Source of the DNA: Phapecoctavirus DIJ07P1
Direction: 5' to 3' (one strand)
Sequence record: OZ035743.1
Length of the DNA: 64,000 bases
Under the pieces are notes generated by a model, which saw nothing but the letters and a program-made list of their open reading frames with translations, was not told the origin of the DNA and searched no databases. This document shows, one piece after another, positions 1 through 64,000 of the stretch. The position numbers and the translations under genes were made by a program. Numbering within the stretch: the stretch's first letter is position 1; each line of letters opens with the position of its first letter.

Positions 1-7
1 GAGATAA

Positions 8-2032
8 ATGAATTTAACAAGACCTAATAGTGCGATAGCCGATCTAGTAGAAGCTACTTATCGAAAACGTCGCAGTTTTGAGGCAGGTTTTACATTACGT
101 AATTCCCGTGAAGTTTTGCTGTTAGCGGCAGAAGGGAATTATTACCAATGGAAAGGAACTTTTCCTAAAGTAGTTCCAGCAAACTCTACGCCAGCCACCA
201 CAGGTGGTATTTCTTCCCTTGCATGGCAAAGTGTTGGGACCGCTGATGATATAGCAATTATCAATGCCAAGTTTACGGCAATGCAGCAACAGATTGATGA
301 TCTGTCGGAAACAATACCTGAAGCTGGTAAATCGGCTTATCAGATCGCACTTGATAATGGTTTTGTTGGAACAGAAGCACAATGGCTTGCTTCTTTGAAA
401 GGGGATACTGGTGCTCAACTTAATATTAAAGGATCGTTAGCAAGCACTAGTGAACTACCATCTACAGGTAACGTTGCAGGGGATGGTTATATCGTAGGCG
501 ATGTGATTTACGCTTGGGACGGTTCTGTTTGGAAACTTATTTCTTCTCTTGGACCAGAAGGGAAATCAGCTTACGAGGTATGGTTGGCAGATGGTAATAC
601 AGGATCTGTTTATGACTTTCTTGCCTCTATAAAAGGTGATAAAGGAGACGTTGGTCCTACAGGTCCACAGGGTGCACCTGGTGTCAACGCTAATGGTTTT
701 GATTACCGTGGAGATTTGCCTTCTACAAGTAACTTACCACAACCCAACTCTGAAAACGTAAGCCAAGCTTATTCTATTAATGGTAATCTTTATGTCTCTA
801 ATGGGACAGCTTGGGTCAACATGGGTAATATTGTTGGTCCTCAAGGTCCACAAGGTGAGGCAGGTAAAGACGGTCTAGATGGAACAGATGGAGACGAAGG
901 GAAATCTGCATATCAAAGTTGGCTGGACGCTGGTAATGAAGGGACAGAAGTAGATTTTATTGCCTCGCTTAAAGGTCCAAAAGGAGACAAGGGAGAGCAA
1001 GGAGAACGAGGACCACAAGGCGAATTAGGTCCACAAGGACCAGTGGGTGCAACAGGATCAGGTTTAGAGATTATCGGGGTTCTGAACAGCGAAGCTGAAC
1101 TTCCTCCGACTGGAGAAGTAGGTGATGCATATAAAATTAATAATGATTTGTATGTTTGGGTTCAAGATGCTACAGAATGGATGAATGTTGGCAGTCTTGG
1201 AGGAACATCAATTACAGCCAAAGGTCATGTTCCGAACAGCGAGGCTCTCCCTGTTTATAATAACTATGGTGATGCCTACTTAACTGAGGACACTAGTAAT
1301 CTTTACATCTATACCTACGATCAAGACACCAATTCCGCATCTTTTGTTGACATGGGGAGTATTAAAGGTGACAAAGGTGAAAAAGGGGATAAAGGAGATA
1401 AGGGTGATCCTGGAACAAACGGAACCAACGGTACTGATGGAACCAACGGTAAGGACGGCGCACAGTGGTTTGTAGCAACAACTAATCCAGTCACAGGAGA
1501 TGGTGTTATCAATGATTACGCCTTCAATACTACCACTGGGGCAGTGTTTAAGAAAACAGATTCTTCTACGTGGACACTTATAGGAACTCTTCCTAGTATA
1601 CCAGAAGCCCCTCAAGATGGCTTGACGTATGGTCGTTCTGATGGAAACTGGATCGAAATATCAGGATCAGATCCTACGGAAGCTATAACACCAACTAGAG
1701 TTACAGCAGGTTTCATGGAACTTGAAACAACTACTGCCAACTCTGGAGCATCTTGGACTCCTTCTGGAACTTCCAATATGTATGTTGTTACAGTAACTGA
1801 CGCTTTGACAGTTGGAGCATGGCCTGGTGTCACTGGCTCTACAAAACCTAAAGCGTTTTCAGCAATGATTTATTTGATTCAAGATACAACGGGACACACG
1901 GTTACACTAGATGCGTCTTATGGAGCACTAAATGATACAGAAATAGCAACTACTGCTAACGCAGTAACAATTTTGCAATTAACGTATCCTGGTGTGGGCG
2001 ATATCGTGGACATGGTTGTTGTAACACGATAA
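8..2032 (+). CDS. Tail-fibre-like structural protein with collagen-like Gly-X-Y tracts
   Basis: 674-aa ORF; Gly-X-Y runs (GPKGDKGEQGERGPQGELGPQGPVGATG; KGDKGEKGDKGDKGDPGTNGTNGTDGTNGKDG) alternating with repeated GKSAYQ/GKSAYEVWL modules; terminator follows. Confidence 0.75.
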   Translation: MNLTRPNSAIADLVEATYRKRRSFEAGFTLRNSREVLLLAAEGNYYQWKGTFPKVVPANSTPATTGGISSLAWQSVGTADDIAIINAKFTAMQQQIDDLSETIPEAGKSAYQIALDNGFVGTEAQWLASLKGDTGAQLNIKGSLASTSELPSTGNVAGDGYIVGDVIYAWDGSVWKLISSLGPEGKSAYEVWLADGNTGSVYDFLASIKGDKGDVGPTGPQGAPGVNANGFDYRGDLPSTSNLPQPNSENVSQAYSINGNLYVSNGTAWVNMGNIVGPQGPQGEAGKDGLDGTDGDEGKSAYQSWLDAGNEGTEVDFIASLKGPKGDKGEQGERGPQGELGPQGPVGATGSGLEIIGVLNSEAELPPTGEVGDAYKINNDLYVWVQDATEWMNVGSLGGTSITAKGHVPNSEALPVYNNYGDAYLTEDTSNLYIYTYDQDTNSASFVDMGSIKGDKGEKGDKGDKGDPGTNGTNGTDGTNGKDGAQWFVATTNPVTGDGVINDYAFNTTTGAVFKKTDSSTWTLIGTLPSIPEAPQDGLTYGRSDGNWIEISGSDPTEAITPTRVTAGFMELETTTANSGASWTPSGTSNMYVVTVTDALTVGAWPGVTGSTKPKAFSAMIYLIQDTTGHTVTLDASYGALNDTEIATTANAVTILQLTYPGVGDIVDMVVVTR

Positions 2033-2035
2033 CAG

Positions 2036-2058
2036 AAGCCCCGAAAGGGGCTTTCTTT
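2036..2058 (+). terminator. Rho-independent terminator
   Basis: agccccgaaaggggct hairpin followed by T-run. Confidence 0.7.
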
Positions 2059-2073
2059 TTATGGAGGGTTTAA

Positions 2074-3840
2074 ATGTTTCCAATTCCAATATTTACTATT
2101 ATGACCAGCACTGGTGTCGTTCCTCTGCCAGCAGGTATTGTTAAAAAAGTAATCACTTTAGATTACCCAGATAATGCTGGTAATTCTAACAGCAGTTTAG
2201 CAATTTTGCTTAATGATGGTAGATTGTTTACTCAAGGCGCAAACCTTTTTGGTGAGATTGCAGATGGAACTCGTAGTGCACGATTCAATAATTTCCACTT
2301 AGCTTCTACTGTAGTAGCGGATGTGTTTACCGCAGATCGTTGTTTTGTTATTAAAACTAACAGTGGGGGATGGCAATATTCAGGATTGACAGCAGGGTTG
2401 GTAGGATCTATAGCAGCAGGTGGTACGGATGCATGTGTAACTACCTGGACCAGCTTTCCATCTGTAATAACAGGGACTATTTCTTTAGCCAATCTTAAAG
2501 AGGTTAAAGGAGGGTATAACAATACTCTCTGGTTAATGAATAGTGGTGTTCTTTATGGATCGGGTCAAAACACAGTGGGTAGTTTAGGTGCAAGCACTAC
2601 TAACGAAGTTTCTACTCCTCGTCAGATAACAAGCGCAGCAGTTGCTTTTGATGCAGGTTACAACCAATGCTCTTATGTCAACAATGTGGGAACCTTGCGT
2701 GTTTGTGGAGCTAGTAAAGGTTTAGCAGGTAATAATAACACAACAACAGCTTTTGTCAATGCCACAATATCCGCTACTGAAACAGTGTATGTCAAAGATT
2801 ACATCAATACAGTTTCCCAGACAATAGTTGTAGGAGATACCTCCGGTGGCACGGGTACAGTAAACTACTTATATGTTAGATCTAATACAGAAACAACCTA
2901 CACTAAACTGGATACCTTTGCAGCAGGTTTCTCAACATGGAAGTTTCCACCAAGCCGCCACTCTTTTTTCGTTGGGATCAATAATTCCTTGTGGGCTATT
3001 GGTAAGAACTACACTGCAAACTTAGGTTTGGGGTATGATTCTGCGAGCGGAGATCCACTCCAAGTGGGAAAACCAGTTAAACCTGAAGGAGTGGGTTCTT
3101 GGGATATAAACAAGCTCACAAGCGTTCATACGCTGAATATGGATGTTACTAACCAATTAGGTTATCAAGGAACCTTTTTCGTTTATAATGGAGATATGTA
3201 TTATTCCGGTATTTGGAAAGATGGGAAAGCCTCGTATCTGTTCAATAGTGGTCTAAACTATAATAAATTCACACCAATAGCAAGCTCCGTGATTACGGGC
3301 GATATTCTGGCAACTGGCTTAACTACAGATTCTTTAGGAATTTGTATTGTAGGTGGAACTAAACAGTTGACACATTCTGTTAGCCCAGAAGGAGGTAAAC
3401 TTTTCAATATTAAATACACTTCTTCTGCCCCTGCAAACATGACAATATCATCTACTGGTTTAATGACTTTCCATGCAGAAGGTGGTTTTGATGCAGGTAT
3501 GACAGCCTTAAACGCTGAAGGAACAACTTTATCAGATACCTCTGGAGGATATGCTTCAACATTGAGTGTTTACACCCCTAGCTTATCTGCGATGGATGTA
3601 GGAACAACACAAACAATGGTAGCAGAAATAACGCCAACAGGAGCAGCAAGCTTACCTGGTATGGTTGTTGAGTATTTCTCTAATGACCCTACGGTAGCAA
3701 CAGTTGACCCCGTTACAGGCGTTATTACAGCGGTTGCTGATGGAGGTTGTCGTATCGGTTGTAGAGCAACTTATCAAGGTGTGGTAACTGCCGAAGATAG
3801 TTCTTATCTCACAGTGAATGCTGTGGTGATTATGATTTGA
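2074..3840 (+). CDS. Tail fibre / structural protein with C-terminal Ig-like (Big_2-like) region
   Basis: 588-aa ORF, Gly/Thr/Ser/Asn-rich; C-terminal segment resembles bacterial Ig-like domain; RBS GGAGGG upstream. Confidence 0.65.
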   Translation: MFPIPIFTIMTSTGVVPLPAGIVKKVITLDYPDNAGNSNSSLAILLNDGRLFTQGANLFGEIADGTRSARFNNFHLASTVVADVFTADRCFVIKTNSGGWQYSGLTAGLVGSIAAGGTDACVTTWTSFPSVITGTISLANLKEVKGGYNNTLWLMNSGVLYGSGQNTVGSLGASTTNEVSTPRQITSAAVAFDAGYNQCSYVNNVGTLRVCGASKGLAGNNNTTTAFVNATISATETVYVKDYINTVSQTIVVGDTSGGTGTVNYLYVRSNTETTYTKLDTFAAGFSTWKFPPSRHSFFVGINNSLWAIGKNYTANLGLGYDSASGDPLQVGKPVKPEGVGSWDINKLTSVHTLNMDVTNQLGYQGTFFVYNGDMYYSGIWKDGKASYLFNSGLNYNKFTPIASSVITGDILATGLTTDSLGICIVGGTKQLTHSVSPEGGKLFNIKYTSSAPANMTISSTGLMTFHAEGGFDAGMTALNAEGTTLSDTSGGYASTLSVYTPSLSAMDVGTTQTMVAEITPTGAASLPGMVVEYFSNDPTVATVDPVTGVITAVADGGCRIGCRATYQGVVTAEDSSYLTVNAVVIMI

Positions 3841-3912
3841 CGCAAGAAACTATTCCGGCGGATTGGGGATCGAAGTTCATTACAGGTTTGAAATATTACG
3901 ACTAATAAAAAA

Positions 3913-3932
3913 GGGAACCCGCAAAGGTTCCC
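3913..3932. terminator. Bidirectional terminator between convergent genes
   Basis: gggaacc-cgcaaa-ggttccc hairpin flanked by A-run upstream and T-run downstream. Confidence 0.7.
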
Positions 3933-3968
3933 TTTTCTTTTATAAAAACTCTTTATAAATCAATAAGA

Positions 3969-4856
3969 TCAGAACGGAATATCATCGTCGAAGTCCATTG
4001 GAGGTTCTTCTTGATTACTTGGAGTTGGTTCTGGTTGTGGTTCAGGTTTCTTAACTTCTTTCTTCTCTTCTTTCTTAGGCTGTTCTGCGGAACCACGAAT
4101 GGCAGCAGCAACTTTATCAGACAGAGCCAGAACTTTACGAGCAGAGTCGATCAGATCTTCTACAGATACAGTCTTAATGGTATGGTCTTTACAAGCATTG
4201 AGGATAGCGTGACCAACAGATGCCCCAAGATCATAATCATTAATATCAACACCACGAGATTCAGCAATTTCCGATTTCAGTGTGACAGTTGCAGATTGAA
4301 CAACCCCAGCGATATCGAAAGCATCGCCTTTAACACCATTACGAATCAGTTCCAGTGCACCATTTACTGCGTGACCAGTTTCCAGACCTACAGTATCACG
4401 TTTTTTATAGGACTGCTTAGGAGCAGCATCGTTGGAACCTTTATTACCAGAAGATTTGTTAGACTTCTGAACACCATCGGTAGACAATACTGTAATACGA
4501 GATTTTTTAGTATTGTAGTAAGTTTTACCGCCTTTATTATCAACGCGATCAATATCAATACTTACTTCTACACCTTTTTCAATAGTGATCCAATTATCAC
4601 CTTCTTTGACTTGCAGGTTTTCATAACCTTCTTTCAGTTCAATGTCACCAAGAGAAATCCAAACACCTTTCTCATCTGGTTTAGCACCTTTCTCTTTCAG
4701 AACAAGAGAGGCTCGGTGAGTTGAAACAATCGTTTTTCCTTCCCAATGAAAAGTTTTAGGTTCAGCGAATTTATCCAGTTTAACGTAGTCTACGATACCA
4801 GTTGCATAAGTTACGGTTTTGCCTTTACGATCAGTTTCAGTATTAATTACGGACAT
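3969..4856 (-). CDS. ssb: Single-stranded DNA-binding protein
   Basis: 295 aa; C-terminus PMDFDDDIPF matches the acidic SSB tail (DDDIPF); Gly/Lys-rich linker before tail. Confidence 0.75.
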   Translation of the reverse strand: MSVINTETDRKGKTVTYATGIVDYVKLDKFAEPKTFHWEGKTIVSTHRASLVLKEKGAKPDEKGVWISLGDIELKEGYENLQVKEGDNWITIEKGVEVSIDIDRVDNKGGKTYYNTKKSRITVLSTDGVQKSNKSSGNKGSNDAAPKQSYKKRDTVGLETGHAVNGALELIRNGVKGDAFDIAGVVQSATVTLKSEIAESRGVDINDYDLGASVGHAILNACKDHTIKTVSVEDLIDSARKVLALSDKVAAAIRGSAEQPKKEEKKEVKKPEPQPEPTPSNQEEPPMDFDDDIPF

Positions 4857-4872
4857 TATTATCTCCTCTACA

Positions 4873-5265
4873 TTACATTAATTTTGCACAGAAAGAGCGG
4901 AGTCTTTCCATATCATCTTGCTCTAACAGGTATTTACCTTTACCTATTCCAACTCCAATTTCACCATTAGGAAAATGAACTATTTGCACTGGGAAACCTC
5001 CGAGTTTAATTGTGGCAGCTTTGCCTTCTTCGTCTATAACGTTTCGGATTGTATCTTGCAGTGAAATGAATTCTTTGTTTGTAACAGTGGTTTCAATTAT
5101 TTCAGATGTTTCGACACGAGCAGTTAGCTTCTTGTTTCCACCTTGAATAACCAAAATTTGAAAATAAAAAGAGTTGTCAAGACCTACAACATTTTTCTCA
5201 ACTAGTGTCAAACTGGTGTAGTTTCCATAAACAGTTTCAACAGCTATCTTAGAACGTTCAGTCAT
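4873..5265 (-). CDS. Hypothetical protein
   Basis: 130-aa ORF in compact minus-strand operon; no motif recognised. Confidence 0.55.
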   Translation of the reverse strand: MTERSKIAVETVYGNYTSLTLVEKNVVGLDNSFYFQILVIQGGNKKLTARVETSEIIETTVTNKEFISLQDTIRNVIDEEGKAATIKLGGFPVQIVHFPNGEIGVGIGKGKYLLEQDDMERLRSFCAKLM

Positions 5266-5310
5266 TGAATGCTATCCTATCATAAAATGTTTAATATTGT
5301 CAAGCTTTAA

Positions 5311-5904
5311 TTACCAAGGAATATCATCTTCTTCCAATCTGGTATCTACTTGAGGTGGACGTGGAACCTTAACCTCTTTCACAAAACGAAGATATGGGAA
5401 ACGTGTAGCAATTTTAATAACGTGTTTGGCATCTTCTCTAACATCTTTGTGCAAGAAGCAGATCCCTGTTTCCAAAGTTGTTTCAAAATCTTTAGAGTAA
5501 TAACAATCCTTCCCATCAAATGCAGCCTGGCAGATGGACAGATCAAACTCATTTAGAAAGGTTGTCATTACGCTTGGTTCCATAATCATAAGGTTGCAAA
5601 GCTGACCATCACGTTCAAACTCAAAAACGTGTTTAAGACCAGTAACACCCTCGTAGTTATCCGAAGCTTCTTTGTTTCCTAATTTACGAACATTAGTTCC
5701 CATCAAAGCAGATGCAATCAATTCTTGTATTTGCTCTTCTGATCGATGTGCAGGAAGAGACGTGTAAAAATCCAGATCACGTCCAGCAATATCAAGAATA
5801 CGCCAATCACGAACAGCGCCGCCAGCCAAGACAGAATTAGGATCAGCAATCTTTAATACGGTAAGAATTTCTTTGGCAATATTGATTTGTTTTGATTTAG
5901 TCAT
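5311..5904 (-). CDS. Pol-beta-type nucleotidyltransferase (CCA-adding-enzyme head-domain-like)
   Basis: 197 aa; LAGGAVRDW...DLD matches the GGxVRD plus DxD signature of tRNA nucleotidyltransferase head domains. Confidence 0.55.
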   Translation of the reverse strand: MTKSKQINIAKEILTVLKIADPNSVLAGGAVRDWRILDIAGRDLDFYTSLPAHRSEEQIQELIASALMGTNVRKLGNKEASDNYEGVTGLKHVFEFERDGQLCNLMIMEPSVMTTFLNEFDLSICQAAFDGKDCYYSKDFETTLETGICFLHKDVREDAKHVIKIATRFPYLRFVKEVKVPRPPQVDTRLEEDDIPW

Positions 5905-6115
5905 GGATACGCCCCACAGTTACTTTTACAACATCGTCCATATTAATCTCATCCCCCAAGACCTCAATAACACCTTCCTCATAAAGTCGAGCACATTCTT
6001 CCCACACTTCAGCTTCCGTCATTCCACCTGCAATCTTATTTGCAAGACCTTTAATAACATCTTCATTTTGTTCATCAACAAGAATTGAAACATTAAAGCT
6101 CACTAATTTACGCAT
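5897..6115 (-). CDS. Hypothetical protein
   Basis: 72-aa ORF, 8-nt overlap with upstream gene; RBS present. Confidence 0.5.
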   Translation of the reverse strand: MRKLVSFNVSILVDEQNEDVIKGLANKIAGGMTEAEVWEECARLYEEGVIEVLGDEINMDDVVKVTVGRIHD

Positions 6116-6125
6116 TGTTTTCTCC

Positions 6126-6293
6126 TTATACTTCTAAACGGAAAGTTTCTTTAGATACAAAATCGTATCCACCTTTTTCAAGCCAGTCATTGTAAACCTC
6201 ATCGGCTTGAGACTCTATCATAAAATACCGAGTGATAACTTCGTCTCCGACAATACGCACAATTTTATAGCAAATCATGATACCATTTCCCAT
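6126..6293 (-). CDS. Hypothetical small protein (below ORF-track cutoff)
   Basis: about 55-aa ORF read manually; ATG overlaps stop of upstream gene (TAATG); boundaries approximate. Confidence 0.35.
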   Translation of the reverse strand: MGNGIMICYKIVRIVGDEVITRYFMIESQADEVYNDWLEKGGYDFVSKETFRLEV

Positions 6294-6484
6294 TAATCTT
6301 CCTCCAGATCAATTTCATTATAACAATGTATGCAGAAACCATCATTGTGCATATGTTGTTCATAGGACATATCTTTACCACAAGACCAACAACGGATATC
6401 CCCATCGTCCCATTCACGTTCTTCTTCACCTTCAAATTCATCTGGTAGATAAGGCATACCAAGACAATCTAAATCGTAATGCAT
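6293..6484 (-). CDS. Small acidic zinc-ribbon protein
   Basis: 63 aa; CWSCG...CIHC Cys pairs; GGAGG RBS upstream; preferred over overlapping 6265..6462 frame. Confidence 0.6.
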   Translation of the reverse strand: MHYDLDCLGMPYLPDEFEGEEEREWDDGDIRCWSCGKDMSYEQHMHNDGFCIHCYNEIDLEED

Positions 6485-6500
6485 ATCTCCTCCTATAAAG

Positions 6501-6522
6501 GGGCAGAAGCCCCTTATAAAAC
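6501..6522 (-). terminator. Hairpin downstream of DNA polymerase gene
   Basis: aaggggc-aga-gcccctt stem-loop; weak T-tract. Confidence 0.45.
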
Positions 6523-6532
6523 AATGAGTTAA

Positions 6533-9130
6533 CTAGTGACAGGACGCCCAGGAGTTACCCACATCATATCCGGCAGTAAGCTGAACATTAAGATTGTAAA
6601 ATTCTCCAGCCTTAGTAACAGCTAAAGCAGCAAGTTCACCTGCCCGACTATAGGCTGTAAACCATCCACCTTTGGGAGATTCATGAATGTTAGCCCAAAT
6701 TTGCCCTGTCTCTTTTTCCTTATTATGCTTCCATTCTTCAACTTTAGCAAGGCATTCTTTATCAATTTTCTTTTGTTCTTCAGGATCGTCTACTTTCTTC
6801 CAACCTAATGATTCAGGTGAAAACCATTTAAATTCTACAAGGTTACGAGAAACTTCAAGCTGGGCTTCATCGTGATATGCAATCATTTGTTGCACGAAGT
6901 CTTTATTCTTCCAGTCATCTTTAAAGAAGTCAACACTTAGCCCTTCTTCTTCGATCATGTCGTCATAAATAACCATTGCACGTTTAGCACAGATAACCCC
7001 ACCACTTTGGAACAGAGAGTTAAGAATCGCGTGAGCAGAACGAGTAGGAACCTTACGACCGTCAATACCCAAAACATACTGTTTACCAGTCTTAACCCAG
7101 AAATCGTTTAAACGTTCTTTAAGACGCGCCAGTGGGAATGCAGCTTCCCAGAAAGCATCGAACACCAGTTGCCCTGTGTATTTATCGCTACCAATTGTTT
7201 TAGCAACCTTGTCTGCTTGTGCACCATAAGTGATCCCGTATTTAACAGATTTCGCCGGACTACGTTCAAATTTACGCCCAATAGTATCTGTAATACGTTT
7301 TGCCATCATGGTATGAACATCGTTAGGCTTCTCTAACAAGAGAGCGTTACAGTATTCATGAGGCTCCGGTTCGTAGCGCCAACAATAATGCGACTCAATC
7401 TTTGCTTCCAAAGAGTCGAAGTCATAACCGATCTGGAAGTATTTAGGAACTTCTACACCAAACAAGTTACGCATCTCCCATCCAAACAAAGATGTGACAC
7501 GAGGGATATTGGCTACAGACCTATGCTTCATACGAGAGGTTGCAGCATCACATGTAGCGGCTGGTGTAGGAATACGCCCATCCGCCCTTACTGCGGCTAA
7601 GAAACCTTTATCGTATTCTTGATCTTCTTCATCTTCTTCCCAATCAGCACCGCCACCTAAAATAGAGTTCCTACGATGCTTATACGTTAAGTATTCTACA
7701 ATCTGAGTAGCATAAGGAAATTTCTCACCCAAAGCTTGCAGGTTAGGACAAATTTCTTTTTCCTGGCCTTTGGTAAAACATGGGTTAGTCAATACTTTAA
7801 GACCGCGACCTTTACCTTTTGCTATACGCTCTTGAATCTTCCTTTCCAAGGTTTCCGGTGTGCACTCCAGATGATCACAACGATCCTGACAAAAATTAGA
7901 AGATAGAGTTTGCTCAACGTAAGCTCGAATACCTTTCTGAAGTTCTTCCTCGCTCTTTTTAATCTTGGTGCCAGATTTAAGAGTCAAGTCTTTATCTTTA
8001 TATTCAGACGGTACCCAACCTAATCCTACAAGCCAGTTTTTAATATGGGTTGTATCGTTCAATGTTGCAGGGATGTTAGGATCACATAGAGGTTCATCTG
8101 CTGCAACTGGCAGTTTCCACTCTTTCCCCAACATAACTAACCACCAATCGCCATCCCTCTCTTCCAAATGACCATCATGTTTCTTAGCAAAATTAATCAT
8201 ATGGTTAGTTGGCTCTAAGTTCTTTTTAATTTGCAACTTAGGTGGAATAAAAGCCTTAAGATAACCTTTTGTTGCTGGTTTAGGTGGCAAAATAGGCTCA
8301 ACGAGTAAACGAAGACGCTCCATTTCTGCATCCAAAAAAGCAAGGTTCTCTTCTGCTTGCTTCATGTTAAAAGCAAACCCACGGTGTTCCTGGCGTGTAA
8401 TAATGTCTGCTACACGTTGTTCAAGTTCAAATGGACCTTCCCATTTATCATAATCGCCCCATTCTTCCATAAGGTAATTATATACGCTCGTATTGGCTTT
8501 GTTGTCATAGATACAGTAATAAAGCATATCCGCAGCAAAAGTCTTAAATCGATCTTCTTCTGGAATCTCTTTACGGAAATCTATTTTTACATCACCACCT
8601 GCCTTTCGAGAAAGTGCTGCCAAACTATGTCCTGATTTGCCCTCAATCTTTCGATCTGGGTTTAACACTTTACTCAAAATCAAGGAGTCAATAAGTTTTA
8701 CCTTATTTTTGCCCCACGTATTATATTTAACACTGTAATCTAAGCCATAAAACAGTTTTGTAGCCAACCAGTCATAGTTGATACCGTTGTGAGCCACAGC
8801 CATTTCAACTAGATATTCAGGCTTATCTTTAAAATAACCTTCATGATTAATAAAATCTGGGAAATCTTTTAGTTGAAAATGTGTGTAATCTTGCGCCACA
8901 TATTCTTTAAGAACATATGTGTATTTACCATCTGACTCTTCATAAGGACGCCCATCAAAGATGTATTTAGGGCCATCGTGGAAAGCTACTATTTCTCCTG
9001 TTTCATGGTTCTCTAAGACAATACAGTGCATTTGAAATGTGTCTTTGAGACGATAAGGACTAGCTAAATAATCGATAGTGTCATTATTCAACAATCCGTT
9101 TGCTTCAATATCCCATGTAAACTTACTCAC
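6533..9130 (-). CDS. DNA polymerase, family A, with N-terminal 3'-5' exonuclease
   Basis: 865 aa; DIEANGL (Exo I); GYDFDSLEAKI (motif A); RSPAKSVKYGITYGAQ (motif B); YHDEAQLEV (motif C). Confidence 0.9.
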   Translation of the reverse strand: MSKFTWDIEANGLLNNDTIDYLASPYRLKDTFQMHCIVLENHETGEIVAFHDGPKYIFDGRPYEESDGKYTYVLKEYVAQDYTHFQLKDFPDFINHEGYFKDKPEYLVEMAVAHNGINYDWLATKLFYGLDYSVKYNTWGKNKVKLIDSLILSKVLNPDRKIEGKSGHSLAALSRKAGGDVKIDFRKEIPEEDRFKTFAADMLYYCIYDNKANTSVYNYLMEEWGDYDKWEGPFELEQRVADIITRQEHRGFAFNMKQAEENLAFLDAEMERLRLLVEPILPPKPATKGYLKAFIPPKLQIKKNLEPTNHMINFAKKHDGHLEERDGDWWLVMLGKEWKLPVAADEPLCDPNIPATLNDTTHIKNWLVGLGWVPSEYKDKDLTLKSGTKIKKSEEELQKGIRAYVEQTLSSNFCQDRCDHLECTPETLERKIQERIAKGKGRGLKVLTNPCFTKGQEKEICPNLQALGEKFPYATQIVEYLTYKHRRNSILGGGADWEEDEEDQEYDKGFLAAVRADGRIPTPAATCDAATSRMKHRSVANIPRVTSLFGWEMRNLFGVEVPKYFQIGYDFDSLEAKIESHYCWRYEPEPHEYCNALLLEKPNDVHTMMAKRITDTIGRKFERSPAKSVKYGITYGAQADKVAKTIGSDKYTGQLVFDAFWEAAFPLARLKERLNDFWVKTGKQYVLGIDGRKVPTRSAHAILNSLFQSGGVICAKRAMVIYDDMIEEEGLSVDFFKDDWKNKDFVQQMIAYHDEAQLEVSRNLVEFKWFSPESLGWKKVDDPEEQKKIDKECLAKVEEWKHNKEKETGQIWANIHESPKGGWFTAYSRAGELAALAVTKAGEFYNLNVQLTAGYDVGNSWASCH

Positions 9131-9924
9131 TATTCCTCCTTTCTAATGTTCTCCAGAACCCACTGAAGTTCTTTTAAACTTAAACTTCTTACTCCCGCAG
9201 TTTTACTAGCTTCAGCTTTAAGTAACGGGTAAGCCTCAATGATACGCGTTTTAAGATCAGAAGTCAAGGCTTTTAAAAAATAGGTAGATGCTTCAGATAA
9301 AGAATCTTCTTCTGATAACACTTTACCTGCACTTGCTCCCGCTCTCCTAACGGCTATATCGTAGTCTTTACTGTTACCTAATACGAATAGTCGATTCTCT
9401 CCTAAAACAACGGGAGAACGCTTCTCGTTGCGTTTAATCCATATCTGGAATACACAAGGAACATCCCAAGGTTCTCCATGAAGAATAAAAGATCCTTTTG
9501 GACATTCTTCTTCGTAAAGAAGATGCATATGGGGATTTAGTTTGTGTGCAAAAAAGATTTTTTGAAATGTGCGAGGCAAGATAAAACAAATACCACCTTC
9601 GTTATCCAGCATTTCAGCACAATGGTTAAAGAATTTAATGGCAAGACTAGCATTTTTTCCAAATGGAGGATTACCGACAAAAGCAGTTACACTACCAACA
9701 GACTCAACAGATTGAGCTAAAAAATCTGCCTCAATACAATCTTCAAACTTAGGGTCAATATCAAAAGAAGTTATGTTTTTAAAACAAGAAGAGAAAGCTC
9801 CTTCTCCCGCAGATGGTTCTACGTAGTTAGCTTCCTCTCCAAAAATTTCTTTGATCTTATCACATAAGAACCCCGCATAAGCGGGGTTAGTGTAATATTG
9901 ATCAAGTGTGTTCAACTTGCTCAA
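9130..9924 (-). CDS. DNA N6-adenine methyltransferase (orphan, no adjacent nuclease recognised)
   Basis: 264 aa; VEPSAGEGAF (AdoMet motif I) and FVGNPPFGK (NPPF catalytic motif). Confidence 0.75.
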   Translation of the reverse strand: MSKLNTLDQYYTNPAYAGFLCDKIKEIFGEEANYVEPSAGEGAFSSCFKNITSFDIDPKFEDCIEADFLAQSVESVGSVTAFVGNPPFGKNASLAIKFFNHCAEMLDNEGGICFILPRTFQKIFFAHKLNPHMHLLYEEECPKGSFILHGEPWDVPCVFQIWIKRNEKRSPVVLGENRLFVLGNSKDYDIAVRRAGASAGKVLSEEDSLSEASTYFLKALTSDLKTRIIEAYPLLKAEASKTAGVRSLSLKELQWVLENIRKEE

Positions 9925-9933
9925 TAGTCCTCC

Positions 9934-10365
9934 TTAGTTGTTAGCGAACTCAATAGTGAGGTCCACTTTACCATCATCAGAAATAACCATGTTTTTGGTA
10001 TTTTTAAAGATGATATCTACTTTACCTTCACTTACACGACAGAATGCAACACCATCTGCAACTTTATCAATATAATATTTGTAAGAAAGAATACCCACTT
10101 TACTACGACCAGCACCTTTTGTGAAAGAAGGGCTTACATCGAAACGGAAACCTTTAGAAGAAACAACACGGTAAGAACGTCCAGTTGGGATATGTTCAAT
10201 AACAGAGACATTGTTCTCAACAACTTTTACAGCAAACTCTTCAGGATGATCCTCAACAATCATGTGCGGAATGGCAAATGCCAACGCTTGTTTGTGTTTA
10301 ATAACACCAGCACCCAGAGCACCAGCAGCTTTAACTTTTGCATTCAGATCGATTGTCATACGCAT
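9934..10365 (-). CDS. Hypothetical protein
   Basis: 143-aa ORF between methyltransferase and primase-helicase. Confidence 0.6.
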   Translation of the reverse strand: MRMTIDLNAKVKAAGALGAGVIKHKQALAFAIPHMIVEDHPEEFAVKVVENNVSVIEHIPTGRSYRVVSSKGFRFDVSPSFTKGAGRSKVGILSYKYYIDKVADGVAFCRVSEGKVDIIFKNTKNMVISDDGKVDLTIEFANN

Positions 10366-10440
10366 TTTTACTTCTCCTCTTGTTTGGTTGATGAGACAAG
10401 TATAAGTCCCTTCCGCAAAGTTGTCAACAGGTATTTTTAA

Positions 10441-10459
10441 TAAAAGGGCCGAAGCCCTT
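10441..10459 (-). terminator. Terminator after primase-helicase
   Basis: gggcttcggccc hairpin followed by TTTTATT on minus strand. Confidence 0.6.
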
Positions 10460-12236
10460 AATAGTTGCTATCCGTAGGCAAATTAGCAGGATTGTTGAAA
10501 TACTGCTCTTTGTCATGCAGAGTTGCAGTTCTAATATCATAGTAAAACTGCCCTGCTGGACCAGTCTCTGAGAACTCACGGTTTTTTAGGATAAAGCAAT
10601 GAGTCGTATTTCGTTCTACAGGGTCTTCAGCGGCTTTATCTCGTTCCAAAGCCAAGGTAATACCAGCACCTTTAGCCAAGAAACTACTACCCATTGCATC
10701 GTCCTCTGTTAAGTGTTCATTGCCACCATTAGCCGATTTCTTAACGTGTGAGATGACGATAATAGTTATAGCATACTCTTTCATGATGCGCTTCAACCAT
10801 GTTGCTAACTCTTCCTGGGCTTGAACATCCATACCAGAAAGCAAATCAGAATAAGGGTCGATAACAAGAATTGTTACTCCAAAATAGATGATCATCTCCA
10901 AAACTTTTTCTTTGATAGACTCCACATCTGCTCCACGATCATCACACACATAAAAACGTGGTGATCCATCTTCTCTTTCGTAAAAATCTAGAATTTTTTC
11001 TTTATTCTCTTCCAGGATTTGAAATTTCTCTTCCGGTGTTTTCCTATGTAGAGGAATGTGCAGGAAAGAGGACAACAGGTTACGAGAATATTTCTTATAG
11101 GTTGCTTCCAATGACAGAATACCGAGGGTATGTTCTGGGTGTGCAACGATAATATGTTTGGTGATCTCGTTCACCATCAAAGTTTTACCGATACTGGTCT
11201 TTGCCAGGATAACTGTAATCTCTTCCTCTACTAAACCACCACCCAGCATATTTGCAGCAACACGCATAAAAGGAGGCAAGGTAATCATCTTGGATTCCAA
11301 GCATTCTAATGCAGCTTCATACAAGACATTAGAAGCATAAACACCTGCTGGGGTGTATAGACGAGCACTCCAAAAAGCTTTTACGAAATCTTTTGCACGA
11401 CCTTCTTCCAGATACTGATTGGCATCCTTAAGATCCATCTGCATACGGTAGACTTTGTTACGAGGCAGCACCTTAACAATATTTTCAAATGCCTCATTAC
11501 CCGCTTTGTCATTATCCATGCAAACAATAATCTTCTTAAATTTTTCAAAGAAAGGATATTGTGCCTGAACTTGTTTATACATACTGGTTTCACCAGTTGT
11601 GCCACTAACTACTGCTGGAAGTTCATATTTGTTGTCCAAGTTTTCAGACAGCATCTGATAAGCTGCCAGAGCATCGTGTTCACCACCTGTAATTACAACA
11701 GTATGAGAACGGTCTGCAAAACGAATTTGTCCAAAAAGATCTACATCTTTACCTACTTGACCAATAGGTTTACTGAAATCTTTAGGATGAATACGACGCT
11801 TAAAACCAACCAATTCTTTACCGATAGTAGTCGGATATAAACAACTTTCTACTACCATCTGATCCCCTTCCTGACGGTATTCATAACGAACACCATAGAA
11901 AGATGAAACTTTTTCTTTAATACCTCGATAACCACGTGGGTTGGTTGATGTTTCTTGAACAATTTTACGATGAATCTGTTTATTAAATTCCGAACCCACA
12001 ATCTCCTCCTCTTCTTCTAAAACTTCACCATTTTCTCGTAACCATTCTACGCTAGGAATAGTGTATTCACACGCAAAGCACTTAGCACCTTTATGCTCTC
12101 CATTAGAATCTAATCCATAAACCATCAGGTTATTACGAGAGCGATCCTTGCCATTTTTCATGCAGCGCGGACAACCTGTATGCCCTTCCTTGCTAAGATC
12201 AACATCAAATCCATATTTAGTTATAATGTGCGACAC
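10458..12236 (-). CDS. Primase-helicase (T7 gp4-like: zinc ribbon, TOPRIM, DnaB-like helicase)
   Basis: 592 aa; N-terminal CPRC...CFAC zinc ribbon; central VVITGGEHDALAAYQ; C-terminal Walker A AKTSIGKT. Confidence 0.85.
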   Translation of the reverse strand: MSHIITKYGFDVDLSKEGHTGCPRCMKNGKDRSRNNLMVYGLDSNGEHKGAKCFACEYTIPSVEWLRENGEVLEEEEEIVGSEFNKQIHRKIVQETSTNPRGYRGIKEKVSSFYGVRYEYRQEGDQMVVESCLYPTTIGKELVGFKRRIHPKDFSKPIGQVGKDVDLFGQIRFADRSHTVVITGGEHDALAAYQMLSENLDNKYELPAVVSGTTGETSMYKQVQAQYPFFEKFKKIIVCMDNDKAGNEAFENIVKVLPRNKVYRMQMDLKDANQYLEEGRAKDFVKAFWSARLYTPAGVYASNVLYEAALECLESKMITLPPFMRVAANMLGGGLVEEEITVILAKTSIGKTLMVNEITKHIIVAHPEHTLGILSLEATYKKYSRNLLSSFLHIPLHRKTPEEKFQILEENKEKILDFYEREDGSPRFYVCDDRGADVESIKEKVLEMIIYFGVTILVIDPYSDLLSGMDVQAQEELATWLKRIMKEYAITIIVISHVKKSANGGNEHLTEDDAMGSSFLAKGAGITLALERDKAAEDPVERNTTHCFILKNREFSETGPAGQFYYDIRTATLHDKEQYFNNPANLPTDSNY

Positions 12237-12248
12237 TTTGTTCTCCTG

Positions 12249-12527
12249 TTAAAATGGTTCGTTAGTCTCCATCATATATTCTGCTTCTAGTTCTTCCATA
12301 TGCTTTCTAAATTGGAAAGCAATTTCTGCTACAGTTACATTTAAATCTTTTTCAAAAACTTCTGTAGAGCCTTCATAAAAACGAATACCGTCAATTAAAA
12401 GCCCTCCGTGGTAATCCCAATCACTTTCACGAGAAAGCGGGTTAGGCTCTTCATAATAGTAATCCACCTCCACAACTAAGGCTTTCCCGTTACGAGTGGT
12501 GTATTCAAAATCAAAAGTGTTAATCAT
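12249..12527 (-). CDS. Hypothetical protein
   Basis: 92-aa ORF. Confidence 0.55.
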   Translation of the reverse strand: MINTFDFEYTTRNGKALVVEVDYYYEEPNPLSRESDWDYHGGLLIDGIRFYEGSTEVFEKDLNVTVAEIAFQFRKHMEELEAEYMMETNEPF

Positions 12528-13471
12528 TATAGCTCCTCAAATAAAAGTCTACGACGCTCATTCAACACATCAATGTGATAATGAGTCCTGACATACTTAG
12601 CTAATGCTAATCCTTTCTCCATGCAAACATTAGGAGCACTTAATAAGTATTCCGTAATATCTTTCCACTCGGAAGGTGTTTCAGCAAAGAATAACAAATC
12701 TTTAAACTCTTGTGTATGATAATTCTCACGAGGAGAACAGATCAAAGGTAAACCCTTAGCACCTGCCTCAAGAATTTTAAGATTGCTTTTTGCATTATTA
12801 AACACGTTATCAATCAATGGCGCAAGACTGATTTGATGACCATCGTAAGATTCCATGTAGTTGGCATATGGTCTTACACCTTCATAAACACAAGTTGGTG
12901 CGACATTTTCTCTGATTACAGACCATTCACGACTACTTAAAACTTCAGAATCCCTACGAAAACCACATATTGTAAGATCTTTACCAAAATCAGGCAAGAT
13001 AGCCAAATCTTGTTTATGTGTTTCACTTCCAGCCCAGACTAATGGAGTTTTGGAGTAGCGATCACGGGTCAACACAAATTGACCTTCATCGTAAGGAAGT
13101 CCATTAGGGATTATGTGCACATTATCATTGTATTGTGAAAGTTCAACTTGCAAGGCAGGTGTCGTAGTTGTAACAAGGTCACTGTGCTCTAAAAACCATT
13201 TTAAATGTTCACGAATACCTGATTCAAAAATACCTTCTAACATGTGTCCTTTTGGAATAACTAAAGAGTCATCCAAATCCATAACCATTTTAAAGCCTAG
13301 GTTTTTAAGGGCTAAAAAGCCCTCTTTACCTTTTGTTGGCACTCCGTTAAAAACGAAAACGTTGTGTTTAGGTTGTGAAGAGAACTGCCTTGAGTAAGGC
13401 AGCACTACCCTATGGAAATCGCAGACACTATAATTGATTCCGTTACGATTGTCAAGAATTATTTGTCCCAT
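12527..13471 (-). CDS. Glycosyltransferase, GT-B-like (paralogue 1)
   Basis: 314 aa; C-terminal KSNLKILEAGAKGLPLICS resembles GT1 motif; paralogous to next gene. Confidence 0.6.
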   Translation of the reverse strand: MGQIILDNRNGINYSVCDFHRVVLPYSRQFSSQPKHNVFVFNGVPTKGKEGFLALKNLGFKMVMDLDDSLVIPKGHMLEGIFESGIREHLKWFLEHSDLVTTTTPALQVELSQYNDNVHIIPNGLPYDEGQFVLTRDRYSKTPLVWAGSETHKQDLAILPDFGKDLTICGFRRDSEVLSSREWSVIRENVAPTCVYEGVRPYANYMESYDGHQISLAPLIDNVFNNAKSNLKILEAGAKGLPLICSPRENYHTQEFKDLLFFAETPSEWKDITEYLLSAPNVCMEKGLALAKYVRTHYHIDVLNERRRLLFEEL

Positions 13472-13478
13472 ACTTCAC

Positions 13479-14426
13479 CTACAAACTTTCAATAACCTGG
13501 CGTCGCAATTCGTTTGCATCTGCTAGATTATAGTGTGTTCGAACATGTTCCGCTAAGAACAAGCCACGATCTTCCCGATAGTTTGGATTGCGAAGAAGCT
13601 TAACAATTTCGTAATGCCATTCTGCTTTGTTCTCTGCGTAAGCAACAGCACGAGCATCTACAGGGTTAAAATAAGGTAATACCTTAGAACAAACAATCGG
13701 AATACCCTTTGCTCCAGCTTCCAGGATTTTGAGATTACTTTTACAATTATTAAAATCATTATCTACCAAAGGAGCTATAGCAATAGCATGACTTTCGTAA
13801 ACACTCATGTAATTATCTAAATCTTTTACAGCAGCTTTATATTTAGCGTTTGGTAAATTTCTGCGAATCTTAATCCACTCTTGTCCCGTGATGCTCTGTG
13901 ATGCTTCATATCCCGCAATAGTAAGAAGTTCATCATCGAAAGTATTAGAGACTAGTCGTAAGTCGGGTTCGTGACTAGCACCGCCAGCCCATACAACAGG
14001 GGTACCGGATGAACGATCATTTGACAAAGTGAATTGTCCACTATCAAAAGGAAGTGCATTTCGGATCACAACAACATTCCTATTTAAGTGACGGATCTTA
14101 TATGCCAAGTATTCCGTAGTCACAATAACCACATCAGCAAGCTTAACCATAGCCACAATAGCATGAGTGTTTGACTCGTATAAACTTGCCAAATAATGCT
14201 CTGGATTAAGTTGGTAAAAATCATCTAAGTCTACAACAATCTTAACACCTTGACGTTTCAAAGATAAAACGTATTCTGCACCTTTAGAGTGGATACGGTT
14301 AAACACAACAACATCTTTCTTAGGTTGAATATTATTGTTGTTAAATGGCATAACAATACGATGATAGTCACAACCGCTGTGAGGTTTTGCATCAATTTTT
14401 AGTTTAGACCATTTTTTATTTGACAT
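13479..14426 (-). CDS. Glycosyltransferase, GT-B-like (paralogue 2)
   Basis: 315 aa; KSNLKILEAGAKGIPIVCS; shares VVDLDD / ILEAGAKG blocks with 12527..13471. Confidence 0.6.
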   Translation of the reverse strand: MSNKKWSKLKIDAKPHSGCDYHRIVMPFNNNNIQPKKDVVVFNRIHSKGAEYVLSLKRQGVKIVVDLDDFYQLNPEHYLASLYESNTHAIVAMVKLADVVIVTTEYLAYKIRHLNRNVVVIRNALPFDSGQFTLSNDRSSGTPVVWAGGASHEPDLRLVSNTFDDELLTIAGYEASQSITGQEWIKIRRNLPNAKYKAAVKDLDNYMSVYESHAIAIAPLVDNDFNNCKSNLKILEAGAKGIPIVCSKVLPYFNPVDARAVAYAENKAEWHYEIVKLLRNPNYREDRGLFLAEHVRTHYNLADANELRRQVIESL

Positions 14427-15099
14427 GTGCTAGTGCCTCCTCATAGGAAATTCGGATTTTCCCATTTTTAATATCCTCTAAAGATGCTTTATATTCTTCC
14501 CAGTTAATCCCAATAGCAGCTTCTTTCTCTTCTTTTGTCAGATTAGCAAAAGGCATAGGATTGTTTCCAAAAACATCGTCTGGGTGGATATAAGCCATGA
14601 TACGAAGTGGACAAGGTGTTGCCTGAATACCATGATTCAAACCAGCAGCTTTCAAACGGTGTCCCCATTCGGCATCTTCAAAACCATAACCGTGAGTGTA
14701 AGGGCGGAAATAACCCATCTTCTCAACAACGGCACGAGAATACATTGCAAATTGACACATTGCAAGTTCCCAGAGAATAACTTCTCCTTTGCTTCCAACA
14801 ACTTTATCTTTGAAGTACTCCGGCATACCAAAAAAATCCCATCCTCCAGAAACAGCTTGATCTACAAAGTATGTTTCCCATCCTTCCATGACTGGGTAGC
14901 AATCATCATCAAAAATAAACCAATAATCATAACCTTCTTCATAAAACTGGTGCATAAGTTCATTCCTGGCGTAAGCTACACCTTTACGATCTGGATCGTT
15001 GAATACTCGAAAATCTGCATGTGGATCTGTTACAAGATAGTCTTTAAGTGGACGGACACCTACAGTGATAACACCCACTCCGATTTTAATATTTTCCAT
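14416..15099 (-). CDS. Glycosyltransferase, GT-A fold (DxD)
   Basis: 227 aa; FIFDDDCYP DxD motif and YGFEDAEWG block. Confidence 0.6.
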   Translation of the reverse strand: MENIKIGVGVITVGVRPLKDYLVTDPHADFRVFNDPDRKGVAYARNELMHQFYEEGYDYWFIFDDDCYPVMEGWETYFVDQAVSGGWDFFGMPEYFKDKVVGSKGEVILWELAMCQFAMYSRAVVEKMGYFRPYTHGYGFEDAEWGHRLKAAGLNHGIQATPCPLRIMAYIHPDDVFGNNPMPFANLTKEEKEAAIGINWEEYKASLEDIKNGKIRISYEEALAHVK

Positions 15100-15107
15100 T
15101 TTCTCTC

Positions 15108-15671
15108 CTAGATAGTTTTACTGTGATCGTGACAGTGTAATAAATGATGTATAGACCGTTGAGGATTTGTTTGACCTAATCTGTAAATGTGAAACAGATA
15201 CATTCCCCGCATCAATCCTAACCTCTTTCCTTTTTCATGTAAAGTGCGAGAGAAAATTAGGTCGAATTGGATAGATTTTTCTTCGAAAGGAATTTCATTC
15301 CACAATGATTTTCTAAAAAGCAAAAAGAAACCTGCCAGAGGTGTTCCGAAAGGAACTTCTTCAACACTCACTTTATGATATTCTCTTGCAATCTTAGCAT
15401 ATTCTATATGGTTTAGAATATCTGGATCATCGTTAATTTGGTTAGAGAAAAGCTGATAACCACTACCTAACCTGTTACAAGTTGCACCTATTACATCAAA
15501 AGGCGGGTTTGACATAACAAGCTCTTCAAGCATAGATGGTTGATCAGGCAGGAGGAACATTGTATCGGTATCTCTTAAGCACACCCAACTATCATCTGGA
15601 AGAACGGCAATAGCTTCATTGATAGCCTTGCCGATATTTCCTGTCAGATAGGGAGTAATATAATAAATCAT
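15108..15671 (-). CDS. Putative GT-A-like glycosyltransferase
   Basis: 187 aa; VCLRDTDTMF DxD-like motif. Confidence 0.45.
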   Translation of the reverse strand: MIYYITPYLTGNIGKAINEAIAVLPDDSWVCLRDTDTMFLLPDQPSMLEELVMSNPPFDVIGATCNRLGSGYQLFSNQINDDPDILNHIEYAKIAREYHKVSVEEVPFGTPLAGFFLLFRKSLWNEIPFEEKSIQFDLIFSRTLHEKGKRLGLMRGMYLFHIYRLGQTNPQRSIHHLLHCHDHSKTI

Positions 15672-15687
15672 TCTCCCCTCCGTTATA

Positions 15688-15879
15688 TTAACTGTCAGCT
15701 ACAATCCCACGTTTAATCATTTCTTGTTGGATTTGGATGACACGATCTCGTGCTTCCATATATTCTTTAAAAGATTCTTGGAGATGGTCACGAGCTACAT
15801 CCCGTAGTTTAATCAGCTTGTCGTTTGTCACTTCTTGAAGAGAGATCTCGCCAGTTTCATTGGTCCCAAGCGTTTTCAT
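15688..15879 (-). CDS. Hypothetical protein
   Basis: 63-aa ORF. Confidence 0.5.
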   Translation of the reverse strand: MKTLGTNETGEISLQEVTNDKLIKLRDVARDHLQESFKEYMEARDRVIQIQQEMIKRGIVADS

Positions 15880-16087
15880 TTACAACCTCCTTAATAGCTA
15901 CTGCACAGTTCTTACAAATACATTGACCTTTGTTCTTAGAAATTTCAATGTAAGGTTCATTTTCGTTTTCTCCGCGTCGTGAATCGTATATTACAGTATT
16001 GAAGCAGACAACGCAAATGTTTTTAATAACGACATATTTTTGCACTTTTTGTTTAGTGCGAAAATTGACTTCAATAACTTCTCCCAT
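15857..16087 (-). CDS. Small zinc-ribbon protein
   Basis: CVVC...CICKNC Cys pairs; start moved to internal Met (MGEVIEV) to avoid long overlap. Confidence 0.5.
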   Translation of the reverse strand: MGEVIEVNFRTKQKVQKYVVIKNICVVCFNTVIYDSRRGENENEPYIEISKNKGQCICKNCAVAIKEVVNENAWDQ

Positions 16088-16371
16088 CAGTGAATCTCCC
16101 CTAAAATGTTGTTTTGAGACATTACTGCGGAGCATTCTACAGCATCATGAGTCCTTGCAAAACGCTCCCACAACACAACATCTACTTTAAGAACCATACA
16201 AGGATAAATACTGTCGTTGATCATATCAATACTGTATTTATCTACATCCTTTTCATCTTCCATAAACAAAGTAGCGTATGCTTCCAAATGCTTACGGGTG
16301 TAGTATACGTCCTCTTCGGTAAGACCGACAACCAGGTAACTTGCTACAACAACAGTATTATCTTCTTGCAT
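16087..16371 (-). CDS. Hypothetical protein
   Basis: Start moved to internal Met (MQEDNT) preceded by GGGGAG RBS. Confidence 0.5.
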   Translation of the reverse strand: MQEDNTVVVASYLVVGLTEEDVYYTRKHLEAYATLFMEDEKDVDKYSIDMINDSIYPCMVLKVDVVLWERFARTHDAVECSAVMSQNNILGEIH

Positions 16372-16372
16372 T

Positions 16373-16894
16373 TTAACTCCCCTTTGGTAGATAGAAACCA
16401 TGCACTTTATCTCGATAAACAAGACGCATATCACGCTCCCAGTGTGTCTTTATATTCCGCTTCTTGAAGTATAGAGCACCTTTAGTAACATCTAAAACAG
16501 ACCGCAATTCAGGAAAATGTTTCTCTAAATAAAGTAAACGCTCCGCTATTGCTTTTGCTTCCTGCCACTTATCTTTCTCTGTTACGTTAAAAGTTTTCGC
16601 ATATGAGAATTGCCCTTTCTGGAACAAGACTCCTCTGACTGTGTTAGGAAAGTAGGCATCATTTCTTCTATTGATTACCACATTCCCAACGGCATTCATT
16701 CCTTTTTTACCCAGACCGCGACCTTCTGCGTAAATTGCACAAGCTAATAGAATTTTATCATTATATTGTTTTGTACATTTGTGAACTACTTTAGCGGTTT
16801 TTACGTTTGCAGCTTCGGCTTTCGCCACAACAGGTGTAAATGTAAAAGCAGTTAAGGATAGTAACGCAACTGTTACAAAGTTTTTTATCAGCAA
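16373..16894 (-). CDS. SleB-like cell-wall hydrolase with signal peptide (lysis-enzyme candidate)
   Basis: 173 aa; N-terminal hydrophobic signal ending AKA; resembles SleB/Hydrolase_2 family; own TTGCAA-17-TATACT promoter upstream. Confidence 0.65.
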   Translation of the reverse strand: MLIKNFVTVALLSLTAFTFTPVVAKAEAANVKTAKVVHKCTKQYNDKILLACAIYAEGRGLGKKGMNAVGNVVINRRNDAYFPNTVRGVLFQKGQFSYAKTFNVTEKDKWQEAKAIAERLLYLEKHFPELRSVLDVTKGALYFKKRNIKTHWERDMRLVYRDKVHGFYLPKGS

Positions 16895-16955
16895 ATTTTG
16901 CCTCCTTTTTAAGTTAACGAACTTCTAGTATAACACGATAGAGGCTTTATTGCAA

Positions 16956-16975
16956 GAGGGGGATTTCTCCCCCTC
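16956..16975. terminator. GC hairpin between TerD operon and hydrolase gene
   Basis: gagggggatttctccccctc perfect stem-loop. Confidence 0.5.
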
Positions 16976-16993
16976 AAAATCATTTGTTAATTA

Positions 16994-17596
16994 TTATGGA
17001 CATTCATACCATTCTTTTTTACCACCGAAGGCCATCACCACATCGCAAATATCCAGACCAGCTTTACCTACACCATATGCTTTCAGTTTCCATTCCCCAT
17101 CTTCACGAACCAAGGAAGCCACGTGGCAGATTGTGTTGCCAGCTACTTCAGGAGCCAGGAAGTCAAAATCCAGAATTTCCACATTGCGCTCGGAGTCGAA
17201 GATTTTAAGCATACCTTCAGAAGCATGACCAAAACGTTTCAGACCTGTATCATCATCAATGGTCAGAACAAAGGCAATCTCTTGTGCATCAGGAGAGATT
17301 TTAGCCAGAGTAATATCAATCTGCTCCATGCTGCCAGTTCCATCACGAACATCGTCACCAGCGAAGGTAGAACGTTCAGGATCAAACTTGTTAGCATAGC
17401 AAACCAGATGACGTGCAGACAGCATTTCAGGATTGCCAGCGGCATTGTGACGACAAACCAGTGCACTTACATCCAGATCCAGTTTAGAATCAGATTTCCA
17501 AGAGAATTCCAGGCGCAGTTCTTTCAGAGCCGGAGCAACTTTCTTCAGGGAAATTTTTTCGCTAGAGCCTTTTTTCAGGGAAATTTTATCAGTCAT
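16994..17596 (-). CDS. terD: TerD-domain protein
   Basis: 200 aa; N-terminal repeated ISLKKG/ISLKK and overall TerD-family character. Confidence 0.75.
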   Translation of the reverse strand: MTDKISLKKGSSEKISLKKVAPALKELRLEFSWKSDSKLDLDVSALVCRHNAAGNPEMLSARHLVCYANKFDPERSTFAGDDVRDGTGSMEQIDITLAKISPDAQEIAFVLTIDDDTGLKRFGHASEGMLKIFDSERNVEILDFDFLAPEVAGNTICHVASLVREDGEWKLKAYGVGKAGLDICDVVMAFGGKKEWYECP

Positions 17597-17611
17597 CTTT
17601 TGTCTCCTCTA

Positions 17612-17881
17612 TTATTTAAGTGTAATACCAGTTACAGTCAATTCTACTTCCAAAAGCTTAGATGTGTTTTGGATTGATACTAATTGTGCATGATGGTTTA
17701 GTTCTACAGCAGAATAATCGTTTTCCCCATCATCTACTTTTAAATAAACAATGACTTCACTAAGGTCTAAACCATTTTCGTCAAATGCATTTTCATAGAC
17801 GAAAGTATCTCCTACATCCAAATCCTTAATGGTAAGGCATCGTTTATTTATTTTTTGCTCATCAATTTCGAAGTTTAACAC
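17612..17881 (-). CDS. Small protein, paralogue A (immediately upstream of terD)
   Basis: 89 aa; shares FxI..E / DLG..F.Y / EVxLxVTxITLK blocks with 18903..19181. Confidence 0.6.
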   Translation of the reverse strand: MLNFEIDEQKINKRCLTIKDLDVGDTFVYENAFDENGLDLSEVIVYLKVDDGENDYSAVELNHHAQLVSIQNTSKLLEVELTVTGITLK

Positions 17882-18110
17882 TTCTTCCTCCTAATGTTAT
17901 CTCCGGTTTGTATATACGAAGAATTATAGCATTTTCATTTTCTTTGTCAACCCATTCTTCATAATCAGGCCATACATGAATCTCTACTCTACTTACAATA
18001 TCTTCCATTCGCACAGTCCCAATGAAATACTCTTTGAGACTGCGCATAATGAAAGCTTCTCTCTCGCGCCAATAATTTTCTATGACTTGAGAGGCAAGCT
18101 CGTCGATCAT
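17862..18110 (-). CDS. Hypothetical protein
   Basis: 82-aa ORF. Confidence 0.5.
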   Translation of the reverse strand: MIDELASQVIENYWREREAFIMRSLKEYFIGTVRMEDIVSRVEIHVWPDYEEWVDKENENAIILRIYKPEITLGGRSVKLRN

Positions 18111-18901
18111 TTTTTAGCACCTACTTTAACAACCCACTCTCCGAACTCTTCAGATAAGAGTTTGTCATAAAGCTCTGAATCTGTCAAGTCTAAATCTTTA
18201 ATGCCAATAAAACCAACATTATCATAAGCATTTGCCAGTTCTTTCAGGAAGCCAAACTTCTCATTACCAACGCCAACCATGAACCAATAAATAGGTTTAT
18301 TCTTATTCTCTTCAATAAGACGACGAACAGCACTAGGATCACCATTCTCACCATCCGTCTGGAAGAATACAACACCAGGGGTAACGTCAGCACCTGGTTC
18401 AGACACAGCTACAACCTTTTCACGCTCTACAGATACTGTTTCAGTTTTACCAAGCAGACGATTAAAGAAGCCTTTCTTTGGAGCCTCCTCTTGTACCACT
18501 TGTTTAGTGGTAATATATTTGGTAACAGTGCCAAAATACTCATCGTAGATATCTGCCATTACAGGGGCGTAATTTGTTCCACCTCCGATACGAACATTGC
18601 GCATACATTTACCAACATAGTCATCGTAAACGTCTGCTGTTGCTGGAGTAAGCTCTTGGGAACTCGTATTGAAGGCCCACATATCAATTTGTTGATTATC
18701 GTCGAACAGCATACCAAAAGGAAGCAGTTTACCTACAAAATCACTCACTACCCCACTAGAATATAGACCATGCATACTACCAGAAATATCTAGAGCACAT
18801 GCTACACGAAGAACAATCTTACCTTCATTCAGGTTCTTATTCTTTTTCAGAGAGAAAGCAAGGTTTTCTTGACGTTTTTTCAGGCTGATTTTCTCGGACA
18901 T
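18107..18901 (-). CDS. vWA-domain protein with TerD-like N-terminus (TerY/TerF-like)
   Basis: 264 aa; N-terminal MSEKISLKK...SLKK; MIDAS motif DISGSM (DxSxS). Confidence 0.75.
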   Translation of the reverse strand: MSEKISLKKRQENLAFSLKKNKNLNEGKIVLRVACALDISGSMHGLYSSGVVSDFVGKLLPFGMLFDDNQQIDMWAFNTSSQELTPATADVYDDYVGKCMRNVRIGGGTNYAPVMADIYDEYFGTVTKYITTKQVVQEEAPKKGFFNRLLGKTETVSVEREKVVAVSEPGADVTPGVVFFQTDGENGDPSAVRRLIEENKNKPIYWFMVGVGNEKFGFLKELANAYDNVGFIGIKDLDLTDSELYDKLLSEEFGEWVVKVGAKK

Positions 18902-18902
18902 A

Positions 18903-19181
18903 TTATTTCTCCTTCTTAAGTGTAATATTGGTAACTTCTAAATCTACTTCCACCATATTTGTATCTGGCGGGATGCAATGAGTATAGCCTCGTTGTGCTA
19001 GTGATCCATTAATACAGATCGCACTGTTTGTGGAATTTTTAATGAACACCAAGTTACGGTAGGTATCCAACCCTGCGTCTTCATAGGCATCATAATACAT
19101 GAATGTGGCCCCTATGCCAAGATCTTCGAAAGCAATAGGTAAATCCTGACTTTTTTCTTCTTGAATATTGAATCTAAACAC
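18903..19181 (-). CDS. Small protein, paralogue B (immediately upstream of vWA gene)
   Basis: Paralogous to 17612..17881; start set at GTG after GGAGG RBS (ORF-track ATG at 19247 would overlap upstream gene by 74 nt). Confidence 0.55.
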   Translation of the reverse strand: MFRFNIQEEKSQDLPIAFEDLGIGATFMYYDAYEDAGLDTYRNLVFIKNSTNSAICINGSLAQRGYTHCIPPDTNMVEVDLEVTNITLKKEK

Positions 19182-19737
19182 GCATACCTCCTCTACCAAT
19201 TTTGAAGCCCAAATCGTAAGCTTCCTTAGTGATCTTTTGTAACTCACTTATAGGAAGTGTTACAAGAGGATCATCTTCTTCAATTTCCATCTTGTCATCT
19301 TCTGTTTCAATGAGAGTATTATGCACTTTGTGATAAGGGTTGTCAACACGTTTAAACTTATTCTTTTCTGTGCTGAAAAAACAATCTGGATCTTCTTCAC
19401 CATCACCCCAACCTTGGTTAGGATCTCCGTCAGATTGTTCTGTAGGGATTTCACCTGTAAAATACTCTTCCAGCACCATAGCGATACCGTCCCTTGGATT
19501 TGAGGAATGCATCAAATCACAAACCTTACTCCAATCCATAGCCCATTCGAATCGTTCGCGAACACCATTTTCATCCTCCTTTCCAGAGAAAACACAACCA
19601 TAACTATCATAGTTGCCATACATCTCTTCAATAACAACACCGTCCTTCAAAAGAAAGAGGTAGCAAGGTGATCCGTCGAAAGAAGTAGAAAGGGCAGCTT
19701 TGCCCGATTCTTTGCACAAAAAACTAAAACAACCCAT
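19174..19737 (-). CDS. Hypothetical acidic protein
   Basis: 187-aa ORF. Confidence 0.6.
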   Translation of the reverse strand: MGCFSFLCKESGKAALSTSFDGSPCYLFLLKDGVVIEEMYGNYDSYGCVFSGKEDENGVRERFEWAMDWSKVCDLMHSSNPRDGIAMVLEEYFTGEIPTEQSDGDPNQGWGDGEEDPDCFFSTEKNKFKRVDNPYHKVHNTLIETEDDKMEIEEDDPLVTLPISELQKITKEAYDLGFKIGRGGMRV

Positions 19738-19940
19738 TACAAACCCTCCTTCAGATTATCAAGAGCTACAGTGGTTTCACAAAATTCTCCATAAGCTTTA
19801 TGATGTTCCAGAAAAGCTTCGGGTCCACCCCAGTCATTATCTTGTGTATTCCAACCATCAATAAAAGCATCTTCAATGATTGTGATCAGTTCTTGTCGGG
19901 TTAACTGGATAATATTAGGATCGTTATCGTAGTTAAACAT
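19737..19940 (-). CDS. Hypothetical protein
   Basis: 67-aa ORF. Confidence 0.55.
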   Translation of the reverse strand: MFNYDNDPNIIQLTRQELITIIEDAFIDGWNTQDNDWGGPEAFLEHHKAYGEFCETTVALDNLKEGL

Positions 19941-20106
19941 CTTCTTCCTCCTCTAAAATATGAAACCCGTAATTACAATAGTCCTGAAAGGTTTCGTGCG
20001 CAAGATCTTCTATATCCTCTTGAGACATATCATCTTCAATTTCGATATCCACAACCTCATTGCATCCACACCAAGCAGTTTCAATATTCACTCGTAATAT
20101 TTTCAT
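19936..20106 (-). CDS. Hypothetical small protein (below ORF-track cutoff)
   Basis: about 56-aa ORF read manually (MKILRVNIETAWCGCNEVVD...); ATG overlaps upstream stop. Confidence 0.35.
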
Positions 20107-20303
20107 TACTCCTCCTCCTCATTGAAGTCAATATCTGCAAGGAGTTGGAATTTACGGAAGTTACGACAACCTTCATAAATATAACAATCACGACAAACTG
20201 CTAGAACACTTGGGGGATATATGCCTCCCATCGGTGCGAATCGTTTTTCGTCATCATAACGGACACCAATGTCTTCATCAATTATATAGATACGGATTCT
20301 CAT
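20106..20303 (-). CDS. Hypothetical Cys-containing small protein
   Basis: 65-aa ORF. Confidence 0.5.
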   Translation of the reverse strand: MRIRIYIIDEDIGVRYDDEKRFAPMGGIYPPSVLAVCRDCYIYEGCRNFRKFQLLADIDFNEEEE

Positions 20304-21412
20304 TTACCAAGCCCTCGTTTCACAGCAGCTACCATCCCGTCTTCCAAAGATTGAACTTCATTAATATAATCAACACGAGCAGCACGGGCTTCCGTATTGA
20401 TGCGGTTAGTTTCTTCCAACATCTTAACCAAGTTTTCCTGATCGTGACGCAGAGTTTCAATATCCAACACTTGACGGTTAGCCAGTGCTGCTGCTTCGAT
20501 CTGATTCTGTGTGGCAAGATCGCTACCCAGTTTAATTGCCAGGTTAAATTCATCAAGAACGTTATTCTGCGTCTCTGCTGCTTTCATTTGACGTAAGCTC
20601 TCGATATACATTGAGAAGTTAGCAGAGTAAGCAGGAATAACATTATTTACTATGTTACGCGCAGATCGCATTAAGCTTGCAGAAACTTTTTGCATACCTT
20701 GTACACGCGGTCCCATTTGGACACACAGTAGGCGCAATGCTTTTAAATCTGCAATACGAATCTCCAGAAGATCCAAAGTATCTCGGATCACTTGTCGCTG
20801 TTCTACTGCATCTTCTGGAAGAGCAGCCAAAGCTTGTTCTTCTTTTTCATAGGTTGCTGTTAGAAGCTGCATATCTCGGTTCAAACTTGCAGCATATTGT
20901 CCAATAGCTTGATGTAGCTTTTCAAGATATACCAAGGAATCTTCTTCTTTGCGAATATCCATTTGAAGGTTTTTTACCAACTCTTCAATACGGTTATTAA
21001 CATTATCAAACTCCCCAAACAGATCTTCTTTCATACCCATAACTTTTTTAATGAGTTTAGTAATACCCTTGCTTTGTTTAATAGAGTTTGGATCAAGTTG
21101 TTTTGCCTGTTTAATCAAAGCTGTGAGTCGTTCACTCATCTGATCGCCTTGATTACTACGTTGATGTTTTAATACCTCGGCATTCAAGGAACGCAAGGTT
21201 GTTCCTGCCTCTGCTCCAATCTCTTCGATCTCCTGTCGGGTCATAGAAGGCAAAACTGGAACTTCTTGCGGTGCCGCTGGTGCATAAACAGGACTGGCAT
21301 CTAACACGCTTGGAGCGAATACAGATTTACTTGCATCTGTTGTTGCAGCAAATACGCTCATTTCAGGTTTCTTCTGACAGCCAGTAGCTGCTTTTAAAAA
21401 TGGACTTGTCAT
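20300..21412 (-). CDS. Coiled-coil protein, possibly TelA-like
   Basis: 370 aa, helical/coiled-coil composition; TelA assignment rests only on size, composition and Ter context. Confidence 0.6.
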   Translation of the reverse strand: MTSPFLKAATGCQKKPEMSVFAATTDASKSVFAPSVLDASPVYAPAAPQEVPVLPSMTRQEIEEIGAEAGTTLRSLNAEVLKHQRSNQGDQMSERLTALIKQAKQLDPNSIKQSKGITKLIKKVMGMKEDLFGEFDNVNNRIEELVKNLQMDIRKEEDSLVYLEKLHQAIGQYAASLNRDMQLLTATYEKEEQALAALPEDAVEQRQVIRDTLDLLEIRIADLKALRLLCVQMGPRVQGMQKVSASLMRSARNIVNNVIPAYSANFSMYIESLRQMKAAETQNNVLDEFNLAIKLGSDLATQNQIEAAALANRQVLDIETLRHDQENLVKMLEETNRINTEARAARVDYINEVQSLEDGMVAAVKRGLGK

Positions 21413-21999
21413 TCTTCATTCTCCTCTTCTGCATCTCTTATATATGGTGAAACACCGTACTCTTTAGCTACTTTAACCCAATCGTCCCATTTATACAACC
21501 ATAATTTTCCTTCGGTCCCTTCTTTATCTGATTTCAACCACATATTAGGTTGCTTACCTGGGTACATGCGATTAGGTTTACGATTATAACCTCTAACACA
21601 TCTTGTCGCAAACCTATCTACCAGAACAAGAACATATTTATATTCGTGGTTCAACGGCTCTTTGGAAGTGGCTTTAGGATTAGCCCCTAACTCTGCTGCC
21701 AGTTTTTGCCAATGAGCACCGTGTCTACTAAACTTACCCATACAACCATCAATAGCATGAGCAATTTCGTGCTTCATTGTATCCACGATCATATCTCTTG
21801 TAGAGTTCTTATGCAAGTGCCAATTTACAACAACAATTTTATCTCGGTAGTTGCACCAACCGAAAGAGTTATTCACTTTGTTTCTAACACAAGCTTTATA
21901 TCCTGCTTCACGTAACATGTTGTAGTAAACAGGAAAATCTTCTTTTATTTCCTGCATCACTTCCCACCACAAGAGTTGCAAGTCTCTCTCGGTATACAT
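21409..21999 (-). CDS. SprT-like zinc metalloprotease
   Basis: 196 aa; MKHEIAHAIDG HExxH motif. Confidence 0.65.
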   Translation of the reverse strand: MYTERDLQLLWWEVMQEIKEDFPVYYNMLREAGYKACVRNKVNNSFGWCNYRDKIVVVNWHLHKNSTRDMIVDTMKHEIAHAIDGCMGKFSRHGAHWQKLAAELGANPKATSKEPLNHEYKYVLVLVDRFATRCVRGYNRKPNRMYPGKQPNMWLKSDKEGTEGKLWLYKWDDWVKVAKEYGVSPYIRDAEEENEE

Positions 22000-22002
22000 A
22001 AC

Positions 22003-22596
22003 TTACACCTTAAAAGTGAAATGCGTGGTCGTGGTTTCAAAATCAGGACCAGATAAACGTGCACTGAAATCTGAAATATTTGTAATTAAAAAGCTTTTAT
22101 GCATACCTAACACAGCTACGCTTTCAATATCTTCTACTAACATTTCAATCATGTTAGAAACATGGCTGAACGTAGAGTTTTGTTTTTTGATGGTGTAGAA
22201 AGAAAGATTCCCACCTGCTGTATAAGATACCTCTTCAAAATCTTTAATGGTATATTGTGTGCCATCAGTAAAGAAAATGGTAGCTTTATTAGTAGCACGT
22301 TTCTTGTTTTTTGGTCCTTTTTTACGTTTACTGCGAGTAGGCAAACCGTTTGGGAACACCATAGCTACAAATTCTTCAGCAGAAACCTCCTTACCGAAAT
22401 CATAACCATAAGAAACAGCGTCTATAAACTCGTCATCTTCATTTTTAAAATAATGGAAATAGGGCCAATTTGAGAGATTATCGAGCATCTTATGCTCATC
22501 CACAGCAGAGAACGTATCCCTCAAAGCACGTGTGATTTGCAAAGCATTAGGCAAACTTTTAACACCTGTAATGGAAGTACGAATAGAAATTGTCAT
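22003..22596 (-). CDS. Hypothetical protein
   Basis: 197-aa ORF. Confidence 0.6.
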   Translation of the reverse strand: MTISIRTSITGVKSLPNALQITRALRDTFSAVDEHKMLDNLSNWPYFHYFKNEDDEFIDAVSYGYDFGKEVSAEEFVAMVFPNGLPTRSKRKKGPKNKKRATNKATIFFTDGTQYTIKDFEEVSYTAGGNLSFYTIKKQNSTFSHVSNMIEMLVEDIESVAVLGMHKSFLITNISDFSARLSGPDFETTTTHFTFKV

Positions 22597-22610
22597 TGTT
22601 TTTCTCCTTA

Positions 22611-23048
22611 TTAACGTCGCTTGCTACGAGATGAACTCTTTTTACTTAAAGGGCTATTGTAAGATTTACGAGTTGTATAGCTACTATTTGTTTTAAAAGT
22701 TTGTCTCGGCTTTTCATAAGTTTTTATCTCTTGTTTAGGCTTACTATAAAAATTAGTTTTCGGTTTAGGTGTATTATAATGTTTATTAATAATCGTTCTG
22801 TTATCGTTATAATCCCCACTGCTACGATTACTACCGCCACTCATCATATGCCCTAACAACATACCTGTAGCAAACTCACCAACACCGTTACTACTAGAAC
22901 CGCCACCATTGTTGATAATAGTTGTATCTCCGTCAGATCCTTGTTGAGCGTATTGTTGAGGAGGTTGTTGGTATTGTGCAGGATTTGTTTCATCCTCGCA
23001 AGCTGTTAAAAAGATACAACCAATTAAAATCAGGGCTAGTTTTTTCAT
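22611..23048 (-). CDS. Lipoprotein, Gly/Ser/Gln-rich
   Basis: Start set at MKKLALILIGCIFLTAC (lipobox LTAC); low-complexity mature region. Confidence 0.6.
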   Translation of the reverse strand: MKKLALILIGCIFLTACEDETNPAQYQQPPQQYAQQGSDGDTTIINNGGGSSSNGVGEFATGMLLGHMMSGGSNRSSGDYNDNRTIINKHYNTPKPKTNFYSKPKQEIKTYEKPRQTFKTNSSYTTRKSYNSPLSKKSSSRSKRR

Positions 23049-23231
23049 ATTTGCTTTCCTCGTTTTGGCTATTAATACATCTGTGTTTGAAATCTCCAGA
23101 GAAGCAATAAAGTTGCTCTCCATCTCGGTATAAACTCACTTTACTGCCGTTGATTACGCTTGTCAATACAAAAATTACAACAAACAACCCTATTGCAAAA
23201 CAAATATTTTCAAACACAACCAACAAGTATT

Positions 23232-23582
23232 TCATTTTAAAAATACCTCATCATCAGTTTCATTATCCCAGAAGAACAAGTCCCAACCATTCGGATCATT
23301 CCATTTAGCTGCTGGAGAAGTCCATATTTGCTCGATATCAATATTCAAAACTTCACCGTTTCGTTTTGAAACAGCTTTAGTTAATTCCCAACGGGATACA
23401 GGCTCCACTTCCCCTGAACCACTCCCACAACAAGCTACCACATTAGGAGGCAAATTAATTGGATCTTTGGTCACGATCATAACGCTTACCCCAGGGTAAA
23501 CTTTTGAAAGATAATCTAAAACGTAATCCACATCACCAGATAAATCCCAAACAAGTTCTTGAATTTCATCAAAATTATTCAT
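23232..23582 (-). CDS. Hypothetical protein
   Basis: 116-aa ORF. Confidence 0.6.
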   Translation of the reverse strand: MNNFDEIQELVWDLSGDVDYVLDYLSKVYPGVSVMIVTKDPINLPPNVVACCGSGSGEVEPVSRWELTKAVSKRNGEVLNIDIEQIWTSPAAKWNDPNGWDLFFWDNETDDEVFLK

Positions 23583-23602
23583 AAGTCTCTCCTATAAAAT
23601 AG

Positions 23603-23618
23603 CCTCCCGAAGGAGGCT
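23603..23618 (-). terminator. Hairpin downstream of terC
   Basis: gcctcc-cgaa-ggaggc stem-loop, A/T-rich tail on minus strand. Confidence 0.5.
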
Positions 23619-23624
23619 CATCTA

Positions 23625-24599
23625 TTAAACAGAAGCTTCTTCTTTTTCAGGGAAGATAAAGCTTGCAATAACACCAAGAGATAATGTGCCTAGAACAATC
23701 ATCAGACTTACGTTAGGGGAAATATCATGCGGGAGGAATGACCACTTGGCATGAAGTGTTTCACCGAACGGGTGATACATAAGTTTAGCACCAACAAACA
23801 CCAGAACCACAGCAACAGCTTTCTCTAAGTGAACCAGATATTTCACAGCTACACTTAACACAAAGAAAAGTGCACGTAAACCAAGAACAGCCATCAGCAT
23901 TGCAGAATAAACTAGCAGAGGTTCTTGTGTCACACCGATCACAGCCGGAACTGAATCAAAAGAGAAGACAATATCTGTAAGCTCAATAACAAACACACAA
24001 AGAAGAGCAGGAGTTGCATATTTAATACCATTCTTAATGGTGATGAACTTTTCACCATCCAGTGCATTGTGCACAGGCAGAACTTTACCTACTAAACGAA
24101 CAGCCCAATGTTTAGAGTAATCAATATCCTCTTCTTCGTCACCACCTTTGATGATAGCCACGGCAGACCAAGCTACAATCAAACCGAACAACACTTGGAC
24201 CGACCAATGAAGGTTAAACAAAGCGGTCCCTGCTGCAACAAAAATACCTCGGAAGACAATGGCTCCTGCAATCCCCCAAAGTAGAATCTTATGTTGGAGA
24301 TGTGTGCTCTTAATTCCAAAGCTTGCAAAAATTGCCATGAACACCATTAGGTTATCTACAGAAAGACTCTTTTCCAACACATAGCCACTTAGGAAAAGCG
24401 CGGCAAACTCTTTACCATGTTCTACCCAAATGAATGCGTAATACCCTAAAGCTAAAGCAATCCAAAAAACAGACCAAAGCAAAGCAGATTTAATTCCAAT
24501 TTCTTTATTCTCTTTATGACCAAAGAAATCGATACCAATAGACAATGCCAAAATACCAACTAAAACAACTACATCAATAATTGGGAAACCGAGTTGCAT
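23625..24599 (-). CDS. terC: TerC-family integral membrane protein
   Basis: 324 aa, multiple hydrophobic segments; EKSLSVDN matches TerC signature. Confidence 0.8.
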   Translation of the reverse strand: MQLGFPIIDVVVLVGILALSIGIDFFGHKENKEIGIKSALLWSVFWIALALGYYAFIWVEHGKEFAALFLSGYVLEKSLSVDNLMVFMAIFASFGIKSTHLQHKILLWGIAGAIVFRGIFVAAGTALFNLHWSVQVLFGLIVAWSAVAIIKGGDEEEDIDYSKHWAVRLVGKVLPVHNALDGEKFITIKNGIKYATPALLCVFVIELTDIVFSFDSVPAVIGVTQEPLLVYSAMLMAVLGLRALFFVLSVAVKYLVHLEKAVAVVLVFVGAKLMYHPFGETLHAKWSFLPHDISPNVSLMIVLGTLSLGVIASFIFPEKEEASV

Positions 24600-24616
24600 T
24601 CTTTTCTCCTCTCTCT

Positions 24617-24677
24617 GCGGGGGAACTATTCCCCCGCTTCATGTGATATATCTTACTCTTTTTAAGAACTATGTCAA
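24617..24677 (-). promoter_or_regulatory. Promoter-leader cassette driving terC (TTGACA-16-TAAGAT plus 5' leader hairpin)
   Basis: Minus strand reads TTGACA-tagttcttaaaaagag-TAAGAT-atatcacatgaa-GCGGGGGAATAGTTCCCCCGC-agagagaggagaaaag-ATG; same architecture as the 46.5-52.7 kb array. Confidence 0.7.
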
Positions 24678-24680
24678 CAC

Positions 24681-24902
24681 TTATTTTGTTGAATGAGAGG
24701 AAAAGATTCCTCGTAATACCGCCAGAATAAACGAAACACAAACCACGGTCCAGAAGGTTACTGGGACAGTGATATCTGCATGACCCATAACTTCAGCAAC
24801 ATAGTTGTAAGCCAGCAACAGTAACCAAGCTGGAATCAAACTAAGCATAAAAGCAATAACAAAAAAGCTTACCACTGCAACAATACCTGCAAAAACACCC
24901 AT
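24681..24902 (-). CDS. Small membrane protein
   Basis: 73 aa, two hydrophobic segments. Confidence 0.5.
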   Translation of the reverse strand: MGVFAGIVAVVSFFVIAFMLSLIPAWLLLLAYNYVAEVMGHADITVPVTFWTVVCVSFILAVLRGIFSSHSTK

Positions 24903-24914
24903 ACTAATCTCCTC

Positions 24915-25388
24915 TTAAAGTTTATAAATAGTCACATCGTGACCTGTTTTTACTAAAGTTTCTTCAATCATCACTTGGATGATAGCCCAATTACCTCCAG
25001 CATATCCAGCGCCAATCATAGGTAAGCCGATCTTACATTTTTGGTCACGGAGAAGCAAATCATTAGCCATAGCTATTAGTGCATCGTAAAGTGCATCATA
25101 GTCCAACTGACGACCTTTAGCATTGTATCCGTAACGGTATTGCCCGTATAGATTATATACCAAAGGGTCTGATTGTTCGTCTGGCACCCCTAAACTAAAA
25201 GAACCTAACTTACTTTGATCACCAGCCATTGTGTCTAAATCTGCCGCATATGCATAAGGGAATGCTCGTTTAATTTGCGGAGCAATTCCTGCTCCCATAT
25301 TACACATACAATTGCAACAATGAGCAATAACAGTTACTTCACCTGCTTTAGCGGCATCAATAAGATTACCTGTTTTCATTTTAAGCAT
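24915..25388 (-). CDS. Macro-domain protein (ADP-ribose binding/processing)
   Basis: GNLIDAAKAGEVTVIAHCCNCMCNMGAGIA and IGLPMIGAGYAGG blocks resemble macro-domain motifs; start set at Met after AAGGAG RBS. Confidence 0.65.
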   Translation of the reverse strand: MLKMKTGNLIDAAKAGEVTVIAHCCNCMCNMGAGIAPQIKRAFPYAYAADLDTMAGDQSKLGSFSLGVPDEQSDPLVYNLYGQYRYGYNAKGRQLDYDALYDALIAMANDLLLRDQKCKIGLPMIGAGYAGGNWAIIQVMIEETLVKTGHDVTIYKL

Positions 25389-25401
25389 TTTTAGCTCCTT
25401 A

Positions 25402-26229
25402 TTACAGAATGTGTTGTTTTGTGTAACGATCCAAGAATTCAAAGTTTTCAGCATACTTTGAAATTCGGTTGTAACCTTCTCCCAAACATCCGAAGAAAAG
25501 TTGCTCTACATAGTAGTGTGGCAATTGGCTAAGAATGATTTTGAAGTCTTCGTGATTTTGGCCCATAAGATACTTAATAGGACGAACAAGACACTGTGCA
25601 TCACGTTCTTCATTAATCATTTTAACAAACGCTTCTGGTGTATTGATGTAGTTAAAATTCAGTTTAGCTTCAGTATCTGCTTGATTACCTTCATATTTTG
25701 CAAAATACAAGAAGTAAACATCATTTTTAACTTGATTTTCATCAAGAATCTCAATCAGTTTGTCTTCATGAGTTCCGGTGATATTTACATCATCAATGAA
25801 CACAAGCTTCTTATCACCCCAGAATTCTTTGTTGCAGTAGAATGTATCCCCATCAATAAGTTTCTTACGACTAGCTTTATCCAAGAAACCATAATCGTTG
25901 ATATAGCTAACTTTACGATGAATAATATCCAGTTCTGCTGAACGACCTTGATCATATTGTGCTTGCAACATATTAAAGTAATTAATAAAATGATCTGTCA
26001 TCATTGTTGCAGCATTGTGCACATGGTTATAAGGAGAAGGGATGATAACAAATTGTTCCCCAATATGTTTCATTGCCACTTGAGCAAAAAACTGAAGTGC
26101 CAATTCTTTACCCATACGACGCGCAGCTTGGTTACTACCAAATTTCAATTTTGAATAGTCTTTGATATCAAAAGTAGCAGTTTCCAGGTCATCAAATTTA
26201 TTTGCAAAAATTTGAGTTTGATTACGCAT
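25402..26229 (-). CDS. Phosphoribosyltransferase-like (PRTase) protein
   Basis: 275 aa; KLVFIDDVNITGTHEDKL resembles PRPP-binding loop. Confidence 0.55.
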   Translation of the reverse strand: MRNQTQIFANKFDDLETATFDIKDYSKLKFGSNQAARRMGKELALQFFAQVAMKHIGEQFVIIPSPYNHVHNAATMMTDHFINYFNMLQAQYDQGRSAELDIIHRKVSYINDYGFLDKASRKKLIDGDTFYCNKEFWGDKKLVFIDDVNITGTHEDKLIEILDENQVKNDVYFLYFAKYEGNQADTEAKLNFNYINTPEAFVKMINEERDAQCLVRPIKYLMGQNHEDFKIILSQLPHYYVEQLFFGCLGEGYNRISKYAENFEFLDRYTKQHIL

Positions 26230-26899
26230 TTACAATTTCTCCTCTTTTAAGTTTCTCTAGTAAGTCGTTAGGGTTCTTAATATGACAGAAGTTAATCCCT
26301 ATGTCAACACATTTACCATCAAATTCTTCGCTGTCCCCAACATGTAAAATCTCTTCAGCCTTCAAAGGAATGCTTGAATATGTGGCGGTCCTAACAAAGA
26401 ATCTAGGATCTGGTTTACATAACAGATGTTCGTCTGAAAAATGCATAAATTCAAAACAATTCCAACTGTCGAACATACAAGCACGACGCAAAATATCCCC
26501 AGATATAAAATTAGTATTGCTTTTAATACTAAGATCATATTTACCAGACAAGTATAGCAAACAAACTGGCAAATCTAAAGCGATATGTGGAGGAAATTTA
26601 AGAAACCATTGCTCACACTCAAAACGCATTTGTGCAGATTCTACAGGGGTTAAACCTATCTTTCTTCCCAACATATTCCATGCATATGCTACACCTTCTG
26701 CACACCCATTTAGTGCAGCATTATCCATAATTTCTTTGGCATCTTTATATGCTTCTTTTGCCGCACGTTCAGACATTCTACCATATGTAGCAATAGTGTG
26801 CGTACGTGCATCTGCATAGTTTTGATTGGCAGAAATAAGAGTATTCCATACATCAAAAGAAATATGTTTTATTGTCATACTAGGCCCACCACGCATCAA
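26222..26899 (-). CDS. HAD-like hydrolase (non-canonical motif I)
   Basis: ISFDVWNTLI (DxWxT in place of DxDxT) and ILHVGDSEEFDG (motif IV-like); true start may be Met at 26878. Confidence 0.55.
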   Translation of the reverse strand: MMRGGPSMTIKHISFDVWNTLISANQNYADARTHTIATYGRMSERAAKEAYKDAKEIMDNAALNGCAEGVAYAWNMLGRKIGLTPVESAQMRFECEQWFLKFPPHIALDLPVCLLYLSGKYDLSIKSNTNFISGDILRRACMFDSWNCFEFMHFSDEHLLCKPDPRFFVRTATYSSIPLKAEEILHVGDSEEFDGKCVDIGINFCHIKNPNDLLEKLKRGEIVNA

Positions 26900-27485
26900 G
26901 ATTTAAGTTACTGTCTACCACAACTTGTTCTATGTGGTAGCCTTTTATCTGTATCCCACTGTTCAAGAGCATATCATACGCTTCATTGAAACGCAACTTA
27001 TCTTCTGCGGAATATAAGCGAGCATTATAAAATCGGTAATCAATTTCTTCAGCATTAGAAGAAATACGGAAGAAGTTTGTTTCTACTTCGGGATCACTTG
27101 CTGAAGTCTTAATGTGAACTTCTCCATAATTTTCTTTACTTAGATCCATGAAAAGAACACAGGCAACATGTTTAAACATTCGTTCCAGTTTGTAACGAAC
27201 AACATTGAAACCTGCATTCTCAAGTTTTTCTACACACTGCAACATTAAAGTAGTGTCGAGATCGCTTTGATACTTTGTTAACATACGATCACGTTGAGAC
27301 TTTGTATCCCGATGTAAATCAATTGTTGTGCATTTGGCACCAATAATCTTAGCTGCTTTCATCAACTCTTCAGAACTAACGTTAGATAAAGTAAGATGAA
27401 AATGGGCTTTCCACACTTTTTTAGCAGGGACACCAAAAGATTTATCCCCACTATTCGGCATGTTGACTACTACACTATGTTGCAT
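26880..27485 (-). CDS. Hypothetical protein
   Basis: 201 aa; one HxTx element (HLTL) but no second, so 2H phosphoesterase not supported. Confidence 0.55.
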   Translation of the reverse strand: MQHSVVVNMPNSGDKSFGVPAKKVWKAHFHLTLSNVSSEELMKAAKIIGAKCTTIDLHRDTKSQRDRMLTKYQSDLDTTLMLQCVEKLENAGFNVVRYKLERMFKHVACVLFMDLSKENYGEVHIKTSASDPEVETNFFRISSNAEEIDYRFYNARLYSAEDKLRFNEAYDMLLNSGIQIKGYHIEQVVVDSNLNLDAWWA

Positions 27486-27500
27486 TACTTATCTCCTCAC

Positions 27501-27725
27501 TTAAAATGGAAGTCTTTGAAGTTCATCTCCTCCAATATCAAGTAATTTAGCAACATCTCGATCAGAAAGCAACTCTTTTCTTTGTAAAATATCCACAAGG
27601 GTTGCAAGAATCTCCTTAACGTCCCGATCACTGTTCTTCAACAGTTCTCCTGCCGTCCCTACTCTATCTCCTACAGCAAAATATGTAACCATGAAACCTC
27701 CTAAGTTAATCTGATTGCCAACCAC
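27501..27725 (-). CDS. Hypothetical protein
   Basis: 74-aa ORF. Confidence 0.45.
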   Translation of the reverse strand: MVGNQINLGGFMVTYFAVGDRVGTAGELLKNSDRDVKEILATLVDILQRKELLSDRDVAKLLDIGGDELQRLPF

Positions 27726-28176
27726 TTGCCGTTTTGGTCCATAATCTTTGATTATCTGACCCTCTGAAAGGTTTTGTAGTTGGATTGTTTATTTCGTACT
27801 TTCCGTCTACAATAATGTCAATAAGATTTTTAATATACAAAGGCACTTCCTCAAAAGTATATCCTGTATACACCATTATATCTTTGCTTGACCCATAAAC
27901 GTCTCTAACCTTTTCTATAAGGCTTTTAACATTGTGAATATTCTGCGGATCTAATGGTTCTCCTCCTAAAATTGTTAAACCTTTTACAAATGGTCTTGAC
28001 AAATCTTTTAAAACTTGCTCTACATTTTCGTCAGTAAACGGTTTCCCATAAGAATAAGACCAGGCTTTTTGGTTAAAACAGCCACGACAACCGTGGCTAC
28101 AACCACTAACCCAGAGGGAGCACCTAACTCCCTCACCATTAATAAGATCTACAGGTTCATATCCTGCAAAATTCAA
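27706..28176 (-). CDS. nrdG: Anaerobic ribonucleotide reductase activating protein (radical SAM)
   Basis: 156 aa; CSLWVSGCSHGCRGCFN contains CxxxCxxC; directly downstream of nrdD with 4-nt overlap. Confidence 0.85.
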   Translation of the reverse strand: MNFAGYEPVDLINGEGVRCSLWVSGCSHGCRGCFNQKAWSYSYGKPFTDENVEQVLKDLSRPFVKGLTILGGEPLDPQNIHNVKSLIEKVRDVYGSSKDIMVYTGYTFEEVPLYIKNLIDIIVDGKYEINNPTTKPFRGSDNQRLWTKTASGWQSD

Positions 28177-29987
28177 AGATGTTTCTCCCTTTGCAAAACT
28201 TCCTGCATTTTACCTTTGTTATAAGGCCGTGAATTAGGGGCAGAAAGATACCCTGATACACGCCTAACTACAGAAATAGTTTCTTCTTCATGGTTGCCAC
28301 AATCAGGGCACTCAAACCCTTTAGCCGTTGCCTTAAATTCTCCATGAAAACCACACTTAAAGCATTGATCCACGGGCTGATTAATACCAAAATAGTGAAT
28401 ATGTTCATAAGCGTAGTCTACTAAAGTCTCCAAAGCTTCTAAGTTATTCTTTAAGTTTGGTGTTTCGACATAACTTATGTTACCACCATTGCTAATCTGT
28501 GCAAAACCTGCTTCATAATCCCATTTTTCAAAAGGATTTGTTACCAACCATACAGGTTGGTGAAAAGAGTTGGTAAGATAGTCTCTTTCTACCAAACCTG
28601 GGTATTTTTCATTTAAAGCTGTTGCAAACTTATAGCACAAGGATTCTGCTGGAGTTCCATAGAGACTAAACGCCAACTTAGATCGTTCTTTAAACACAGC
28701 ACACACATCTTTCATATGTTGCAGAACGCTTTTACCAAGTTCCTTTTTATCTTTTTCTTCTGGATAAAGGATTTCCAAAGCTTCGGCAAGACCTACATAA
28801 CCAATACTAATAGAAGCATAACCACCTTCAAACAAAACACCAATTTCATCATTGGCATTTAAACGCGCTAAAGCCCCTTCCATGAAAAGAATAGGGTTTT
28901 CAGATGCTTTGGTATGTTTAATACGGTTTACACGTAACATGTGAGCATCGTAGGCTATCTCCATATGTTTATTAAGGAGGTCGGTGAAAGATTCTCCTTT
29001 ACTTCTCGCTTCCGCAGCAATCAGAGGCAAGTTGATAGAAACTACTCCAAGGTTGAATCGTCCATCATATTTTTCTCCTTGTTCGGTGGCATAGTACGAC
29101 AAAAAGGAACGACAACCCATACTCGTAACAGTACCATCTGCTGATCCCGTAACTTCTTTGTTCAAAGGAACAGAAATAAAATCTGGATAAATGCGATCAG
29201 CACAACATGCCAAAGCTTGTTGCTTAAGGTCATAGTTAGGATCACTAGGTTTCATGTTCACACCTTCTTGTAAAAAGAAAATAACTTTAGGAAATACAGG
29301 TGTTACATGATCTTTGCCTAGACCATTACTATGCACTTTAAGATAGTTAGCTGTGATCATTCTGCCAAAAACAGAGGTATCCAGGCCCATACTGATTGTA
29401 ATAAAAGGAGATTGTCCATTTACACTCATTAAAGTATTAACCTGATACAAGAGAGTTTGCATAGCATCATATACATCTTGTTCGGTCATTTCTAGGGCTT
29501 CTTTCCTTGCATAACAACCGTAGCGACGTTTAGTTATCTCCATGTTTTTAAGGAAACTAGCTTCAACATAAGGACTAAGACCTTTATCAATGTGCGCACA
29601 CGTCTGACCTCCATACTGACTGGAGGCAACAGCTTGGATGATTTGAGTTAGCACTGTAGTAGCTACTCCAATAGATTTTGGTTTTTCTATCTGTGCAGCA
29701 CCGATCTTAAAACCATTCTCTAACATATCTTGATAATTAACAAGACAACAGTTTGTAAGAGGAGAGAGCAGATAATCCAAGTCGTGAATATGTCCAAAAC
29801 CTTCTGTATGCCATTCTGACAAGTTTTTTGGCAGTATCTGTGTCATTGCCATATGTTTGCTTAAAATCCCCGCCAAGAGATCCCTATGCGTGTTAACGAG
29901 GTGGGAAGGTTTGTTTGCATTCTCTCTAGTGTATGTTTCTGAAGTGCGATCTAAAAAAGAAAAAACATCTTGGTACAAATCTTTCAT
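28173..29987 (-). CDS. nrdD: Anaerobic ribonucleoside-triphosphate reductase
   Basis: 604 aa; C-terminal CFKCGFHGEF...CPDCGN zinc site followed by glycyl-radical motif RRVSGYL. Confidence 0.9.
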   Translation of the reverse strand: MKDLYQDVFSFLDRTSETYTRENANKPSHLVNTHRDLLAGILSKHMAMTQILPKNLSEWHTEGFGHIHDLDYLLSPLTNCCLVNYQDMLENGFKIGAAQIEKPKSIGVATTVLTQIIQAVASSQYGGQTCAHIDKGLSPYVEASFLKNMEITKRRYGCYARKEALEMTEQDVYDAMQTLLYQVNTLMSVNGQSPFITISMGLDTSVFGRMITANYLKVHSNGLGKDHVTPVFPKVIFFLQEGVNMKPSDPNYDLKQQALACCADRIYPDFISVPLNKEVTGSADGTVTSMGCRSFLSYYATEQGEKYDGRFNLGVVSINLPLIAAEARSKGESFTDLLNKHMEIAYDAHMLRVNRIKHTKASENPILFMEGALARLNANDEIGVLFEGGYASISIGYVGLAEALEILYPEEKDKKELGKSVLQHMKDVCAVFKERSKLAFSLYGTPAESLCYKFATALNEKYPGLVERDYLTNSFHQPVWLVTNPFEKWDYEAGFAQISNGGNISYVETPNLKNNLEALETLVDYAYEHIHYFGINQPVDQCFKCGFHGEFKATAKGFECPDCGNHEEETISVVRRVSGYLSAPNSRPYNKGKMQEVLQREKHL

Positions 29988-30007
29988 TATTAATCCTTAT
30001 TTTGTGA

Positions 30008-30025
30008 GTAGAACTATTATTCTAC
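30008..30025. promoter_or_regulatory. Inverted repeat upstream of nrdD (possible operator)
   Basis: gtagaa-ctatta-ttctac palindrome in nrdD 5' region. Confidence 0.3.
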
Positions 30026-30061
30026 CTCTTCCAACCGAAAAAAGCTTTGAGGGAAATCAAA

Positions 30062-30080
30062 AAAGGCGCAAAGTGCGCCT
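30062..30080 (-). terminator. Rho-independent terminator
   Basis: aggcgca-aag-tgcgcct hairpin followed by T-run on minus strand. Confidence 0.7.
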
Positions 30081-30090
30081 TTAAGTTTTA

Positions 30091-31476
30091 TCATTTGGAG
30101 AGGAATTGTCTTCCCATGATCTTACCGTTCTTCACAGCGGTCCCATCGTGTCCATTGTAATCCCAGGTTCCATCGATATTACGCAAGAAGCTATCACGAA
30201 CAGTATAGGCTTTACCGTTCTCTACTTTACTTTCTTCCACAATGATTGCCATAACAAGCTTATTTTCAATTTCGGTAGTAACCGATTCTTTGATACCCTC
30301 TGTAACTTCACGATCATATTGGATATAAACTCGCTCCTCGGTTACTTGCACGTCTACCACATTTTTAAATGTGTAGGTCTGTTGCGTAGTGTAGAGGACA
30401 CGAACGACACTCTTCTTACCTACCGGAGGCTTCTTACGAGGCTTACGGTAACGTGGTTTAGGGTTGTTAGTTGGAAGCCAACCAACAATATCCCGATCAT
30501 ATCCAACATGACCCCAAGTGAAATGCGTAGCCGATCCACTATCCGTAGTTCCGTCACGAAAGAGAACTTCTACGTGACCACCACAAGGGCGGTGTCCACC
30601 ATTATTATAGTTGTATTTTGCCGTGCGCGGGAGAATGAAGTATTCTTTAATCGCCCACTCTTCCAGATTGTCGATATTCCAAGTGAATACTGTTCCCTTA
30701 GCAACATCTGTTTGACCATTGTTGAAGCGAACCTGCACGAAATCTTCTGAAGGCATAACACCTGTGTTCGGCAGATATTCAAATGCAGTATCTTCCGCTA
30801 CAAACTGTTCTTCCTCTTGCTCCTCAATACTTGGCACAGGCGCAGCTTCATCGTATTTCGCAGCAAACATATTTTTAAATTCTTGAGCCGTGACTTCTAC
30901 AAGGCCGCGATCACCAGTAGCAGCAGAGTGTGGGCGTGGTAAATCCCCAACTTCAATATGCATTGCATCTAAGCCTGCTTGACGATCAAAGAAGATAACC
31001 TTGCGGAATTGTTTATCTTTATATTGTGGCAGTTCATACATACTTGGATCGATTGTCTTCAAACGTTCAGCATCTTCTGGCTTCCAGAAGCTTTTACCTG
31101 TTGCAAATCTAAAGTCTACCAGTAGTTTAACAACATCTCCTAATGATAAACTATCTGCATCTACGAAAACGTCTTCGATTCCCAATAACCCTGATTTCTT
31201 AAGAATCAGATCTAACATGTAACCTCCTGTGGTTTGTTCTGCATCTGGATAACGATCAACACTGGTGCTGGTTACACCGTTTATTTCACCAGTGGAGGCA
31301 TTGTAGGAAATATATGGGAAGGTCATATCGTTCATTGCAAAATCACCTGAACAGGTTGGATCATCTTCTCCCTCCCAACCATACACCTTCACAATACCTT
31401 CACACAATTTGTCATACACACCAGCGCGACGTGCTGCTTCAGCAACTTCCTGTTTACGGGCAAATTTATTAATCAT
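30091..31476 (-). CDS. Hypothetical protein
   Basis: Start set at MINKFARK after AGGAGG RBS. Confidence 0.6.
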   Translation of the reverse strand: MINKFARKQEVAEAARRAGVYDKLCEGIVKVYGWEGEDDPTCSGDFAMNDMTFPYISYNASTGEINGVTSTSVDRYPDAEQTTGGYMLDLILKKSGLLGIEDVFVDADSLSLGDVVKLLVDFRFATGKSFWKPEDAERLKTIDPSMYELPQYKDKQFRKVIFFDRQAGLDAMHIEVGDLPRPHSAATGDRGLVEVTAQEFKNMFAAKYDEAAPVPSIEEQEEEQFVAEDTAFEYLPNTGVMPSEDFVQVRFNNGQTDVAKGTVFTWNIDNLEEWAIKEYFILPRTAKYNYNNGGHRPCGGHVEVLFRDGTTDSGSATHFTWGHVGYDRDIVGWLPTNNPKPRYRKPRKKPPVGKKSVVRVLYTTQQTYTFKNVVDVQVTEERVYIQYDREVTEGIKESVTTEIENKLVMAIIVEESKVENGKAYTVRDSFLRNIDGTWDYNGHDGTAVKNGKIMGRQFLSK

Positions 31477-32023
31477 GATTCCTCCTGTTAATTGCCATAG
31501 ATGCACGAGGTTCGGCTATGGCTGTTGCATAAATATATGGATGACCTTGTGGGGACAATCTTGTTCCGAATGACCCTAATTCTAAACCATTCATGTCTTC
31601 CACGTCAAGACCAATATCTGTCTCTATGATTTGAGTTTGAACTTTGTAATACGTCCAAAAGAAATAGCGCATAGTTTCGGCATATTCTTTGACGGACGCT
31701 CCTGGATAAAACTCAATAATTTCCAACTTTAAGAAAATGTTAAAATGAGCATCATCCAACTCTTCTTCTGTTCGGTAGCAAGGTGTTAGAGCCATATAAG
31801 GATGATCTGTTGAAAATTCAAACCCATCTTTCTCCATCTGGAGGAAAGACTGCTCTGCACTGGCTACGTAGAACTTACCATTAGGATGCCCCAAGGGGCG
31901 ATCCTCTTTACCTTCTGGTAATGTATATGCAAGGATATCCGCATCTACAAGATAAGGGACTTCCAACATCTCCGCAAATCGCCCGTAGTAATCAATAGCT
32001 TGAGCAATAACAGCTACGTTCAT
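31469..32023 (-). CDS. Hypothetical protein
   Basis: 184-aa ORF. Confidence 0.6.
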   Translation of the reverse strand: MNVAVIAQAIDYYGRFAEMLEVPYLVDADILAYTLPEGKEDRPLGHPNGKFYVASAEQSFLQMEKDGFEFSTDHPYMALTPCYRTEEELDDAHFNIFLKLEIIEFYPGASVKEYAETMRYFFWTYYKVQTQIIETDIGLDVEDMNGLELGSFGTRLSPQGHPYIYATAIAEPRASMAINRRNHD

Positions 32024-32271
32024 GATCTTCCTCCTGTGCGGAAAGCGCGTTTAGTAATGCTGGACATAATGATTAAATCTTGTAAAGTCATATCTGGGAA
32101 CTGTTGTTCTAAAACTCCCTCAACAGCACCTATAATATCTGATAATTCAACAAGTTGCATTATTTTGCAATCCTGTTCAACAGCATCAAAAAGTTCTTCT
32201 ACTTCCTCTTTAATCTTTTCTATGCTGCCATAAGGTTGTTTCTTAATGTCTGTTATGTGATACCCCGCCAT
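32020..32271 (-). CDS. Hypothetical protein
   Basis: 83-aa ORF. Confidence 0.5.
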   Translation of the reverse strand: MAGYHITDIKKQPYGSIEKIKEEVEELFDAVEQDCKIMQLVELSDIIGAVEGVLEQQFPDMTLQDLIIMSSITKRAFRTGGRS

Positions 32272-33864
32272 TTAACGATCCTCTCTGATTTGATTAATCT
32301 TACGAGCAAGGGCAGCTATAAGCTTATCTTCTTCGGATACAGGAGCCGTGCTCTTACCTAAACGATGCATGTCTAGAATCTCTTGAACAGTCCGGTTCCA
32401 TTGTAGACATTTAATACAACGTGTATGTGCAACATACAGAAGATTTCGTTCTGATTCTTCAAGACCTACCCACTCACCCTTCTTATCATAATTAGAAGGA
32501 AAGTCATTTGCAACAATAACCTGATCCCATTCCAAACCTTTTGATTTGTGGGCTGTAGTTAAAGTAACTTTAGCCGTTGGAGAGTTACGGTGCATACGTA
32601 AAGTGTATGCAATATTATTAGCTTTACCAGAAACAACAATGTTTAAAAGTCGTTTTGCATCAGGATCTGATTCTGCACACTCTACAAATTCTTCCCAAGA
32701 AGTGTAAGGTAGAACTGTCTCATGCTTAACTTTGTCCAAATCACCTCTACGTAAAGCATTAACACTATCAACCATAGAAATGAAATCTTTGGTATCTACG
32801 TTAATAATAATCTCTTCTCCGTTAGCGATTCGGTCCATAGCTTCGAGCAACAAAGTCAAATTCTTACGGAAAATAATGGTGTAAGGTTTACTATAATCTA
32901 CCACATCAGAATGAAAACTTCCAGTGACAGTATCATAACCTTTGCCTACCAGCGGATGCTTCAGAGGTGAACGATCAGAAAGGATCGCATTAGCAATGTC
33001 CGCAACTTTAGGACCAAAGCGAAAACAAGCTGTCAGAGGCAACTCAACCCCATATGTAGCCGTTTGCTTCATCATGTTCTGGCTTCCACGGAACTGATAA
33101 ATACTCTGAAATTCATCACCCACAACAACAATACGTTTAGCCGATTTAGCATTGCGAAGGATAGACAGGAATGCAGGGTTAACATCCTGGAATTCATCTC
33201 CAAAAATAATATCGTATCCTAAGTCTTCTTTGCTCAATTCAAAGAGTTTCACATAGGTGTCATGAGTCATAATGGTTTCTGATTTAGGATCGATACGCTC
33301 ACGCCAAAGTTGCTTCGCATATTTAACAACTTCGTTAATAAGTTTTTGTTCGTTGATGTTTTTACGTTTTAGGTCTGACATGTGCACTTTAGGAAAATGT
33401 TTATGTCCGATATGTTCATCGTCAGAAAACTCATATTTAGCTAAAGTTTGTTTTACCATTAACCCGATCATTGCACGAGTCAGTAGCACTTTACCATTCT
33501 TATCGATCAAGTTCTGAATCTTGAATTTCTTGGCAATCTCACTACCAGTGCCAGCTACGTTAACATATTGACCTTCTGGACGAGATAATTTGTGTCGAAG
33601 GTTTTGTGGAAGACGCTGGTAACAGATAGAATGTAGCGTTCGGCACATAACATTGGGCGGCATTTTACGTCGAGCTTCCTCTGCCATACTTTTGTTAAAT
33701 GCTAAGTATAGGATACTATCATTTGTACCATTAGCCAACATATACAGCGTTGACGTTTTACCTGATCCAGATTTAGCTTGAATTGTAACGAAACGATTTT
33801 CTTGATACCCACTTTCAATAGCGTATTGTTCGTCGGTAGGTGTAAAACTCAATTGTGTAGACAC
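32272..33864 (-). CDS. UvrD/Rep-like superfamily 1 DNA helicase
   Basis: 530 aa; Walker A AKSGSGKTS, motif II GDEFQD, motif III-like QSIYQFRGS, motif VI-like TTAHKSKGLEWDQV. Confidence 0.8.
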   Translation of the reverse strand: MSTQLSFTPTDEQYAIESGYQENRFVTIQAKSGSGKTSTLYMLANGTNDSILYLAFNKSMAEEARRKMPPNVMCRTLHSICYQRLPQNLRHKLSRPEGQYVNVAGTGSEIAKKFKIQNLIDKNGKVLLTRAMIGLMVKQTLAKYEFSDDEHIGHKHFPKVHMSDLKRKNINEQKLINEVVKYAKQLWRERIDPKSETIMTHDTYVKLFELSKEDLGYDIIFGDEFQDVNPAFLSILRNAKSAKRIVVVGDEFQSIYQFRGSQNMMKQTATYGVELPLTACFRFGPKVADIANAILSDRSPLKHPLVGKGYDTVTGSFHSDVVDYSKPYTIIFRKNLTLLLEAMDRIANGEEIIINVDTKDFISMVDSVNALRRGDLDKVKHETVLPYTSWEEFVECAESDPDAKRLLNIVVSGKANNIAYTLRMHRNSPTAKVTLTTAHKSKGLEWDQVIVANDFPSNYDKKGEWVGLEESERNLLYVAHTRCIKCLQWNRTVQEILDMHRLGKSTAPVSEEDKLIAALARKINQIREDR

Positions 33865-33878
33865 GTATTTCTCCTCTC

Positions 33879-34394
33879 TTAATAAAAACTCTTGACAATC
33901 CTCATCATTTCCTTAGCTCTGCTGGCGTAAGGTTCTTTTAGATTAGGTGGCAAATGTGCATTAATGTACCCCATTTGTTTTTCCCATGTCCACTTATCTT
34001 TAAATCTTGGCATGGTGTCTCCTGCTAAACTGTTTTCTTTTCGTGTTTGAATAATCCAATTACATGGGAAATGCACACCACCTTTACGGAAGGGAATATA
34101 ATGTCCCAATGTGAATGCCTTATTGTTCTTTAAACGTCCAGCTAAATTAAGATTAACAATAAGACTACGAAACACGTAGTATTGATAAAGATTGTCAACA
34201 GTATATACAGAGTAGTATGCTCTAAGTGCATTATCTCTACTAAGATTACCAACATCCAAACTGCACCAGTTTAAATTACTTGGATCGTAGTTGTGATTAT
34301 CAATCCATTCTTCTCTTTCCTCAAATTCTGCATTAACAGCAGACTGCCCTGCTGTAGATACAAAAAGAGAATTTGCATCAAAGAACATACTCAC
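33879..34394 (-). CDS. Hypothetical protein
   Basis: 171-aa ORF. Confidence 0.55.
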   Translation of the reverse strand: MSMFFDANSLFVSTAGQSAVNAEFEEREEWIDNHNYDPSNLNWCSLDVGNLSRDNALRAYYSVYTVDNLYQYYVFRSLIVNLNLAGRLKNNKAFTLGHYIPFRKGGVHFPCNWIIQTRKENSLAGDTMPRFKDKWTWEKQMGYINAHLPPNLKEPYASRAKEMMRIVKSFY

Positions 34395-34401
34395 TCCCCC
34401 T

Positions 34402-34755
34402 TTAGTTTACATCGTTTAGAGCATTACCAATCTTTAAGATAATAACATCATTAAGAGCTTCTTCTCCATTAAGGCCAGAGAAAGCAGGAGTAACGAAAGT
34501 TACCATATAATAATGGTCTTCTTGTAGGATTGCGATAACACCGTCTAGTTTAACATCTCCTGTGAAACGAAAAACTTTCAACTTTTGTTCTAAAGGAAGA
34601 TCTCCTTCAACATTTAAAACCATATCTCCGACACCAAACTTTTCTGCCCCGATGTAGATGTAAGCTTGGTCCTCTTTTTTATGGTAATACAATGTTGCTT
34701 GTTTGTCTTGTAGTGTTGTGATACCAAACACATCTACATCAATAATATTTTTCAA
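34402..34755 (-). CDS. Hypothetical protein
   Basis: Start set at TTG after GGAGGAG RBS (ORF-track ATG would overlap upstream gene by 61 nt). Confidence 0.45.
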   Translation of the reverse strand: MKNIIDVDVFGITTLQDKQATLYYHKKEDQAYIYIGAEKFGVGDMVLNVEGDLPLEQKLKVFRFTGDVKLDGVIAILQEDHYYMVTFVTPAFSGLNGEEALNDVIILKIGNALNDVN

Positions 34756-35120
34756 AAATTCTCCTCCCAAATCCAATAATTGTCTACATAAGTAGGATGC
34801 CTTTTGTCCCACTCTTTTCTAGCCCAGGCCACGGCTGCTATCAATACATCTCCATGACAAGGTTGAGGGGAGCAGAAGCAAACTAAATCTTTCCCTTCTA
34901 ACTCTAATAAATCTTCGAGAGTGATCTTACCACAACGAATTTGCTCCCACAACCACTCTTTATACCTTTGTATAGTTGATCCTCGTGGTTCATCATCTTT
35001 TAACTTAAAAGGGTTTGCAAACTTAGAGGCTTTTAGTCCCATATGTGGCATTGCTCTACCAATATAAACAGCACCATCTGGGATTGTTTTGCCTAAATGG
35101 TAAAAGTTTAATACCTTCAT
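34752..35120 (-). CDS. Conserved phage protein (possibly DUF4326-like)
   Basis: 122 aa; FANPF...CFCSPQPCHGD block; family name is tentative. Confidence 0.5.
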   Translation of the reverse strand: MKVLNFYHLGKTIPDGAVYIGRAMPHMGLKASKFANPFKLKDDEPRGSTIQRYKEWLWEQIRCGKITLEDLLELEGKDLVCFCSPQPCHGDVLIAAVAWARKEWDKRHPTYVDNYWIWEENF

Positions 35121-35121
35121 A

Positions 35122-35484
35122 TTAACCTAAACACATACGTGCGATCAGACCCTGGATGAGTTTATCTGCTTCTTCACGATCATAGTCGGTATCTTCTATA
35201 CCACCATCTTCATCACGATAAACTTTACCTTCAAGGTAGCCAGCATCGATCAAACCAATAATCAAATCGAACTGCCAGCAAGAGTTACCGAAAGGGCGTT
35301 TTCCACTGAAACTATCTTCTTCTTCCCAAAGTGTAGAGAGCAGTCGTCTGAAATATTCACGCACAGTAACAGTGCCAAGATCATCGTCTTCAAAAACAAC
35401 ATCTAAAGCATCTGGTTCAGCTTTTTCTACAACAGGCACATAACGTTGACCATTAATAACAACATCTACAATCGTTTCTCTCAT
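35122..35484 (-). CDS. Hypothetical acidic protein
   Basis: 120-aa ORF. Confidence 0.55.
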   Translation of the reverse strand: MRETIVDVVINGQRYVPVVEKAEPDALDVVFEDDDLGTVTVREYFRRLLSTLWEEEDSFSGKRPFGNSCWQFDLIIGLIDAGYLEGKVYRDEDGGIEDTDYDREEADKLIQGLIARMCLG

Positions 35485-35843
35485 TTTTCCTCCTTCTTGT
35501 ATTCTAAGAACATGTCAACTTCATAAGCTGTCCGTTCATCAAATTTGCTAGGATCTACTAAAATAAAAAGTTGTTTATTTATATCTTGAAACTCTTTTAC
35601 TACAATGTAAAGGTGTTTCTTACAAGAGAAGCCTGTTGCTCGATAAGCATCGCCCCAATCATCCACACCTTTTAATGTTTCTACATACTTACATTTTATT
35701 TTATCTTTACCATCTTGGTAAAGTGCTTCACCTCCGAACCATGTGAAGAATTTAGTGCGATCTGCCCCAACCTTAAAGCCGTCACGAGCAAAAACACCAG
35801 CAGAGGCTAATAACAGCAAGGCAAACAGCACTTTTCTCATCAC
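35481..35843 (-). CDS. Secreted protein with signal peptide
   Basis: N-terminal MMRKVLFALLLLASAGVFA. Confidence 0.6.
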   Translation of the reverse strand: MMRKVLFALLLLASAGVFARDGFKVGADRTKFFTWFGGEALYQDGKDKIKCKYVETLKGVDDWGDAYRATGFSCKKHLYIVVKEFQDINKQLFILVDPSKFDERTAYEVDMFLEYKKEEK

Positions 35844-36151
35844 ATCTCCTCGTCGGACTTCAAGGCTTTAGAGAATACTACATTAAACATTTCACCGCAA
35901 CCATTATTAACATAATACATGATGTAATTATCATCTTCATCTACAGGCGCACGATACTCCAATTCATAACTATACAAATTAGAATTACTTGTGCAACCTT
36001 GTGGATACCAAAAGTAAAGTTCACCACAAGATTCTACCCATTTAAGACCAGTCCGATCTTCAAATACTAATGTAGATGGATTTTCTGAATCTTTTACAGC
36101 CTCTTCGTAATACTGGTGCACCGTAACTGCTAATGATAATGTACTCATCAC
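35840..36151 (-). CDS. Hypothetical protein
   Basis: 103-aa ORF. Confidence 0.55.
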   Translation of the reverse strand: MMSTLSLAVTVHQYYEEAVKDSENPSTLVFEDRTGLKWVESCGELYFWYPQGCTSNSNLYSYELEYRAPVDEDDNYIMYYVNNGCGEMFNVVFSKALKSDEEM

Positions 36152-36364
36152 GCCTCCAAATAGTGTTTACAAATGACAAAACGCCATGTTTGTTTATAAT
36201 AGTCTCTTTTTTCAAGAGCCTCTTTGTAAGAGGGTATACGTTGCGACAGAAGCATCCATTCACAATCTGCACCCATTCTTCCATAAAGCGCGTAACGGAT
36301 GTTACTTTGTTTATCTCCCATAAATGCCTCCTTAATCTTGTTTACAAGTATACCCTCTAATTAG

Positions 36365-36562
36365 TTACACTTTTTCCCAAGTACCAAAAGCACAGGAAGG
36401 GTAGATTCCAACTTGGGGGTTTCCGTTATCATCTTTGAAAGTAAAACTGTTGTTGTCTTTATCAAGAACTGTAGAATAAATCTTACCAACAGTAACGCAG
36501 TTGGAAGCTTGACCCAGTTCAGTGAGAGTAAGACATTTCATTTTCTGTTTCTTTGTAGCCAT
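36365..36562 (-). CDS. Hypothetical protein
   Basis: 65-aa ORF; TTGACA/TAGAAT promoter-like sequence upstream. Confidence 0.5.
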   Translation of the reverse strand: MATKKQKMKCLTLTELGQASNCVTVGKIYSTVLDKDNNSFTFKDDNGNPQVGIYPSCAFGTWEKV

Positions 36563-36644
36563 TTATAAAATCTCCTTAGTAAGTGAATCTTTATTCTACA
36601 CAAAGAGCTTTGCACATGTCAAGTAACTCTTTGTCAGATTAGTC

Positions 36645-36914
36645 TTAATGATTGGTGATGTTGATCACAATCTTGGTTTCAACTTTAGCCCAACAGGAGT
36701 CTGCTTCATTAAAACGACTATTCACAATGTATTCTCCTGCACGAGAACCTGTTAAACACACTGCACCTGTATCTGTAGCCAAATAGTATTCTCGTTCTTG
36801 TTCATCTACTTCTGCAATGTAATAGTAGAAAACAGACATAGGTTCAATTTCAGATAAACGGTATAACTTTGGAACAGGGGATTTCTCGATAAACTCAACA
36901 GAAGTTTTACTCAT
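36645..36914 (-). CDS. Hypothetical protein
   Basis: 89-aa ORF. Confidence 0.55.
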   Translation of the reverse strand: MSKTSVEFIEKSPVPKLYRLSEIEPMSVFYYYIAEVDEQEREYYLATDTGAVCLTGSRAGEYIVNSRFNEADSCWAKVETKIVINITNH

Positions 36915-37147
36915 TTGTTTTCTCCTAGATCTAAACTAATTAAGAAGTCACGAAGGATGATCATTTGTTCTGTAGACAATGATAATACACCTTCTCCATA
37001 AATATCACCAGACCATTCAGCAGTTAGATCTAGTGTACCAGTACCAGGAAACCAATCAACAGTGATCTGATTACCATTAGAGTCAGGTAGTATTTCACTG
37101 ACTAACATAACACACTCTCCTATTATTGTTCTTGATCTTACGATCAT
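36911..37147 (-). CDS. Hypothetical protein
   Basis: 78-aa ORF. Confidence 0.5.
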   Translation of the reverse strand: MIVRSRTIIGECVMLVSEILPDSNGNQITVDWFPGTGTLDLTAEWSGDIYGEGVLSLSTEQMIILRDFLISLDLGENK

Positions 37148-37284
37148 CTACCGATAAGAACAAGTACTTAAATCTCTGTTCTTCGAACATCTAACGATAG
37201 AGATTAATCTATTACATAATCTATACTCGCTATCGCTCGACCCTTCGGGGTTAGGGTAGCATATTTTTTGAAAAAAGTCAACAC

Positions 37285-37635
37285 TTATTTTTTGGTAAGT
37301 AGATAAATCAATTGTTCACCTGCTTCTGGTGCATATAGTGCTTTAGTATCGAAGTCAAAGAAGTGAGTGACTCCTGTTACTTTGGATGCATGAATAGATA
37401 ATCGTGCAAGCTTAAGCAGATTATCCATTTCCGCAATCTTTGCACGAAATACTGCACGTGTAGCGTCAAAAGCTGCATGTGGCATGTATTTACGATTTAG
37501 ACTACTACGTTTAAATTTACGATAATCTGCAATGATCTTGTTACGTTCTTTGTTCAAGTGCTTTACCAGTGCAGTGTATACATGTGGTTCTTTGTTAGCC
37601 ATTGTTAATCTCCTCTTCATATGTTGGTAGTGCAT
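37285..37635 (-). CDS. Hypothetical basic protein
   Basis: 116-aa ORF. Confidence 0.55.
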   Translation of the reverse strand: MHYQHMKRRLTMANKEPHVYTALVKHLNKERNKIIADYRKFKRSSLNRKYMPHAAFDATRAVFRAKIAEMDNLLKLARLSIHASKVTGVTHFFDFDTKALYAPEAGEQLIYLLTKK

Positions 37636-37807
37636 GGTATGCGATCACAGGTGCCAAGTCAAAATAAAAATGACCATTGATAACAGCTATCGTGCCATTG
37701 CGTGTTTTGTTAACTTCACAGAATCCCTTCTTGCCGTTTGCCATGATTACAAGCCACTCTCCGATAGGAACATCCTCGGTACCAGATACTTTAATCCATC
37801 CACTCAC
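37595..37807 (-). CDS. Hypothetical protein
   Basis: 70-aa ORF. Confidence 0.5.
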   Translation of the reverse strand: MSGWIKVSGTEDVPIGEWLVIMANGKKGFCEVNKTRNGTIAVINGHFYFDLAPVIAYHALPTYEEEINNG

Positions 37808-38061
37808 TTTACTTCCCCTTTGTAATCGGACACTATACCAGGTCTTACTTTTGCCTTAAGATGTTTCAACTCTACCATAGGAGTTGCCACTTGTATAGGG
37901 CTAACTTCAACCTTGTAGATAGTATATTCATAAGTCGCATATTTACCGATGGAATGCAAATACTTAATTGCGTGTTCAGGGGAATCTGCTTCAACATACC
38001 CTAAATCTTTCGTAGTACGACCTTCGGTATCGCCTTCAGTGGTTACGTGATAAAGTGTCAT
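37804..38061 (-). CDS. Hypothetical protein
   Basis: 85-aa ORF. Confidence 0.55.
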   Translation of the reverse strand: MTLYHVTTEGDTEGRTTKDLGYVEADSPEHAIKYLHSIGKYATYEYTIYKVEVSPIQVATPMVELKHLKAKVRPGIVSDYKGEVK

Positions 38062-38381
38062 AAAACCTCCTTCTGGTTGGCTGCTTCAATCATAACGTTA
38101 AGAGTCTCCATACCGCTTTCAACTGCTTGAGCAATCTCTTGGAACACTGTTTTCTTAAAGATGTATAAAGATCCTGCCTGTAAGCGTTGCACACAGCATA
38201 AGAGGGTTTGGTGATCCATAACAAAGTCTCCATAAGCACAATCAATTTTCCCTGTGATTGGGTTGTCTCGTGAGCGAGGATCGTATTCTAATGTGATATG
38301 CGTTACACCAGGTAAAGTAACAAACTGACAACGGATGTTGACACGTGGTGCAATTGACACGCTAAACAAACTGTTTGACAT
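38058..38381 (-). CDS. Hypothetical protein
   Basis: 107-aa ORF. Confidence 0.55.
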   Translation of the reverse strand: MSNSLFSVSIAPRVNIRCQFVTLPGVTHITLEYDPRSRDNPITGKIDCAYGDFVMDHQTLLCCVQRLQAGSLYIFKKTVFQEIAQAVESGMETLNVMIEAANQKEVL

Positions 38382-38528
38382 TTAAACCTCCTCGTAGTAA
38401 GGCAAAGCTTTGATCAGCTGTTCTGAAGTGCCATTCTCTGTCCATGTAACCCCGTTGTCAAGAGAAACATACCCTTTCTTATCGATAAATTTACGGAGAC
38501 AACCAGTGAACTTGTTTTTGTAGATCAT
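38382..38528 (-). CDS. Hypothetical small protein (below ORF-track cutoff)
   Basis: about 48-aa ORF read manually (MIYKNKFTGCLRKF...); ATG overlaps upstream stop. Confidence 0.35.
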   Translation of the reverse strand: MIYKNKFTGCLRKFIDKKGYVSLDNGVTWTENGTSEQLIKALPYYEEV

Positions 38529-38959
38529 TTCTTCTTTCCTTTCTTTAATTTGTTGTGACCTTTACCCTTATAAAGCTTGTGATTACGAGCAGATGGGTTA
38601 TTTTGGTTCTCCAGTCGGCTAACAGGTGTATTCCAAAGATTTCCTGCTACAAAAGATGCTGCCACAAGTTCTTCCAGGTATACAAAATCCAAAGCAGGTA
38701 TCTTTGTTTCCCTCATCTTGCGTTCTACATTAGACAACACGCCTTCTTCCTTACTGTCTTCTTTTTCAATTACAGACCAACCCTCTTCCTGCCAAGCTTC
38801 CCCTCTGAACCAAGTTTCCATGTTATAACCTTGTTCGTCGAGAATAACACCATCTCGCATCTCAAACCATTCACCACCGCAAAAATAACTGTGCTCAACA
38901 CGTCTACCTTCCTTCATTGCTTCTTTAGCTTCGGTCCAAGTCAGTTTGATGTTTTGCAT
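38525..38959 (-). CDS. Hypothetical protein, possibly DUF2829-like N-terminus
   Basis: 144 aa; N-terminal W.EA.EAMKEGRRV...W pattern; basic Lys-rich C-terminus; first gene after minus-strand promoter. Confidence 0.5.
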   Translation of the reverse strand: MQNIKLTWTEAKEAMKEGRRVEHSYFCGGEWFEMRDGVILDEQGYNMETWFRGEAWQEEGWSVIEKEDSKEEGVLSNVERKMRETKIPALDFVYLEELVAASFVAGNLWNTPVSRLENQNNPSARNHKLYKGKGHNKLKKGKKK

Positions 38960-39073
38960 TTGTTTTCTCCTCTTGTTTTGTATGAGTTGATCTTAACAGG
39001 ACTAAAAAGCATGTCAATACTTGATCTGAAATTATTTTCAGGTATCATATATGAACATTAACAAGAGAGGTAG
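38960..39073. promoter_or_regulatory. Divergent promoter region at strand switch
   Basis: Minus: TTGACA-16-TAAGAT; plus: TTGATC / TATCAT-like elements before 39074 ATG. Confidence 0.5.
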
Positions 39074-39367
39074 ATGATGAACATTACTTTAGCAACTAAG
39101 AATATTTCTGAGACAATTAACGGTTTTGGTGTCATTGTAGCCTTACACGGTAACAACGAGAAATGGTTGGCTTCTTTTGAAGAGGATCGTCAGCACAACA
39201 TTATTTTAGATGCTCCTATAAAAGTTATGCATATCGTTGGTGAAAGCAAAGTGCTCACTTCCTCCCGTTCAAAAGAACAAATTACAAATGAATTAGTAAA
39301 ACTGCTTGACAATGTTCTTAACATGTTTGATAATGCACCCATCGATACAAAACGTGTCTTAATGTGA
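39074..39367 (+). CDS. Hypothetical protein
   Basis: 97-aa ORF, RBS GAGAGG. Confidence 0.55.
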   Translation: MMNITLATKNISETINGFGVIVALHGNNEKWLASFEEDRQHNIILDAPIKVMHIVGESKVLTSSRSKEQITNELVKLLDNVLNMFDNAPIDTKRVLM

Positions 39368-39379
39368 GAGGAGAACCAA

Positions 39380-39667
39380 ATGTATTATTCACAAAATGAA
39401 GTAGCAAACATTAAACTGGCAGTTGGCGATCTTATTGTGTCACCTAACTACCATTGGGATAACACAGACTTGGTTGAAGTAGTAACTCATGTTGGGTTTG
39501 AGGGTGTTGTGCTCTACACCCTGGGTGGAGGTGTTGTTGGGGAAATGGAACGTTATACAACGACCAAGAAACTGGTAAGTTCTTATCGTATGTTCTTGCA
39601 TCAAGGCTCAGAAGAGTATGCAACCTTCTTGTTGAAATTGGACGCAGATCGGGAGAAGGCACGATGA
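39380..39667 (+). CDS. Hypothetical protein
   Basis: 95-aa ORF, RBS GAGGAG. Confidence 0.55.
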   Translation: MYYSQNEVANIKLAVGDLIVSPNYHWDNTDLVEVVTHVGFEGVVLYTLGGGVVGEMERYTTTKKLVSSYRMFLHQGSEEYATFLLKLDADREKAR

Positions 39668-40020
39668 AAATTGTACACGATGAAATTCAAATAGAAGAAA
39701 GTGACACGATGGATTTGGATGCAGCTTTGGGGAAGGTAATCTATGCAGGAATTAAAGCCTTCCGTGAGAAGGCAAACAATAGCACGTTTGTCATGATCCC
39801 CACTAAACTGATGCGTGTTTTGTATCCAAATAGAAGTGCGCCGTATACAGATGAAGAAGAGGAGACAGGTAGAAGAGAGTGGTTAAATATTTTAGAAAAG
39901 ATGGAGAATGCTTTTATTGATAGTGGTAATCCAGAAATCGTGTATGCTGAAGATCAAAGGAAGGCACGGTTAGAGGGCCGTCTTTTATTCGCTAGTTATT
40001 TTGATAATCTTTGGAGCTAA
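39664..40020 (+). CDS. Hypothetical protein
   Basis: 118-aa ORF. Confidence 0.55.
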   Translation: MKIVHDEIQIEESDTMDLDAALGKVIYAGIKAFREKANNSTFVMIPTKLMRVLYPNRSAPYTDEEEETGRREWLNILEKMENAFIDSGNPEIVYAEDQRKARLEGRLLFASYFDNLWS

Positions 40021-40199
40021 ATATGTCTGAATTCTTCACAATGGCTTTCTTAGGGATCTATCTGATTATTAGTGCTGTTGGCTTAATCATGTCTCTAATA
40101 GAGGAAATGGGAATTAAGTGGAATTGTGCATTCGGTATAGCTCTTATGCTCACTCCGGTTTGGATCTACATCTGCAAAGCAGTTGAACTCATTGGTTAA
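40011..40199 (+). CDS. Small membrane protein
   Basis: 62 aa, two hydrophobic segments. Confidence 0.5.
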   Translation: MELNMSEFFTMAFLGIYLIISAVGLIMSLIEEMGIKWNCAFGIALMLTPVWIYICKAVELIG

Positions 40200-40209
40200 T
40201 GGAGGTAAT

Positions 40210-40548
40210 ATGTTTAGTAAAGAAATGAGAGAGGTGATCGCTACTCTGGTAGTAGATCATGGTGTTGAAGTTGAGCGTCACGTTTGGAAAGATGAGCCTC
40301 CTTTCTTTGATTTGGCATCACGGGCTAAAAGTCACATGTATCTCCTTGAAGATGATAAGGATTTTATTCTGCGTATGCGTTATGATCGAGAGTTTAGAAT
40401 TCCTCTTGACACAGATCCTGATGATGTAGTATTGTGGTTGGCAGAGCATTTCGCATTTAACGCTCTACATGGAAGAAGTTTTGGTAATGAACGTTGGGAT
40501 ACCATTTGTCGTAAACATAATATTGAACCAGAATACGGGAGTATGTAA
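40210..40548 (+). CDS. Hypothetical protein
   Basis: Start set at Met after GGAGG RBS. Confidence 0.55.
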   Translation: MFSKEMREVIATLVVDHGVEVERHVWKDEPPFFDLASRAKSHMYLLEDDKDFILRMRYDREFRIPLDTDPDDVVLWLAEHFAFNALHGRSFGNERWDTICRKHNIEPEYGSM

Positions 40549-40799
40549 TGTTAAGTATCAAACCTAAAATGATTACTGAAGATCAAAAAGATTACATTTA
40601 TAAATGTGGTCGGGTGTGGAAAGAATACACTAAAGGTAATGAAGTTATTGTAGTTACGGAACATGCTATTTCTTTATCAGATCTTTTTGGTGATTATTTG
40701 CAAGTCATTAAAATTGGTATTGACAGAGGTTTGGTGCAGGTGTTAACATTATCCCAAGTTGAAGCAGAACACTTAGACAAAATCATTGTCGAGTTCTAA
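40548..40799 (+). CDS. Hypothetical protein
   Basis: 83-aa ORF. Confidence 0.5.
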   Translation: MLSIKPKMITEDQKDYIYKCGRVWKEYTKGNEVIVVTEHAISLSDLFGDYLQVIKIGIDRGLVQVLTLSQVEAEHLDKIIVEF

Positions 40800-40812
40800 G
40801 AGGAGAAAGAAT

Positions 40813-40977
40813 ATGATCTCTTTAGAATCAATAGCTTTTAAGAAGGGGTATACCGCAGGGTTCAAGTTTGGTATGTTTAATAAAGTAAATCCATATTGTC
40901 CAATGACACACAAAAAGGAATTCGAAGAATGGGAAGATGGATTTTCTAAAGGCTATCAGGCAAAAGGTTGGTTGTAA
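40813..40977 (+). CDS. Hypothetical small protein
   Basis: Start set at Met after GAGGAG RBS. Confidence 0.45.
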   Translation: MISLESIAFKKGYTAGFKFGMFNKVNPYCPMTHKKEFEEWEDGFSKGYQAKGWL

Positions 40978-40986
40978 GGAGAGAAT

Positions 40987-41151
40987 ATGATTTTAAACTT
41001 CATCATCAACTTGTGTTTGACATTGGGGTTACTCTGTGCAATAGTATCCCCTTTGGTTGGTGAATATTGTTCTGAACTGGCGATGTTTATAGTTCTTGGT
41101 GCGGCTATTGCTAATATGTTTGTCGCTGCGATTTGTATGTTGTGGGAATAG
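40987..41151 (+). CDS. Small hydrophobic membrane peptide (below ORF-track cutoff)
   Basis: about 54 aa (MILNFIINLCLTLGLLCAIVSPLVGEYCSELAMFIVLGAAIANMFVAAICMLWE); AGGAGAG RBS. Confidence 0.4.
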   Translation: MILNFIINLCLTLGLLCAIVSPLVGEYCSELAMFIVLGAAIANMFVAAICMLWE

Positions 41152-41162
41152 GAGGGAAGTTT

Positions 41163-41519
41163 ATGAAAAAACTAATCTTAGCCACATTGCTGGCTACCGT
41201 AAGCTTCACCACTTACGCTCAAAAATTTGTAGCAGTTAAAACAGATATTGGTAAAGATGTTGTGATCACAGGCAACAAGTTTTACTATACACCTGGGAAT
41301 GGTGTTCTAGAAGAGTGTAAAGATGTTGAGGCATATACGGGAAAAGAAGATAACACGGAACGTCCTTTTTATTCGATTATAGCTACTTGCAAAAATGAAA
41401 TAGTAGCTATTAAACAATACAAAGATGCCCCTGGAGGAGAATACTTATTAGTCAAGAATATTAAGAGTGAAAAAACTGCAAAGTTTACAGTAATTATTTT
41501 AAAAGGAGAAACGTTCTAA
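41163..41519 (+). CDS. Secreted protein with signal peptide
   Basis: MKKLILATLLATVSFTTYA signal; GGAGGG RBS. Confidence 0.6.
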   Translation: MKKLILATLLATVSFTTYAQKFVAVKTDIGKDVVITGNKFYYTPGNGVLEECKDVEAYTGKEDNTERPFYSIIATCKNEIVAIKQYKDAPGGEYLLVKNIKSEKTAKFTVIILKGETF

Positions 41520-42658
41520 TGAAATACACTATTTTTGGAGATGTAGCTGTTGTAAATAAGGAATATGGCGTTGAAGCTAATAAACTTCCTGCTGGAGTTT
41601 GGGTTGTCAACTGCGATCCGCACGGTAACTACTCTTTAGTGCGTGGTGAAAGTTTCTCTCTTCCGAACACTCTTTATGGGGAAACTAAAGATCGCGCCGC
41701 ACATGTTATTAAAACATTTGCTCGTCGTAGTAAAGAAGGTAAAAATACTGGGGTGTTACTGACAGGGACAAAAGGCAGTGGTAAGACGATGTTAGCTAAA
41801 CTAATTAGCATGTCTCTAATGTCCACAGAAGGTTTAGGTATTCCAACCATTTTGGTTACACAGCCTTACACAGATGCTGGCTTCTTAGAATTTATGAGTA
41901 AAATTACAGATCGTGCTGTTGTTTTATTTGACGAATTTGATAAAGTGTACGCTAAGAAAGAAGATCAGGAAGCACTGTTGACCTTGTTGGATGGAACAGG
42001 AAGTGGGAATAAACTTTACATCCTCACTAAAAATAGTGGTTATATCTCGGAATATTTTGTAAACCGTCCTAGTCGTATCTACTACAGTTTCAATTACGAT
42101 AAACTGTCTAGTGAAACTATGTTAGATTACTTGGATAAGAACTTGGTAAATAAAAAGCACGTAGATAACTTCCAACGTTTATGGGATGTTAGCACAGAGT
42201 TGTCTTTCGATGTTATTCAAGGCATTGTAGAAGAATTGAATTTCTATCCAAAAATGACTTTTAAAGAATGTCTTGAAATGATGGGTATTTCTTTAGGGAA
42301 CGATGCTAAATGGAATGTGGCTTCTATCGTAGCTAATGGCAAAACCTTGAAGGTGAATTGGATCAATAACTGGCACGACTTCACCCCTACTAAGTTTTTG
42401 TCGGGTGCTTGTTCCCTGAACATCTATCTACAAAGTTTGAAAGATGATGAAGTGGAAGCAATGGAAACCAACAGTTATGTTATCCTGGATGAAGATGGTG
42501 ATCCACATATTGATCTATGTGCAACGGCTGATGGTCTAACTTGTGATCTGATTGAAGGTGGTAAGATTCTGGTTATGAGCACTACACCAGGAAACACTTT
42601 GCGAGTGGTGCTGGAGCCTGTAACACAACGTTCCACTACACTTGGTAGCGTGTTCTAA
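41519..42658 (+). CDS. AAA+ ATPase
   Basis: 379 aa; Walker A GTKGSGKT, Walker B VVLFDEFD. Confidence 0.75.
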   Translation: MKYTIFGDVAVVNKEYGVEANKLPAGVWVVNCDPHGNYSLVRGESFSLPNTLYGETKDRAAHVIKTFARRSKEGKNTGVLLTGTKGSGKTMLAKLISMSLMSTEGLGIPTILVTQPYTDAGFLEFMSKITDRAVVLFDEFDKVYAKKEDQEALLTLLDGTGSGNKLYILTKNSGYISEYFVNRPSRIYYSFNYDKLSSETMLDYLDKNLVNKKHVDNFQRLWDVSTELSFDVIQGIVEELNFYPKMTFKECLEMMGISLGNDAKWNVASIVANGKTLKVNWINNWHDFTPTKFLSGACSLNIYLQSLKDDEVEAMETNSYVILDEDGDPHIDLCATADGLTCDLIEGGKILVMSTTPGNTLRVVLEPVTQRSTTLGSVF

Positions 42659-42663
42659 TAAAG

Positions 42664-42681
42664 ATGCCCCGCAAGGGGCAT
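42664..42681 (+). terminator. Hairpin terminator
   Basis: atgccccgcaaggggcat stem-loop followed by TTGTT. Confidence 0.55.
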
Positions 42682-42746
42682 TTGTTATGGAGGGATTTTA
42701 GTTATTCTTTTGTTGTAGGCTCGCACTAATAGCTAAAGGGGGAGGT

Positions 42747-44207
42747 GTGCCAAAAATAGTCACTTGGGAACAATATAAAACAGATATAAAACAAGCTTAT
42801 CAAGGTAAGTCTTGGACTGTTGTAGATTATATTGAGCCGTGGAACGGCAATAAAACTAAACTTAGATGCATCTGTGCTCTGCATGGAGAATGGAAAACAA
42901 CAAGCATAAATACCGCTAAACTAGGGAGGGGTTGTCCAGAATGCGGTAGGGAGATTATAAGTAAAGCAGTATCTATAAACAAATCAAAAACCTGGGAGCA
43001 ATATAAAGAAGAAGTGCAAACCACTTACAATCAGGCAGGTAAGTTTTGGACTGTTACAGGATGGCACGGAGAATGGAAAGGATGGAATACTAAACTGGTT
43101 TGTTGTTGTGCTTTACATGGGGAGTGGAGGTCTACTTCTATATCTTCTGCGAAAAACGGGAGTGGATGCAGGAAGTGTATGGGAGAAGCAAACAGAGAAA
43201 GAACATCGATTGCATGGGAGAAACATAAAGAAGAAGTAGAAGAAGCTTATAAAGAAAAACCCTGGATTGTTAGAGGCTATGTGGAACCGTGGAACGGTTC
43301 CCGCACTAAGTTGATTTGTGAGTGTAAGGTTCATGGTCAATGGTGCACTACCACTGTAAACAGTGCTAAACAAGGGACTGGATGCTACAGTTGTCAAAGA
43401 GAAATGACGAAACAAAGGAATACAATGGAGGATAAACAACATGTTGAAGATTTTATAAAAGCTTGTCCTGATAATGTAGAGCGTAAATATTATCGTAGCG
43501 ATAGAGTAGATAGATTAGGTCGTCAGGTTTACTGGATTGTAGAATGTCCTATATGTGCAGAGGATGATTATTGTAAAGAAGGCTTATGCGATAATAAATT
43601 TGAGATGAAGATGAGTCATTTGAAAAGGGGTGGCCTTCCTTGCCGTTGTTCTAAATATTATCATTACACTCCTGAACAATGGGCCTACCGTATGACCAAA
43701 GCTTGCCAGGAACGAGGGGATCAATTTATAGGATTCATTGATAAGGTAAGCAATAACAGCAAGTTTAAATATCTATGTAGGGAGCATGGAGAGCAAACGA
43801 TCACACCTACCGATTATCTCAATGGGAAAGGTTGTCCAGGCTGTAAGAACAGAAATATGCAAGAATTTTACATCAATATTATTCTTGATGAGTACGGAGA
43901 AGACACGGGAGCTTACAAGTTGGGGATTGCAAAGGACAGTGATATCAGGATCAAAGGGCAGAATGCAAACAACAATTACTCTATGCGCCGTATAGCATTG
44001 TTCGATCTGCCGTCCTACCAAGCTTGCAGGGCGTTAGAGAGTAAGCTAAAGTCTAAGACTGATCAGATTCTACCGTCTATTGGCTGTGTAGAACGCTTGC
44101 ACATGAAAGATGGTCATAGTGAAACCTTCCTGCGCGAGGATTTGGCTATCGTCTTAAGTGCTATCAACCAAGCAGGTGGAATAATGAGAGAGGAGGAAAC
44201 ATGTTAG
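42747..44207 (+). CDS. Zinc-ribbon tandem-repeat protein with C-terminal GIY-YIG-like region
   Basis: 486 aa; four tandem ~75-aa repeats (W..YK...W.V..Y.EPWNG..TKL.C.C..HGEW.TTS.N.AK.G.GC..C); C-terminal EFYINIIL...GAYKLGIA. Confidence 0.7.
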   Translation: MPKIVTWEQYKTDIKQAYQGKSWTVVDYIEPWNGNKTKLRCICALHGEWKTTSINTAKLGRGCPECGREIISKAVSINKSKTWEQYKEEVQTTYNQAGKFWTVTGWHGEWKGWNTKLVCCCALHGEWRSTSISSAKNGSGCRKCMGEANRERTSIAWEKHKEEVEEAYKEKPWIVRGYVEPWNGSRTKLICECKVHGQWCTTTVNSAKQGTGCYSCQREMTKQRNTMEDKQHVEDFIKACPDNVERKYYRSDRVDRLGRQVYWIVECPICAEDDYCKEGLCDNKFEMKMSHLKRGGLPCRCSKYYHYTPEQWAYRMTKACQERGDQFIGFIDKVSNNSKFKYLCREHGEQTITPTDYLNGKGCPGCKNRNMQEFYINIILDEYGEDTGAYKLGIAKDSDIRIKGQNANNNYSMRRIALFDLPSYQACRALESKLKSKTDQILPSIGCVERLHMKDGHSETFLREDLAIVLSAINQAGGIMREEETC

Positions 44208-44566
44208 TTGACGTTCAAATTATGCGCAACGAAAGAATGGACTTCTTTGAAGCAGTAGAGAAACATCTGATCAGATGGGACTATGAATTTGTTCCTGCTG
44301 GATGTGGACCAGTAGAGCATTTAGCGGAAGACGACGATGTATACATGATCATTCGTCAAGTGTACCAGACAGACCAGTGTGAAGAAACTCCCGAACTGAT
44401 TTTGTTTGAGTGTAAAGATCTTGCAAAATATTTTGACTATGGCGGAAAAGAGGGTCATAATCTCTCCAGATACAATAAACGTCTACTTATCTTAGACTAC
44501 ATGCGGAACAACAAACACAAACTCATCGACGCAGACGCAGTTTATGGCTACTGGTGGATGGACTAA
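44201..44566 (+). CDS. Hypothetical protein
   Basis: 121-aa ORF. Confidence 0.55.
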   Translation: MLVDVQIMRNERMDFFEAVEKHLIRWDYEFVPAGCGPVEHLAEDDDVYMIIRQVYQTDQCEETPELILFECKDLAKYFDYGGKEGHNLSRYNKRLLILDYMRNNKHKLIDADAVYGYWWMD

Positions 44567-44579
44567 CAAAGGAGAAACT

Positions 44580-44759
44580 ATGGCACGTTTAGCAGATCAT
44601 GAAATCTTTAAACCTATTCTGAACCACTATGATGAACTTAAAGCAGTGTTGGATTGTTATAGAGAGGATGAAGAACGTTTGGAAGTCAATCTTAAGATAG
44701 TTCTGATGAAAGCTTTTCAAGACGGGCAAGCTAAAGTTTTAGAAGGCATGAAAAAATGA
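44580..44759 (+). CDS. Hypothetical small protein
   Basis: Start set at Met after GGAGAAA RBS. Confidence 0.45.
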   Translation: MARLADHEIFKPILNHYDELKAVLDCYREDEERLEVNLKIVLMKAFQDGQAKVLEGMKK

Positions 44760-45298
44760 GAATAACTGATGAATATGTATTCTTCTTTTCACATAAAGAT
44801 GTGTTTAGTAATTGGTATATTGCACCCTTTACAGAAACTGAACCAGGTTACAATGAGACTTTCTGTTGTGTTGAGCAATATATGATGTGGCGTAAGGCTT
44901 TGCTGTTCAAGGATCATGCGATTGCAGCAGCTATCCTTGATCACTCAACTATACGTGACAACGAGAGGAAACAAGCATACTACAAACGTATGGGTCGAGC
45001 GGTATCTGGTTTTAATAATGATATGTGGGAAGAGAACCGTGAGCGTATTGTTATGCGAGGCTTATGCTTGAAATATGTACAGAATCCAGATTTGTATGCA
45101 GACTTACACCTTTACCAATACAAAACGTTTGTTGAAGCAAGTCCTTACGATAAGGTTTACGGTATTGGAATGGGAATGTATGAACCAGGGGTGCTAAACC
45201 CTGCTACCTGGAAAGGGCAGAATCTTTTAGGCAAATATCATAATAAACTGATCGAAATACTTTTCCCAGACAAAATACCGCAAAGACGATATTTGTGA
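44756..45298 (+). CDS. NADAR-domain (YbiA-like, DUF1768) protein
   Basis: 180 aa; VFFFSHKDVFSNWY...CCVEQYMMWRKALLF parallels E. coli YbiA INFYS...FSNF...SEHYFQAQKF. Confidence 0.65.
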   Translation: MRITDEYVFFFSHKDVFSNWYIAPFTETEPGYNETFCCVEQYMMWRKALLFKDHAIAAAILDHSTIRDNERKQAYYKRMGRAVSGFNNDMWEENRERIVMRGLCLKYVQNPDLYADLHLYQYKTFVEASPYDKVYGIGMGMYEPGVLNPATWKGQNLLGKYHNKLIEILFPDKIPQRRYL

Positions 45299-45353
45299 TA
45301 TTTTAACTTTTTTCATTTTTAGAACAAAGGTGTCACTTTGTAGCACAGAAATA

Positions 45354-45380
45354 AGGCTCCTACAGCACCGTAGAGAGCCT
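45354..45380 (+). terminator. Rho-independent terminator
   Basis: aggctc-ctacagcaccgtagag-agcct hairpin followed by gttattttgt. Confidence 0.65.
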
Positions 45381-45540
45381 GTTATTTTGTCCTATACAAA
45401 CCCTTGTCTTTTTCAGTTTGCATCACTAGGATTCGATCTGAGTGGGTTCCTGAAGGTTTACCAATAAGATTAAAGGTTATATCAAATTCCCACTATCTTT
45501 TATCTCAAAAATCCCTCAAATTATTTAAACTTTTTAAGAA

Positions 45541-45717
45541 TTTACAAAAATGAAAGTACAAAAGCAAAATTTAAAGTTTAGGAAAATTATCTTAAAATGT
45601 TAGATACAAAACAAAACTCAAAAGTCAAGGAAAATTTTAAAAATTTTGCGCGCCCACAGTATTTAAAGTTTTTTTGCTTTTACAAAAATGAAAGTACAAA
45701 AGCAAAATTTAAAGTTT
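45541..45717. repeat. 40-bp direct repeat pair in AT-rich intergenic region
   Basis: tttacaaaaatgaaagtacaaaagcaaaatttaaagttta at 45541..45580 and 45678..45717. Confidence 0.8.
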
Positions 45718-45740
45718 ACAAAAATTTTTATGCAGGTGAA

Positions 45741-45846
45741 AATGAGAAGAGTTCTCATATGGAAATGCAAATGATAATGATTCGCATTTAAGTTTATAAA
45801 TGAGATTGATTCTTATTTAATAAGGTAAATGACAATCATTCTCATT
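45741..45846. promoter_or_regulatory. Four tandem ~19-bp palindromes resembling the Fur box
   Basis: aatgagaagagttctcat; aatgataatgattcgcatt; aatgagattgattcttatt; aatgacaatcattctcatt at ~28-bp spacing; last copy matches GATAATGATAATCATTATC at 14/16 aligned positions. Confidence 0.45.
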
Positions 45847-46106
45847 TAGAGAATGACGCGCAGGGGCGGTGTTTGTCTCGCGCTCCCGTGTCCCCTCGCC
45901 ATGTAATAAGAATAACAGATCCAGCCAGGAAAGCAAGCGATTATTTTATCTTTACATTTCTTTACAAATATATAGCACCCAGCCTACCGGCGATCAACCT
46001 TCCAACCAGTGCCCCCTGGTATGTTAGCCCCGCCTTTACGCCGTGGGGTGGCGCTTCCTCTTCTGTATGTAAAACAGTATAAGCCCGATCCCTGGGCTTG
46101 TCAAGA

Positions 46107-46373
46107 TTATTTTTTGTTTTCTTGCCAGGATAGGACACCTAACCAAAAATACATATCGCCCCGCGCCCCTGGTGGTATCTTGCTTTCCCCGCCGCCACTG
46201 CAAGCCCATAGATAACCATTTGCGAACGTATCAAAATGATCTATCTCTTCCACCTTATGATCGCCCAGGTTGAGAACGGTTTCAACCTTTAAGCCCGTTG
46301 CGCTTGCTACCTGGTGCACCGTGCCGCCTTGCCAGCCCAATGAGTGCATAAGGTGTAATGTAGTATTTGTCAT
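46107..46373 (-). CDS. Hypothetical protein in GC-rich island
   Basis: 88-aa ORF; competing ORFs on both strands; weak RBS. Confidence 0.35.
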   Translation of the reverse strand: MTNTTLHLMHSLGWQGGTVHQVASATGLKVETVLNLGDHKVEEIDHFDTFANGYLWACSGGGESKIPPGARGDMYFWLGVLSWQENKK

Positions 46374-46482
46374 GATATCGCCCTTTCTTTGTTGTGCGCC
46401 CTGGTTGGCGCGGTAGAAAGATAATAGCCCTTTTCTTTATATATAGCAAGCAAAAAGAAAATAAAAAAGATTGAAAAATGGT

Positions 46483-46540
46483 TGACGTTAACCAGGCGGC
46501 GGCGTAGTATTCATCTTGTAGGGCGGCAATGGTGCCGCTC
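46483..46540 (+). promoter_or_regulatory. Promoter-leader cassette 1
   Basis: TTGACG-spacer-TAGTAT then tagGGCGGCAATGGTGCCGCtc leader hairpin. Confidence 0.6.
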
Positions 46541-46559
46541 ACTATTTGGAGTTAAGATC

Positions 46560-46757
46560 ATGGCAACATTGCACATTGTGGCGAAAGCTGGACAAATCAA
46601 CGTAGTGGTAAACGGTTTTACTGAGTTCAGTCACCCCCAGGATGATCATGAAACGGTTTTATCTTTCATTGATTCCCTGTTAGAAATGGGAGTCATTACA
46701 GAAGACCAGCACGCTACAAAATGCAAGCGCGTTAATCAAATTGCAGGAATAGAATAA
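46560..46757 (+). CDS. Hypothetical small protein
   Basis: Start set at MATLHIVAK after GGAG RBS. Confidence 0.55.
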   Translation: MATLHIVAKAGQINVVVNGFTEFSHPQDDHETVLSFIDSLLEMGVITEDQHATKCKRVNQIAGIE

Positions 46758-46763
46758 AAAGTA

Positions 46764-46823
46764 TTGACAACAAACAACAACCTGATAAGATGTATCACAT
46801 AGGGCGGCGGAATGGTCCACCGC
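46764..46823 (+). promoter_or_regulatory. Promoter-leader cassette 2
   Basis: TTGACA-16-TAAGAT-gtatcacat-aGGGCGGCGGAATGGTCCACCGC; then cacaacagaagagagattatcatc-ATG. Confidence 0.7.
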
Positions 46824-46848
46824 TCACAACAGAAGAGAGATTATCATC

Positions 46849-47121
46849 ATGGCATCATATAGCGCAACAATGATCGTAGCTGGCACCACTGGTAAACCTA
46901 TGCGCGGTGGCGGATCTTTCGCTAATATCAATATTGACGGGCGTTTATCCCTGGACGCAGCGATCACCGTGGCGCGGGAAACATTTAAGAAAGAATGTAA
47001 ATTCAATAAACAAGATTATCTCGGTTTTGCTATTGAAAAAACCGCGCGCTTTGTTGATTATAAAAGCCCGAAAATGGTTGACACTACATTAAAAGCGCAA
47101 GATGTAGCGTTTTTGCTTTAA
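46849..47121 (+). CDS. Hypothetical small protein
   Basis: 90-aa ORF after cassette 2. Confidence 0.6.
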   Translation: MASYSATMIVAGTTGKPMRGGGSFANINIDGRLSLDAAITVARETFKKECKFNKQDYLGFAIEKTARFVDYKSPKMVDTTLKAQDVAFLL

Positions 47122-47124
47122 GGC

Positions 47125-47180
47125 TTGACATTAACGAATAATTTGTTAATATGTTACATAAAGCGGGAATAGTTCCCGCT
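47125..47180 (+). promoter_or_regulatory. Promoter-leader cassette 3
   Basis: TTGACA-16-TAATAT then GCGGGAATAGTTCCCGC hairpin. Confidence 0.65.
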
Positions 47181-47197
47181 ATTTGTAAGGTGGTAGA

Positions 47198-47455
47198 ATG
47201 TTTTACATCAAATTAAAAGGTCACGTGATCGCGTTCAAAGATAACGCTTTTTACAGATTAGCAAAATATGCGTTAATACATCCCCACTATGTTTATATAA
47301 GGGGGCGTGATGAAATAAATATCTTTGATCAAACAACATGCGAGAACATCGAGATCCGCAAGGTTGGCGTACGTGATTATCGTACATCTTTCTACCCTTG
47401 CAAGGATTCAGCAAGTCTTTTTAAAGTATGCCAATTGTTGAAAAAAGGTGGTTAA
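47198..47455 (+). CDS. Hypothetical small protein
   Basis: 85-aa ORF, RBS AAGGTGG. Confidence 0.6.
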   Translation: MFYIKLKGHVIAFKDNAFYRLAKYALIHPHYVYIRGRDEINIFDQTTCENIEIRKVGVRDYRTSFYPCKDSASLFKVCQLLKKGG

Positions 47456-48014
47456 TATGGGCCGCGAATATGTGATCCAGTCTTGGGTAAAACATGAAGC
47501 AGATGATCCGCGCATCATTCCCGATCATCTTATCGATGAATCCACGGGATATAGTGGTGAGCAAATAGGTAACAGATTAGCACGTAGTAACGGCAACGTA
47601 AAAGCGCGTTATGTGCGCCCTGGTTGGCTGGCAAATGGTAACGCTGATTTATCCAGTGCGGAAGATGCGAGCGACGGCGCGAAAGATAATCCTTTGTACA
47701 AAGTTGATCCAGCTTTTCGTGTCCTGGATGAATACCCCAGCAAGATAGCGGCGCTCGATCAGGCCCTGGAAAGTAAGCGCATCACCTGGACCGCTTACAA
47801 CATGGCAAAAAACGTACTTGATGGTAAATTGATTCAAGCTGAAAGAAAATTAGCCAAAATTGCAGCCATAGCCCAGGAGGAAGACGAGGAGACAACGGAA
47901 GAGGAAGAGTACGAAGAGATCCCGCCGTTGTTGTGTGTTGATGCTTTTCCTGATTATCAGCCGACAGAGGAAGAAAAAAGGATCGCACTAGAAAACTTTG
48001 AAAATAGTCTTTGA
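47448..48014 (+). CDS. Hypothetical acidic protein
   Basis: 188-aa ORF co-transcribed with previous; start 47448 or 47456. Confidence 0.6.
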   Translation: MVNMGREYVIQSWVKHEADDPRIIPDHLIDESTGYSGEQIGNRLARSNGNVKARYVRPGWLANGNADLSSAEDASDGAKDNPLYKVDPAFRVLDEYPSKIAALDQALESKRITWTAYNMAKNVLDGKLIQAERKLAKIAAIAQEEDEETTEEEEYEEIPPLLCVDAFPDYQPTEEEKRIALENFENSL

Positions 48015-48068
48015 CATATCGCCGCCACTGGCATAATATTTACCACGTAGGGCGGCAATGGTGCCGCT
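48012..48068 (+). promoter_or_regulatory. Promoter-leader cassette 4
   Basis: TTGACA-16-CATAAT then GCGGCAATGGTGCCGC hairpin. Confidence 0.65.
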
Positions 48069-48096
48069 CATAGTGAAATTATGCAAGAGGCTTACA

Positions 48097-48192
48097 ATGA
48101 TTAATAAAGAAAATAGCTTGACGGTTGGAACGATTAACGCTATCATTCTAGCCGTTCCATTTTGGGTTGTAGTAGCGGCTATTATTTTCTAA
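48097..48192 (+). CDS. 31-aa hydrophobic peptide
   Basis: MINKENSLTVGTINAIILAVPFWVVVAAIIF read manually; RBS AAGAGG; only ORF after cassette 4. Confidence 0.4.
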   Translation: MINKENSLTVGTINAIILAVPFWVVVAAIIF

Positions 48193-48200
48193 AAATATTC

Positions 48201-48261
48201 TTGACAACGTTTTTTAATCTGATAAGATGTATCACATAGGGCGGCGGAATACTTCCCCGCC
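48201..48261 (+). promoter_or_regulatory. Promoter-leader cassette 5
   Basis: TTGACA-16-TAAGAT-gtatcacat-aGGGCGGCGGAATACTTCCCCGCC. Confidence 0.7.
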
Positions 48262-48284
48262 AAAACAAAAAAAAGGGTAACACA

Positions 48285-48647
48285 ATGAGCAAGCAAATCA
48301 ATACTATCATGTTTAATCTGGTATCTTTCCGCGATGATATGAAAAATTTACCACGTGAAACGGTTGATATTCATGTTTCAGCTTATCGCGCCCTTATTGA
48401 CATGTTACCGCTAAAACGTGATCAACATGCCGCTAATATGATGCTTAATGCTATGCTTAAAAAGATGATTCAAACGGATCTTACTCTGGCGTATGAGTAT
48501 CAAGGGCGCTTATATGCGACTTACAACAAAGCGGTACCTGGTCTGGGAAGTACCGAAGAGTTGCACGGCTTAAACCTGGATCAAAACACTTGGGATAGTA
48601 TGCGCCGCGTTATGGTATGGGCCGAAAGCGGTAAAATTTACGAATAA
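48285..48647 (+). CDS. Hypothetical protein
   Basis: 120-aa ORF. Confidence 0.6.
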   Translation: MSKQINTIMFNLVSFRDDMKNLPRETVDIHVSAYRALIDMLPLKRDQHAANMMLNAMLKKMIQTDLTLAYEYQGRLYATYNKAVPGLGSTEELHGLNLDQNTWDSMRRVMVWAESGKIYE

Positions 48648-48654
48648 AAACGGT

Positions 48655-48710
48655 TGACACTGTTTAAACTTCTGGTATAGTTTATCACGTAGGGCGGCAA
48701 TGGTGCCGCC
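48655..48710 (+). promoter_or_regulatory. Promoter-leader cassette 6
   Basis: TTGACA-16-TATAGT-ttatcacgt-aGGGCGGCAATGGTGCCGCC. Confidence 0.7.
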
Positions 48711-48730
48711 AACAATAAAAGGTTAACATC

Positions 48731-48910
48731 ATGGCTATCATTGCAAAAACTGAGATTATAGGTTTAGATTCGATCCTCCTGGCTTATGAGGAAACTTTAA
48801 AAATGTATGTAGTGACCTATGGTGATTATGTGCGTGAATACGAATACATTGATCTTGCTTTCGAATGTTACATTCGCCAGGTCAATAAAGCCTATAATGA
48901 TTATCGTTAA
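48731..48910 (+). CDS. Hypothetical small protein (59 aa, below ORF-track cutoff)
   Basis: MAIIAKTEIIGLDSILLAYEETLKMYVVTYGDYVREYEYIDLAFECYIRQVNKAYNDYR read manually. Confidence 0.5.
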   Translation: MAIIAKTEIIGLDSILLAYEETLKMYVVTYGDYVREYEYIDLAFECYIRQVNKAYNDYR

Positions 48911-48929
48911 AAGTTTTAGTCTTATACTA

Positions 48930-48981
48930 TTGACAATGAGTGATAGTATAAGCATAATAACTTTTATCGGGAATACTTCCC
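48930..48981 (+). promoter_or_regulatory. Promoter-leader cassette 7 (degenerate hairpin)
   Basis: TTGACA-17-CATAAT then CGGGAATACTTCCC. Confidence 0.55.
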
Positions 48982-49007
48982 ACTAACCAAAAAGAGAGAG
49001 TGACACC

Positions 49008-49373
49008 ATGGCTATTAATATCAATGTTTCCGCTTATGCTACCCTGGCTAACACGGCTAAAATTGAATTATCCAGCATTGAGGCGGTGCATATTAGCGCC
49101 CGTCGCTGGTTTCAACAGTCCTACGGTAACACATATTTTTCTTTAATGGTTGACGTTGAGATCGGCGGTAAACTGATCGAGGTGGTTAACGTTCCGTTTC
49201 AATATGGCTATGGTGATCATTTTGATACCGTCGCCCTGGAAGAATTTAGCAAGGTTATCAACCTTGAGGGCAAGGAATTTTCACGCGGCGCGTATCTTTC
49301 CCGTTTTTGCCGTGACAATGGGATCACTGTATACAGTCATGCAAGCGATGTAAAACGTAAAAAAGATTTATAA
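49008..49373 (+). CDS. Hypothetical protein
   Basis: 121-aa ORF. Confidence 0.6.
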   Translation: MAININVSAYATLANTAKIELSSIEAVHISARRWFQQSYGNTYFSLMVDVEIGGKLIEVVNVPFQYGYGDHFDTVALEEFSKVINLEGKEFSRGAYLSRFCRDNGITVYSHASDVKRKKDL

Positions 49374-49379
49374 AAAGCA

Positions 49380-49438
49380 TTGACAGCACGAATAAAAAGA
49401 GTAAACTGTATTACATAGAGAGCGGGAATAGTTCCCGC
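49380..49438 (+). promoter_or_regulatory. Promoter-leader cassette 8
   Basis: TTGACA-16-TAAACT-gtattacatagaga-GCGGGAATAGTTCCCGC. Confidence 0.65.
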
Positions 49439-49462
49439 CTCATTCAAAGAGAGATTATCATC

Positions 49463-49702
49463 ATGGCTATTACTAAAACTTACAACGGTCACAAAAACAA
49501 AACTCACTGGAATGTAAGCCTTTGGATTAATAACGACGAATCATTATATCGGTTGGCGAAAGAATTTATCGCCGCTAATACTAATCGTAATGATGCTGCC
49601 CGTGATATGATGTTATTCCTGGAACAAACTGGACAAGATAAAACTCCAGACGGTTTCAAGTATAGCACTACAGCGATCCGCGCCGCGATGGTTGGAATGT
49701 AA
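49463..49702 (+). CDS. Hypothetical small protein
   Basis: 79-aa ORF. Confidence 0.6.
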   Translation: MAITKTYNGHKNKTHWNVSLWINNDESLYRLAKEFIAANTNRNDAARDMMLFLEQTGQDKTPDGFKYSTTAIRAAMVGM

Positions 49703-49711
49703 TAAAAACAG

Positions 49712-49771
49712 TTGACAACGTTTAAAATTAGTGTAAGATGTATCACATAGGGCGGGAAGTGGTTTCCCGCC
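49712..49771 (+). promoter_or_regulatory. Promoter-leader cassette 9
   Basis: TTGACA-16-TAAGAT-gtatcacat-aGGGCGGGAAGTGGTTTCCCGCC (perfect 8-bp stem). Confidence 0.7.
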
Positions 49772-49793
49772 AACAACAGAGAGATTAAAGATT

Positions 49794-50021
49794 ATGGCTA
49801 TCAATATTGTTCGCGTATCCGGCACCGTTGGCACTTCCCAGGTTATTGCAGTTGTAACAAACAAAAAGATTAATGATGTATGTGAGATCTTGAATAAGTG
49901 GGCTATTGCTAATTTTGGGGAATATGCAAGCGTCGAGTACATCGAATCCTACCAGGTGCCAACCATCAGCCTGACCGATCTCAACGTTGATCGCCTGTTA
50001 TGCCTGGATGAATTAATCTGA
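49794..50021 (+). CDS. Hypothetical small protein
   Basis: 75-aa ORF. Confidence 0.6.
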   Translation: MAINIVRVSGTVGTSQVIAVVTNKKINDVCEILNKWAIANFGEYASVEYIESYQVPTISLTDLNVDRLLCLDELI

Positions 50022-50032
50022 AAAAGATTGTT

Positions 50033-50086
50033 GACACGGGAAAGAAAAAGAGTAAACTGTTACAGGTAGGGCGGGAATAGTGCCGC
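50033..50086 (+). promoter_or_regulatory. Promoter-leader cassette 10 (hybrid hairpin)
   Basis: TTGACA...TAAACT-gttacaggt-aGGGCGGGAATAGTGCCGC; 5' arm of one variant with 3' arm of another. Confidence 0.6.
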
Positions 50087-50111
50087 TCACAACAGAAGAG
50101 AGATTATCACG

Positions 50112-50324
50112 ATGGCTAATATCCGCACACTGTTAAAAAATGCAAGTCAAGTTTTATTTTCTGATCACGATCATTTTAATAAAGATATTACAGGCGTGAA
50201 GAATATCAAAGATGTAAAAAGTGTTATGGGTATATATTGCAATGTTAAACGTGTTGGAACGTTCGGTGATAAAGTATTGTACCAATCAGGTGATTACAAT
50301 TTTACTTTGACGATTATTTCATAA
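50112..50324 (+). CDS. Hypothetical small protein
   Basis: 70-aa ORF. Confidence 0.6.
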   Translation: MANIRTLLKNASQVLFSDHDHFNKDITGVKNIKDVKSVMGIYCNVKRVGTFGDKVLYQSGDYNFTLTIIS

Positions 50325-50329
50325 AACGC

Positions 50330-50391
50330 TTGCAATACTGCAAAAATAAAGTAAACTGTATTACATCAAGGCGGCGGAATGGTCCACCGCC
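50330..50391 (+). promoter_or_regulatory. Promoter-leader cassette 11
   Basis: TTGCAA...TAAACT-gtattacatca-aGGCGGCGGAATGGTCCACCGCC. Confidence 0.6.
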
Positions 50392-50415
50392 TAACAAAGA
50401 GAAGAGGAAAATATT

Positions 50416-50583
50416 ATGATCACTTTCGCTACCCGTGAAGCCGCTCGCAACGTTGCACGTAAAGTTAACGCCGCCAACCTGGGCGCTACGCTTAAAGCCC
50501 CTGTAAAAGATGAATCAGGAAAATGGATCTTCCCTGGTCTACGTCATGCTGACAAGTTAGGTACTTTAAGCCTTAAAAAATAA
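50416..50583 (+). CDS. Hypothetical small basic protein (55 aa, below ORF-track cutoff)
   Basis: MITFATREAARNVARKVNAANLGATLKAPVKDESGKWIFPGLRHADKLGTLSLKK read manually; shares MITFA start with 50836..51057. Confidence 0.5.
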   Translation: MITFATREAARNVARKVNAANLGATLKAPVKDESGKWIFPGLRHADKLGTLSLKK

Positions 50584-50585
50584 TC

Positions 50586-50625
50586 GTTGACTTTTCGTTA
50601 TAGCGCCTTATAATGGGCGCTATAG
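50586..50625 (+). promoter_or_regulatory. Promoter with -10 embedded in a palindrome
   Basis: TTGACT-17-TATAAT with atagcgcc / ggcgctat inverted repeat flanking the -10. Confidence 0.55.
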
Positions 50626-50660
50626 AGAAGAGAAACCAGTCACAACAGAGAGAAAATATC

Positions 50661-50822
50661 ATGACCAATAAAGAAAAAGCCATCATTAAAGCACATTATC
50701 CACATCTAACATTACGTTTTAAAGCCGATGGATCTGTTATGGCCTCCAGTGGGCGCGGGTATGCTTACGGTTTACTTTACACCGCACAACAAGCGCAAGA
50801 TCATTTAAACGCAGTAAAATAA
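50661..50822 (+). CDS. Hypothetical small protein
   Basis: Start set at MTNKEK after GAGAGAAAA RBS (ORF track begins 50613). Confidence 0.5.
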   Translation: MTNKEKAIIKAHYPHLTLRFKADGSVMASSGRGYAYGLLYTAQQAQDHLNAVK

Positions 50823-50835
50823 CAAGGAAACCATT

Positions 50836-51057
50836 ATGATCACTTTCGCTATTGTCGCCGTTGTTGCTGGTCAAGTTTACGTAAATGAGACATTTACTAC
50901 AGAAGACAAGGCAGCAGGAGATATAACCGCCGTTTACAATGAGTGCAAGGCAGTAGAAAGGATGTTAGCGCCTTGTATGCTAATGAGTGAACGCCAGGAC
51001 GGAATAACAGTATTTACTAACATTGGAACAGGGTACCAAATGGTAGTAACAAAATAA
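50836..51057 (+). CDS. Hypothetical small protein with hydrophobic N-terminus
   Basis: 73-aa ORF, RBS AAGGAAA. Confidence 0.55.
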   Translation: MITFAIVAVVAGQVYVNETFTTEDKAAGDITAVYNECKAVERMLAPCMLMSERQDGITVFTNIGTGYQMVVTK

Positions 51058-51060
51058 AGC

Positions 51061-51117
51061 TTGACACCGATTTAATTTTTAGTAAACTGTTACAGGTAGG
51101 GCGGGAATAGTTCCCGC
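51061..51117 (+). promoter_or_regulatory. Promoter-leader cassette 12
   Basis: TTGACA...TAAACT-gttacaggt-aGGGCGGGAATAGTTCCCGC. Confidence 0.7.
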
Positions 51118-51136
51118 TCAAAAAGAGAGAAAGACC

Positions 51137-51490
51137 ATGAAAGCACAAAATGCAATTAAAGAGTACATCCTTGCCGCTATCGATTTTAATGATTACGGTA
51201 TTACAACCGAAAAAGAGAAGATCGCGGAATTGATGCGCCGTTTTAATTCCGAGTACTGGTACCCTGATAACCAATCACGTTTTAATTATAGTATTGTTAA
51301 AGCACTTGCATCATGGTTACAAGGTTTGCCATCAGATATCAATATCGCTTTCGAATATTGGGAAATTGATCGCTTGTTAACATCCTGGGGATACATTAAA
51401 GAGAATAGCAGCGATGATAAAATCCAACGAGAAAGGGAAAATTATTGGCTTTATATTGCAGGCGTGATCCTTGCTTGCTCTTATGAATGA
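51137..51490 (+). CDS. Hypothetical protein
   Basis: 117-aa ORF. Confidence 0.6.
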   Translation: MKAQNAIKEYILAAIDFNDYGITTEKEKIAELMRRFNSEYWYPDNQSRFNYSIVKALASWLQGLPSDINIAFEYWEIDRLLTSWGYIKENSSDDKIQRERENYWLYIAGVILACSYE

Positions 51491-51496
51491 TAAACC

Positions 51497-51549
51497 TTGA
51501 CAATTTTACAAAACAGTTTAAATTAACAATATAGCGGCAATGGTGCCGC
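51497..51549 (+). promoter_or_regulatory. Promoter-leader cassette 13
   Basis: TTGACA-16-TAAATT...ataGCGGCAATGGTGCCGC. Confidence 0.6.
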
Positions 51550-51568
51550 TCATATGAAGAGGAAACAA

Positions 51569-51715
51569 AATGAATACATCTAATCGCGCAGAAAAAATTC
51601 AATCTTCCAAGATCCGCAAGGCCTGGAACGAGGAAGTGATCCGCAAAGGCGACAAGCGTAATAAAACAAAGCGCGGGAAGAGTGACAAATATAATTGGAT
51701 GGATTTAGAGGATTA
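51569..51715 (+). CDS. 48-aa Lys/Arg-rich basic protein (below ORF-track cutoff)
   Basis: MNTSNRAEKIQSSKIRKAWNEEVIRKGDKRNKTKRGKSDKYNWMDLED, codons checked manually; RBS GAGGAAA. Confidence 0.5.
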
Positions 51716-51722
51716 ACATAAC

Positions 51723-51749
51723 AAGGGCGCATCAAGCGCCCTTTCTTTT
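51723..51749 (+). terminator. Rho-independent terminator (copy 1 of a repeated terminator)
   Basis: agggcgcatcaagcgccct followed by ttcttttt. Confidence 0.75.
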
Positions 51750-51771
51750 TACATGTAGAGGATAAACAAAA

Positions 51772-51957
51772 ATGACTTTAAACGAGCTTAAAACAGCCTA
51801 CAACGCAACATTAAAAATAGCCGTGCGTTACCGTGATGCGTATGGTTTTATCGCGCAGGGCGTGATCCTGGGCTTTTCTGACGATGGTTTGATCTATGTT
51901 GATGCACATCACAACAAGGTTAAACCTGAAAACGTCATTAGCATAAAATATCTTTAA
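51772..51957 (+). CDS. Hypothetical small protein
   Basis: 61-aa ORF, RBS AGAGGA. Confidence 0.55.
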   Translation: MTLNELKTAYNATLKIAVRYRDAYGFIAQGVILGFSDDGLIYVDAHHNKVKPENVISIKYL

Positions 51958-51963
51958 AAACGG

Positions 51964-52020
51964 TTGACAGCATAACCAAGTATGATAAGATGTATCACGT
52001 AGGGCGGGAATAGTTCCCGA
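51964..52020 (+). promoter_or_regulatory. Promoter-leader cassette 14
   Basis: TTGACA-16-TAAGAT-gtatcacgt-aGGGCGGGAATAGTTCCCG. Confidence 0.7.
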
Positions 52021-52042
52021 CCACATAAAAGAGAAAAACATT

Positions 52043-52255
52043 ATGACCACTATCACAACAAAACAAGAAAAAATTATTACAGACATTGCCGCAGTAGCCG
52101 CTATTGCTATTATTGGTACCTACTATGACACCGCGCGACCTTCCTCCTTACATGAGATCGCCGCCGTTGCATCAGTTGGCGTACTGTTTTACGTTGGTAA
52201 ACGCTATTTATCACCAATGATTAACAAGCTGACACCGTGGAAAAATAAAGGTTGA
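52043..52255 (+). CDS. Small membrane protein
   Basis: 70 aa, hydrophobic core. Confidence 0.55.
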   Translation: MTTITTKQEKIITDIAAVAAIAIIGTYYDTARPSSLHEIAAVASVGVLFYVGKRYLSPMINKLTPWKNKG

Positions 52256-52261
52256 TCCTGT

Positions 52262-52316
52262 TTTATATTGTGTTATAGTTATCGTGTAGGGCGGCAATGG
52301 TGCCGCGCCCCTTTGA
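52262..52316 (+). promoter_or_regulatory. Promoter-leader cassette 15
   Basis: TTGATC-16-TATAGT-tatcgtgt-aGGGCGGCAATGGTGCCGC. Confidence 0.6.
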
Positions 52317-52326
52317 GGATGCAATC

Positions 52327-52611
52327 ATGCGTAAAGCTAACACCGTGCTAATGTTTTCCCTGATTAATAATGCCGCTTACTTGTCCAACATGACGCAGGA
52401 GGGTAACACATTAACGGCAACATTCACCAATAAGCTTGACCGAGTGATCATAATCTCACTGAAAACAGTTAGTAAAGGCTTTTACTCGTTAGCTTATCAT
52501 TGTATCACTGACACCGACGAGACAAGCCAGGACTATAGCGCCCCTTTCCCTGAATCAATGGCACGGGAGATCATCGCCGCCGTTGTAAATGATGGTTTGT
52601 TTACTGCATAA
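52327..52611 (+). CDS. Hypothetical protein
   Basis: Start set at MRKANT after GAGGATG RBS. Confidence 0.55.
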   Translation: MRKANTVLMFSLINNAAYLSNMTQEGNTLTATFTNKLDRVIIISLKTVSKGFYSLAYHCITDTDETSQDYSAPFPESMAREIIAAVVNDGLFTA

Positions 52612-52627
52612 AATAATTCAGAAAAGG

Positions 52628-52686
52628 CTTGCAATAATTTTCAGACCGTGTATATTTAATTCATAGGGCGGCGGGAATAGTTCCCT
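52628..52686 (+). promoter_or_regulatory. Promoter-leader cassette 16 (degenerate)
   Basis: TTGCAA...TATATT...catagGGCGGCGGGAATAGTTCCC. Confidence 0.55.
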
Positions 52687-52708
52687 AAGCAAACGAGAGG
52701 ATTACACG

Positions 52709-52828
52709 ATGAGCAAGTATACAGTAGAATACACGGTAGAAAATCCGGCAGTATCCGAAGGTAAAAAGATGACATTTGCCATCAGTATAATCGCTTTCGT
52801 TATCACTATCTTATCAATCATCTTATAA
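52709..52828 (+). CDS. 39-aa hydrophobic peptide
   Basis: MSKYTVEYTVENPAVSEGKKMTFAISIIAFVITILSIIL read manually; RBS GAGAGGA. Confidence 0.4.
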   Translation: MSKYTVEYTVENPAVSEGKKMTFAISIIAFVITILSIIL

Positions 52829-52966
52829 GGTGCGTACTATGAAAACAACAGACATTATCAAAGAGATCGCCCTTGCCGCTGACGTTGAGATCGAGGAAGT
52901 GATCGCGCTCAACCTTACAGAAAACGATCTACTCAATCTATGAAGCGTTATAATTGACAACAAAAC

Positions 52967-52993
52967 AAGGGCGCACCAAGCGCCCTTTCTTTT
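52967..52993 (+). terminator. Rho-independent terminator (copy 2, near-identical to 51723..51749)
   Basis: agggcgcaccaagcgccct followed by ttcttttt. Confidence 0.75.
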
Positions 52994-52994
52994 T

Positions 52995-54495
52995 GCCCGA
53001 ACAATGTTGATAGCTTTCGCCTATGAAAAACCGACACAGAACAAAACTGAATAAATCGCGGTATCGAGCTAATCAACCAGCAAACGAATAACCATACCTC
53101 CCAGGGTTACAGGCTGTTAGAGAGCCATTTAGAGCGGTTAAAATCGATCAACAACCAACAACAAACCATCAAAAACACCCTTTTACCTCCTTTCTAGTGC
53201 AATGATAACCATTATCATCTACCCATGATTATCTATGCAATATAAGCGCATAATTATAATGTTGATAATAGTTCGCAACAACTAACCAACAAACAACATA
53301 AAACAATAAGCAAACTAATCATAATCAAAGGAATAATAGCAAGATGATTGATAACGACAAACAATCAAACCATGATGAATACTAAGCAAGATAACGATAA
53401 CACGACAAAACAACCAACTAACGAACAATAACAAACGAAACCATTAAAATAATAACTATTAGCAAAATAGTGCATGAATGAAATCATTACAAAACGAATC
53501 ATTCACAGAGTCATCATTAGCACGCTATGCCGGACACATAGCGAGCTAATAATAAGCCAACTACACCCCAACAATCATAACCATCGGTGACGGTTATTTC
53601 TTGTTACTGCGTAGCTTGCAATAATTGCAAGCGTAATGACGCTTACACTTATTGCGCTGGCTTATTATTAGCATTATATGTAATTACCAAGATCATAACA
53701 TTAGCGCAATAACAATAGTCATTGTGATAATTACAAGATGAGATCATTAGCAAGATGAATAATTGCACGTAGCAACATGAGCGAATAGCGACAGGTTGCA
53801 TAGTGTGCACATAGTGTATAAACATACAAGAAAATAAAGGCTAATCTTTTGGGGGCGAATACTATCGCGTAGCGATATGTTGAGCACCTTCTCTTAAACG
53901 TAAATAAAATCAGAAAATTCTTGATTTATTTTGGCTTTTATGTTAATAAACGTTTAAATAATAATCATTCTCATATAAATAATAGTCTGCTTGTCATGAG
54001 CGGCATTAGTTGACATTGTTCCGTCATATGATGAAGTTGCCAAGCCATTGATAAATAAGTGTTTGTGTGATTTATAATCAGGTGGCCCACCTTGTCGCTA
54101 TGTTGGCATGAGCCTTGCATAAGTCATTGAATACGAATGATAATTATTCTCATTCGCATGATATTTGGGAATTGTCGCTGCGTGGACCTGACGGCCCGAA
54201 AATTCGCGTTAAGCACTTCTTACGTATGCGCCATGATTTTTGCCATATGATATTGATTCTATTAGATATTCTTGCCATTATTGCCATGAAACAGGGTGTG
54301 TCGAAATAATTGCTCCCCGTAGATATTTTGGGTTACTTTTTATACAAGAGTGGGGTGTCAAAAATAATCGGTATATATGGGATAATTGATAGGAATCCCC
54401 TATGATAATTCGATTGTAATTCCCTAAGATTGATCGTATGATGTTGGTGATTGATGATTGCCATGAAAGATGGCTAACGATGAGAGGAGATTGTC
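52995..54495. other. A/C-rich, strand-asymmetric non-coding region (~1.5 kb)
   Basis: No convincing ORF; plus strand dominated by A and C with recurring CAAGATGA / GATAACGA / ATCATTAGC words. Confidence 0.6.
53957..54157. promoter_or_regulatory. Fur-box-like palindromes (second locus)
   Basis: aataataatcattctcat (53957..53974) and cgaatgataattattctcattcg (54135..54157); same motif family as 45741..45846. Confidence 0.45.
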
Positions 54496-54840
54496 ATGCA
54501 AGAGAGTAAAAATGTTCCGTTGAGTAGTTTACGTCTAATGAAGTTTTACAAAGCTTGGCTTGCTGGTGAGGTAGAAGGTCACACAACGAGTGGTTTGTGC
54601 ATATGTTTGATTAAGTATGTAGAGGGAACATATCCTGATAAACTGTTACCTCGTCTACAACAGGAGATGAAATCACAGTTTATTAGTGCAGGATTGGATT
54701 ACAATTTCCCGTTTAATGAAGGTGGTTATGAAGAATACACCTTCGAACATAAAAAACATATTTGCCATAAAAACAAACATCGTATACAATGGGTGTTAGA
54801 TAGAATTCAGGATTATGAAGGAGAGAAAAATGACAAATAG
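54496..54840 (+). CDS. Paralogue family X member 1
   Basis: 114 aa; shares FYKAWL, TSGLC.CL, AGLDYN.PFN, R.QWV.DRI blocks with 54830..55198 and 60255..60569. Confidence 0.65.
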   Translation: MQESKNVPLSSLRLMKFYKAWLAGEVEGHTTSGLCICLIKYVEGTYPDKLLPRLQQEMKSQFISAGLDYNFPFNEGGYEEYTFEHKKHICHKNKHRIQWVLDRIQDYEGEKNDK

Positions 54841-55198
54841 TATTCCGTTGAGCAGTGCAACATTGCTTCGCTTCTACAAAGCATGGATTGCCAACTATCC
54901 TGCAATGAATCGCACAACGAGTGGCTTATGTGGTTGTCTGGTAGATTATGTAGATGATTTTGTTGGTGAGACAACTAGAGAAGAAGATAGAAGATGGCGG
55001 GATAGTTTGTTAGACCGTTTGAAATATGAAATGAGGAAACAATTTACATGTGCAGGGCTGGACTACAATCTTCCGTTTAATGCAGATTGCATGGATTACC
55101 TTTCAGAGTGTATAAACTTGGCGTGTCATACCAACACGTTACGTCTTCAATGGGTGAAAGACAGAATTGAAGATGCAAATAATGCTTGCATTGAATAA
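54830..55198 (+). CDS. Paralogue family X member 2
   Basis: Start set at MTNSIPLSS after GGAGAG RBS. Confidence 0.65.
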   Translation: MTNSIPLSSATLLRFYKAWIANYPAMNRTTSGLCGCLVDYVDDFVGETTREEDRRWRDSLLDRLKYEMRKQFTCAGLDYNLPFNADCMDYLSECINLACHTNTLRLQWVKDRIEDANNACIE

Positions 55199-55247
55199 AA
55201 ATGTCTGTATGATGGATGACATAACAGATAGCCAATGAGGAGATGAA

Positions 55248-55469
55248 ATGAAGAATTTGAAAACTGTCACAATGTTCTTGACTGATCCTACACGTGTGCA
55301 AGCACTGGCTAAAGCCAGCCGTGTAGCTGTAGAATTCCAAAACTTTAAGCCGTCCGTTGTGACAGGCAGTGAAACGTGTGTTATCGATTTCATTAACGAA
55401 TACTTCCGAGGGAATCCGGTTGGTCGTTACTTCATTAAAAACTTGAAGGATGCGGAGCAGGTACAATGA
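55248..55469 (+). CDS. Hypothetical small protein
   Basis: 73-aa ORF, RBS GAGGAG. Confidence 0.55.
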   Translation: MKNLKTVTMFLTDPTRVQALAKASRVAVEFQNFKPSVVTGSETCVIDFINEYFRGNPVGRYFIKNLKDAEQVQ

Positions 55470-55705
55470 TCCTTCCAGTAGATAATGAGATAGCTATGAA
55501 TGTTCTGGATACAGAATACTTCTACAATCACTACTCTGAGACAGAGTGGATGAACACGCAAACTCTAAAAGAGAAGACGCAAGCTTTGATTAAGTGTGAT
55601 CGCTACTTGCAACGTGCCGAGGAAGATAATATAACATTAGCATCTCGCGCACGACGCGTTTCCATTTTCAATAAAATGTTAGCATTATGGGGAGGTAGAA
55701 AATGA
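55466..55705 (+). CDS. Hypothetical small protein
   Basis: 79-aa ORF. Confidence 0.55.
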   Translation: MILPVDNEIAMNVLDTEYFYNHYSETEWMNTQTLKEKTQALIKCDRYLQRAEEDNITLASRARRVSIFNKMLALWGGRK

Positions 55706-56163
55706 GACAACTATCTATACTAGAAGCGCATGTGCAATGTGTTGTAGATTATGTCAAAGAACACTCAAGTTTGTTGAATGTAACCTGTGCAGTGCAAAAC
55801 GATGTAGGTGTTGTCTGTGTGCAACATATCTTATCTGAAACTCGTTATGAAGTATTTCGTGCCACGTTGTTTGGATGTGATCGAGTGCATGTAAACTTCC
55901 TGGACTCCAATTATCGTTATGCTTTAGAAGATATTGATAAGTATTTGCCTTGCTCTCCGACAGGATATGTAATGGTAACAGCAAACGAAGTAACACCGAG
56001 CAACAGTGAACAGGAAGCTTTGTTACGGAAGAAAATACGCCAACTGCAAGTGTTGAATGAACTGAAAGAAGAGATTGAAAAAGAACTGAAAGAAGATTTT
56101 GGTATGCTTCCAAAAGACGCTTTGAAATGGTATGATGAACTAGGAGGAGAAAGTTATGAATAA
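55702..56163 (+). CDS. Hypothetical protein
   Basis: 153-aa ORF, RBS GGGAGG. Confidence 0.6.
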   Translation: MRQLSILEAHVQCVVDYVKEHSSLLNVTCAVQNDVGVVCVQHILSETRYEVFRATLFGCDRVHVNFLDSNYRYALEDIDKYLPCSPTGYVMVTANEVTPSNSEQEALLRKKIRQLQVLNELKEEIEKELKEDFGMLPKDALKWYDELGGESYE

Positions 56164-56350
56164 AGGAACTACTGTATATTTAGTGACTAAGAACACCCCA
56201 GGTTGGAGCCAATGCAGCACTGTTCCTTACAAGATCTGTGCAACATTAGAACTAGCACAACGTGCAGAAGCAGAAGTGAATACCATGCAATACAGCTATG
56301 GTGAAATCATTCCTTTTACTCTTGAACAAGAAGGAGCACATCGTGTTTAA
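56156..56350 (+). CDS. Hypothetical small protein
   Basis: 64-aa ORF. Confidence 0.55.
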   Translation: MNKGTTVYLVTKNTPGWSQCSTVPYKICATLELAQRAEAEVNTMQYSYGEIIPFTLEQEGAHRV

Positions 56351-56798
56351 AGTAGGGTTTACTTATAAATTCAAAAGCGTTGCTGACCAAGGAGATATGG
56401 CAACACATGACAAAGCAAATATTGCTGTTTGCCAAGTGATTGGAAACGAAGTTTTCAAAGTTATGAATACAGATGATAAGTATGGTCATGTTCTTGAGTT
56501 TTATATCAACGGTACCCTCTATACAGCAGGTGTTACCCCAGGGTTTAATTCGTATACTTATTTGATTGATAACGAAGAATTTAAATATTTTGAAGAAGTA
56601 AAGGAGGAAACAATGGGTAAAGCAGAACCACAATGGCATGTTGTGATTGTAGGATCAGAGTGTGTAGATGTTTGTTCTAGTTTTGAAAAAGCTTCTGAAG
56701 TCGCTACAAAAGCTAAGAAGGATTATCCGTCGAAGACGGTTGAGATTTACGCTCGTGTTGCAGTAGCAAACGCCACAATCACTATTGATAAGGAGTAA
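56343..56798 (+). CDS. MFK-family tandem paralogue 1
   Basis: Start set at GTG after AAGGAG RBS, giving (M)FKVGFTYKFKS N-terminus matching paralogues; C-terminal TVEIYARV. Confidence 0.6.
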   Translation: MFKVGFTYKFKSVADQGDMATHDKANIAVCQVIGNEVFKVMNTDDKYGHVLEFYINGTLYTAGVTPGFNSYTYLIDNEEFKYFEEVKEETMGKAEPQWHVVIVGSECVDVCSSFEKASEVATKAKKDYPSKTVEIYARVAVANATITIDKE

Positions 56799-56803
56799 AA
56801 CCA

Positions 56804-57262
56804 ATGTTCAAAGAAGGTCATGTCTACCGTTTCCAGGATGAGGATTATATGCGACTATATTCTACCTTTGATAACAGTATTGCGGCTATCATTGGAGAGA
56901 ATTTTTTCGAGGTGTTGAGCACTGATGCAAATGGTAATATCTTGTCAATGGTTGTAATAGGTATGAGAGATGGTATTATCACTGCTGGTGATGGGGATCG
57001 TTACATAATCAATTCTGCTCATATAGATTATTTTGTTGACGGTGGTGTTCGTGGTGGTCGTGGAAAACCCCAAGAAGAACCTGTTGATACAACAAAAGAA
57101 GAGTGGTATGTTGTAATGACTGATGACACCTGTATTTCTGGATTTGAAAGTTATGAAGAAGCTTTGAAAGAAGCAGCAGAGCATAAAATGGCTAATCCTA
57201 CAGAAGAGGTTGAAGTTTATAAACGTATGGTTGTTGCTACCATCGGCGTATCTTTTGTTTAA
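56804..57262 (+). CDS. MFK-family tandem paralogue 2
   Basis: MFKEGHVYRFQ... EVEVYKRMVV. Confidence 0.65.
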   Translation: MFKEGHVYRFQDEDYMRLYSTFDNSIAAIIGENFFEVLSTDANGNILSMVVIGMRDGIITAGDGDRYIINSAHIDYFVDGGVRGGRGKPQEEPVDTTKEEWYVVMTDDTCISGFESYEEALKEAAEHKMANPTEEVEVYKRMVVATIGVSFV

Positions 57263-57274
57263 AAGGGGAATGTT

Positions 57275-58060
57275 ATGTTTAAAGTAGGTTTTGTTTATAA
57301 TTTCAAATCGGAAGATACCAAAAAGAATTTTGGTAAAGCCAGTATTCGTAACGCTTTCTTTGTAGGTTGCATTCAAGATAGCAAGTTTAAAGTTTTAGAT
57401 GTTGATTTTCTAGGTTCTGTGTCAAAGGTGAAGGTATTAGACACAAATAAGATCATCGAAGGTAGTTCTGGGCTTTTTCCTGAAGGCTATAAGCTTGTAA
57501 GTTGTATAGATTATAGTCGTTTTGAAGAACATCCTCCTGAAGATTATGAGGATTCTCCTACAGGAGGTTGTGTCTTTGTAGAAGGTGGTGTCTATAAGTT
57601 TGCAAGTGAACAAGATCGTAAGCTTTTCGCCAATTATATTGACGGCGGACAAACGACAAACAATGTAAACCGAAAAATTTCCGATCTTATTGGCGATGAT
57701 CCTTTCGTGATCACAAAGATGGTTGGACAAGATGTAACAGCAATCCGTAGGCTTGTATGTAATACAAATCATGTAGCAGGTGAAGGTTGGTTCAAAGAAG
57801 CTTGTGCACTGCTAATCAAAAGCGATAACCCTTACTTTAAAAATATTAAAGATGCTGTTGAGCCTAAACAAGAGGAACCCGCAGCGAATTTTAAACACTA
57901 TGCTATTGTTAAAGGTATGAATGTCCAACTGGTGTCACATTCTTACGAAGAGATCGCCACAGAAGCAAAAAAGATGAAGGAAGAATACCCAATTTCTACT
58001 GTTGAGATCTATGAGCGTATTGGTGTTGTTAGTATTGAGCCTACTGCGGTAATAAAATAA
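57275..58060 (+). CDS. MFK-family tandem paralogue 3 (duplicated N-terminal module)
   Basis: 261 aa; MFKVGFVYNFKS at N-terminus and internal GGVYKFASEQDRKLF repeat; C-terminal TVEIYERIGV. Confidence 0.65.
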   Translation: MFKVGFVYNFKSEDTKKNFGKASIRNAFFVGCIQDSKFKVLDVDFLGSVSKVKVLDTNKIIEGSSGLFPEGYKLVSCIDYSRFEEHPPEDYEDSPTGGCVFVEGGVYKFASEQDRKLFANYIDGGQTTNNVNRKISDLIGDDPFVITKMVGQDVTAIRRLVCNTNHVAGEGWFKEACALLIKSDNPYFKNIKDAVEPKQEEPAANFKHYAIVKGMNVQLVSHSYEEIATEAKKMKEEYPISTVEIYERIGVVSIEPTAVIK

Positions 58061-58069
58061 GGAGCTATT

Positions 58070-58507
58070 ATGTTCAAAGCTAATGCTGTTTACTGTTTCA
58101 AAAGTAAAGCTGCCTGTGAAGCTTTCTCTGTGATCTCGGATGAAAATTTCAAAATGGCAGCTTTGATTGAAGGGTCTTGTTTCCGCGTCGAAGATGTTAG
58201 TGAATCAGGGTCTGTTTGCTCATTGACTTTATTGGACAGCGGGGATATTATTGAAGCTGGACAGTATCCTTTCAGAAGTTGGGAGATATTGTTAGCTCGC
58301 GGAGAGCGTAACTTTTTTATGTGTGTGTCTGCGGGGGAAGTTGTGAAAGAAACTAATGATGTTTCTGTTTACAATTCTGAATTTATAAGTTATAGTGAGT
58401 ATCAACATCTGGAAGGCATTGTTGGTCACTTGTTATCTCTGATTGACGTTGAATGTGACCTGCCTGAATCATTGAAAGAAGAATTGAAAGCATTAGATCT
58501 GTTATAA
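58070..58507 (+). CDS. MFK-family tandem paralogue 4 (divergent)
   Basis: MFKANAVYCFKSKAA... Confidence 0.6.
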   Translation: MFKANAVYCFKSKAACEAFSVISDENFKMAALIEGSCFRVEDVSESGSVCSLTLLDSGDIIEAGQYPFRSWEILLARGERNFFMCVSAGEVVKETNDVSVYNSEFISYSEYQHLEGIVGHLLSLIDVECDLPESLKEELKALDLL

Positions 58508-58534
58508 TGTTTCGCACAACGAAAGGAGAATAAG

Positions 58535-58834
58535 ATGAATCTGACCGAACAGTTACGCCGTATTGCAAAAGAAGCTTCCTTCAACTTCCCTGTTGAAGAA
58601 GTGATCGAGACATGTTTTGCTGAAGCACGAGCGGGAAACTCTTCAAGAAATTTCACGCCATCTGATTTTGGTCTGGATAATTCCCCTACCCACCCAGGGG
58701 CGATCTACAATCAGGTGAAGTGGATGGATGAAGCAGTAGCAATTCTTCGTGAGCGTGGGCTTATTGTTTATAAAGAAATGGATTTGAACGGGGCATACGA
58801 GTGGATCACTATTGATTGGTCGGAGGTGAAATAA
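58535..58834 (+). CDS. Hypothetical protein
   Basis: 99-aa ORF, RBS AAGGAG. Confidence 0.6.
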   Translation: MNLTEQLRRIAKEASFNFPVEEVIETCFAEARAGNSSRNFTPSDFGLDNSPTHPGAIYNQVKWMDEAVAILRERGLIVYKEMDLNGAYEWITIDWSEVK

Positions 58835-59043
58835 TGGTTACTATCACATTGACAGTTACACAAGAGCAAGCAGAAGAATTGCGTGATGCTGTGGCATACA
58901 TGGGACGTTCTTATTATATGCCTCATAAGTCTCAAGATGTTTTTGCTACAGCCGTTGAGAAAGCTCTAAACAAATATCGAGAAACTCATGCCGTTCCTAA
59001 AGTATCAGCAGAAGAGTTTGGCACTTGGCACGAAGTTCACTAA
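58834..59043 (+). CDS. Hypothetical small protein
   Basis: Start set at MVTITLTV after GGAGGTG RBS. Confidence 0.5.
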   Translation: MVTITLTVTQEQAEELRDAVAYMGRSYYMPHKSQDVFATAVEKALNKYRETHAVPKVSAEEFGTWHEVH

Positions 59044-59053
59044 GGAGGTTTCG

Positions 59054-59287
59054 ATGAAAGGTAACAAGATGAAAGTTAATCAGGTACCGAGCGCATACAC
59101 TCTGTGGCTTGCGCGAGCGTTAAACCAGACGATCAAAAATCCTAAGAAGCCAATGAAGAGTGGGAAGAAGTTTATGTCTAAGGGCAAAACAACCTTTGGC
59201 TTCACTCGTATGTCTGTTAAGATGAAAAGGCTGGGGTATAAGCCAAACTACGCTCGTTACCCTTCCGAATACAACTGGTTTGACTAA
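59054..59287 (+). CDS. Hypothetical basic protein
   Basis: Start set at MKGNKMKV after AAGGAGG RBS. Confidence 0.55.
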   Translation: MKGNKMKVNQVPSAYTLWLARALNQTIKNPKKPMKSGKKFMSKGKTTFGFTRMSVKMKRLGYKPNYARYPSEYNWFD

Positions 59288-59302
59288 AGAGGAGAACAAA
59301 AC

Positions 59303-59521
59303 ATGAAAACATCTATTCGCGTGAAACATGATCCGAACAGCAGTTACCCATACGCGTATGTTGAACGTCATGAAGGAGACTATTACACCATAAAACGTAA
59401 AGTCCCAACTGATACAGGGTTTAACTTTGATGTTATTGCGCTGGATGATCAAGGTGTTGATAATCTGGTGAATGCATTACTCGCATTGAAGGAAGTACGA
59501 TATGAAAATCAGACTAATTGA
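59303..59521 (+). CDS. Hypothetical small protein
   Basis: 72-aa ORF, RBS GAGGAG. Confidence 0.55.
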   Translation: MKTSIRVKHDPNSSYPYAYVERHEGDYYTIKRKVPTDTGFNFDVIALDDQGVDNLVNALLALKEVRYENQTN

Positions 59522-59693
59522 AAAGGGTGATACCATCTTCGAAACCCGTAAAGGTGAAATCACAGAGATTCCAGAAGAAAGATCAACAATCCTTGTCGAT
59601 GGTGTTTTGAAATATTGCTGTAGTGTCTATAAATCTTACGAGAAGGATCAGTATGGCGATCCAGAAATCTGGTTTGTAGGAGATGTGTATTAA
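59502..59693 (+). CDS. Hypothetical small protein
   Basis: 63-aa ORF. Confidence 0.5.
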   Translation: MKIRLIEKGDTIFETRKGEITEIPEERSTILVDGVLKYCCSVYKSYEKDQYGDPEIWFVGDVY

Positions 59694-59702
59694 GGGGGTA
59701 AA

Positions 59703-60062
59703 ATGAGCGGAGAATTTCGTAAAGTAAAAGATATCTCCTTGTTTGAAGGAGATGTTGTTAGGATCAACGGAAGATTGTTAAAATTTCACCAGTTGATGCA
59801 TCCAAGCACAACACATAACGTGATGGTGGTCTTCCAGGATGCTTTTGCTGCCAGCGATTACACTCCGTATTCAGCAGAAACTGAAGTATATTTTGAAGGA
59901 TATGTTGATCGACCACTTGCAAAAGAGATGTGGGACAAGTATCATATAAACATTACAGATTCACGGGGTGTCTTCTGGAACTACCCTAGTGAAGGTAAGG
60001 TGGCTTTCGATTCTTGTGATCGTTTAGCCGAAGAGATTGCCGAATGGCGTGATACTCACTAA
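59703..60062 (+). CDS. Hypothetical protein
   Basis: 119-aa ORF, RBS AAGGGGG. Confidence 0.55.
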   Translation: MSGEFRKVKDISLFEGDVVRINGRLLKFHQLMHPSTTHNVMVVFQDAFAASDYTPYSAETEVYFEGYVDRPLAKEMWDKYHINITDSRGVFWNYPSEGKVAFDSCDRLAEEIAEWRDTH

Positions 60063-60077
60063 AACAGGAGAAAGATT

Positions 60078-60254
60078 ATGGCTACTTTTCAACAACTGAA
60101 AGATGTTTCACGTTTAGTAAGAAAAATCCGAGAAGCAGACGCTGCTGTGCGGAATGCATTAACGCCAGCAGAGCGTGAAGATCTTGAAGAGGAGGTGAAA
60201 ACAGCCGAGAATGCTTTTGCTGTGTATCTTTCAACACTGCATACGGGAGGCTAA
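60078..60254 (+). CDS. Hypothetical small protein (58 aa, below ORF-track cutoff)
   Basis: MATFQQLKDVSRLVRKIREADAAVRNALTPAEREDLEEEVKTAENAFAVYLSTLHTGG read manually; RBS AGGAGAAAG. Confidence 0.5.
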   Translation: MATFQQLKDVSRLVRKIREADAAVRNALTPAEREDLEEEVKTAENAFAVYLSTLHTGG

Positions 60255-60569
60255 ATGTCAGAGGAACTTAAAGAATTTTATCAAGCCTATCATAATTGGC
60301 TGTTAGCTGGTGCTCCAGATAATAATCCTTTCTGGCATGATAAAGGTTTGTGCAGTTGCCTCTATCTTTGGTCTGGTGGCTATGATGATCTAAATTATGA
60401 AATGCAAATGCAATTCCGCGAAGCAGGGTTGTCTGAAGAATACCCGTTTGATGACGGAGACTGGTTTAAATATGATTTTGCACAAAGAAACGGGCTATTG
60501 CATTTGAATGCTGCCCGTATAAAATGGGTAAAGGATCATGCTACACAGGAGGATGTGCAATGCCAATAG
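60255..60569 (+). CDS. Paralogue family X member 3
   Basis: FYQAYHNWLLAG...KGLCSCLYLW...AGLSEEYPFDDG...RIKWVKDHA. Confidence 0.6.
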   Translation: MSEELKEFYQAYHNWLLAGAPDNNPFWHDKGLCSCLYLWSGGYDDLNYEMQMQFREAGLSEEYPFDDGDWFKYDFAQRNGLLHLNAARIKWVKDHATQEDVQCQ

Positions 60570-60760
60570 TGTTTAGTTTCTTGGTAATTGTTATGGTTGT
60601 TCTTTTCGCGGCATGGCTTTGGGATTTTGACCCAGGAGCAGCGCAGCAAAGAGCTACAGACTGGAAAGAACAATGTATTGTGCTCAAACATGAACGAAAT
60701 GCGGAGAAATTTCTTGACCTGGAGTGTGATCGCCTTGTAAGATACAAGCAAGATAAATAA
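60560..60760 (+). CDS. Small membrane-anchored protein
   Basis: Start set at MPIVFSFLVIVMVVLFAAWLW. Confidence 0.5.
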   Translation: MPIVFSFLVIVMVVLFAAWLWDFDPGAAQQRATDWKEQCIVLKHERNAEKFLDLECDRLVRYKQDK

Positions 60761-60774
60761 CCTTGAGGTGCAAA

Positions 60775-60963
60775 ATGGTAATTGAGATTAAACTTGAATA
60801 TGCTGGGGCTGTTGCTTTGATCGCACAAATGCTTGGAGCAAAGATTGAAGAAGTGTATATCAATGCCTGGAGCGTAGAGATTGATGTTCCTATGGACAAC
60901 ATTGCTAATCGCTTGCTGGTAGCAGAGTGTGAACGCACCAACATAATCTACAAAGGGGCATAA
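60775..60963 (+). CDS. Hypothetical small protein
   Basis: Start set at MVIEIKLEY after GAGGTG RBS. Confidence 0.5.
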   Translation: MVIEIKLEYAGAVALIAQMLGAKIEEVYINAWSVEIDVPMDNIANRLLVAECERTNIIYKGA

Positions 60964-60964
60964 T

Positions 60965-61186
60965 ATGAAAATTAGAGTTTGTGATGTATTGGGTTATGTT
61001 GGTTTTGAGAATGTTCAGATTCCTTTTGTTGTTGAAGCACATCTTGTTAGTGATGATATGACAACATTCTTTGTTACGATAGAAGAAATGTCCAAAGTTG
61101 AGGGATGGGAGTGGTTTGAAGAAGATGTTTGGGAAGGTTGTGATTACGTATTTTTCTCTGACGAAGTGAATGTTCTTTCGGAGTAG
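60965..61186 (+). CDS. Hypothetical small acidic protein
   Basis: 73-aa ORF. Confidence 0.55.
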   Translation: MKIRVCDVLGYVGFENVQIPFVVEAHLVSDDMTTFFVTIEEMSKVEGWEWFEEDVWEGCDYVFFSDEVNVLSE

Positions 61187-61188
61187 GT

Positions 61189-61395
61189 ATGTCTTGTTTT
61201 ACAAAAGCAGTGTCCATATGTAAGAAACAGTATGAAAGTGATTACGGAATATTTAATATTCCAGCGGATCATGCAGAGTATTGTTCATGTGGTGGCAGAA
61301 TGAAGAAAACAGTGATTTATGCGGATAATGGAGATGAACTTGTTCCGGTTATGGTTTGCAAAGCTTGTCATTCTGTTAAAACATTAAAAGCGTAA
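61189..61395 (+). CDS. Small zinc-ribbon protein
   Basis: CSCGGRMKK...CKACHS Cys pairs. Confidence 0.55.
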   Translation: MSCFTKAVSICKKQYESDYGIFNIPADHAEYCSCGGRMKKTVIYADNGDELVPVMVCKACHSVKTLKA

Positions 61396-61399
61396 GGAG

Positions 61400-61466
61400 T
61401 CGGGACACCCGACGATTGGAGCTAAAAATTTTGCGTACAACCCTTTCCGCCCAACAGGGGGCGCAT
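61400..61466 (+). terminator. Two GC hairpins in intergenic region (terminator/attenuator candidate)
   Basis: gtcggg-aca-cccgac and cgccc-aacag-gggcg stem-loops. Confidence 0.4.
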
Positions 61467-61491
61467 CGGGTAAACAAAGAGGAGAGTTTAT

Positions 61492-61890
61492 ATGAAAAAG
61501 ATTATCGTAGGTTTATTGTTACTCATTGCATCTCTTGGAACAGCAAATGCGTCTCAAGTTTATGAGTGTGTATCAGATGTAGTTGTTAAAAATCTGAAAG
61601 GTGAAGTGATTTCTGGTCCTAAGAAAATGGCTTCTGTTGTCATTAATAAAGATAACTCTTTTATCCTTAAAAATTCGGGTGGTGCTTTGATGAGCGGTAT
61701 TCTTCAAAACACAGGAGGAAAGAGTAAAGATGGAAGTTCTATGTACGGTTCACAGCAGTTTATTGGCACTACCGAAGTTGTGATGATGCGCACAGAGTAT
61801 CGAGACACTTTGGCTTGGTTTGCATTTCTAAAAAATGATAAAACAATAACGAATGTTCTTACTCTAGAAGCTGATTGTACGCAACGATAA
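61492..61890 (+). CDS. Secreted protein with signal peptide
   Basis: MKKIIVGLLLLIASLGTANA signal; RBS GAGGAGAG. Confidence 0.65.
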   Translation: MKKIIVGLLLLIASLGTANASQVYECVSDVVVKNLKGEVISGPKKMASVVINKDNSFILKNSGGALMSGILQNTGGKSKDGSSMYGSQQFIGTTEVVMMRTEYRDTLAWFAFLKNDKTITNVLTLEADCTQR

Positions 61891-61899
61891 GGGGATATT

Positions 61900-62148
61900 A
61901 TGCTGAATGTTTTTACTACTGATCGTGTAGGAACACCGATTACCGAAGAAGAACGTGCAGAGATTACAAAAGAGTTGGAAGATCTTTACCGTGTTTTCTC
62001 TGATGAAGAAAGCATTAAAAAAGATGCTGAAAAGATGACAGATCTGTTGGGTTTTACTTGGTCCCCAGAATGGACCGCTGTTGCTCTTAGTGCAGATATT
62101 TGGGGGTATGAAGAAACCCTACGCACTGGGGTAGTGGCAGCTTGGTAA
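61900..62148 (+). CDS. Hypothetical small acidic protein
   Basis: 82-aa ORF. Confidence 0.55.
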   Translation: MLNVFTTDRVGTPITEEERAEITKELEDLYRVFSDEESIKKDAEKMTDLLGFTWSPEWTAVALSADIWGYEETLRTGVVAAW

Positions 62149-62220
62149 TATGATAGAGACTATCATTTTCATTGTTCTGGCTATTATTTTGGGTTTCTTA
62201 ATATATGAATAGAGGTATTT

Positions 62221-62676
62221 ATGACTAAAGTGCGACATTATGCTGTAAACTGCAACGATGTTTGGCGTTTGTGTCCTGATGATCCGACAGAAGGCACATT
62301 TGTAAGATATGAGGATTATAAAGAGTTATCGGATGCTGTGATCGCATTGTTAACCGATATCCGTTCACGTTATCCAGGACAAGATTTCACTTGCCCTCAC
62401 ATCAAACTTCTTGCTTGTCTGGTAGAAGGTGAGAAAGAAGTGGAAGATGGCTTCAAGCGTGTAGAGTATCAAGGTGAAACTTTAGATGTTCCTGAATTTG
62501 TTAATTATATTGCAACAGATTCAAGTGGCGAGCGTTATGGTTACACTCATAAACCGGAGATTCCAGATTTCGTTTATGCGTGGCGTATTCCTTATGAAGT
62601 TTTTAATGTTGCAGATTGCTGGTATTTAGGAGAAGGAAACAACCTTAATTGGCGTGACTCCTTGGTTCAGGTTTAA
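62221..62676 (+). CDS. Hypothetical protein
   Basis: 151-aa ORF. Confidence 0.6.
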   Translation: MTKVRHYAVNCNDVWRLCPDDPTEGTFVRYEDYKELSDAVIALLTDIRSRYPGQDFTCPHIKLLACLVEGEKEVEDGFKRVEYQGETLDVPEFVNYIATDSSGERYGYTHKPEIPDFVYAWRIPYEVFNVADCWYLGEGNNLNWRDSLVQV

Positions 62677-62941
62677 CAATATGAAAGAAACATTGCCAGC
62701 AGCATATCGTTTGAATGATGAACGTATTTGGGAGTGGACCGACGTTTCTTGTTTTTACCCTGAAATAGTTCAATATTGGCGAGCGAAAGGATGTGTTGTA
62801 GTTATCAACCCTTGTGGACCAGTAGATGAAGATTGCTTGTATCTCGATGGGAAGTGGCACAGTTATTGTCGCTGGCCTTTTGAGTGGATGTGTAAAGAAG
62901 ATCTCCCAGAGGGTTGGGAGTATCCAATTAATGACTCTTAA
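62654..62941 (+). CDS. Hypothetical Cys/Trp-rich protein
   Basis: 95-aa ORF; start uncertain (62654 or 62681). Confidence 0.5.
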   Translation: MTPWFRFNNMKETLPAAYRLNDERIWEWTDVSCFYPEIVQYWRAKGCVVVINPCGPVDEDCLYLDGKWHSYCRWPFEWMCKEDLPEGWEYPINDS

Positions 62942-63075
62942 GCACGGTTCGTTTGAGGTTTGGTTTGATGACATTGATGTAAATGGTTTTCATCCTGGCT
63001 ATAAAATCGCTATGCAGTTATCTTATCGTAGAGAAGTTGTAGCACATTTGGGTTTACATAACTAAGGAGAAAAGA

Positions 63076-63399
63076 ATGCAAGCAGTTGTTAACGAAGCTA
63101 TTATGAACTTATCCTTCTTGTTAGCTGGTTTAGGAGGTGTTCTCATAGGTTTGGCTCTTATCTGGTGTATTCGTCGATTAATCGGGTACCGACAAAAAGG
63201 TGTTTCATGTTTTGTATCTTACAATTTTACAACTGCTTACAGCAATGAGGTTGGATCTGGCAATGCTCAAGCATTTTTACCAACATATCCTCCTACGGTG
63301 GAAGATATTCGAAACTTGGAAGTAGAACTTATGGGACTAGGTGATAACTATACATCTCTAGTTATTCAAAATATTTTTCGACTAAAACAGGGGGCGTGA
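63076..63399 (+). CDS. Membrane protein
   Basis: 107 aa; hydrophobic N-terminal segment; RBS AAGGAGAA. Confidence 0.6.
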   Translation: MQAVVNEAIMNLSFLLAGLGGVLIGLALIWCIRRLIGYRQKGVSCFVSYNFTTAYSNEVGSGNAQAFLPTYPPTVEDIRNLEVELMGLGDNYTSLVIQNIFRLKQGA

Positions 63400-63612
63400 A
63401 TGAAGGTACATTACCCTCATCCATTTGATCCTAAAAACAAAGCCGTAATTCTTCGTCAGTGGCAACGGGTTTGTCGTACTAAATGTCCAATCAATAGCCC
63501 ACACAATGTAGACAAGGACTATCTTGGGACATTTGTTGAATACACTTACATAGACAAAAACAAGCGTAAACAACATGTCGAGGAATACTGCTTAAGAGTA
63601 GAATGGCTGTAA
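63400..63612 (+). CDS. Hypothetical small basic protein
   Basis: 70-aa ORF. Confidence 0.55.
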   Translation: MKVHYPHPFDPKNKAVILRQWQRVCRTKCPINSPHNVDKDYLGTFVEYTYIDKNKRKQHVEEYCLRVEWL

Positions 63613-63672
63613 ATAATAAAGACCTTGACAAGTGTTTATTCGTTTTGTAAAGTGAGAATACAGCAATGGTTT

Positions 63673-64000
63673 AGGAGTGGTTATGAAAAAGTTTGTTGTT
63701 TACAGTCGTCTTTCTAAACAGAAAAAAGGTGAGGCACAATATGGTATGGAGAGCCAAGAGAATGATATCCGTTACTTCTTAGACTCTGTGCCTGATGCGG
63801 AAGTTATTGGTCAATTTTCTGAATACTATTCGGGTAAGGGCGATTGGAAGCAACGTAAGGAACTGGTTAAAGCGGTTGAAATGTGTAAAGCTACCGGAGC
63901 AACTTTATTGGTAGCTAAAGTTGACCGCTTGGGTCGTAACAACGCCTCCGTAGCAACTCTTCTAGAAATGATCGATGTTAAGATAGCCATCATGCCAGAC
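63673..64000 (+). CDS. Serine recombinase (resolvase/invertase), N-terminal part; runs off window
   Basis: MKKFVVYSRLSKQKKGEAQYGMESQENDI...LLVAKVDRLGRN matches catalytic-domain pattern (YxRxS...Q...D...RLxR); RBS AGGAG; TTGACA promoter-like at 63633. Confidence 0.7.

What the first reader, a model, noticed from the sequence alone, without database searches (positions are those of the whole stretch)
24915..27485. Macro-domain / PRTase-like / HAD-like gene trio beside the Ter module
Three consecutive genes carry macro-domain-like blocks, a PRPP-binding-like loop (VFIDDVNITGTHE) and HAD motif-IV-like GDSEEFDG with a non-canonical motif I (DxWxT), followed by an unknown 201-aa protein and nrdDG. 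PRTase plus HAD phosphatase has been proposed alongside Ter genes as a route to a nucleoside-like metabolite; a macro domain adds ADP-ribose handling. This could be a phage pathway for a modified nucleotide or for countering NAD/ADP-ribose-based defence.
Basis: partly seen in the sequence, partly recalled or inferred. Interest (0 to 1): 0.75.

Follow-up and report, generated by a model that had tools for sequence, protein, structure and literature searches.

The report
Phage Ter module genes plus anti-DarT macrodomain
The three genes are real, but they look like two already-described things lying side by side in a common E. coli phage: a two-enzyme unit (phosphoribosyltransferase plus HAD hydrolase) that belongs to a phage-borne tellurite-resistance-type (Ter) system, and a separate macrodomain of the T4 Tk.4/AdfM family that undoes a bacterial DNA-ADP-ribosylating defence.

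Summary
The window is a Phapecoctavirus (phAPEC8/ESCO13-like E. coli myovirus, 99.5% identical to published genomes). On the minus strand lie nrdD, nrdG, a 63-aa gene, a 201-aa unknown, HAD, PRTase, macro, a 73-aa membrane protein and TerC, between two terminator-like hairpins.

The PRTase is Pfam PRTase_3, and its predicted fold is closest to ComF. The HAD has motifs I-IV, but Trp replaces the second Asp of motif I. The macrodomain is of the SCO6735/DarG class.

The "trio" mostly splits in two:
- **HAD-PRTase_3** is an invariant pair, adjacent in 27 of 27 sequence clusters. It sits near TerD, TerC, TelA or vWA-TerF genes in 15 of 27. This matches the known two-enzyme Ter "nucleoside-like metabolite" module, already noted in jumbo phages. 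Its product is still unknown.
- **The macrodomain** is a homologue of T4 Tk.4 (AdfM), recently shown genetically to counter DarTG2. It occurs in about 3000 phage genomes, nearly all without the PRTase.

The 201-aa protein belongs to an undescribed viral family, elsewhere fused to NUDIX or HD domains.

A recurring macro gene near Ter/PRTase/HAD clusters in a few unrelated phages leaves a weak case for coupling. I rate this a new member of known kinds, of moderate-to-low interest.

The parts
30062..30082 (-). Terminator-like hairpin upstream of nrdD; candidate upstream boundary of the transcription unit
   Evidence: 9-bp stem with 5 G-C pairs followed by a T run
28173..29987 (-). nrdD, anaerobic ribonucleotide reductase large subunit
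   Evidence: GenBank/RefSeq annotation of 99% identical phages
27706..28176 (-). nrdG, activating enzyme
   Evidence: Annotation of identical phages
27501..27692 (-). Small conserved ORF (63 aa), function unknown
   Evidence: PHROG 17780 at E 1e-39; annotated as a 192-nt CDS in ESCO13; travels with the block in Stephanstirmvirinae
26880..27485 (-). p201, a 201-aa protein of an undescribed viral family with two ferredoxin-like halves and a sheet rich in conserved His, Lys, Arg and Glu. Probably a separate gene, not part of the PRTase/HAD unit.
26222..26878 (-). HAD-superfamily hydrolase, the invariant upstream partner of the PRTase. Motif I is FDVWNTL (nucleophile Asp, Trp at Asp+2), motif II SNT, motif III KP, motif IV GDSEEFD.
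   Evidence: PDB 2om6 at E 3.6e-5 with the same FDVWNTL; NCBIfam HAD-IA subfamilies to 1e-8; PHROG 14393 'hydrolase'; motifs conserved in about 45 relatives; adjacent to PRTase_3 in 27 of 27 clusters
25402..26229 (-). Type I phosphoribosyltransferase of Pfam family PRTase_3 (ComF-like), with PRPP loop LVFIDDVNITGTHE and a C-terminal helical extension
24915..25388 (-). Macrodomain protein (157 aa) of the T4 Tk.4/AdfM family, SCO6735/DarG (ALC1-like) class. Predicted DNA ADP-ribosyl-thymidine glycohydrolase that counters DarTG2.
   Evidence: PHROG 335 at E 1e-55. BLASTP to T4 Tk.4: 37% identity, E 1e-21. PDB SCO6735 at 5e-13, TARG1 and DarG at about 2e-6. NCBIfam and PADLOC DarG hits cover the macro half only. 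Gln and Asn equivalents of SCO6735 Q85 and N27 are present. Tk.4 is the anti-DarTG2 factor AdfM.
24681..24902 (-). 73-aa predicted membrane protein that travels with the macro gene
   Evidence: PHROG 16065; homologues next to the macro in Justusliebigvirus and on contig L010
24617..24677 (-). Promoter-like site (TTGACA-16-TAAGAT) and a G/C hairpin in the TerC leader
   Evidence: no Rfam family matched
23625..24599 (-). TerC-family integral membrane protein
   Evidence: Pfam TerC at E 3e-40
23601..23618 (-). Terminator-like hairpin just after TerC; candidate downstream boundary
   Evidence: 7-bp stem with 5 G-C pairs and a T-rich tail
20300..21412 (-). TelA-like protein (Ter module)
   Evidence: Pfam TelA at E 3e-33
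18107..18901 (-). vWA-TerF-like protein (Ter module)
   Evidence: Pfam vWA-TerF-like at E 1.6e-37
16994..17596 (-). TerD-domain protein (Ter module)
   Evidence: Pfam TerD at E 3e-28

Best explanation
The region is a composite block of auxiliary genes in one candidate transcription unit (nrdD to TerC) of a Phapecoctavirus. It holds at least two functionally separate units.

(1) HAD plus PRTase_3 is the two-enzyme biosynthetic arm of a phage-borne Ter system (TerC, TerD, TelA, vWA-TerF). The inferred mechanism is that the PRTase joins the ribose-5-phosphate of PRPP to an unknown nucleophile. The published model proposes a pyrimidine-like base. The HAD enzyme then removes the 5'-phosphate and releases a free nucleoside-like metabolite. 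That metabolite would act with the membrane-associated Ter proteins. The published proposal is a signal or ligand for superinfection exclusion or membrane and chemical stress protection of the infected cell.

(2) The macrodomain is an orphan, DarG-like enzyme of the T4 Tk.4/AdfM family. The inferred mechanism is removal of ADP-ribose that the host toxin DarT2 puts on thymidines of phage single-stranded DNA, which restores replication.

(3) The 201-aa protein is a third, independent gene. It is probably a nucleotide-binding or nucleotide-processing domain of unknown role.

Shown here: gene structure, family and fold membership, conservation of catalytic motifs, and the gene-neighbourhood statistics. 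Inferred: every substrate, every product and the biological roles.
For: PRTase:
- Pfam PRTase_3 at E 6e-42.
- Invariant PRPP loop.

HAD:
- Motifs I-IV are conserved in about 45 relatives.
- The nearest solved relative, PH1421/2om6, has the same FDVWNTL motif. It is titled a HAD-superfamily phosphatase and groups structurally with pyrimidine 5'-nucleotidases.

Pairing and link to Ter:
- HAD abuts PRTase_3 in 27 of 27 clusters at 70% identity.
- At least one Ter gene lies in the flanks of 15 of 27 clusters, including unrelated jumbo phages and bacterial MAGs.
- In L055, L056 and L057 the pair is embedded in TerC/TerD/vWA(/TelA) arrays.

Literature:
- Ter biosynthetic modules come with two or five enzymes, always including a PRTase and a HAD.
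- Phage Ter systems with PRTase and HAD have been described, with a superinfection role proposed.

Macro:
- Same PHROG as T4 Tk.4, 37% identity, E 1e-21.
- Deleting Tk.4/AdfM sensitises T4 to DarTG2.
- The nearest solved relative, SCO6735, cleaves thymidine-linked ADP-ribose. The residues it needs, Gln85 and Asn27, are matched in the window protein.
- The family is in 2981 phage records against 156 for the PRTase.
- The closest macro relatives are in Pseudomonas, Serratia and Vibrio phages, genera that are essentially absent from the PRTase_3 hit list.

p201:
- Adjacent to the pair in only 2 of 27 clusters.
- Elsewhere it sits in unrelated phage contexts.
Against: - No substrate or product is known for PRTase_3 or its HAD partner. 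The nucleoside idea rests on domain logic.
- The HAD family lacks the Asp+2 general acid/base of classical HAD phosphatases, with Trp or Tyr in all members. It may not be a simple phosphomonoesterase.
- 12 of 27 clusters, including all Rhizobiaceae replicons, show the pair without Ter genes within 10 kb. The pair can therefore work without Ter, or with distant Ter genes.
- TerB is said to accompany biosynthetic modules in bacteria but was not detected here.
- The macro gene recurs close to Ter/PRTase/HAD clusters more often than a naive expectation. It abuts the pair in Stephanstirmvirinae, is one small ORF away in L010, is 6 kb away in L055, and a different macro family lies 3 genes from the Ter cluster of Acinetobacter phage ME3. 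Full independence is not proven.
- Anti-DarTG2 activity has been shown only for T4 Tk.4, at 37% identity, and in a preprint.
Confidence: 0.6

Rival explanations
1. One pathway. Macro, PRTase_3 and HAD (perhaps with p201) act on one ribosyl or ADP-ribosyl small molecule. For example, the macrodomain would bind, trim or recycle the PRTase/HAD product, or an ADP-ribose-derived precursor.
For: - The macro start lies 13 nt after the PRTase stop, in one operon-like block.
- The trio is conserved at 65% (PRTase) and 49% (macro) identity in Justusliebigvirus.
- On contig L010 the order is different (Macro, 89-aa ORF, HAD, PRTase) but the genes stay together.
- In ME3 a different macro family sits beside a Ter cluster that uses different PRTase families.
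- In L055 a macro gene is 6 kb away.
- A rough Poisson estimate for four such cases is 0.006-0.05.
Against: - The macro is in the flanks of only 4 of 27 PRTase_3 clusters.
- The macro family is about 20 times more widespread than the PRTase.
- A member of the family has a demonstrated stand-alone anti-DarTG2 role.
- Phage auxiliary and anti-defence genes cluster for regulatory reasons. L055 also has Acb3 and cREC genes there.
- L010 shares four genes with the window, so it may be a distant relative rather than an independent event.
Confidence: 0.15
2. HAD-PRTase_3 is a stand-alone nucleotide or cofactor salvage unit, an auxiliary metabolic gene pair unrelated to Ter. It would, for example, feed or drain a nucleoside, nicotinamide-riboside-like or base pool during infection, and it sits beside nrdDG for that reason.
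For: - 12 of 27 clusters have no Ter gene in the flanks, and Rhizobiaceae plasmids carry the pair alone.
- In the window it lies between nrdDG and TerC.
- NAD-salvage genes (NMNAT-NUDIX, NadR, PnuC) lie near the pair in L004, L008 and L056.
- RNA-repair and NUDIX genes lie near it in XaC1-like phages.
Against: - Ter genes are uncommon, yet they occur next to the pair in 15 of 27 clusters across unrelated phages and four bacterial phyla.
- The pair is inserted inside Ter arrays in L055-L057.
- PRTase followed by dephosphorylation is wasteful for salvage, which normally keeps the nucleotide.
Confidence: 0.15
3. The genes make a precursor for a modified base in phage DNA or RNA.
For: The block lies beside nucleotide-metabolism genes (nrdDG). 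Two glycosyltransferase-like genes lie 10 kb away, one with a weak TAGT hit.
Against: The HAD step would yield a nucleoside, not a polymerisable nucleotide. No base-exchange, kinase or DNA-modifying enzyme is adjacent. The pair also occurs on bacterial replicons.
Confidence: 0.04

Closest known systems
Two-enzyme (PRTase + HAD) biosynthetic module of Ter systems (Anantharaman, Iyer & Aravind 2012, as summarised in PMC11994780 and PMC7824862)
   Same: A PRTase and a HAD hydrolase lie side by side, linked to TerD, TerC, TelA and vWA-TerF genes. The predicted product is a nucleoside-like metabolite. Phage-borne versions are already noted.
   Different: The PRTase here is Pfam PRTase_3 (ComF-like). 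The ter clusters of enterobacterial plasmids were not hit by this protein. In ME3 the corresponding genes are PRTase_2 and StiP/PELOTA. No TerB, ATP-grasp or TIM-barrel partner is present. The host is a 150-kb virulent coliphage. The HAD lacks Asp+2.
T4 Tk.4 = AdfM, anti-DarT factor macrodomain (bioRxiv 10.1101/2025.11.20.689424)
   Same: Same PHROG (335), about 155 aa, single macrodomain, 37% identity, same conserved Gln and Asn positions. It is a stand-alone gene in a virulent E. coli myovirus.
   Different: A different phage family and a different genomic neighbourhood. In T4 the gene lies between vs and tk. Activity and phenotype are untested for this protein.
SCO6735 (PDB 5E3B) and DarG macrodomains
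   Same: These are the best solved-structure matches. The window protein has Gln in place of the TARG1/DarG catalytic Lys, as in SCO6735, which cleaves thymidine-linked ADP-ribose on DNA.
   Different: There is no C-terminal DarT-binding domain, so it is not a DarG antitoxin proper (34 bits against a 250-bit equivalog cut-off). It also lacks TARG1 Lys84 and Asp125.
ComF/ComFC and nucleobase type I PRTases (HGXPRT, OPRT, UPRT)
   Different: Only about 9-17% identity. It has a distinct N-terminal segment and an extra helical tail of about 85 residues. There is no zinc-finger or competence context. The acceptor is unknown.
PRTase-then-phosphatase routes to free nucleosides, for example CobT/CobC for alpha-ribazole and the angustmycin adenine phospho-sugar transferase plus HAD phosphatase (from my own knowledge; 7f06 appears)
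   Same: The same two-step logic: glycosyl transfer from a phospho-sugar diphosphate, then removal of the phosphate.
   Different: Analogy only. No sequence relationship beyond the superfamily.
NARP1/NARP2 phage NAD reconstitution pathways (from my own knowledge)
   Same: A phage counter-measure built around phosphoribosyl chemistry and ADP-ribose.
   Different: None of the defining enzymes (Prs-like Adps, Nampt-like Namat, Nampt, Nmnat) is present in the genes tested here.

Membership tests
Type I phosphoribosyltransferase, Pfam PRTase_3 (PF15610) | Score above Pfam's curated cut-off over the whole domain | tested here: met
   144.2 bits against a 28.7 cut-off; residues 11-266 match profile positions 9-264 of 264
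Type I phosphoribosyltransferase, Pfam PRTase_3 (PF15610) | PRPP-binding loop: hydrophobic strand, two acidic residues, then x-x-T-G-x-T | tested here: met
   LVFIDDVNITGTHE; D146, D147, T151, G152 and T153 are invariant in 20 diverse homologues
Type I phosphoribosyltransferase, Pfam PRTase_3 (PF15610) | Type I PRTase fold | tested here: met
Type I phosphoribosyltransferase, Pfam PRTase_3 (PF15610) | PRPP-dependent ribosyl-phosphate transfer to a defined acceptor | not testable with these tools
   Needs an enzyme assay
Ter-system two-enzyme biosynthetic module | PRTase and HAD genes adjacent | tested here: met
   Overlapping by 8 nt in the window; adjacent in 27 of 27 clusters
Ter-system two-enzyme biosynthetic module | Genomic linkage to TerD, TerC, TelA or vWA-TerF genes | tested here: met
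   All four are within 9 kb in the window. At least one is in the flanks of 15 of 27 clusters.
Ter-system two-enzyme biosynthetic module | TerB accompanies the biosynthetic module (stated as nearly always the case in bacteria) | tested here: not met
   No Pfam TerB hit among the ORFs scanned between 15.8 and 24.9 kb
Ter-system two-enzyme biosynthetic module | Product is a (pyrimidine-derived) ribonucleoside | not testable with these tools
   Needs biochemistry or metabolomics
HAD-superfamily phosphatase | Motif I nucleophile Asp followed by Asp at +2 (DxD) | tested here: not met
   FDVWNTL: the nucleophile Asp is present, but +2 is Trp. It is Trp or Tyr in all family members. PH1421/2om6 shares this motif.
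HAD-superfamily phosphatase | Motif II (S/T), motif III (K) and motif IV (acidic pair) | tested here: met
   SNTNF, CKPD and HVGDSEEFD are conserved across about 45 relatives
HAD-superfamily phosphatase | Curated profile cut-offs | tested here: not met
   Pfam Hydrolase 19.5 against 26.4 bits. NCBIfam TIGR02252 34.8 against 155 bits. Homologues in L010, L011 and L057 do carry recorded PF00702 hits.
HAD-superfamily phosphatase | Rossmannoid HAD fold with cap | not tested
T4 Tk.4/AdfM-type macrodomain (ALC1-like class: SCO6735, DarG, TARG1) | Macro domain profile match | tested here: met
   Pfam Macro 23.0 against 22 bits, which is marginal. PHROG 335 at E 1e-55. PDB 5e3b at E 5e-13.
T4 Tk.4/AdfM-type macrodomain (ALC1-like class: SCO6735, DarG, TARG1) | Direct homology to T4 Tk.4 | tested here: met
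   BLASTP 37% identity over 124 residues, E 1e-21. T4 Tk.4 is also PHROG 335.
T4 Tk.4/AdfM-type macrodomain (ALC1-like class: SCO6735, DarG, TARG1) | SCO6735-type active-site Gln85 and Asn27 | tested here: met
   Window YGQY aligns with SCO6735 IGQH, and HCCNC aligns with HVCND. Their roles are described in PMC9411070.
T4 Tk.4/AdfM-type macrodomain (ALC1-like class: SCO6735, DarG, TARG1) | TARG1 catalytic Lys84/Asp125 dyad | tested here: not met
   The aligned residues are Gln and Ala
DarG antitoxin (full length) | Macro domain plus C-terminal DarT-binding domain; NCBIfam equivalog cut-off | tested here: not met
   34.3 against 250 bits; only model positions 2-147 of 338 are matched
T4 Tk.4/AdfM-type macrodomain (ALC1-like class: SCO6735, DarG, TARG1) | Protects the phage from DarTG2 and removes ADP-ribose from thymidine in ssDNA | not testable with these tools
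   Needs plaque assays and an enzyme assay
NARP1/NARP2 NAD reconstitution | Prs-like Adps with Nampt-like Namat, or Nampt with Nmnat | tested here: not met
   No such Pfam family in the 30 window ORFs scanned
2H phosphoesterase (considered for p201) | Two HxT/S motifs on a 2H fold | tested here: not met
AbiEi antitoxin (considered for p201) | Match to an AbiEi profile | tested here: inconclusive
   PADLOC PDLC02277/02279 hit by 41 of 41 family members, best 5e-26. No Pfam AbiEi family matches.
AbiEi antitoxin (considered for p201) | N-terminal winged-helix domain and an adjacent AbiEii nucleotidyltransferase | tested here: not met
   The model is two ferredoxin-like halves. No AbiEii-type neighbour in the window or in four other contexts.

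The most novel reading that the evidence does not exclude
Macrodomains are a recurrent, functionally coupled accessory of phage Ter/PRTase/HAD modules. The PRTase/HAD pair would make a ribosylated small molecule. A macrodomain next to it (Tk.4-like here, a different macro family in Acinetobacter phage ME3) would bind, hydrolyse or proofread that molecule or an ADP-ribose-derived relative. This would define a phage pathway linking the unsolved Ter metabolite to ADP-ribose chemistry. The neighbouring p201 domain, fused elsewhere to NUDIX and HD hydrolases, could be a further nucleotide-handling component.
Probability: 0.15. Interest if true: 0.7.

Novelty: new member of a known kind. Interest (0 to 1): 0.35.

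Why it matters
The product and role of the Ter "nucleoside-like metabolite" module have been open since 2012. Here it occurs in its minimal two-gene form, next to a compact Ter set (TerC, TerD, TelA, vWA-TerF). The carrier is an easily handled virulent E. coli phage group with more than 100 sequenced isolates. That makes it a convenient system for identifying the metabolite, and for testing whether phage Ter modules exclude superinfecting phages or protect the infected cell.

The macrodomain extends the newly defined AdfM anti-DarTG2 family to Stephanstirmvirinae. This bears on host-range prediction for therapeutic coliphages.

The 201-aa protein marks an undescribed domain family shared by phages and giant viruses.

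Tried and rejected
- **p201 as an AbiEi-type orphan antitoxin.** The PADLOC models match, but there is no Pfam AbiEi match and no AbiEii neighbour. There is no plasmid homologue either. Left unexplained.
- **p201 as a Ter component.** In ME3 its homologue (ME3_124) lies 80 kb from the Ter cluster, among phosphohydrolase genes.
- **NARP-type NAD reconstitution.** The defining enzymes are absent.
- **Relation of PRTase_3 to the PRTases of classical enterobacterial ter plasmids.** tblastn against 72,556 plasmids hit only Rhizobiaceae and one Hymenobacter.
- **Mn riboswitch (yybP-ykoY) in front of the phage TerC.** No Rfam match anywhere in the window.
- **Resources that failed.** The Anantharaman 2012 paper is not in the library, so I used secondary summaries. 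The afdb50 fold library was unavailable. Literature searches for PF15610/PRTase_3 found nothing. The profile search with the p201 family alignment gave few new members.


Full report
**Source and gene layout.** The window is a Phapecoctavirus, that is, a phAPEC8/ESCO13-like E. coli myovirus of the Stephanstirmvirinae. Bases 23600-28200 are 99.5% identical to Escherichia phage vB_EcoM-Ro121lw. 70 GenBank records cover at least 80% of that stretch.

All genes between about 4 kb and 38 kb run on the minus strand. In the order of transcription they are:
- nrdD, 28173-29987
- nrdG, 27706-28176
- a 63-aa ORF
- a 201-aa ORF ("p201"), 26880-27485
- a HAD-like gene, 26222-26878
- a PRTase gene, 25402-26229
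- a macro gene, 24915-25388
- a 73-aa membrane-protein gene, 24681-24902
- TerC, 23625-24599

Strong terminator-like hairpins on the minus strand lie just upstream of nrdD (30082-30062) and just after TerC (23618-23601). The nine genes therefore form one candidate transcription unit. A promoter-like site and a G/C hairpin also precede TerC.

Further downstream lie a SprT-like protease, TelA, vWA-TerF and TerD.

Two boundaries need correcting. The macro CDS most likely starts at 25388, behind a TAAGGAG site, as RefSeq annotates it. The HAD starts at 26878.

**PRTase.** The protein matches Pfam PRTase_3 ("PRTase ComF-like") end to end at E 6e-42. It has no sequence-level hit in the PDB.

**HAD.** The window protein is below Pfam's cut-off. 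It does hit several NCBIfam HAD-IA subfamilies: REG-2-like at 1e-8, CTE7, and YjjG nucleotidase. It also hits PDB 2om6 (PH1421) at E 3.6e-5, including an identical FDVWNTL motif I.

An alignment of about 45 relatives taken from the fetched loci shows conserved motifs I-IV. The Asp+2 position is Trp, rarely Tyr, in every member. This is a family-wide departure from classical HAD phosphatases. However, PH1421 is published as a HAD-superfamily phosphatase. It also groups structurally with pyrimidine 5'-nucleotidases.

**The pair and the Ter system.** tblastn finds the PRTase in 156 phage records: Stephanstirmvirinae, a Xanthomonas jumbo phage, and Rhizobium, Caulobacter and Brevundimonas phages. 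It also finds it in 17 plasmids, nearly all Rhizobiaceae, and not in the classical enterobacterial ter plasmids.

I fetched loci from GenBank, IMG/VR, GTDB genomes and metagenome assemblies. I then searched their six-frame ORFs with the window's proteins. The 52 loci fall into 27 clusters at 70% PRTase identity.
- The HAD gene is directly upstream of the PRTase in 27 of 27 clusters.
- At least one of TerC, TerD, TelA or vWA-TerF lies in the flanks of 15 of 27 clusters. These include unrelated jumbo-phage contigs and bacterial assemblies from Bacteroidales, Peribacteria and an actinobacterium.
- In L055 the order is TelA, vWA..., TerC, HAD, PRTase_3, TerD. L056 and L057 are similar.

This is the two-enzyme form of the Ter biosynthetic module. 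[quoted passage not shown] 2012, as summarised in PMC11994780). Iyer et al. 2021 already reported phage Ter systems with PRTase and HAD genes in Acinetobacter phage ME3 and "certain other related smaller tailed phages". They proposed a role against superinfecting phages (PMC7824862).

The window differs in four ways:
- It uses PRTase_3, whereas ME3 uses PRTase_2 and StiP/PELOTA.
- It has no detectable TerB.
- Its HAD lacks Asp+2.
- It is carried by a 150-kb coliphage.

In 12 of 27 clusters no Ter gene is nearby. NAD-salvage or RNA-repair genes sometimes flank the pair instead. A Ter-independent role therefore stays a live rival.

**Macrodomain.** Pfam Macro is only marginal (23 against 22 bits). 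PHROG 335 matches at E 1e-55, and the PDB search gives SCO6735 (5e-13), BT1257, TARG1 and DarG. NCBIfam and PADLOC DarG models match over their macro half only.

tblastn finds relatives in 2981 phage records, among them T4 Tk.4. Direct comparison with Tk.4 gives 37% identity at E 1e-21, and T4's gene is also PHROG 335.

A 2025 preprint found tk.4 to be the single T4 gene needed in the presence of DarTG2. It confirmed this with a clean knockout and named the gene adfM.

SCO6735 removes thymidine-linked ADP-ribose from DNA. It depends on Gln85 and Asn27 rather than on the TARG1 Lys/Asp dyad (PMC9411070). The window protein has Gln and Asn at the aligned positions and lacks the dyad.

The most economical reading is that this is an AdfM orthologue: an orphan DarG-like DNA ADP-ribosylglycohydrolase.

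**Is the macro coupled to the pair?** Mostly the evidence says no.
- The macro is in the flanks of only 4 of 27 clusters.
- Its family is about 20 times more widespread than the PRTase.
- Its closest relatives sit in Pseudomonas, Serratia and Vibrio phages, genera essentially missing from the PRTase hit list.

Some proximity does recur:
- The macro abuts the PRTase in both Stephanstirmvirinae genera.
- On the 75-kb contig L010 the order is Macro, 89-aa ORF, HAD, PRTase. In the 16.8 kb examined, that contig shares only these genes and the 73-aa membrane protein with the window.
- On L055 a macro gene is 6 kb away, with cREC and Acb3 genes between.
- In ME3 a gene annotated "Appr-1-p processing protein" lies three genes from vWA, TerC, TerD, PRTase_2, HAD and StiP. 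The window macro does not hit it, and Pfam did not confirm the annotation at E 1e-3.

A rough Poisson estimate for four such cases is 0.006-0.05, depending on how strongly auxiliary genes cluster. I therefore keep the one-pathway reading as a 15% rival.

**The 201-aa protein.**
- It has no Pfam, NCBIfam or PDB sequence match.
- A profile search of 1.84 billion representatives finds 264 clusters.
- Some members are fused to N-terminal NUDIX, HD_4 or HTH_3 domains.
- The AF2 model (pLDDT 81) shows two ferredoxin-like halves. Many invariant His, Lys, Arg and Glu residues lie on the strands.
- Foldseek against viral models finds the same fold in Rheinheimera, Aeromonas, Acinetobacter ME3 and Sinorhizobium phages, and in three giant viruses. 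All are uncharacterised.
- Every family member tested hits two PADLOC models named AbiEi. I saw no AbiEii neighbour and no Pfam AbiEi match, so this label stays unexplained.
- It accompanies the pair only in Phapecoctavirus-like phages.
- In ME3 it lies among phosphohydrolase genes, far from the Ter cluster.

I treat it as a separate gene, probably a nucleotide-handling one.

**Verdict.** The locus combines known kinds: a Ter two-enzyme module and an AdfM-type macrodomain. It lies in a phage group that is already sequenced many times and partly annotated with these very labels.

What remains unknown is biochemical: the acceptor and product of PRTase_3/HAD, what phage Ter modules do, and the role of the p201 family.

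Noticed in passing
window 24617-24677 (minus strand): In the 81-nt gap before TerC there is a TTGACA-16-TAAGAT promoter-like site. It is followed by a perfect hairpin, GCGGGGG-AATAGTT-CCCCCGC, immediately 5' of the TerC ribosome-binding site. No Rfam family matches anywhere in the window, so this TerC has no yybP-ykoY Mn riboswitch.
   Followed up: partly
window 26880-27485; also ME3_124 (L060:31573-32205), L051, L052, L009: The 201-aa protein belongs to a domain family that Pfam does not describe. The family is shared by diverse phages and giant viruses (Klosneuvirus, Fadolivirus, Bodo saltans virus). Some members are fused to NUDIX, HD_4 or HTH domains. All tested members hit PADLOC models labelled AbiEi, without any AbiEii partner nearby.
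   Followed up: partly
L062:9142-18392 (Acinetobacter phage ME3, record 209142-218392): ME3's Ter cluster reads StiP/PELOTA, HAD, PRTase_2, TerD, DUF475/TerC, vWA, then two ORFs, then a gene annotated 'Appr-1-p processing protein', with NAD synthetase two genes further on. Pfam PF11202, formerly a PRTase family, now carries the name 'cysteine protease StiP'.
   Followed up: partly
window 14416-15671 (minus strand): Two adjacent genes are annotated as glycosyltransferases in RefSeq. The first weakly matches Pfam TAGT (TET-associated glycosyltransferase, E 1.3e-3). This hints at possible DNA or sugar modification in this phage group.
   Followed up: no
window 30091-32271 (minus strand): RefSeq product names look unsupported. 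The 471-aa 'ribonucleotide reductase' and the 184-aa 'histidyl tRNA synthetase' have no Pfam hit. The 83-aa gene next to them has only a weak MazG/PRA-PH-like match.
   Followed up: no
window 21409-21999 (minus strand): A SprT-like metalloprotease gene sits inside the Ter module, overlapping the start of TelA. It is conserved in Phapecoctavirus-like loci L015 and L016.
   Followed up: no
L004, L008, L056, L052: NAD-salvage genes (NMNAT-NUDIX, NadR/AAA_28, PnuC, NAMPT) repeatedly lie within a few kb of the HAD-PRTase_3 pair or of p201 homologues in unrelated phages.
   Followed up: no
GenBank records: Several records at least 95% identical to these coliphages are labelled as Campylobacter, Acinetobacter, Klebsiella or Pseudomonas phages. 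These are probably host mislabels or contaminated isolations.
   Followed up: no

Follow-up and report, generated by a model that had tools for sequence, protein, structure and literature searches.

Tad2-family sponges are a main route by which phages disarm signaling immunity (i.e., Thoeris, CBASS, and Pycsar), and their specificities keep widening. The characterized DUF2829 proteins act by stoichiometric binding and not by catalysis (bioRxiv 10.1101/2023.05.01.538930; bioRxiv 10.1101/2025.08.24.671296; PMC13133391), with Tad2 tetramers serving as sponges for 3'cADPR, His-ADPR, cUMP, N7-cADPR, or cyclic dinucleotides (bioRxiv 10.1101/2023.05.01.538930; bioRxiv 10.1101/2025.08.24.671296). In SPO1 Tad2 (gp34.65; PF11195; 89 residues), the gcADPR site lies at the homotetramer interface, with V-shaped dimers packed via helix alpha2 and strand beta2, and the ligand is contacted by W25, N26, I63, T65, D67, H71, W73, S76, T78, and D79. 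AcrIIA7 (HgmTad2; PDB 8KBI) carries a helical head domain at its N terminus as well as an extended domain, and its tetramer binds tracrRNA in the basic groove of the core (K58, K66, K71, K93, and R101; PMC13133391).

Here we describe a 144-aa protein encoded in a 64,000-nucleotide stretch of Phapecoctavirus DIJ07P1 (sequence record OZ035743.1; the whole stretch is referred to as the window). Phapecoctavirus comprises phAPEC8-like Escherichia coli myoviruses (~150 kb; subfamily Stephanstirmvirinae), and the window is 99.9% identical to Phapecoctavirus genomes around the gene. The protein is the ortholog of phAPEC8_00241 ("hypothetical protein"). An identical protein is present in 70 public contigs and is called "hypothetical" in all checked records but one. 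The original prediction, made from the window sequence alone, described the gene as the first behind an early promoter and its product as possibly DUF2829-like. The ORF and the quoted N terminus (residues 6 to 23 read LTWTEAKEAMKEGRRVEH) matched exactly, and a sigma-70-type promoter-like site was located in the 114-bp divergent intergenic region, about 30 nt 5' of the ATG (Table 1). The -35/-10 pair and its spacing to the ATG (29 to 30 nt) were kept in a relative with ~76% protein identity (locus L002) and in a distant orthologous locus (L004), both with diverged flanking sequence.

The gene is the first of a dense leftward operon of small genes that ends at a UvrD-type helicase, and distant orthologs in related ~150-kb phages likewise open a divergent operon or lie close to its start. 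The whole gene is under purifying selection (dN/dS of 0.22 versus L002). Its stop codon overlaps the start codon of a 48-aa ORF for which no Pfam match was obtained. The AAATGA junction between the two, AAGAAGAAATGA, was conserved in four of four diverged lineages, and the last tail codons double as a purine-rich ribosome-binding site for the downstream ORF. Via the ATGA overlap, the 48-aa ORF is translationally coupled to the 144-aa gene.

The genes flanking the divergent promoter on both sides belong to phage-only, recently defined Pfam families of unknown function. The rightward early operon contains ORFs at 41519-42658, 42747-44207, and 44756-45298 (all on the plus strand), and its products include an AAA ATPase whose nSTAND-like matches are weak, a protein of 486 aa containing three CapR-homology domains (E = 1e-28), and another with a NADAR domain (E = 3e-35). 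At a related phage locus (L005), genes for an NMN transporter and an AAA_28 (NadR-like) protein are found close by. This gene content suggests NAD- or ADP-ribose-related functions in the early region. Further along the leftward block (28173-29987 and 32272-33864, both on the minus strand) are genes for NrdD (anaerobic ribonucleotide reductase; E = 2e-164) and the UvrD-type helicase.

Table 1. Features of the 144-aa gene, its product, and the adjacent genes in the window
Feature	Position	Strand	Basis or remark
ORF, ATG start, TGA stop, 144 aa plus stop	38525..38959	minus	ORF listing; exactly as originally predicted
N-domain, minimal divergent DUF2829 (Tad2/AcrIIA7 fold), residues 1-66	38762..38959	minus	Alignment, profile comparison, model
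Acidic linker, residues 67-88	38696..38761	minus	Alignment A1; length and sequence vary among orthologs; pLDDT <50
Conserved helix motif D-[FY]-x-x-L-E-x-x-h-h-A, then W-x-T-P-V-S-R, residues 90-115	38615..38692	minus	Alignment
Lysine-rich tail RNHKLYKGKGHNKLKKGKKK, residues 125-144	38528..38587	minus	Invariant in 19/19 close homologs
Shine-Dalgarno sequence GAGGAG, 7 nt 5' of ATG	38967..38972	minus	Sequence; identical in orthologous loci
Sigma-70-type promoter-like site	39017..38990	minus	-35 TTGACA 39017..39012; 16-nt spacer; TG-extended -10 TAAGAT 38995..38990
48-aa ORF, ATG overlapping the stop of the 144-aa gene (ATGA)	38382..38528	minus	ORF listing; junction comparison
Flanking gene, one of DUF7247 (E = 1e-46), DUF7325 (E = 5e-24), and Phage_tudor (E = 3e-26)	38058-38381	minus	Pfam; families listed in the same order as the genes
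Flanking gene, same Pfam list	39074-39367	plus	Pfam
Flanking gene, same Pfam list	39380-39667	plus	Pfam

The product is an early-placed protein with two functional parts, in which a DUF2829-type domain is joined by an acidic linker and a predicted helix to a lysine tail. We collected 21 close homologs by a word-indexed search and aligned them (alignment A1). An AlphaFold2 (AF2) model of the full-length protein was confident in residues 1 to 66 only, where the order of elements is alpha1 (8-16), beta (20-23), beta (32-35), beta (38-41), alpha (55-58), and beta (61-64). The C-terminal half had a pLDDT of <50, and no fold was assignable. The helix at residues 90 to 115 is a low-confidence prediction; its motif recurs in distant orthologs, and L-E-x-L-V-A-A-S...W-x-T-P-V-S-R is conserved at about these positions in the close homologs of A1. 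Compared with L002, the N-domain had a dN/dS of 0.23 and the middle region (residues 67 to 121) one of 0.33.

The original prediction named an HMM search with DUF2829 as the check that could refute it, and this search gave no match: hmmscan of the protein against Pfam returned no family even at an E value of ≤10 (the gathering score of PF11195 was not reached), and NCBIfam returned none. Neither the protein alone nor the close-family profile retrieved anything beyond noise from the PDB sequences, and a Tad2 HMM built here scored the close homologs at only ~6 bits. Weak matches to PF11195 (E = 3e-4 to 1e-2) were obtained for 21 of 146 remote family members. Against 177,635 PDB sequences, the broad family profile gave only two matches with an E value of ≤10, namely SptTad2 and ModTad2; in both, the matched parts were the N-terminal helix together with the terminal W-x-I-V strand.

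We then aligned a 184-sequence N-domain profile with a 121-sequence Tad2 profile by hhalign. The latter consisted of SPO1 Tad2 (sequence from the supplement of bioRxiv 10.1101/2023.05.01.538930) and 120 homologs among the matches listed, all PF11195. The local alignment had a probability of 92.7% (P = 4e-7), and the global alignment had a probability of 83.8% across all 66 columns; controls with one reversed and eight column-shuffled Tad2 profiles yielded probabilities of ≤1.2% (P ≥ 0.04). With the close family alone, the probability was 73%. In a Foldseek search of the full-length AF2 model against the PDB, the top 13 matches were all Tad2 structures, and BFVD matches included phage proteins of 60 to 63 aa named by UniProt "DUF2829 domain-containing" or "Thoeris anti-defense 2-like." The model itself has an N-terminal helix on an antiparallel beta-sheet and a final [D/G]-W-x-I-V strand. 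Given that the profile-profile, PDB-profile, Foldseek, BFVD, and weak PF11195 matches agree, we consider with high confidence that residues 1 to 66 form a minimal, divergent DUF2829 domain. Thus, the DUF2829-like assignment stood as to fold and homology for these residues and failed as to formal Pfam membership.

The domain defines a large family. The protein matched phrog_22208 (E = 1.2e-99; residues 1 to 144 on profile positions 4 to 147) and phrog_3474 (E = 2.1e-30; residues 4 to 65 on positions 2 to 63 of 64) in PHROGs, both of unknown function. An exhaustive profile search of 1.84 billion representatives produced 193 matches (E ≤ 1e-3), nearly all to profile positions 5 to 65, so that the family comprises 193 clusters at 50% identity. 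Among the 147 representatives that are not close homologs, 75 are stand-alone domains (~60 to 70 aa), 58 carry a C-terminal extension, 12 carry an N-terminal extension, and 2 carry both. The N-domain was found by tblastn in 482 phage records, mostly from phages with enterobacterial hosts (Klebsiella, Escherichia, and Salmonella), including T4-like (~166 kb), Felixounavirus-like (~90 kb), and T5-like Epseptimavirus phages. The mini-DUF2829 proteins of PHROG 3474 and 22208, most of which are stand-alone proteins of 60 to 70 aa, thus belong to the same family as the 144-aa protein, and among them the helix and the KGKGHNKL tail were added in the Stephanstirmvirinae-like lineage only.

A 65-aa stand-alone homolog of the N-domain is encoded in a T5-like Epseptimavirus (MF431741.1, 7432-7629; positions 5001-5198 of locus L006), where it is located in the left terminal repeat (i.e., the pre-early, first-step-transfer region) near A1 and A2. 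Of the 58 members with a C-terminal extension, about 12 have a tail that is basic or contains a Cys knuckle (SEC-C), and Pfam detected the SEC-C motif in four family members. A C-terminal SEC-C zinc knuckle or other Cys-rich tail was seen in P0119, P0106, P0095, and P0117, and also in P0091 and P0127, in the form C-x-C-G-S-G-x-K-[FY]-K-x-C-C or C-N-C-x-C-H...G-K-V-M-H-I-V-x-C-C. The mini-DUF2829 domain has therefore been paired repeatedly with short C-terminal knuckle or basic tails. One match, P0052 (2,489 aa, eukaryote-like; E = 3e-8), was rejected as a false positive produced by the summing of nine weak partial matches. These correspond to nine repeats between residues 1333 and 2305, of the form LREGDRVEARYKGGSKWYKGKISRVNADGSYNID, with a Tudor- or Agenet-like look; as this case illustrates, the first half of the N-domain resembles small beta-barrel repeats.

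Comparison with SPO1 Tad2 revealed both shared and rebuilt parts. The two share the N-terminal helix motif x-F/W-x-E-A-x-x-A-h-K-x-G-K/R-x-V, the antiparallel beta core with a terminal [D/G]-W-x-I-V strand, two pocket aromatics, small protein size, and an early place in the phage. In contrast to SPO1 Tad2, the domain described here has ~62 residues and lacks the beta2-beta3 loop/alpha2 dimer element: the loop with alpha2 (~25 residues) is deleted in the global hhalign alignment, and in the model beta2 and beta3 are not connected by any helix. The protein has no Pfam match, and its domain is followed by a 78-residue C-terminal extension that ends in the lysine tail.

The ligand site differs as well. 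In the 121-sequence Tad2 sample, R22, W25, N26, T65, W73, S76, Q77, T78, D79, D84, and W85 are 98 to 100% conserved. The hhalign mapping placed W25, N26, W73, S76, T78, D79, and W85 of SPO1 Tad2 opposite Y25, F26, W50, R52, E54, A55, and W61, respectively, and T65 has no equivalent. Of the Tad2 ligand contacts tested, only two aromatic positions are therefore kept (W25 as Y25 and W73 as W50), and in place of the Tad2 motifs R-x-G-W-N-G and W-x-A-S-Q-T-D-x-L-A-x-D-W, the protein has H-x-Y-F-x-x-x-E, E-x-G-Y, and W-F-R...G-W. These losses are equally seen relative to ModTad2 (PDB 9EIB), a sponge for His-ADPR and cUMP. The replacing residues are themselves conserved within the subfamily (H23, 84%; Y25, 54%; F26, 88%; E30, 91%; E42, 88%; G44, 87%; Y45, 72%; W50, 74%; R52, 57%; W61, 94%). 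In the model, they appear to be located in the beta1-beta2 and beta3-to-alpha loops, the counterparts of the Tad2 pocket loops, and thus probably form a binding site with different chemistry. With a net charge of about -6, the N-domain is acidic overall, and so are the polar residues that it conserves best (E30 and E42); this is unusual for phosphate binding. AcrIIA7 differs in this regard; the core is acidic in our protein, and the basic charge is located in the disordered C-terminal tail. Because E. coli is not known to carry type II CRISPR, our protein would need a target other than that of AcrIIA7.

The lysine-rich tail is the most constrained part of the protein. It is strictly invariant in the close homologs of A1 as N-x-K-L-x-K-G-K-G-H-N-K-L-K-K-G-K-K-K. 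Distant orthologs (P0022, P0023, P0032, and P0038), with N-domains that are 33 to 46% identical and middle regions that are unrelated, end in K-[LI]-x-K-G-[KR]-G-H-N-[KR]-L-Q-K-R-(G)-K-K-K and keep the helix motif D-[FY]-x-x-L-E. Compared with L002, residues 122 to 144 had a dN of 0 and a dS of 0.86, and the tail codons vary synonymously between lineages; these results indicate selection on the tail peptide. Only the last few tail codons overlap the ribosome-binding site and start of the downstream ORF.

Searches for the tail motif outside this group yielded little. A degenerate DNA scan of IMG/VR returned one ortholog and a single chance match, which was internal; among 5.8 billion proteins, a profile search returned just fragments of the same orthologous group; and 596 Gb of bacterial genomes contained four chance matches and one contaminating contig. 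A full-text literature search for the tail peptide found nothing, and no sign of host-protein mimicry by the tail was found in these phage, protein, bacterial-genome, and literature searches. The KGKGHNKL tail thus appears to be specific to this lineage and not a portable module. The contig in question (JAPMLR010000052.1; 541 bp; locus L011), from a Lysobacteraceae assembly, carries the 3' end of the same gene with a translation, as far as shown, identical to the window protein; it is probably phage contamination of that assembly.

Early placement, rebuilt yet conserved loops, a constrained polybasic tail, and the lack of a catalytic motif together lead us to infer a binder of a nucleotide-containing target. 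The protein would be an early antidefense or host-takeover binder that acts stoichiometrically on a target containing nucleotides, either a signal or RNA. The loop residues H23, Y25, F26, and E30, together with E42, G44, Y45, W50, and R52, would recognize a ligand other than gcADPR, and the lysine tail would strengthen binding to a polyanion, with RNA or DNA as the most plausible candidate. The early context of the gene (i.e., the conserved sigma-70 promoter, the start of a divergent operon in orthologs, and the pre-early homolog in a T5-like phage) supports this reading. Two observations count against it: with alpha2 absent, a Tad2-type tetramer with its interface pocket is only putative, and the core is acidic, with E30 and E42 as the best-conserved polar residues. 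In addition, 75 of the 147 representatives are tail-less, so that tail-dependent polyanion binding cannot be the ancestral function. The combination of early stoichiometric binder, rebuilt loops, and polyanion-binding tail is the best explanation as a whole, with an even chance of proving correct. That the protein is a stoichiometric binder specifically of a nucleotide-containing immune component is a possibility to which we give somewhat less than an even chance. Literature on T5 pre-early genes, Phapecoctavirus antidefense, and "Tad2-like" proteins contained nothing on the 144-aa protein.

The main rival is a nucleic acid-binding host-takeover protein with no link to immune signaling, in which the tail would bind DNA or RNA and the N-domain would merely oligomerize or dock (e.g., a modulator of the nucleoid, transcripts, or ribosomes). 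The strongly basic tail with its dN of 0, the SEC-C or Arg-rich tails on other family members, the structured RNA held in the tetramer groove of AcrIIA7 (the closest structural neighbor), and the place of the gene at the head of a long early operon of small genes ending in a UvrD-type helicase are all in line with such a role. However, the N-domain has strongly conserved polar and aromatic loop residues of its own, which a mere scaffold would not need, half of the family is stand-alone and without a tail, and the tail motif corresponds to no known DNA- or RNA-binding family and was absent outside the lineage in the searches run. We regard a pure takeover role as unlikely, although it deserves more weight than any other alternative to the nucleotide-target binder.

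A further alternative is that the minimal DUF2829 domain of enterobacterial phages is not a degenerate Tad2 but a distinct functional class with a new mechanism. The aromatic/acidic loop set (H23, Y25, F26, E30, E42, Y45, W50, and W61) would then define the class, its ligand would be cationic, or else an immune signal or RNA for which no sponge is yet known, and the tail would deliver the domain to nucleic acid in a new form of antidefense or host takeover. We consider this improbable.

The original prediction also implied a role in Thoeris antidefense, that is, a canonical Tad2 whose homotetramers would sponge 1''-3' gcADPR and block type I Thoeris. The agreement of the fold with Tad2 structures, the retained aromatic pocket positions (Y25 and W50), and an early gene placement like that of sponge genes fit this role, but the specifics do not: none of N26, S76, Q77, T78, and D79 is retained, alpha2, on which the V-shaped dimer depends, is deleted, there is no PF11195 match, and no known Tad2 protein has a role for an invariant lysine tail. 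Likewise, the H-x-Y-F motif of the subfamily was not found in any sequence in the searched supplement text of the 84-sponge survey. Because the signal-binding residues are absent and the lysine-rich tail is invariant, the protein is better described as an uncharacterized variant than as a standard Thoeris inhibitor, and a canonical gcADPR sponge acting on type I Thoeris is very unlikely.

Still less credible is the view that the resemblance is convergent, with the N-domain being a small, generic beta-barrel of the SH3 or Tudor type that has no homology to DUF2829; we consider this view highly improbable. The annotation of the gene as a tRNA methyltransferase in GenBank LR597654 (phAPEC8_ev052; LR597654.1, 137035-137469) can practically be dismissed, since it consists of a single annotation line against "hypothetical" in all other checked records, no SAM-dependent methyltransferase domain was found in Pfam, NCBIfam, PHROGs, or PDB sequence or fold searches, and a protein of only 144 aa, of which 66 aa form a beta-rich domain and the tail is disordered, has no room for a SAM-binding fold. 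The label looks like an annotation error that could spread.

The protein represents an uncharacterized mini-DUF2829 subfamily, to which a helix and an invariant lysine tail are joined in this lineage. Specialists would find little surprise in the fold assignment by itself; what makes the protein worth pursuing is its rebuilt pocket, its very strongly selected tail, and the broad distribution of the family among enterobacterial phages. The present analysis links a large set of unannotated phage proteins (the 193 clusters and 482 phage records) to the Tad2 fold, in a set in which the known ligand site has been rebuilt, and many of the Klebsiella, Escherichia, and Salmonella phages concerned are candidates for therapy. 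If these proteins bind a different signal or RNA, the list of phage counterdefenses would become longer, and this would help to explain the host range of phAPEC8-like, T4-like, and T5-like phages.

Follow-up and report, generated by a model that had tools for sequence, protein, structure and literature searches.

Zinc fingers of the CapR, DUF723 or DUF4379 type are present in 87% of 229 T5orf172 HEGs, often several of them together, and have been termed beads on a string; inter-repeat recombination alters the number of units, and the nuclease genes are positioned at genetic-exchange boundaries (Barth, Dunham and Seed 2023, PMC10448857). Experimental proof that a T5orf172-type domain cuts DNA is provided by Odn (Barth et al. 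2021, PMC8263062), and Odn-like T5orf172 nucleases are encoded by the related coliphages Inny, Muut and Mt1B1_P17 (PMC10448857). In PLE CapR, the Cys4 signature CxxC-(24-26)-CxC is needed for DNA binding, and exchange of Cys for Ser abolished binding (PMC8096241).

The gene described here resides in a 64,000-nucleotide stretch of DNA from Phapecoctavirus DIJ07P1 (OZ035743.1), in the following called the window. Its product consists of an array of CapR-type units followed by a T5orf172-like nuclease domain, an assignment that we make with high confidence. The combination of zinc-finger array and T5orf172 domain has already been published, and the gene is a further member of this recently described kind. 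On balance, we consider it probable that the protein is a free-standing, site-specific DNA endonuclease of the homing kind, belonging to the T5orf172 type within the GIY-YIG superfamily.

The gene and its zinc-finger array

The open reading frame (ORF) lies on the plus strand exactly where the earlier note had placed it, ends with a TAG codon at 44205-44207 and has the boundaries of the RefSeq call for ESCO13 gp171, which is labelled 'endonuclease' (Table 1). The same name is given to PHROG 681, which matches aa 5-483 of the protein (E 8.8e-84). PHROG 559, 'HNH endonuclease', has the zinc array in common with it, the UniProt/BFVD entry A0A1D7XFK1 is named 'CapR homology domain-containing protein', and NCBIfam holds no match for the protein. 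Over their full length the surrounding 4.5 kb are 99.9% identical to vB_EcoM-Ro121lw, the SA_NWU isolates and ESCO25/37 and 99.6% identical to ESCO13, all of which belong to Phapecoctavirus, that is to the phAPEC8-like myoviruses of the subfamily Stephanstirmvirinae.

Table 1. Features of the endonuclease gene and its surroundings (positions in the window) and alleles of other phages at the same locus (protein length)
Feature	Position or length	Strand	Remarks
Variable cassette	42660..44170		identity drop versus ukendt and tuntematon
Palindromic G+C-rich hairpin ATGCCCCGCAAGGGGCAT, then TTTGTTAT	42664..42681		directly 3' of the ATPase stop codon
Shine-Dalgarno-like AAGGGGG	42736..42742	+	4 nt 5' of the GTG; ESCO13 RBS annotated at the equivalent position
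Complete ORF, CapR x5 + T5orf172-like endonuclease	42747..44207	+	486 aa, GTG start
Unit R1, A-type, aa 4-70	42756..42956	+	likely ligands C43, H46, C63, C66; CapR PF21817 E 7.1e-6 alone
Unit R2, A-type, aa 81-148	42987..43190	+	likely ligands C121, H124, C141, C144
Unit R3, A-type, aa 154-220	43206..43406	+	likely ligands C193, H196, C213, C216
Unit R4, B-type, aa 227-304	43425..43658	+	C267-x2-C270...C299-x-C301; CapR E 1.3e-10
Unit R5, divergent A-type, aa 305-370	43659..43856	+	likely ligands C344, H347, C363, C366; CapR E 1.6e-9
GIY-YIG-fold, T5orf172-like nuclease domain (predicted), aa 371-486	43857..44204	+	
Downstream ORF	44201..44566	+	121 aa; ATG overlaps the endonuclease stop (ATGTTAG)
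ukendt allele	402 aa		CapR array + MUG113-like domain
tuntematon allele	332 aa		CapR array + MUG113-like domain
Mt1B1_P17 allele	335 aa		CapR array; C-terminal domain 40% identical to that of the window protein
inny allele (sister genus Justusliebigvirus)	390 aa		4 CapR units + T5orf172

The hairpin behind the ATPase gene appears terminator-like and may set the endonuclease gene apart from the upstream ATPase; 'Terminator' features are annotated somewhere inside the matched 4.5-kb region in Schickermooser and ASO2A. A sigma-70 promoter scan 5' of the endonuclease gene yielded no convincing candidate. At the 3' end, the ribosome-binding site (RBS) of the downstream ORF lies inside the last codons of the endonuclease gene, and the encoded 121-aa protein is 99-100% identical across phages. 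No further member of the family was detected in the window when all six-frame ORFs were scanned with HMMs, and what had looked like a paralogue at 28296-28427 proved to be the C-terminal zinc ribbon of the anaerobic ribonucleotide reductase.

Against the CapR homology domain of Pfam (PF21817, gathering cut-off 24.2 bits) the whole protein scores 99.3 bits over five stretches; when the units are scanned singly, the cut-off is passed by R1, R4 and R5, and the scores of R2 and R3 are 22-23 bits. The earlier note had proposed four tandem repeats of about 75 aa. The repeats are real (a tblastn self-match offset by one unit has 41.7% identity over 180 aa, E 3.6e-36) and the period of 73-77 aa agrees with that estimate, but the units number five and fall into two subtypes, and the four similar ones do not form an uninterrupted row, because R4 stands between R3 and R5. 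The W..YK pattern quoted for each repeat is complete in R1-R3, whereas R5 is divergent and R4 is of the other subtype. Pairwise comparisons agree with this division: R1, R2 and R3 are 48-56% identical to one another (z = 23-38 versus shuffles), R5 is 31-38% identical to the R1-R3 subtype (z 4-8), and R4 exhibits no pairwise link to the other units (z about 0). The duplications are old rather than recent, since the DNA of R1-R3 is only 58-59% identical and Tandem Repeats Finder detects no DNA-level tandem repeat in the array. Judged by its 66-69% identity, R2 is the orthologue of the single A-unit present in the closest 1-unit alleles. In the sequence sets collected, nothing is closer to R1 or R3 than 50-57%; these extra modules thus did not arise by recent copying of R2 but are either old or acquired from alleles that have not been sampled.

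An alignment of 25 full-length homologues reveals conserved Cys and His residues in the units, which are likely zinc ligands. They form C-x2-H...C-x2-C in the A-type units and in R5 and C-x2-C...C-x-C in R4. C193, C213 and C216 of R3, all four Cys of R4, which is also the strongest CapR match of the five units, and all four ligand positions of R5 are invariant. The earlier note had regarded C.C as the key Cys pattern, but across the homologues C-x2-H...C-x2-C is conserved instead. The published CapR Cys4 signature is found in R4 only, with a spacing of 28; R1, R2, R3 and R5 have C-x2-H...C-x2-C in its place.

The predicted full-length structure is in line with the beads-on-a-string picture of independently folded units. 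The mean pLDDT is 84.3 and the pTM 0.46, with low confidence in the linker between R1 and R2, and a high pLDDT combined with a low pTM is the expectation for beads of this sort. Each modelled unit comprises a helix, three strands and a short helix; C-x2-H is carried by the beta2-beta3 hairpin, and the next helix begins with C-x2-C. As modelled, the units have the appearance of treble-clef fingers and not of the classical zinc ribbons originally suggested, which agrees with weak co-matches to DUF4379 ('probable treble clef') and DUF723. When the full-length model was compared with the PDB by Foldseek, no match reached E<=0.001, and no solved structure is significantly like the array. The weak top matches, tandem dsRBD proteins, probably reflect only the common alpha-beta-beta-beta-alpha topology of the unit.

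The C-terminal domain and its family

The C-terminal pattern FYINIIL...YKLGIA, which had first suggested a GIY-YIG/T5orf172-type domain, is present, and Y375, K391 and G393 within it are invariant. Family scans, the link through inny, the modelled fold and the conserved residues all uphold the suggestion; the HMM search does so through the family and inny and not through the protein's own score. The latter is 13.5-13.7 bits (E about 0.1) against Pfam T5orf172 (PF10544; clan GIY-YIG), below the gathering cut-off of 20 bits, in a match that spans profile positions 3-86 of 101; GIY-YIG itself (PF01541) is not matched in the protein at E<=10. On the other hand, T5orf172 is matched in 17 of 20 close homologues and MUG113, a member of the same clan, in six of them. 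Among 142 diverse representatives, clustered at 50% identity and searched with a threshold of E<0.01, the corresponding numbers are 30 (best E 6.4e-5) and 21 (best 5e-6). The syntenic allele of inny attains 20.7 bits for T5orf172 and thereby exceeds the gathering cut-off, and its C-terminal domain aligns with the family profile at an hhalign probability of 99.9% (E 1.5e-36).

AlphaFold2, supplied with a 35-sequence alignment, modelled the C-terminal domain with a mean pLDDT of 90.7 and a pTM of 0.84. The order of elements is beta-beta-alpha-beta-alpha, and the model has the three-stranded sheet of the GIY-YIG alpha/beta fold. Foldseek against viral models returned proteins named homing endonuclease, GIY-YIG, T5 Orf172 DNA-binding, MUG113 and Hef-like homing endonuclease. 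PDB sequence searches with the protein and two C-terminal profiles gave chance matches only, e.g. FtsY, anillin and GST.

Across sets of 20, 35 and 142 sequences, Y375 (codon 43869-43871), K391-x-G393, R401 (43947-43949), E431 (44037-44039) and D455-G456-x2-E459-T460 are invariant or nearly so. Y375 is located in the F-Y-I-N motif of strand 1 and is invariant in the 35 sequences and nearly so in the 142, K391-x-G393 lies on strand 2, R401 at the start of helix 1 (aa 398-408) and E431 in the helix after strand 3 (aa 424-435), the latter two being invariant in every alignment. By secondary-structure position in the model, Y375, R401 and E431 would match Y6, R27 and E75 of I-TevI. A loss of the catalytic Arg and Glu, which the earlier note had named as the finding that would speak against its proposal, is not seen. 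The position of the 'YIG' Tyr, as spaced from the invariant Gly, is occupied by the invariant K391 (K-L/F-G-I); the canonical second Tyr is absent, the adjacent Y390 is not conserved, and the domain lacks the helix-1 His/Tyr usual in GIY-YIG proteins. Odn, an active T5orf172 nuclease with divalent-metal-dependent DNA cleavage, is likewise devoid of the helix-1 His/Tyr, while its E180A mutant is inactive (PMC8263062).

The missing second Tyr and helix-1 His/Tyr would also suit a DNA-binding regulator with an inactive nuclease fold, in which the array binds promoter DNA and the C-terminal domain aids binding or dimerisation. I-TevI can act as an autorepressor, and the label 'DNA-binding domain' has been given to T5orf172. 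CapR itself is a repressor made from the same domain (PMC8096241), but the nuclease domain lost there is retained here, and Odn cleaves DNA without the helix-1 His/Tyr (PMC8263062). Furthermore, Tyr, Arg and Glu are invariant or nearly so over the 142 representatives, which is hard to explain without catalysis. We regard a purely regulatory role as very unlikely. That the C-terminal domain is an active nuclease, by comparison, appears likely, and the domains, the predicted fold and the conserved residues point to a nucleic-acid-binding array combined with a nuclease-like module, as originally proposed.

The family of the C-terminal domain is large, with 775 clusters at 50% identity (E<=0.001) among 1.84 billion representative proteins. 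The domain occupies the C-terminus in every case, in proteins of 100-527 aa. CapR accompanies it in 124, DUF723 in 43 and DUF4379 in 30 of the 142 representatives. According to rough home-made HMMs, architectures extend from the nuclease domain alone up to five or six zinc units, so that the A-A-A-B-A-N arrangement of the window protein stands at the upper end of the range without being unique. Close homologues have the core (A)n-B-A-N with n = 1 (about 332 aa), n = 2 (about 405 aa) or, in the window protein, n = 3. Distant array homologues on plasmids of Cupriavidus and cyanobacteria are annotated as GIY-YIG nucleases.

Alleles and exchange at the locus

The endonuclease gene fills a slot between an AAA ATPase gene and a NADAR gene. 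Compared with ukendt and tuntematon, the nucleotide sequence is 97-100% identical as far as about 42,660; identity then drops to about 40-60% across leader and ORF and is back at 86-100% from about 44,170, within the last ~35 bp of the ORF. The next gene has its RBS and its overlapping ATG within these conserved base pairs, and it is because it carries this RBS that the 3' end is conserved in all alleles. The 4.5-kb neighbourhood matches 122 phage records and the endonuclease gene, by megablast, 26, in 23 of which the ORF is intact and 98-100% identical. The nuclease domain of the window allele is at least 99% identical in 23 records, 80-90% in three and below 60% in 126.

The alleles are only 35-42% identical, whereas the neighbouring proteins are 99-100% identical; the sister-genus allele, which stands next to an ATPase 66% identical, lies at the same distance. 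The alleles of ukendt and tuntematon differ in their 5' parts and are about 98-100% identical from the equivalent of position 43,944, inside the nuclease domain. With Klebsiella phage ZCKP1 the window has a 100%-identical block of 2.76 kb (41,804-44,562) centred on the gene, against a background of 80-99%. Identity drop, allele divergence and exchange blocks suggest that the gene has been a repeated site of replacement and recombination. In the Mt1B1_P17 allele, no Pfam match to T5orf172 or MUG113 was found at E<=0.01. The RepA_N 'Odn-like' nucleases of inny and Mt1B1_P17 were considered as occupants of the locus and dismissed, the alleles there being CapR arrays. A hypervariable patch at 44839-45025 was likewise rejected as a target or immunity polymorphism, ZCKP1 and WPEC4 carrying the same allele and different patches.

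An artificial query in which the 3' end of the ATPase gene was joined to the downstream gene was compared with 70 records, none of which had an intact empty site. An allele of the same family, 1.0-1.5 kb long, always stands between the flanks, which are 92-99% identical; in the other phages the intervening 1.0-1.2 kb are annotated 'endonuclease'. EP57 is the sole record without the gene and lacks 42,649-44,188, almost exactly the cassette; the deletion also clips the ATPase gene, and EP57 has further small deletions. The gene is therefore dispensable, provided that the EP57 assembly is correct. A homing gene is expected to be present only sporadically at an otherwise conserved locus, which is not observed here; the equally expected break in sequence identity and exchange tracts that end at the gene or have it at their centre are seen. 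Sequence comparison thus points to the recombination pattern of published T5orf172 HEGs, minus the textbook presence/absence polymorphism.

A locus with no empty sites left to invade is the classic end-stage of the homing cycle, and together with the deletion in EP57 it could be taken to indicate that a once mobile endonuclease gene is decaying or has lost its function and persists only because its 3' end provides the RBS of the next gene. The intact ORF in 23 of the 26 matching records and the preservation of all zinc ligands and catalytic residues argue otherwise, and an RBS needs about 35 bp, not 1.46 kb; we consider decay extremely improbable. Both the remnant and the regulator fit poorly because the catalytic residues are invariant and the ORF is intact.

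For the homing-type endonuclease that we favour, we infer the following course of events. The five CapR-type fingers, independently folded, zinc-binding and joined by helical or flexible linkers, would read a long asymmetric DNA site and tether the C-terminal domain, which would cut nearby with the conserved set of Tyr375, Arg401 and the metal-binding Glu431. In mixed infections, related phages with a different allele would have their genomes cut at or near the locus, and recombinational repair would then transfer the cassette, along with neighbouring DNA, to the broken genome. Gain or swap of zinc-finger modules (1, 2 or 3 A-type units per allele) could shift the specificity for the target site. 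Whether the gene is currently homing as a selfish element is, in our estimation, evenly balanced.

The permanent occupancy bears another possibility, namely a domesticated conflict nuclease, akin to ICP1 Odn and the Odn-like proteins of Inny, Muut and Mt1B1_P17, that is kept to cut a competitor, be it another phage in the same cell, a satellite or an element of the host, with allele turnover and zinc-finger number reflecting an arms race over target specificity. The slot is occupied in all related phages except for the one multiply deleted record, the gene is built into the operon via the start/stop overlap with the next gene, the alleles diverge extremely beside neighbours conserved at 99-100%, and there is precedent for neofunctionalisation of T5orf172 proteins in the same phage subfamily (PMC10448857) and in ICP1 (PMC8263062). 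However, the published Odn-like proteins contain RepA_N, are encoded elsewhere in the genome and are different genes from the CapR-array alleles. By blastn, 5,426 complete E. coli genomes contain no DNA related to the endonuclease gene and hence no sign of a satellite-derived specificity module. PADLOC gives no match, and EP57 apparently manages without the gene. We hold such a role to be possible but not probable. More speculative, and in our view doubtful, is the idea that the ATPase-NADAR slot of Stephanstirmvirinae is a permanently occupied 'specificity cassette', in which old, divergent T5orf172 alleles replace one another and the number of modules (1 to 3 A-type) tunes the targets. The gene would then serve allele-versus-allele phage exclusion or act as another conflict weapon instead of being a simple selfish homing gene, and the five-unit array would be the longest reader among the alleles examined.

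Conceptually, little of this is new, as CapR-repeat T5orf172 endonucleases have been published and the gene was already labelled 'endonuclease'. The modest addition is an always-occupied hypervariable cassette locus with one to three extra zinc-finger modules in culturable coliphages. If active, the protein would be a natural modular zinc-finger-array nuclease, and the allelic series with one, two or three modules at one locus of near-isogenic coliphages could be used to test module number against target length and specificity. The slot would then also be a tractable system for distinguishing selfish homing from a phage-phage or phage-satellite weapon in lytic phages. Recombination driven by the nuclease between the members of a cocktail would be of practical relevance, as these phages are employed in therapy research.

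Comparison with known systems

ICP1 gp174, gp165 and gp121 and other T5orf172 HEGs have, like the window gene, an N-terminal CapR-type array and a C-terminal T5orf172-like domain (PMC10448857, PMC8096241), and they likewise vary in unit number, recombine in and around the gene and sit at exchange boundaries. The window gene differs in belonging to another phage lineage, the Stephanstirmvirinae of E. coli, and in its nuclease domain, a divergent branch that the Pfam T5orf172 model detects weakly. Four of its five units have C-x2-H...C-x2-C instead of the published C-x2-C...C-x-C, and in contrast to the sporadic T5orf172 HEGs its locus is always occupied by some allele.

Odn (Gp88 of ICP1) resembles the window protein in possessing a T5orf172-type domain with Arg and Glu kept and the helix-1 His/Tyr absent (PMC8263062), and in leaving specificity to a separate N-terminal DNA-binding module. 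In Odn this module is a RepA_N domain from the satellite target, whereas in the window protein it is a CapR array with no detectable E. coli counterpart. With PLE CapR, from a phage satellite of V. cholerae, the window protein has in common the zinc-finger domain behind the PF21817 name, and R4 bears the same Cys4 signature. Unlike the window protein, however, PLE CapR is a single 15.5-kDa domain without a nuclease and acts as a transcriptional repressor.

The likeness to the GIY-YIG (URI) nucleases SLX1 and HIGLE, at 10-13% sequence identity, is one of fold only; SLX1 is a eukaryotic junction-resolving enzyme that has a RING/PHD partner domain and, in contrast to the window protein, no sequence-specific array. 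I-TevI and the T4 Seg-type enzymes follow the same 'beads on a string' logic, with a GIY-YIG domain tethered to DNA-binding modules that include one zinc finger, and they offer the precedent of free-standing genes between conserved phage genes that engage in intronless homing or marker exclusion.

Recombination, possible fusion and possible loss of the endonuclease gene

The alleles of the endonuclease gene carried by phages ukendt and tuntematon are diverged in their zinc-finger parts, whereas from window-equivalent position ~43944, in the middle of the nuclease domain, they are ~98-100% identical onward. The switch is an intragenic recombination breakpoint. A 669-aa predicted protein from a metagenome contig (P0002) contains two complete members of this endonuclease family head to tail, each consisting of zinc-finger units of types A, B and A followed by the nuclease domain N (A-B-A-N + A-B-A-N). 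Either read-through of two tandem genes or a true fusion would account for this arrangement.

In the 130.7-kb record of phage vB_EcoM_EP57 (OR544956) the window-equivalent stretch 42649-44188, that is almost exactly the variable cassette holding the endonuclease allele, is absent, and the deletion joins the ATPase ORF to the downstream sequence. Additional small deletions are present at window-equivalent positions 44692-45063 and 45378-45500. The record could represent a genuinely reduced genome or an assembly problem.

Genes in the vicinity and transcription layout

The product of the upstream ATPase gene (see table) has weak matches to nSTAND and to PADLOC mad8. It is 100% identical between phages whose adjoining endonuclease alleles are only 35-42% identical. 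The ATPase gene is a possible candidate for the site of the nuclease's target, with a conserved neighbour bearing no relation to the nuclease as the other possibility.

Some genes of the window other than the endonuclease gene
Feature	Position	Strand	Remark
AAA-type ATPase	41519-42658	+	directly upstream of endonuclease gene
NADAR domain protein, 180 aa	44756-45298	+	Pfam E 3.4e-35
Small ORF	44544-44759		covered by substitution block 44598-44760 of phage WPEC4
Anaerobic ribonucleotide reductase (NrdD-like, 604 aa) and activase (NrdG-like, 156 aa)	27706-29987	-

Assignment of the 180-aa ORF to the NADAR domain is clear; several GenBank records name it 'GTP cyclohydrolase II' or COG3236. Within it, positions 44,839-45,025 form a dense substitution patch with ~80% identity to ZCKP1, WPEC4 and tuntematon; the patch varies independently of which endonuclease allele is present. 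The second dense block, in WPEC4, has ~71% identity and is flanked by sequence that is 97-100% identical.

GC skew is negative from 4 to 38 kb and positive from ~40 kb, and its sign change at ~38000-40000 coincides with the point from which, as annotated in ESCO13, blocks of small ORFs diverge in transcription, leftward on one side and rightward on the other. The sole weak match put forward as a paralogue of the zinc-finger units was false, being the C-terminal zinc ribbon of NrdD.

Fold and nuclease partners of the zinc-finger units

Each of the five CapR units (42756-43856) adopts an alpha-beta-beta-beta-alpha arrangement in the predicted model. No solved CapR domain structure turned up. The top, non-significant Foldseek matches of the whole model are the tandem dsRBD proteins TARBP2, Loqs and DGCR8, and Pfam adds a weak match to DSRM_2 (E 0.068). 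PHROG 559, annotated 'HNH endonuclease', matches the zinc-finger array at 42747-43490 (aa 8-248; E 6.2e-25; profile positions 126-329 of 607), and in the C-terminal domain family HNH_3 occurs in one representative and NUMOD4 in one. These profile matches suggest that the same DNA-binding modules are paired with different classes of nucleases.
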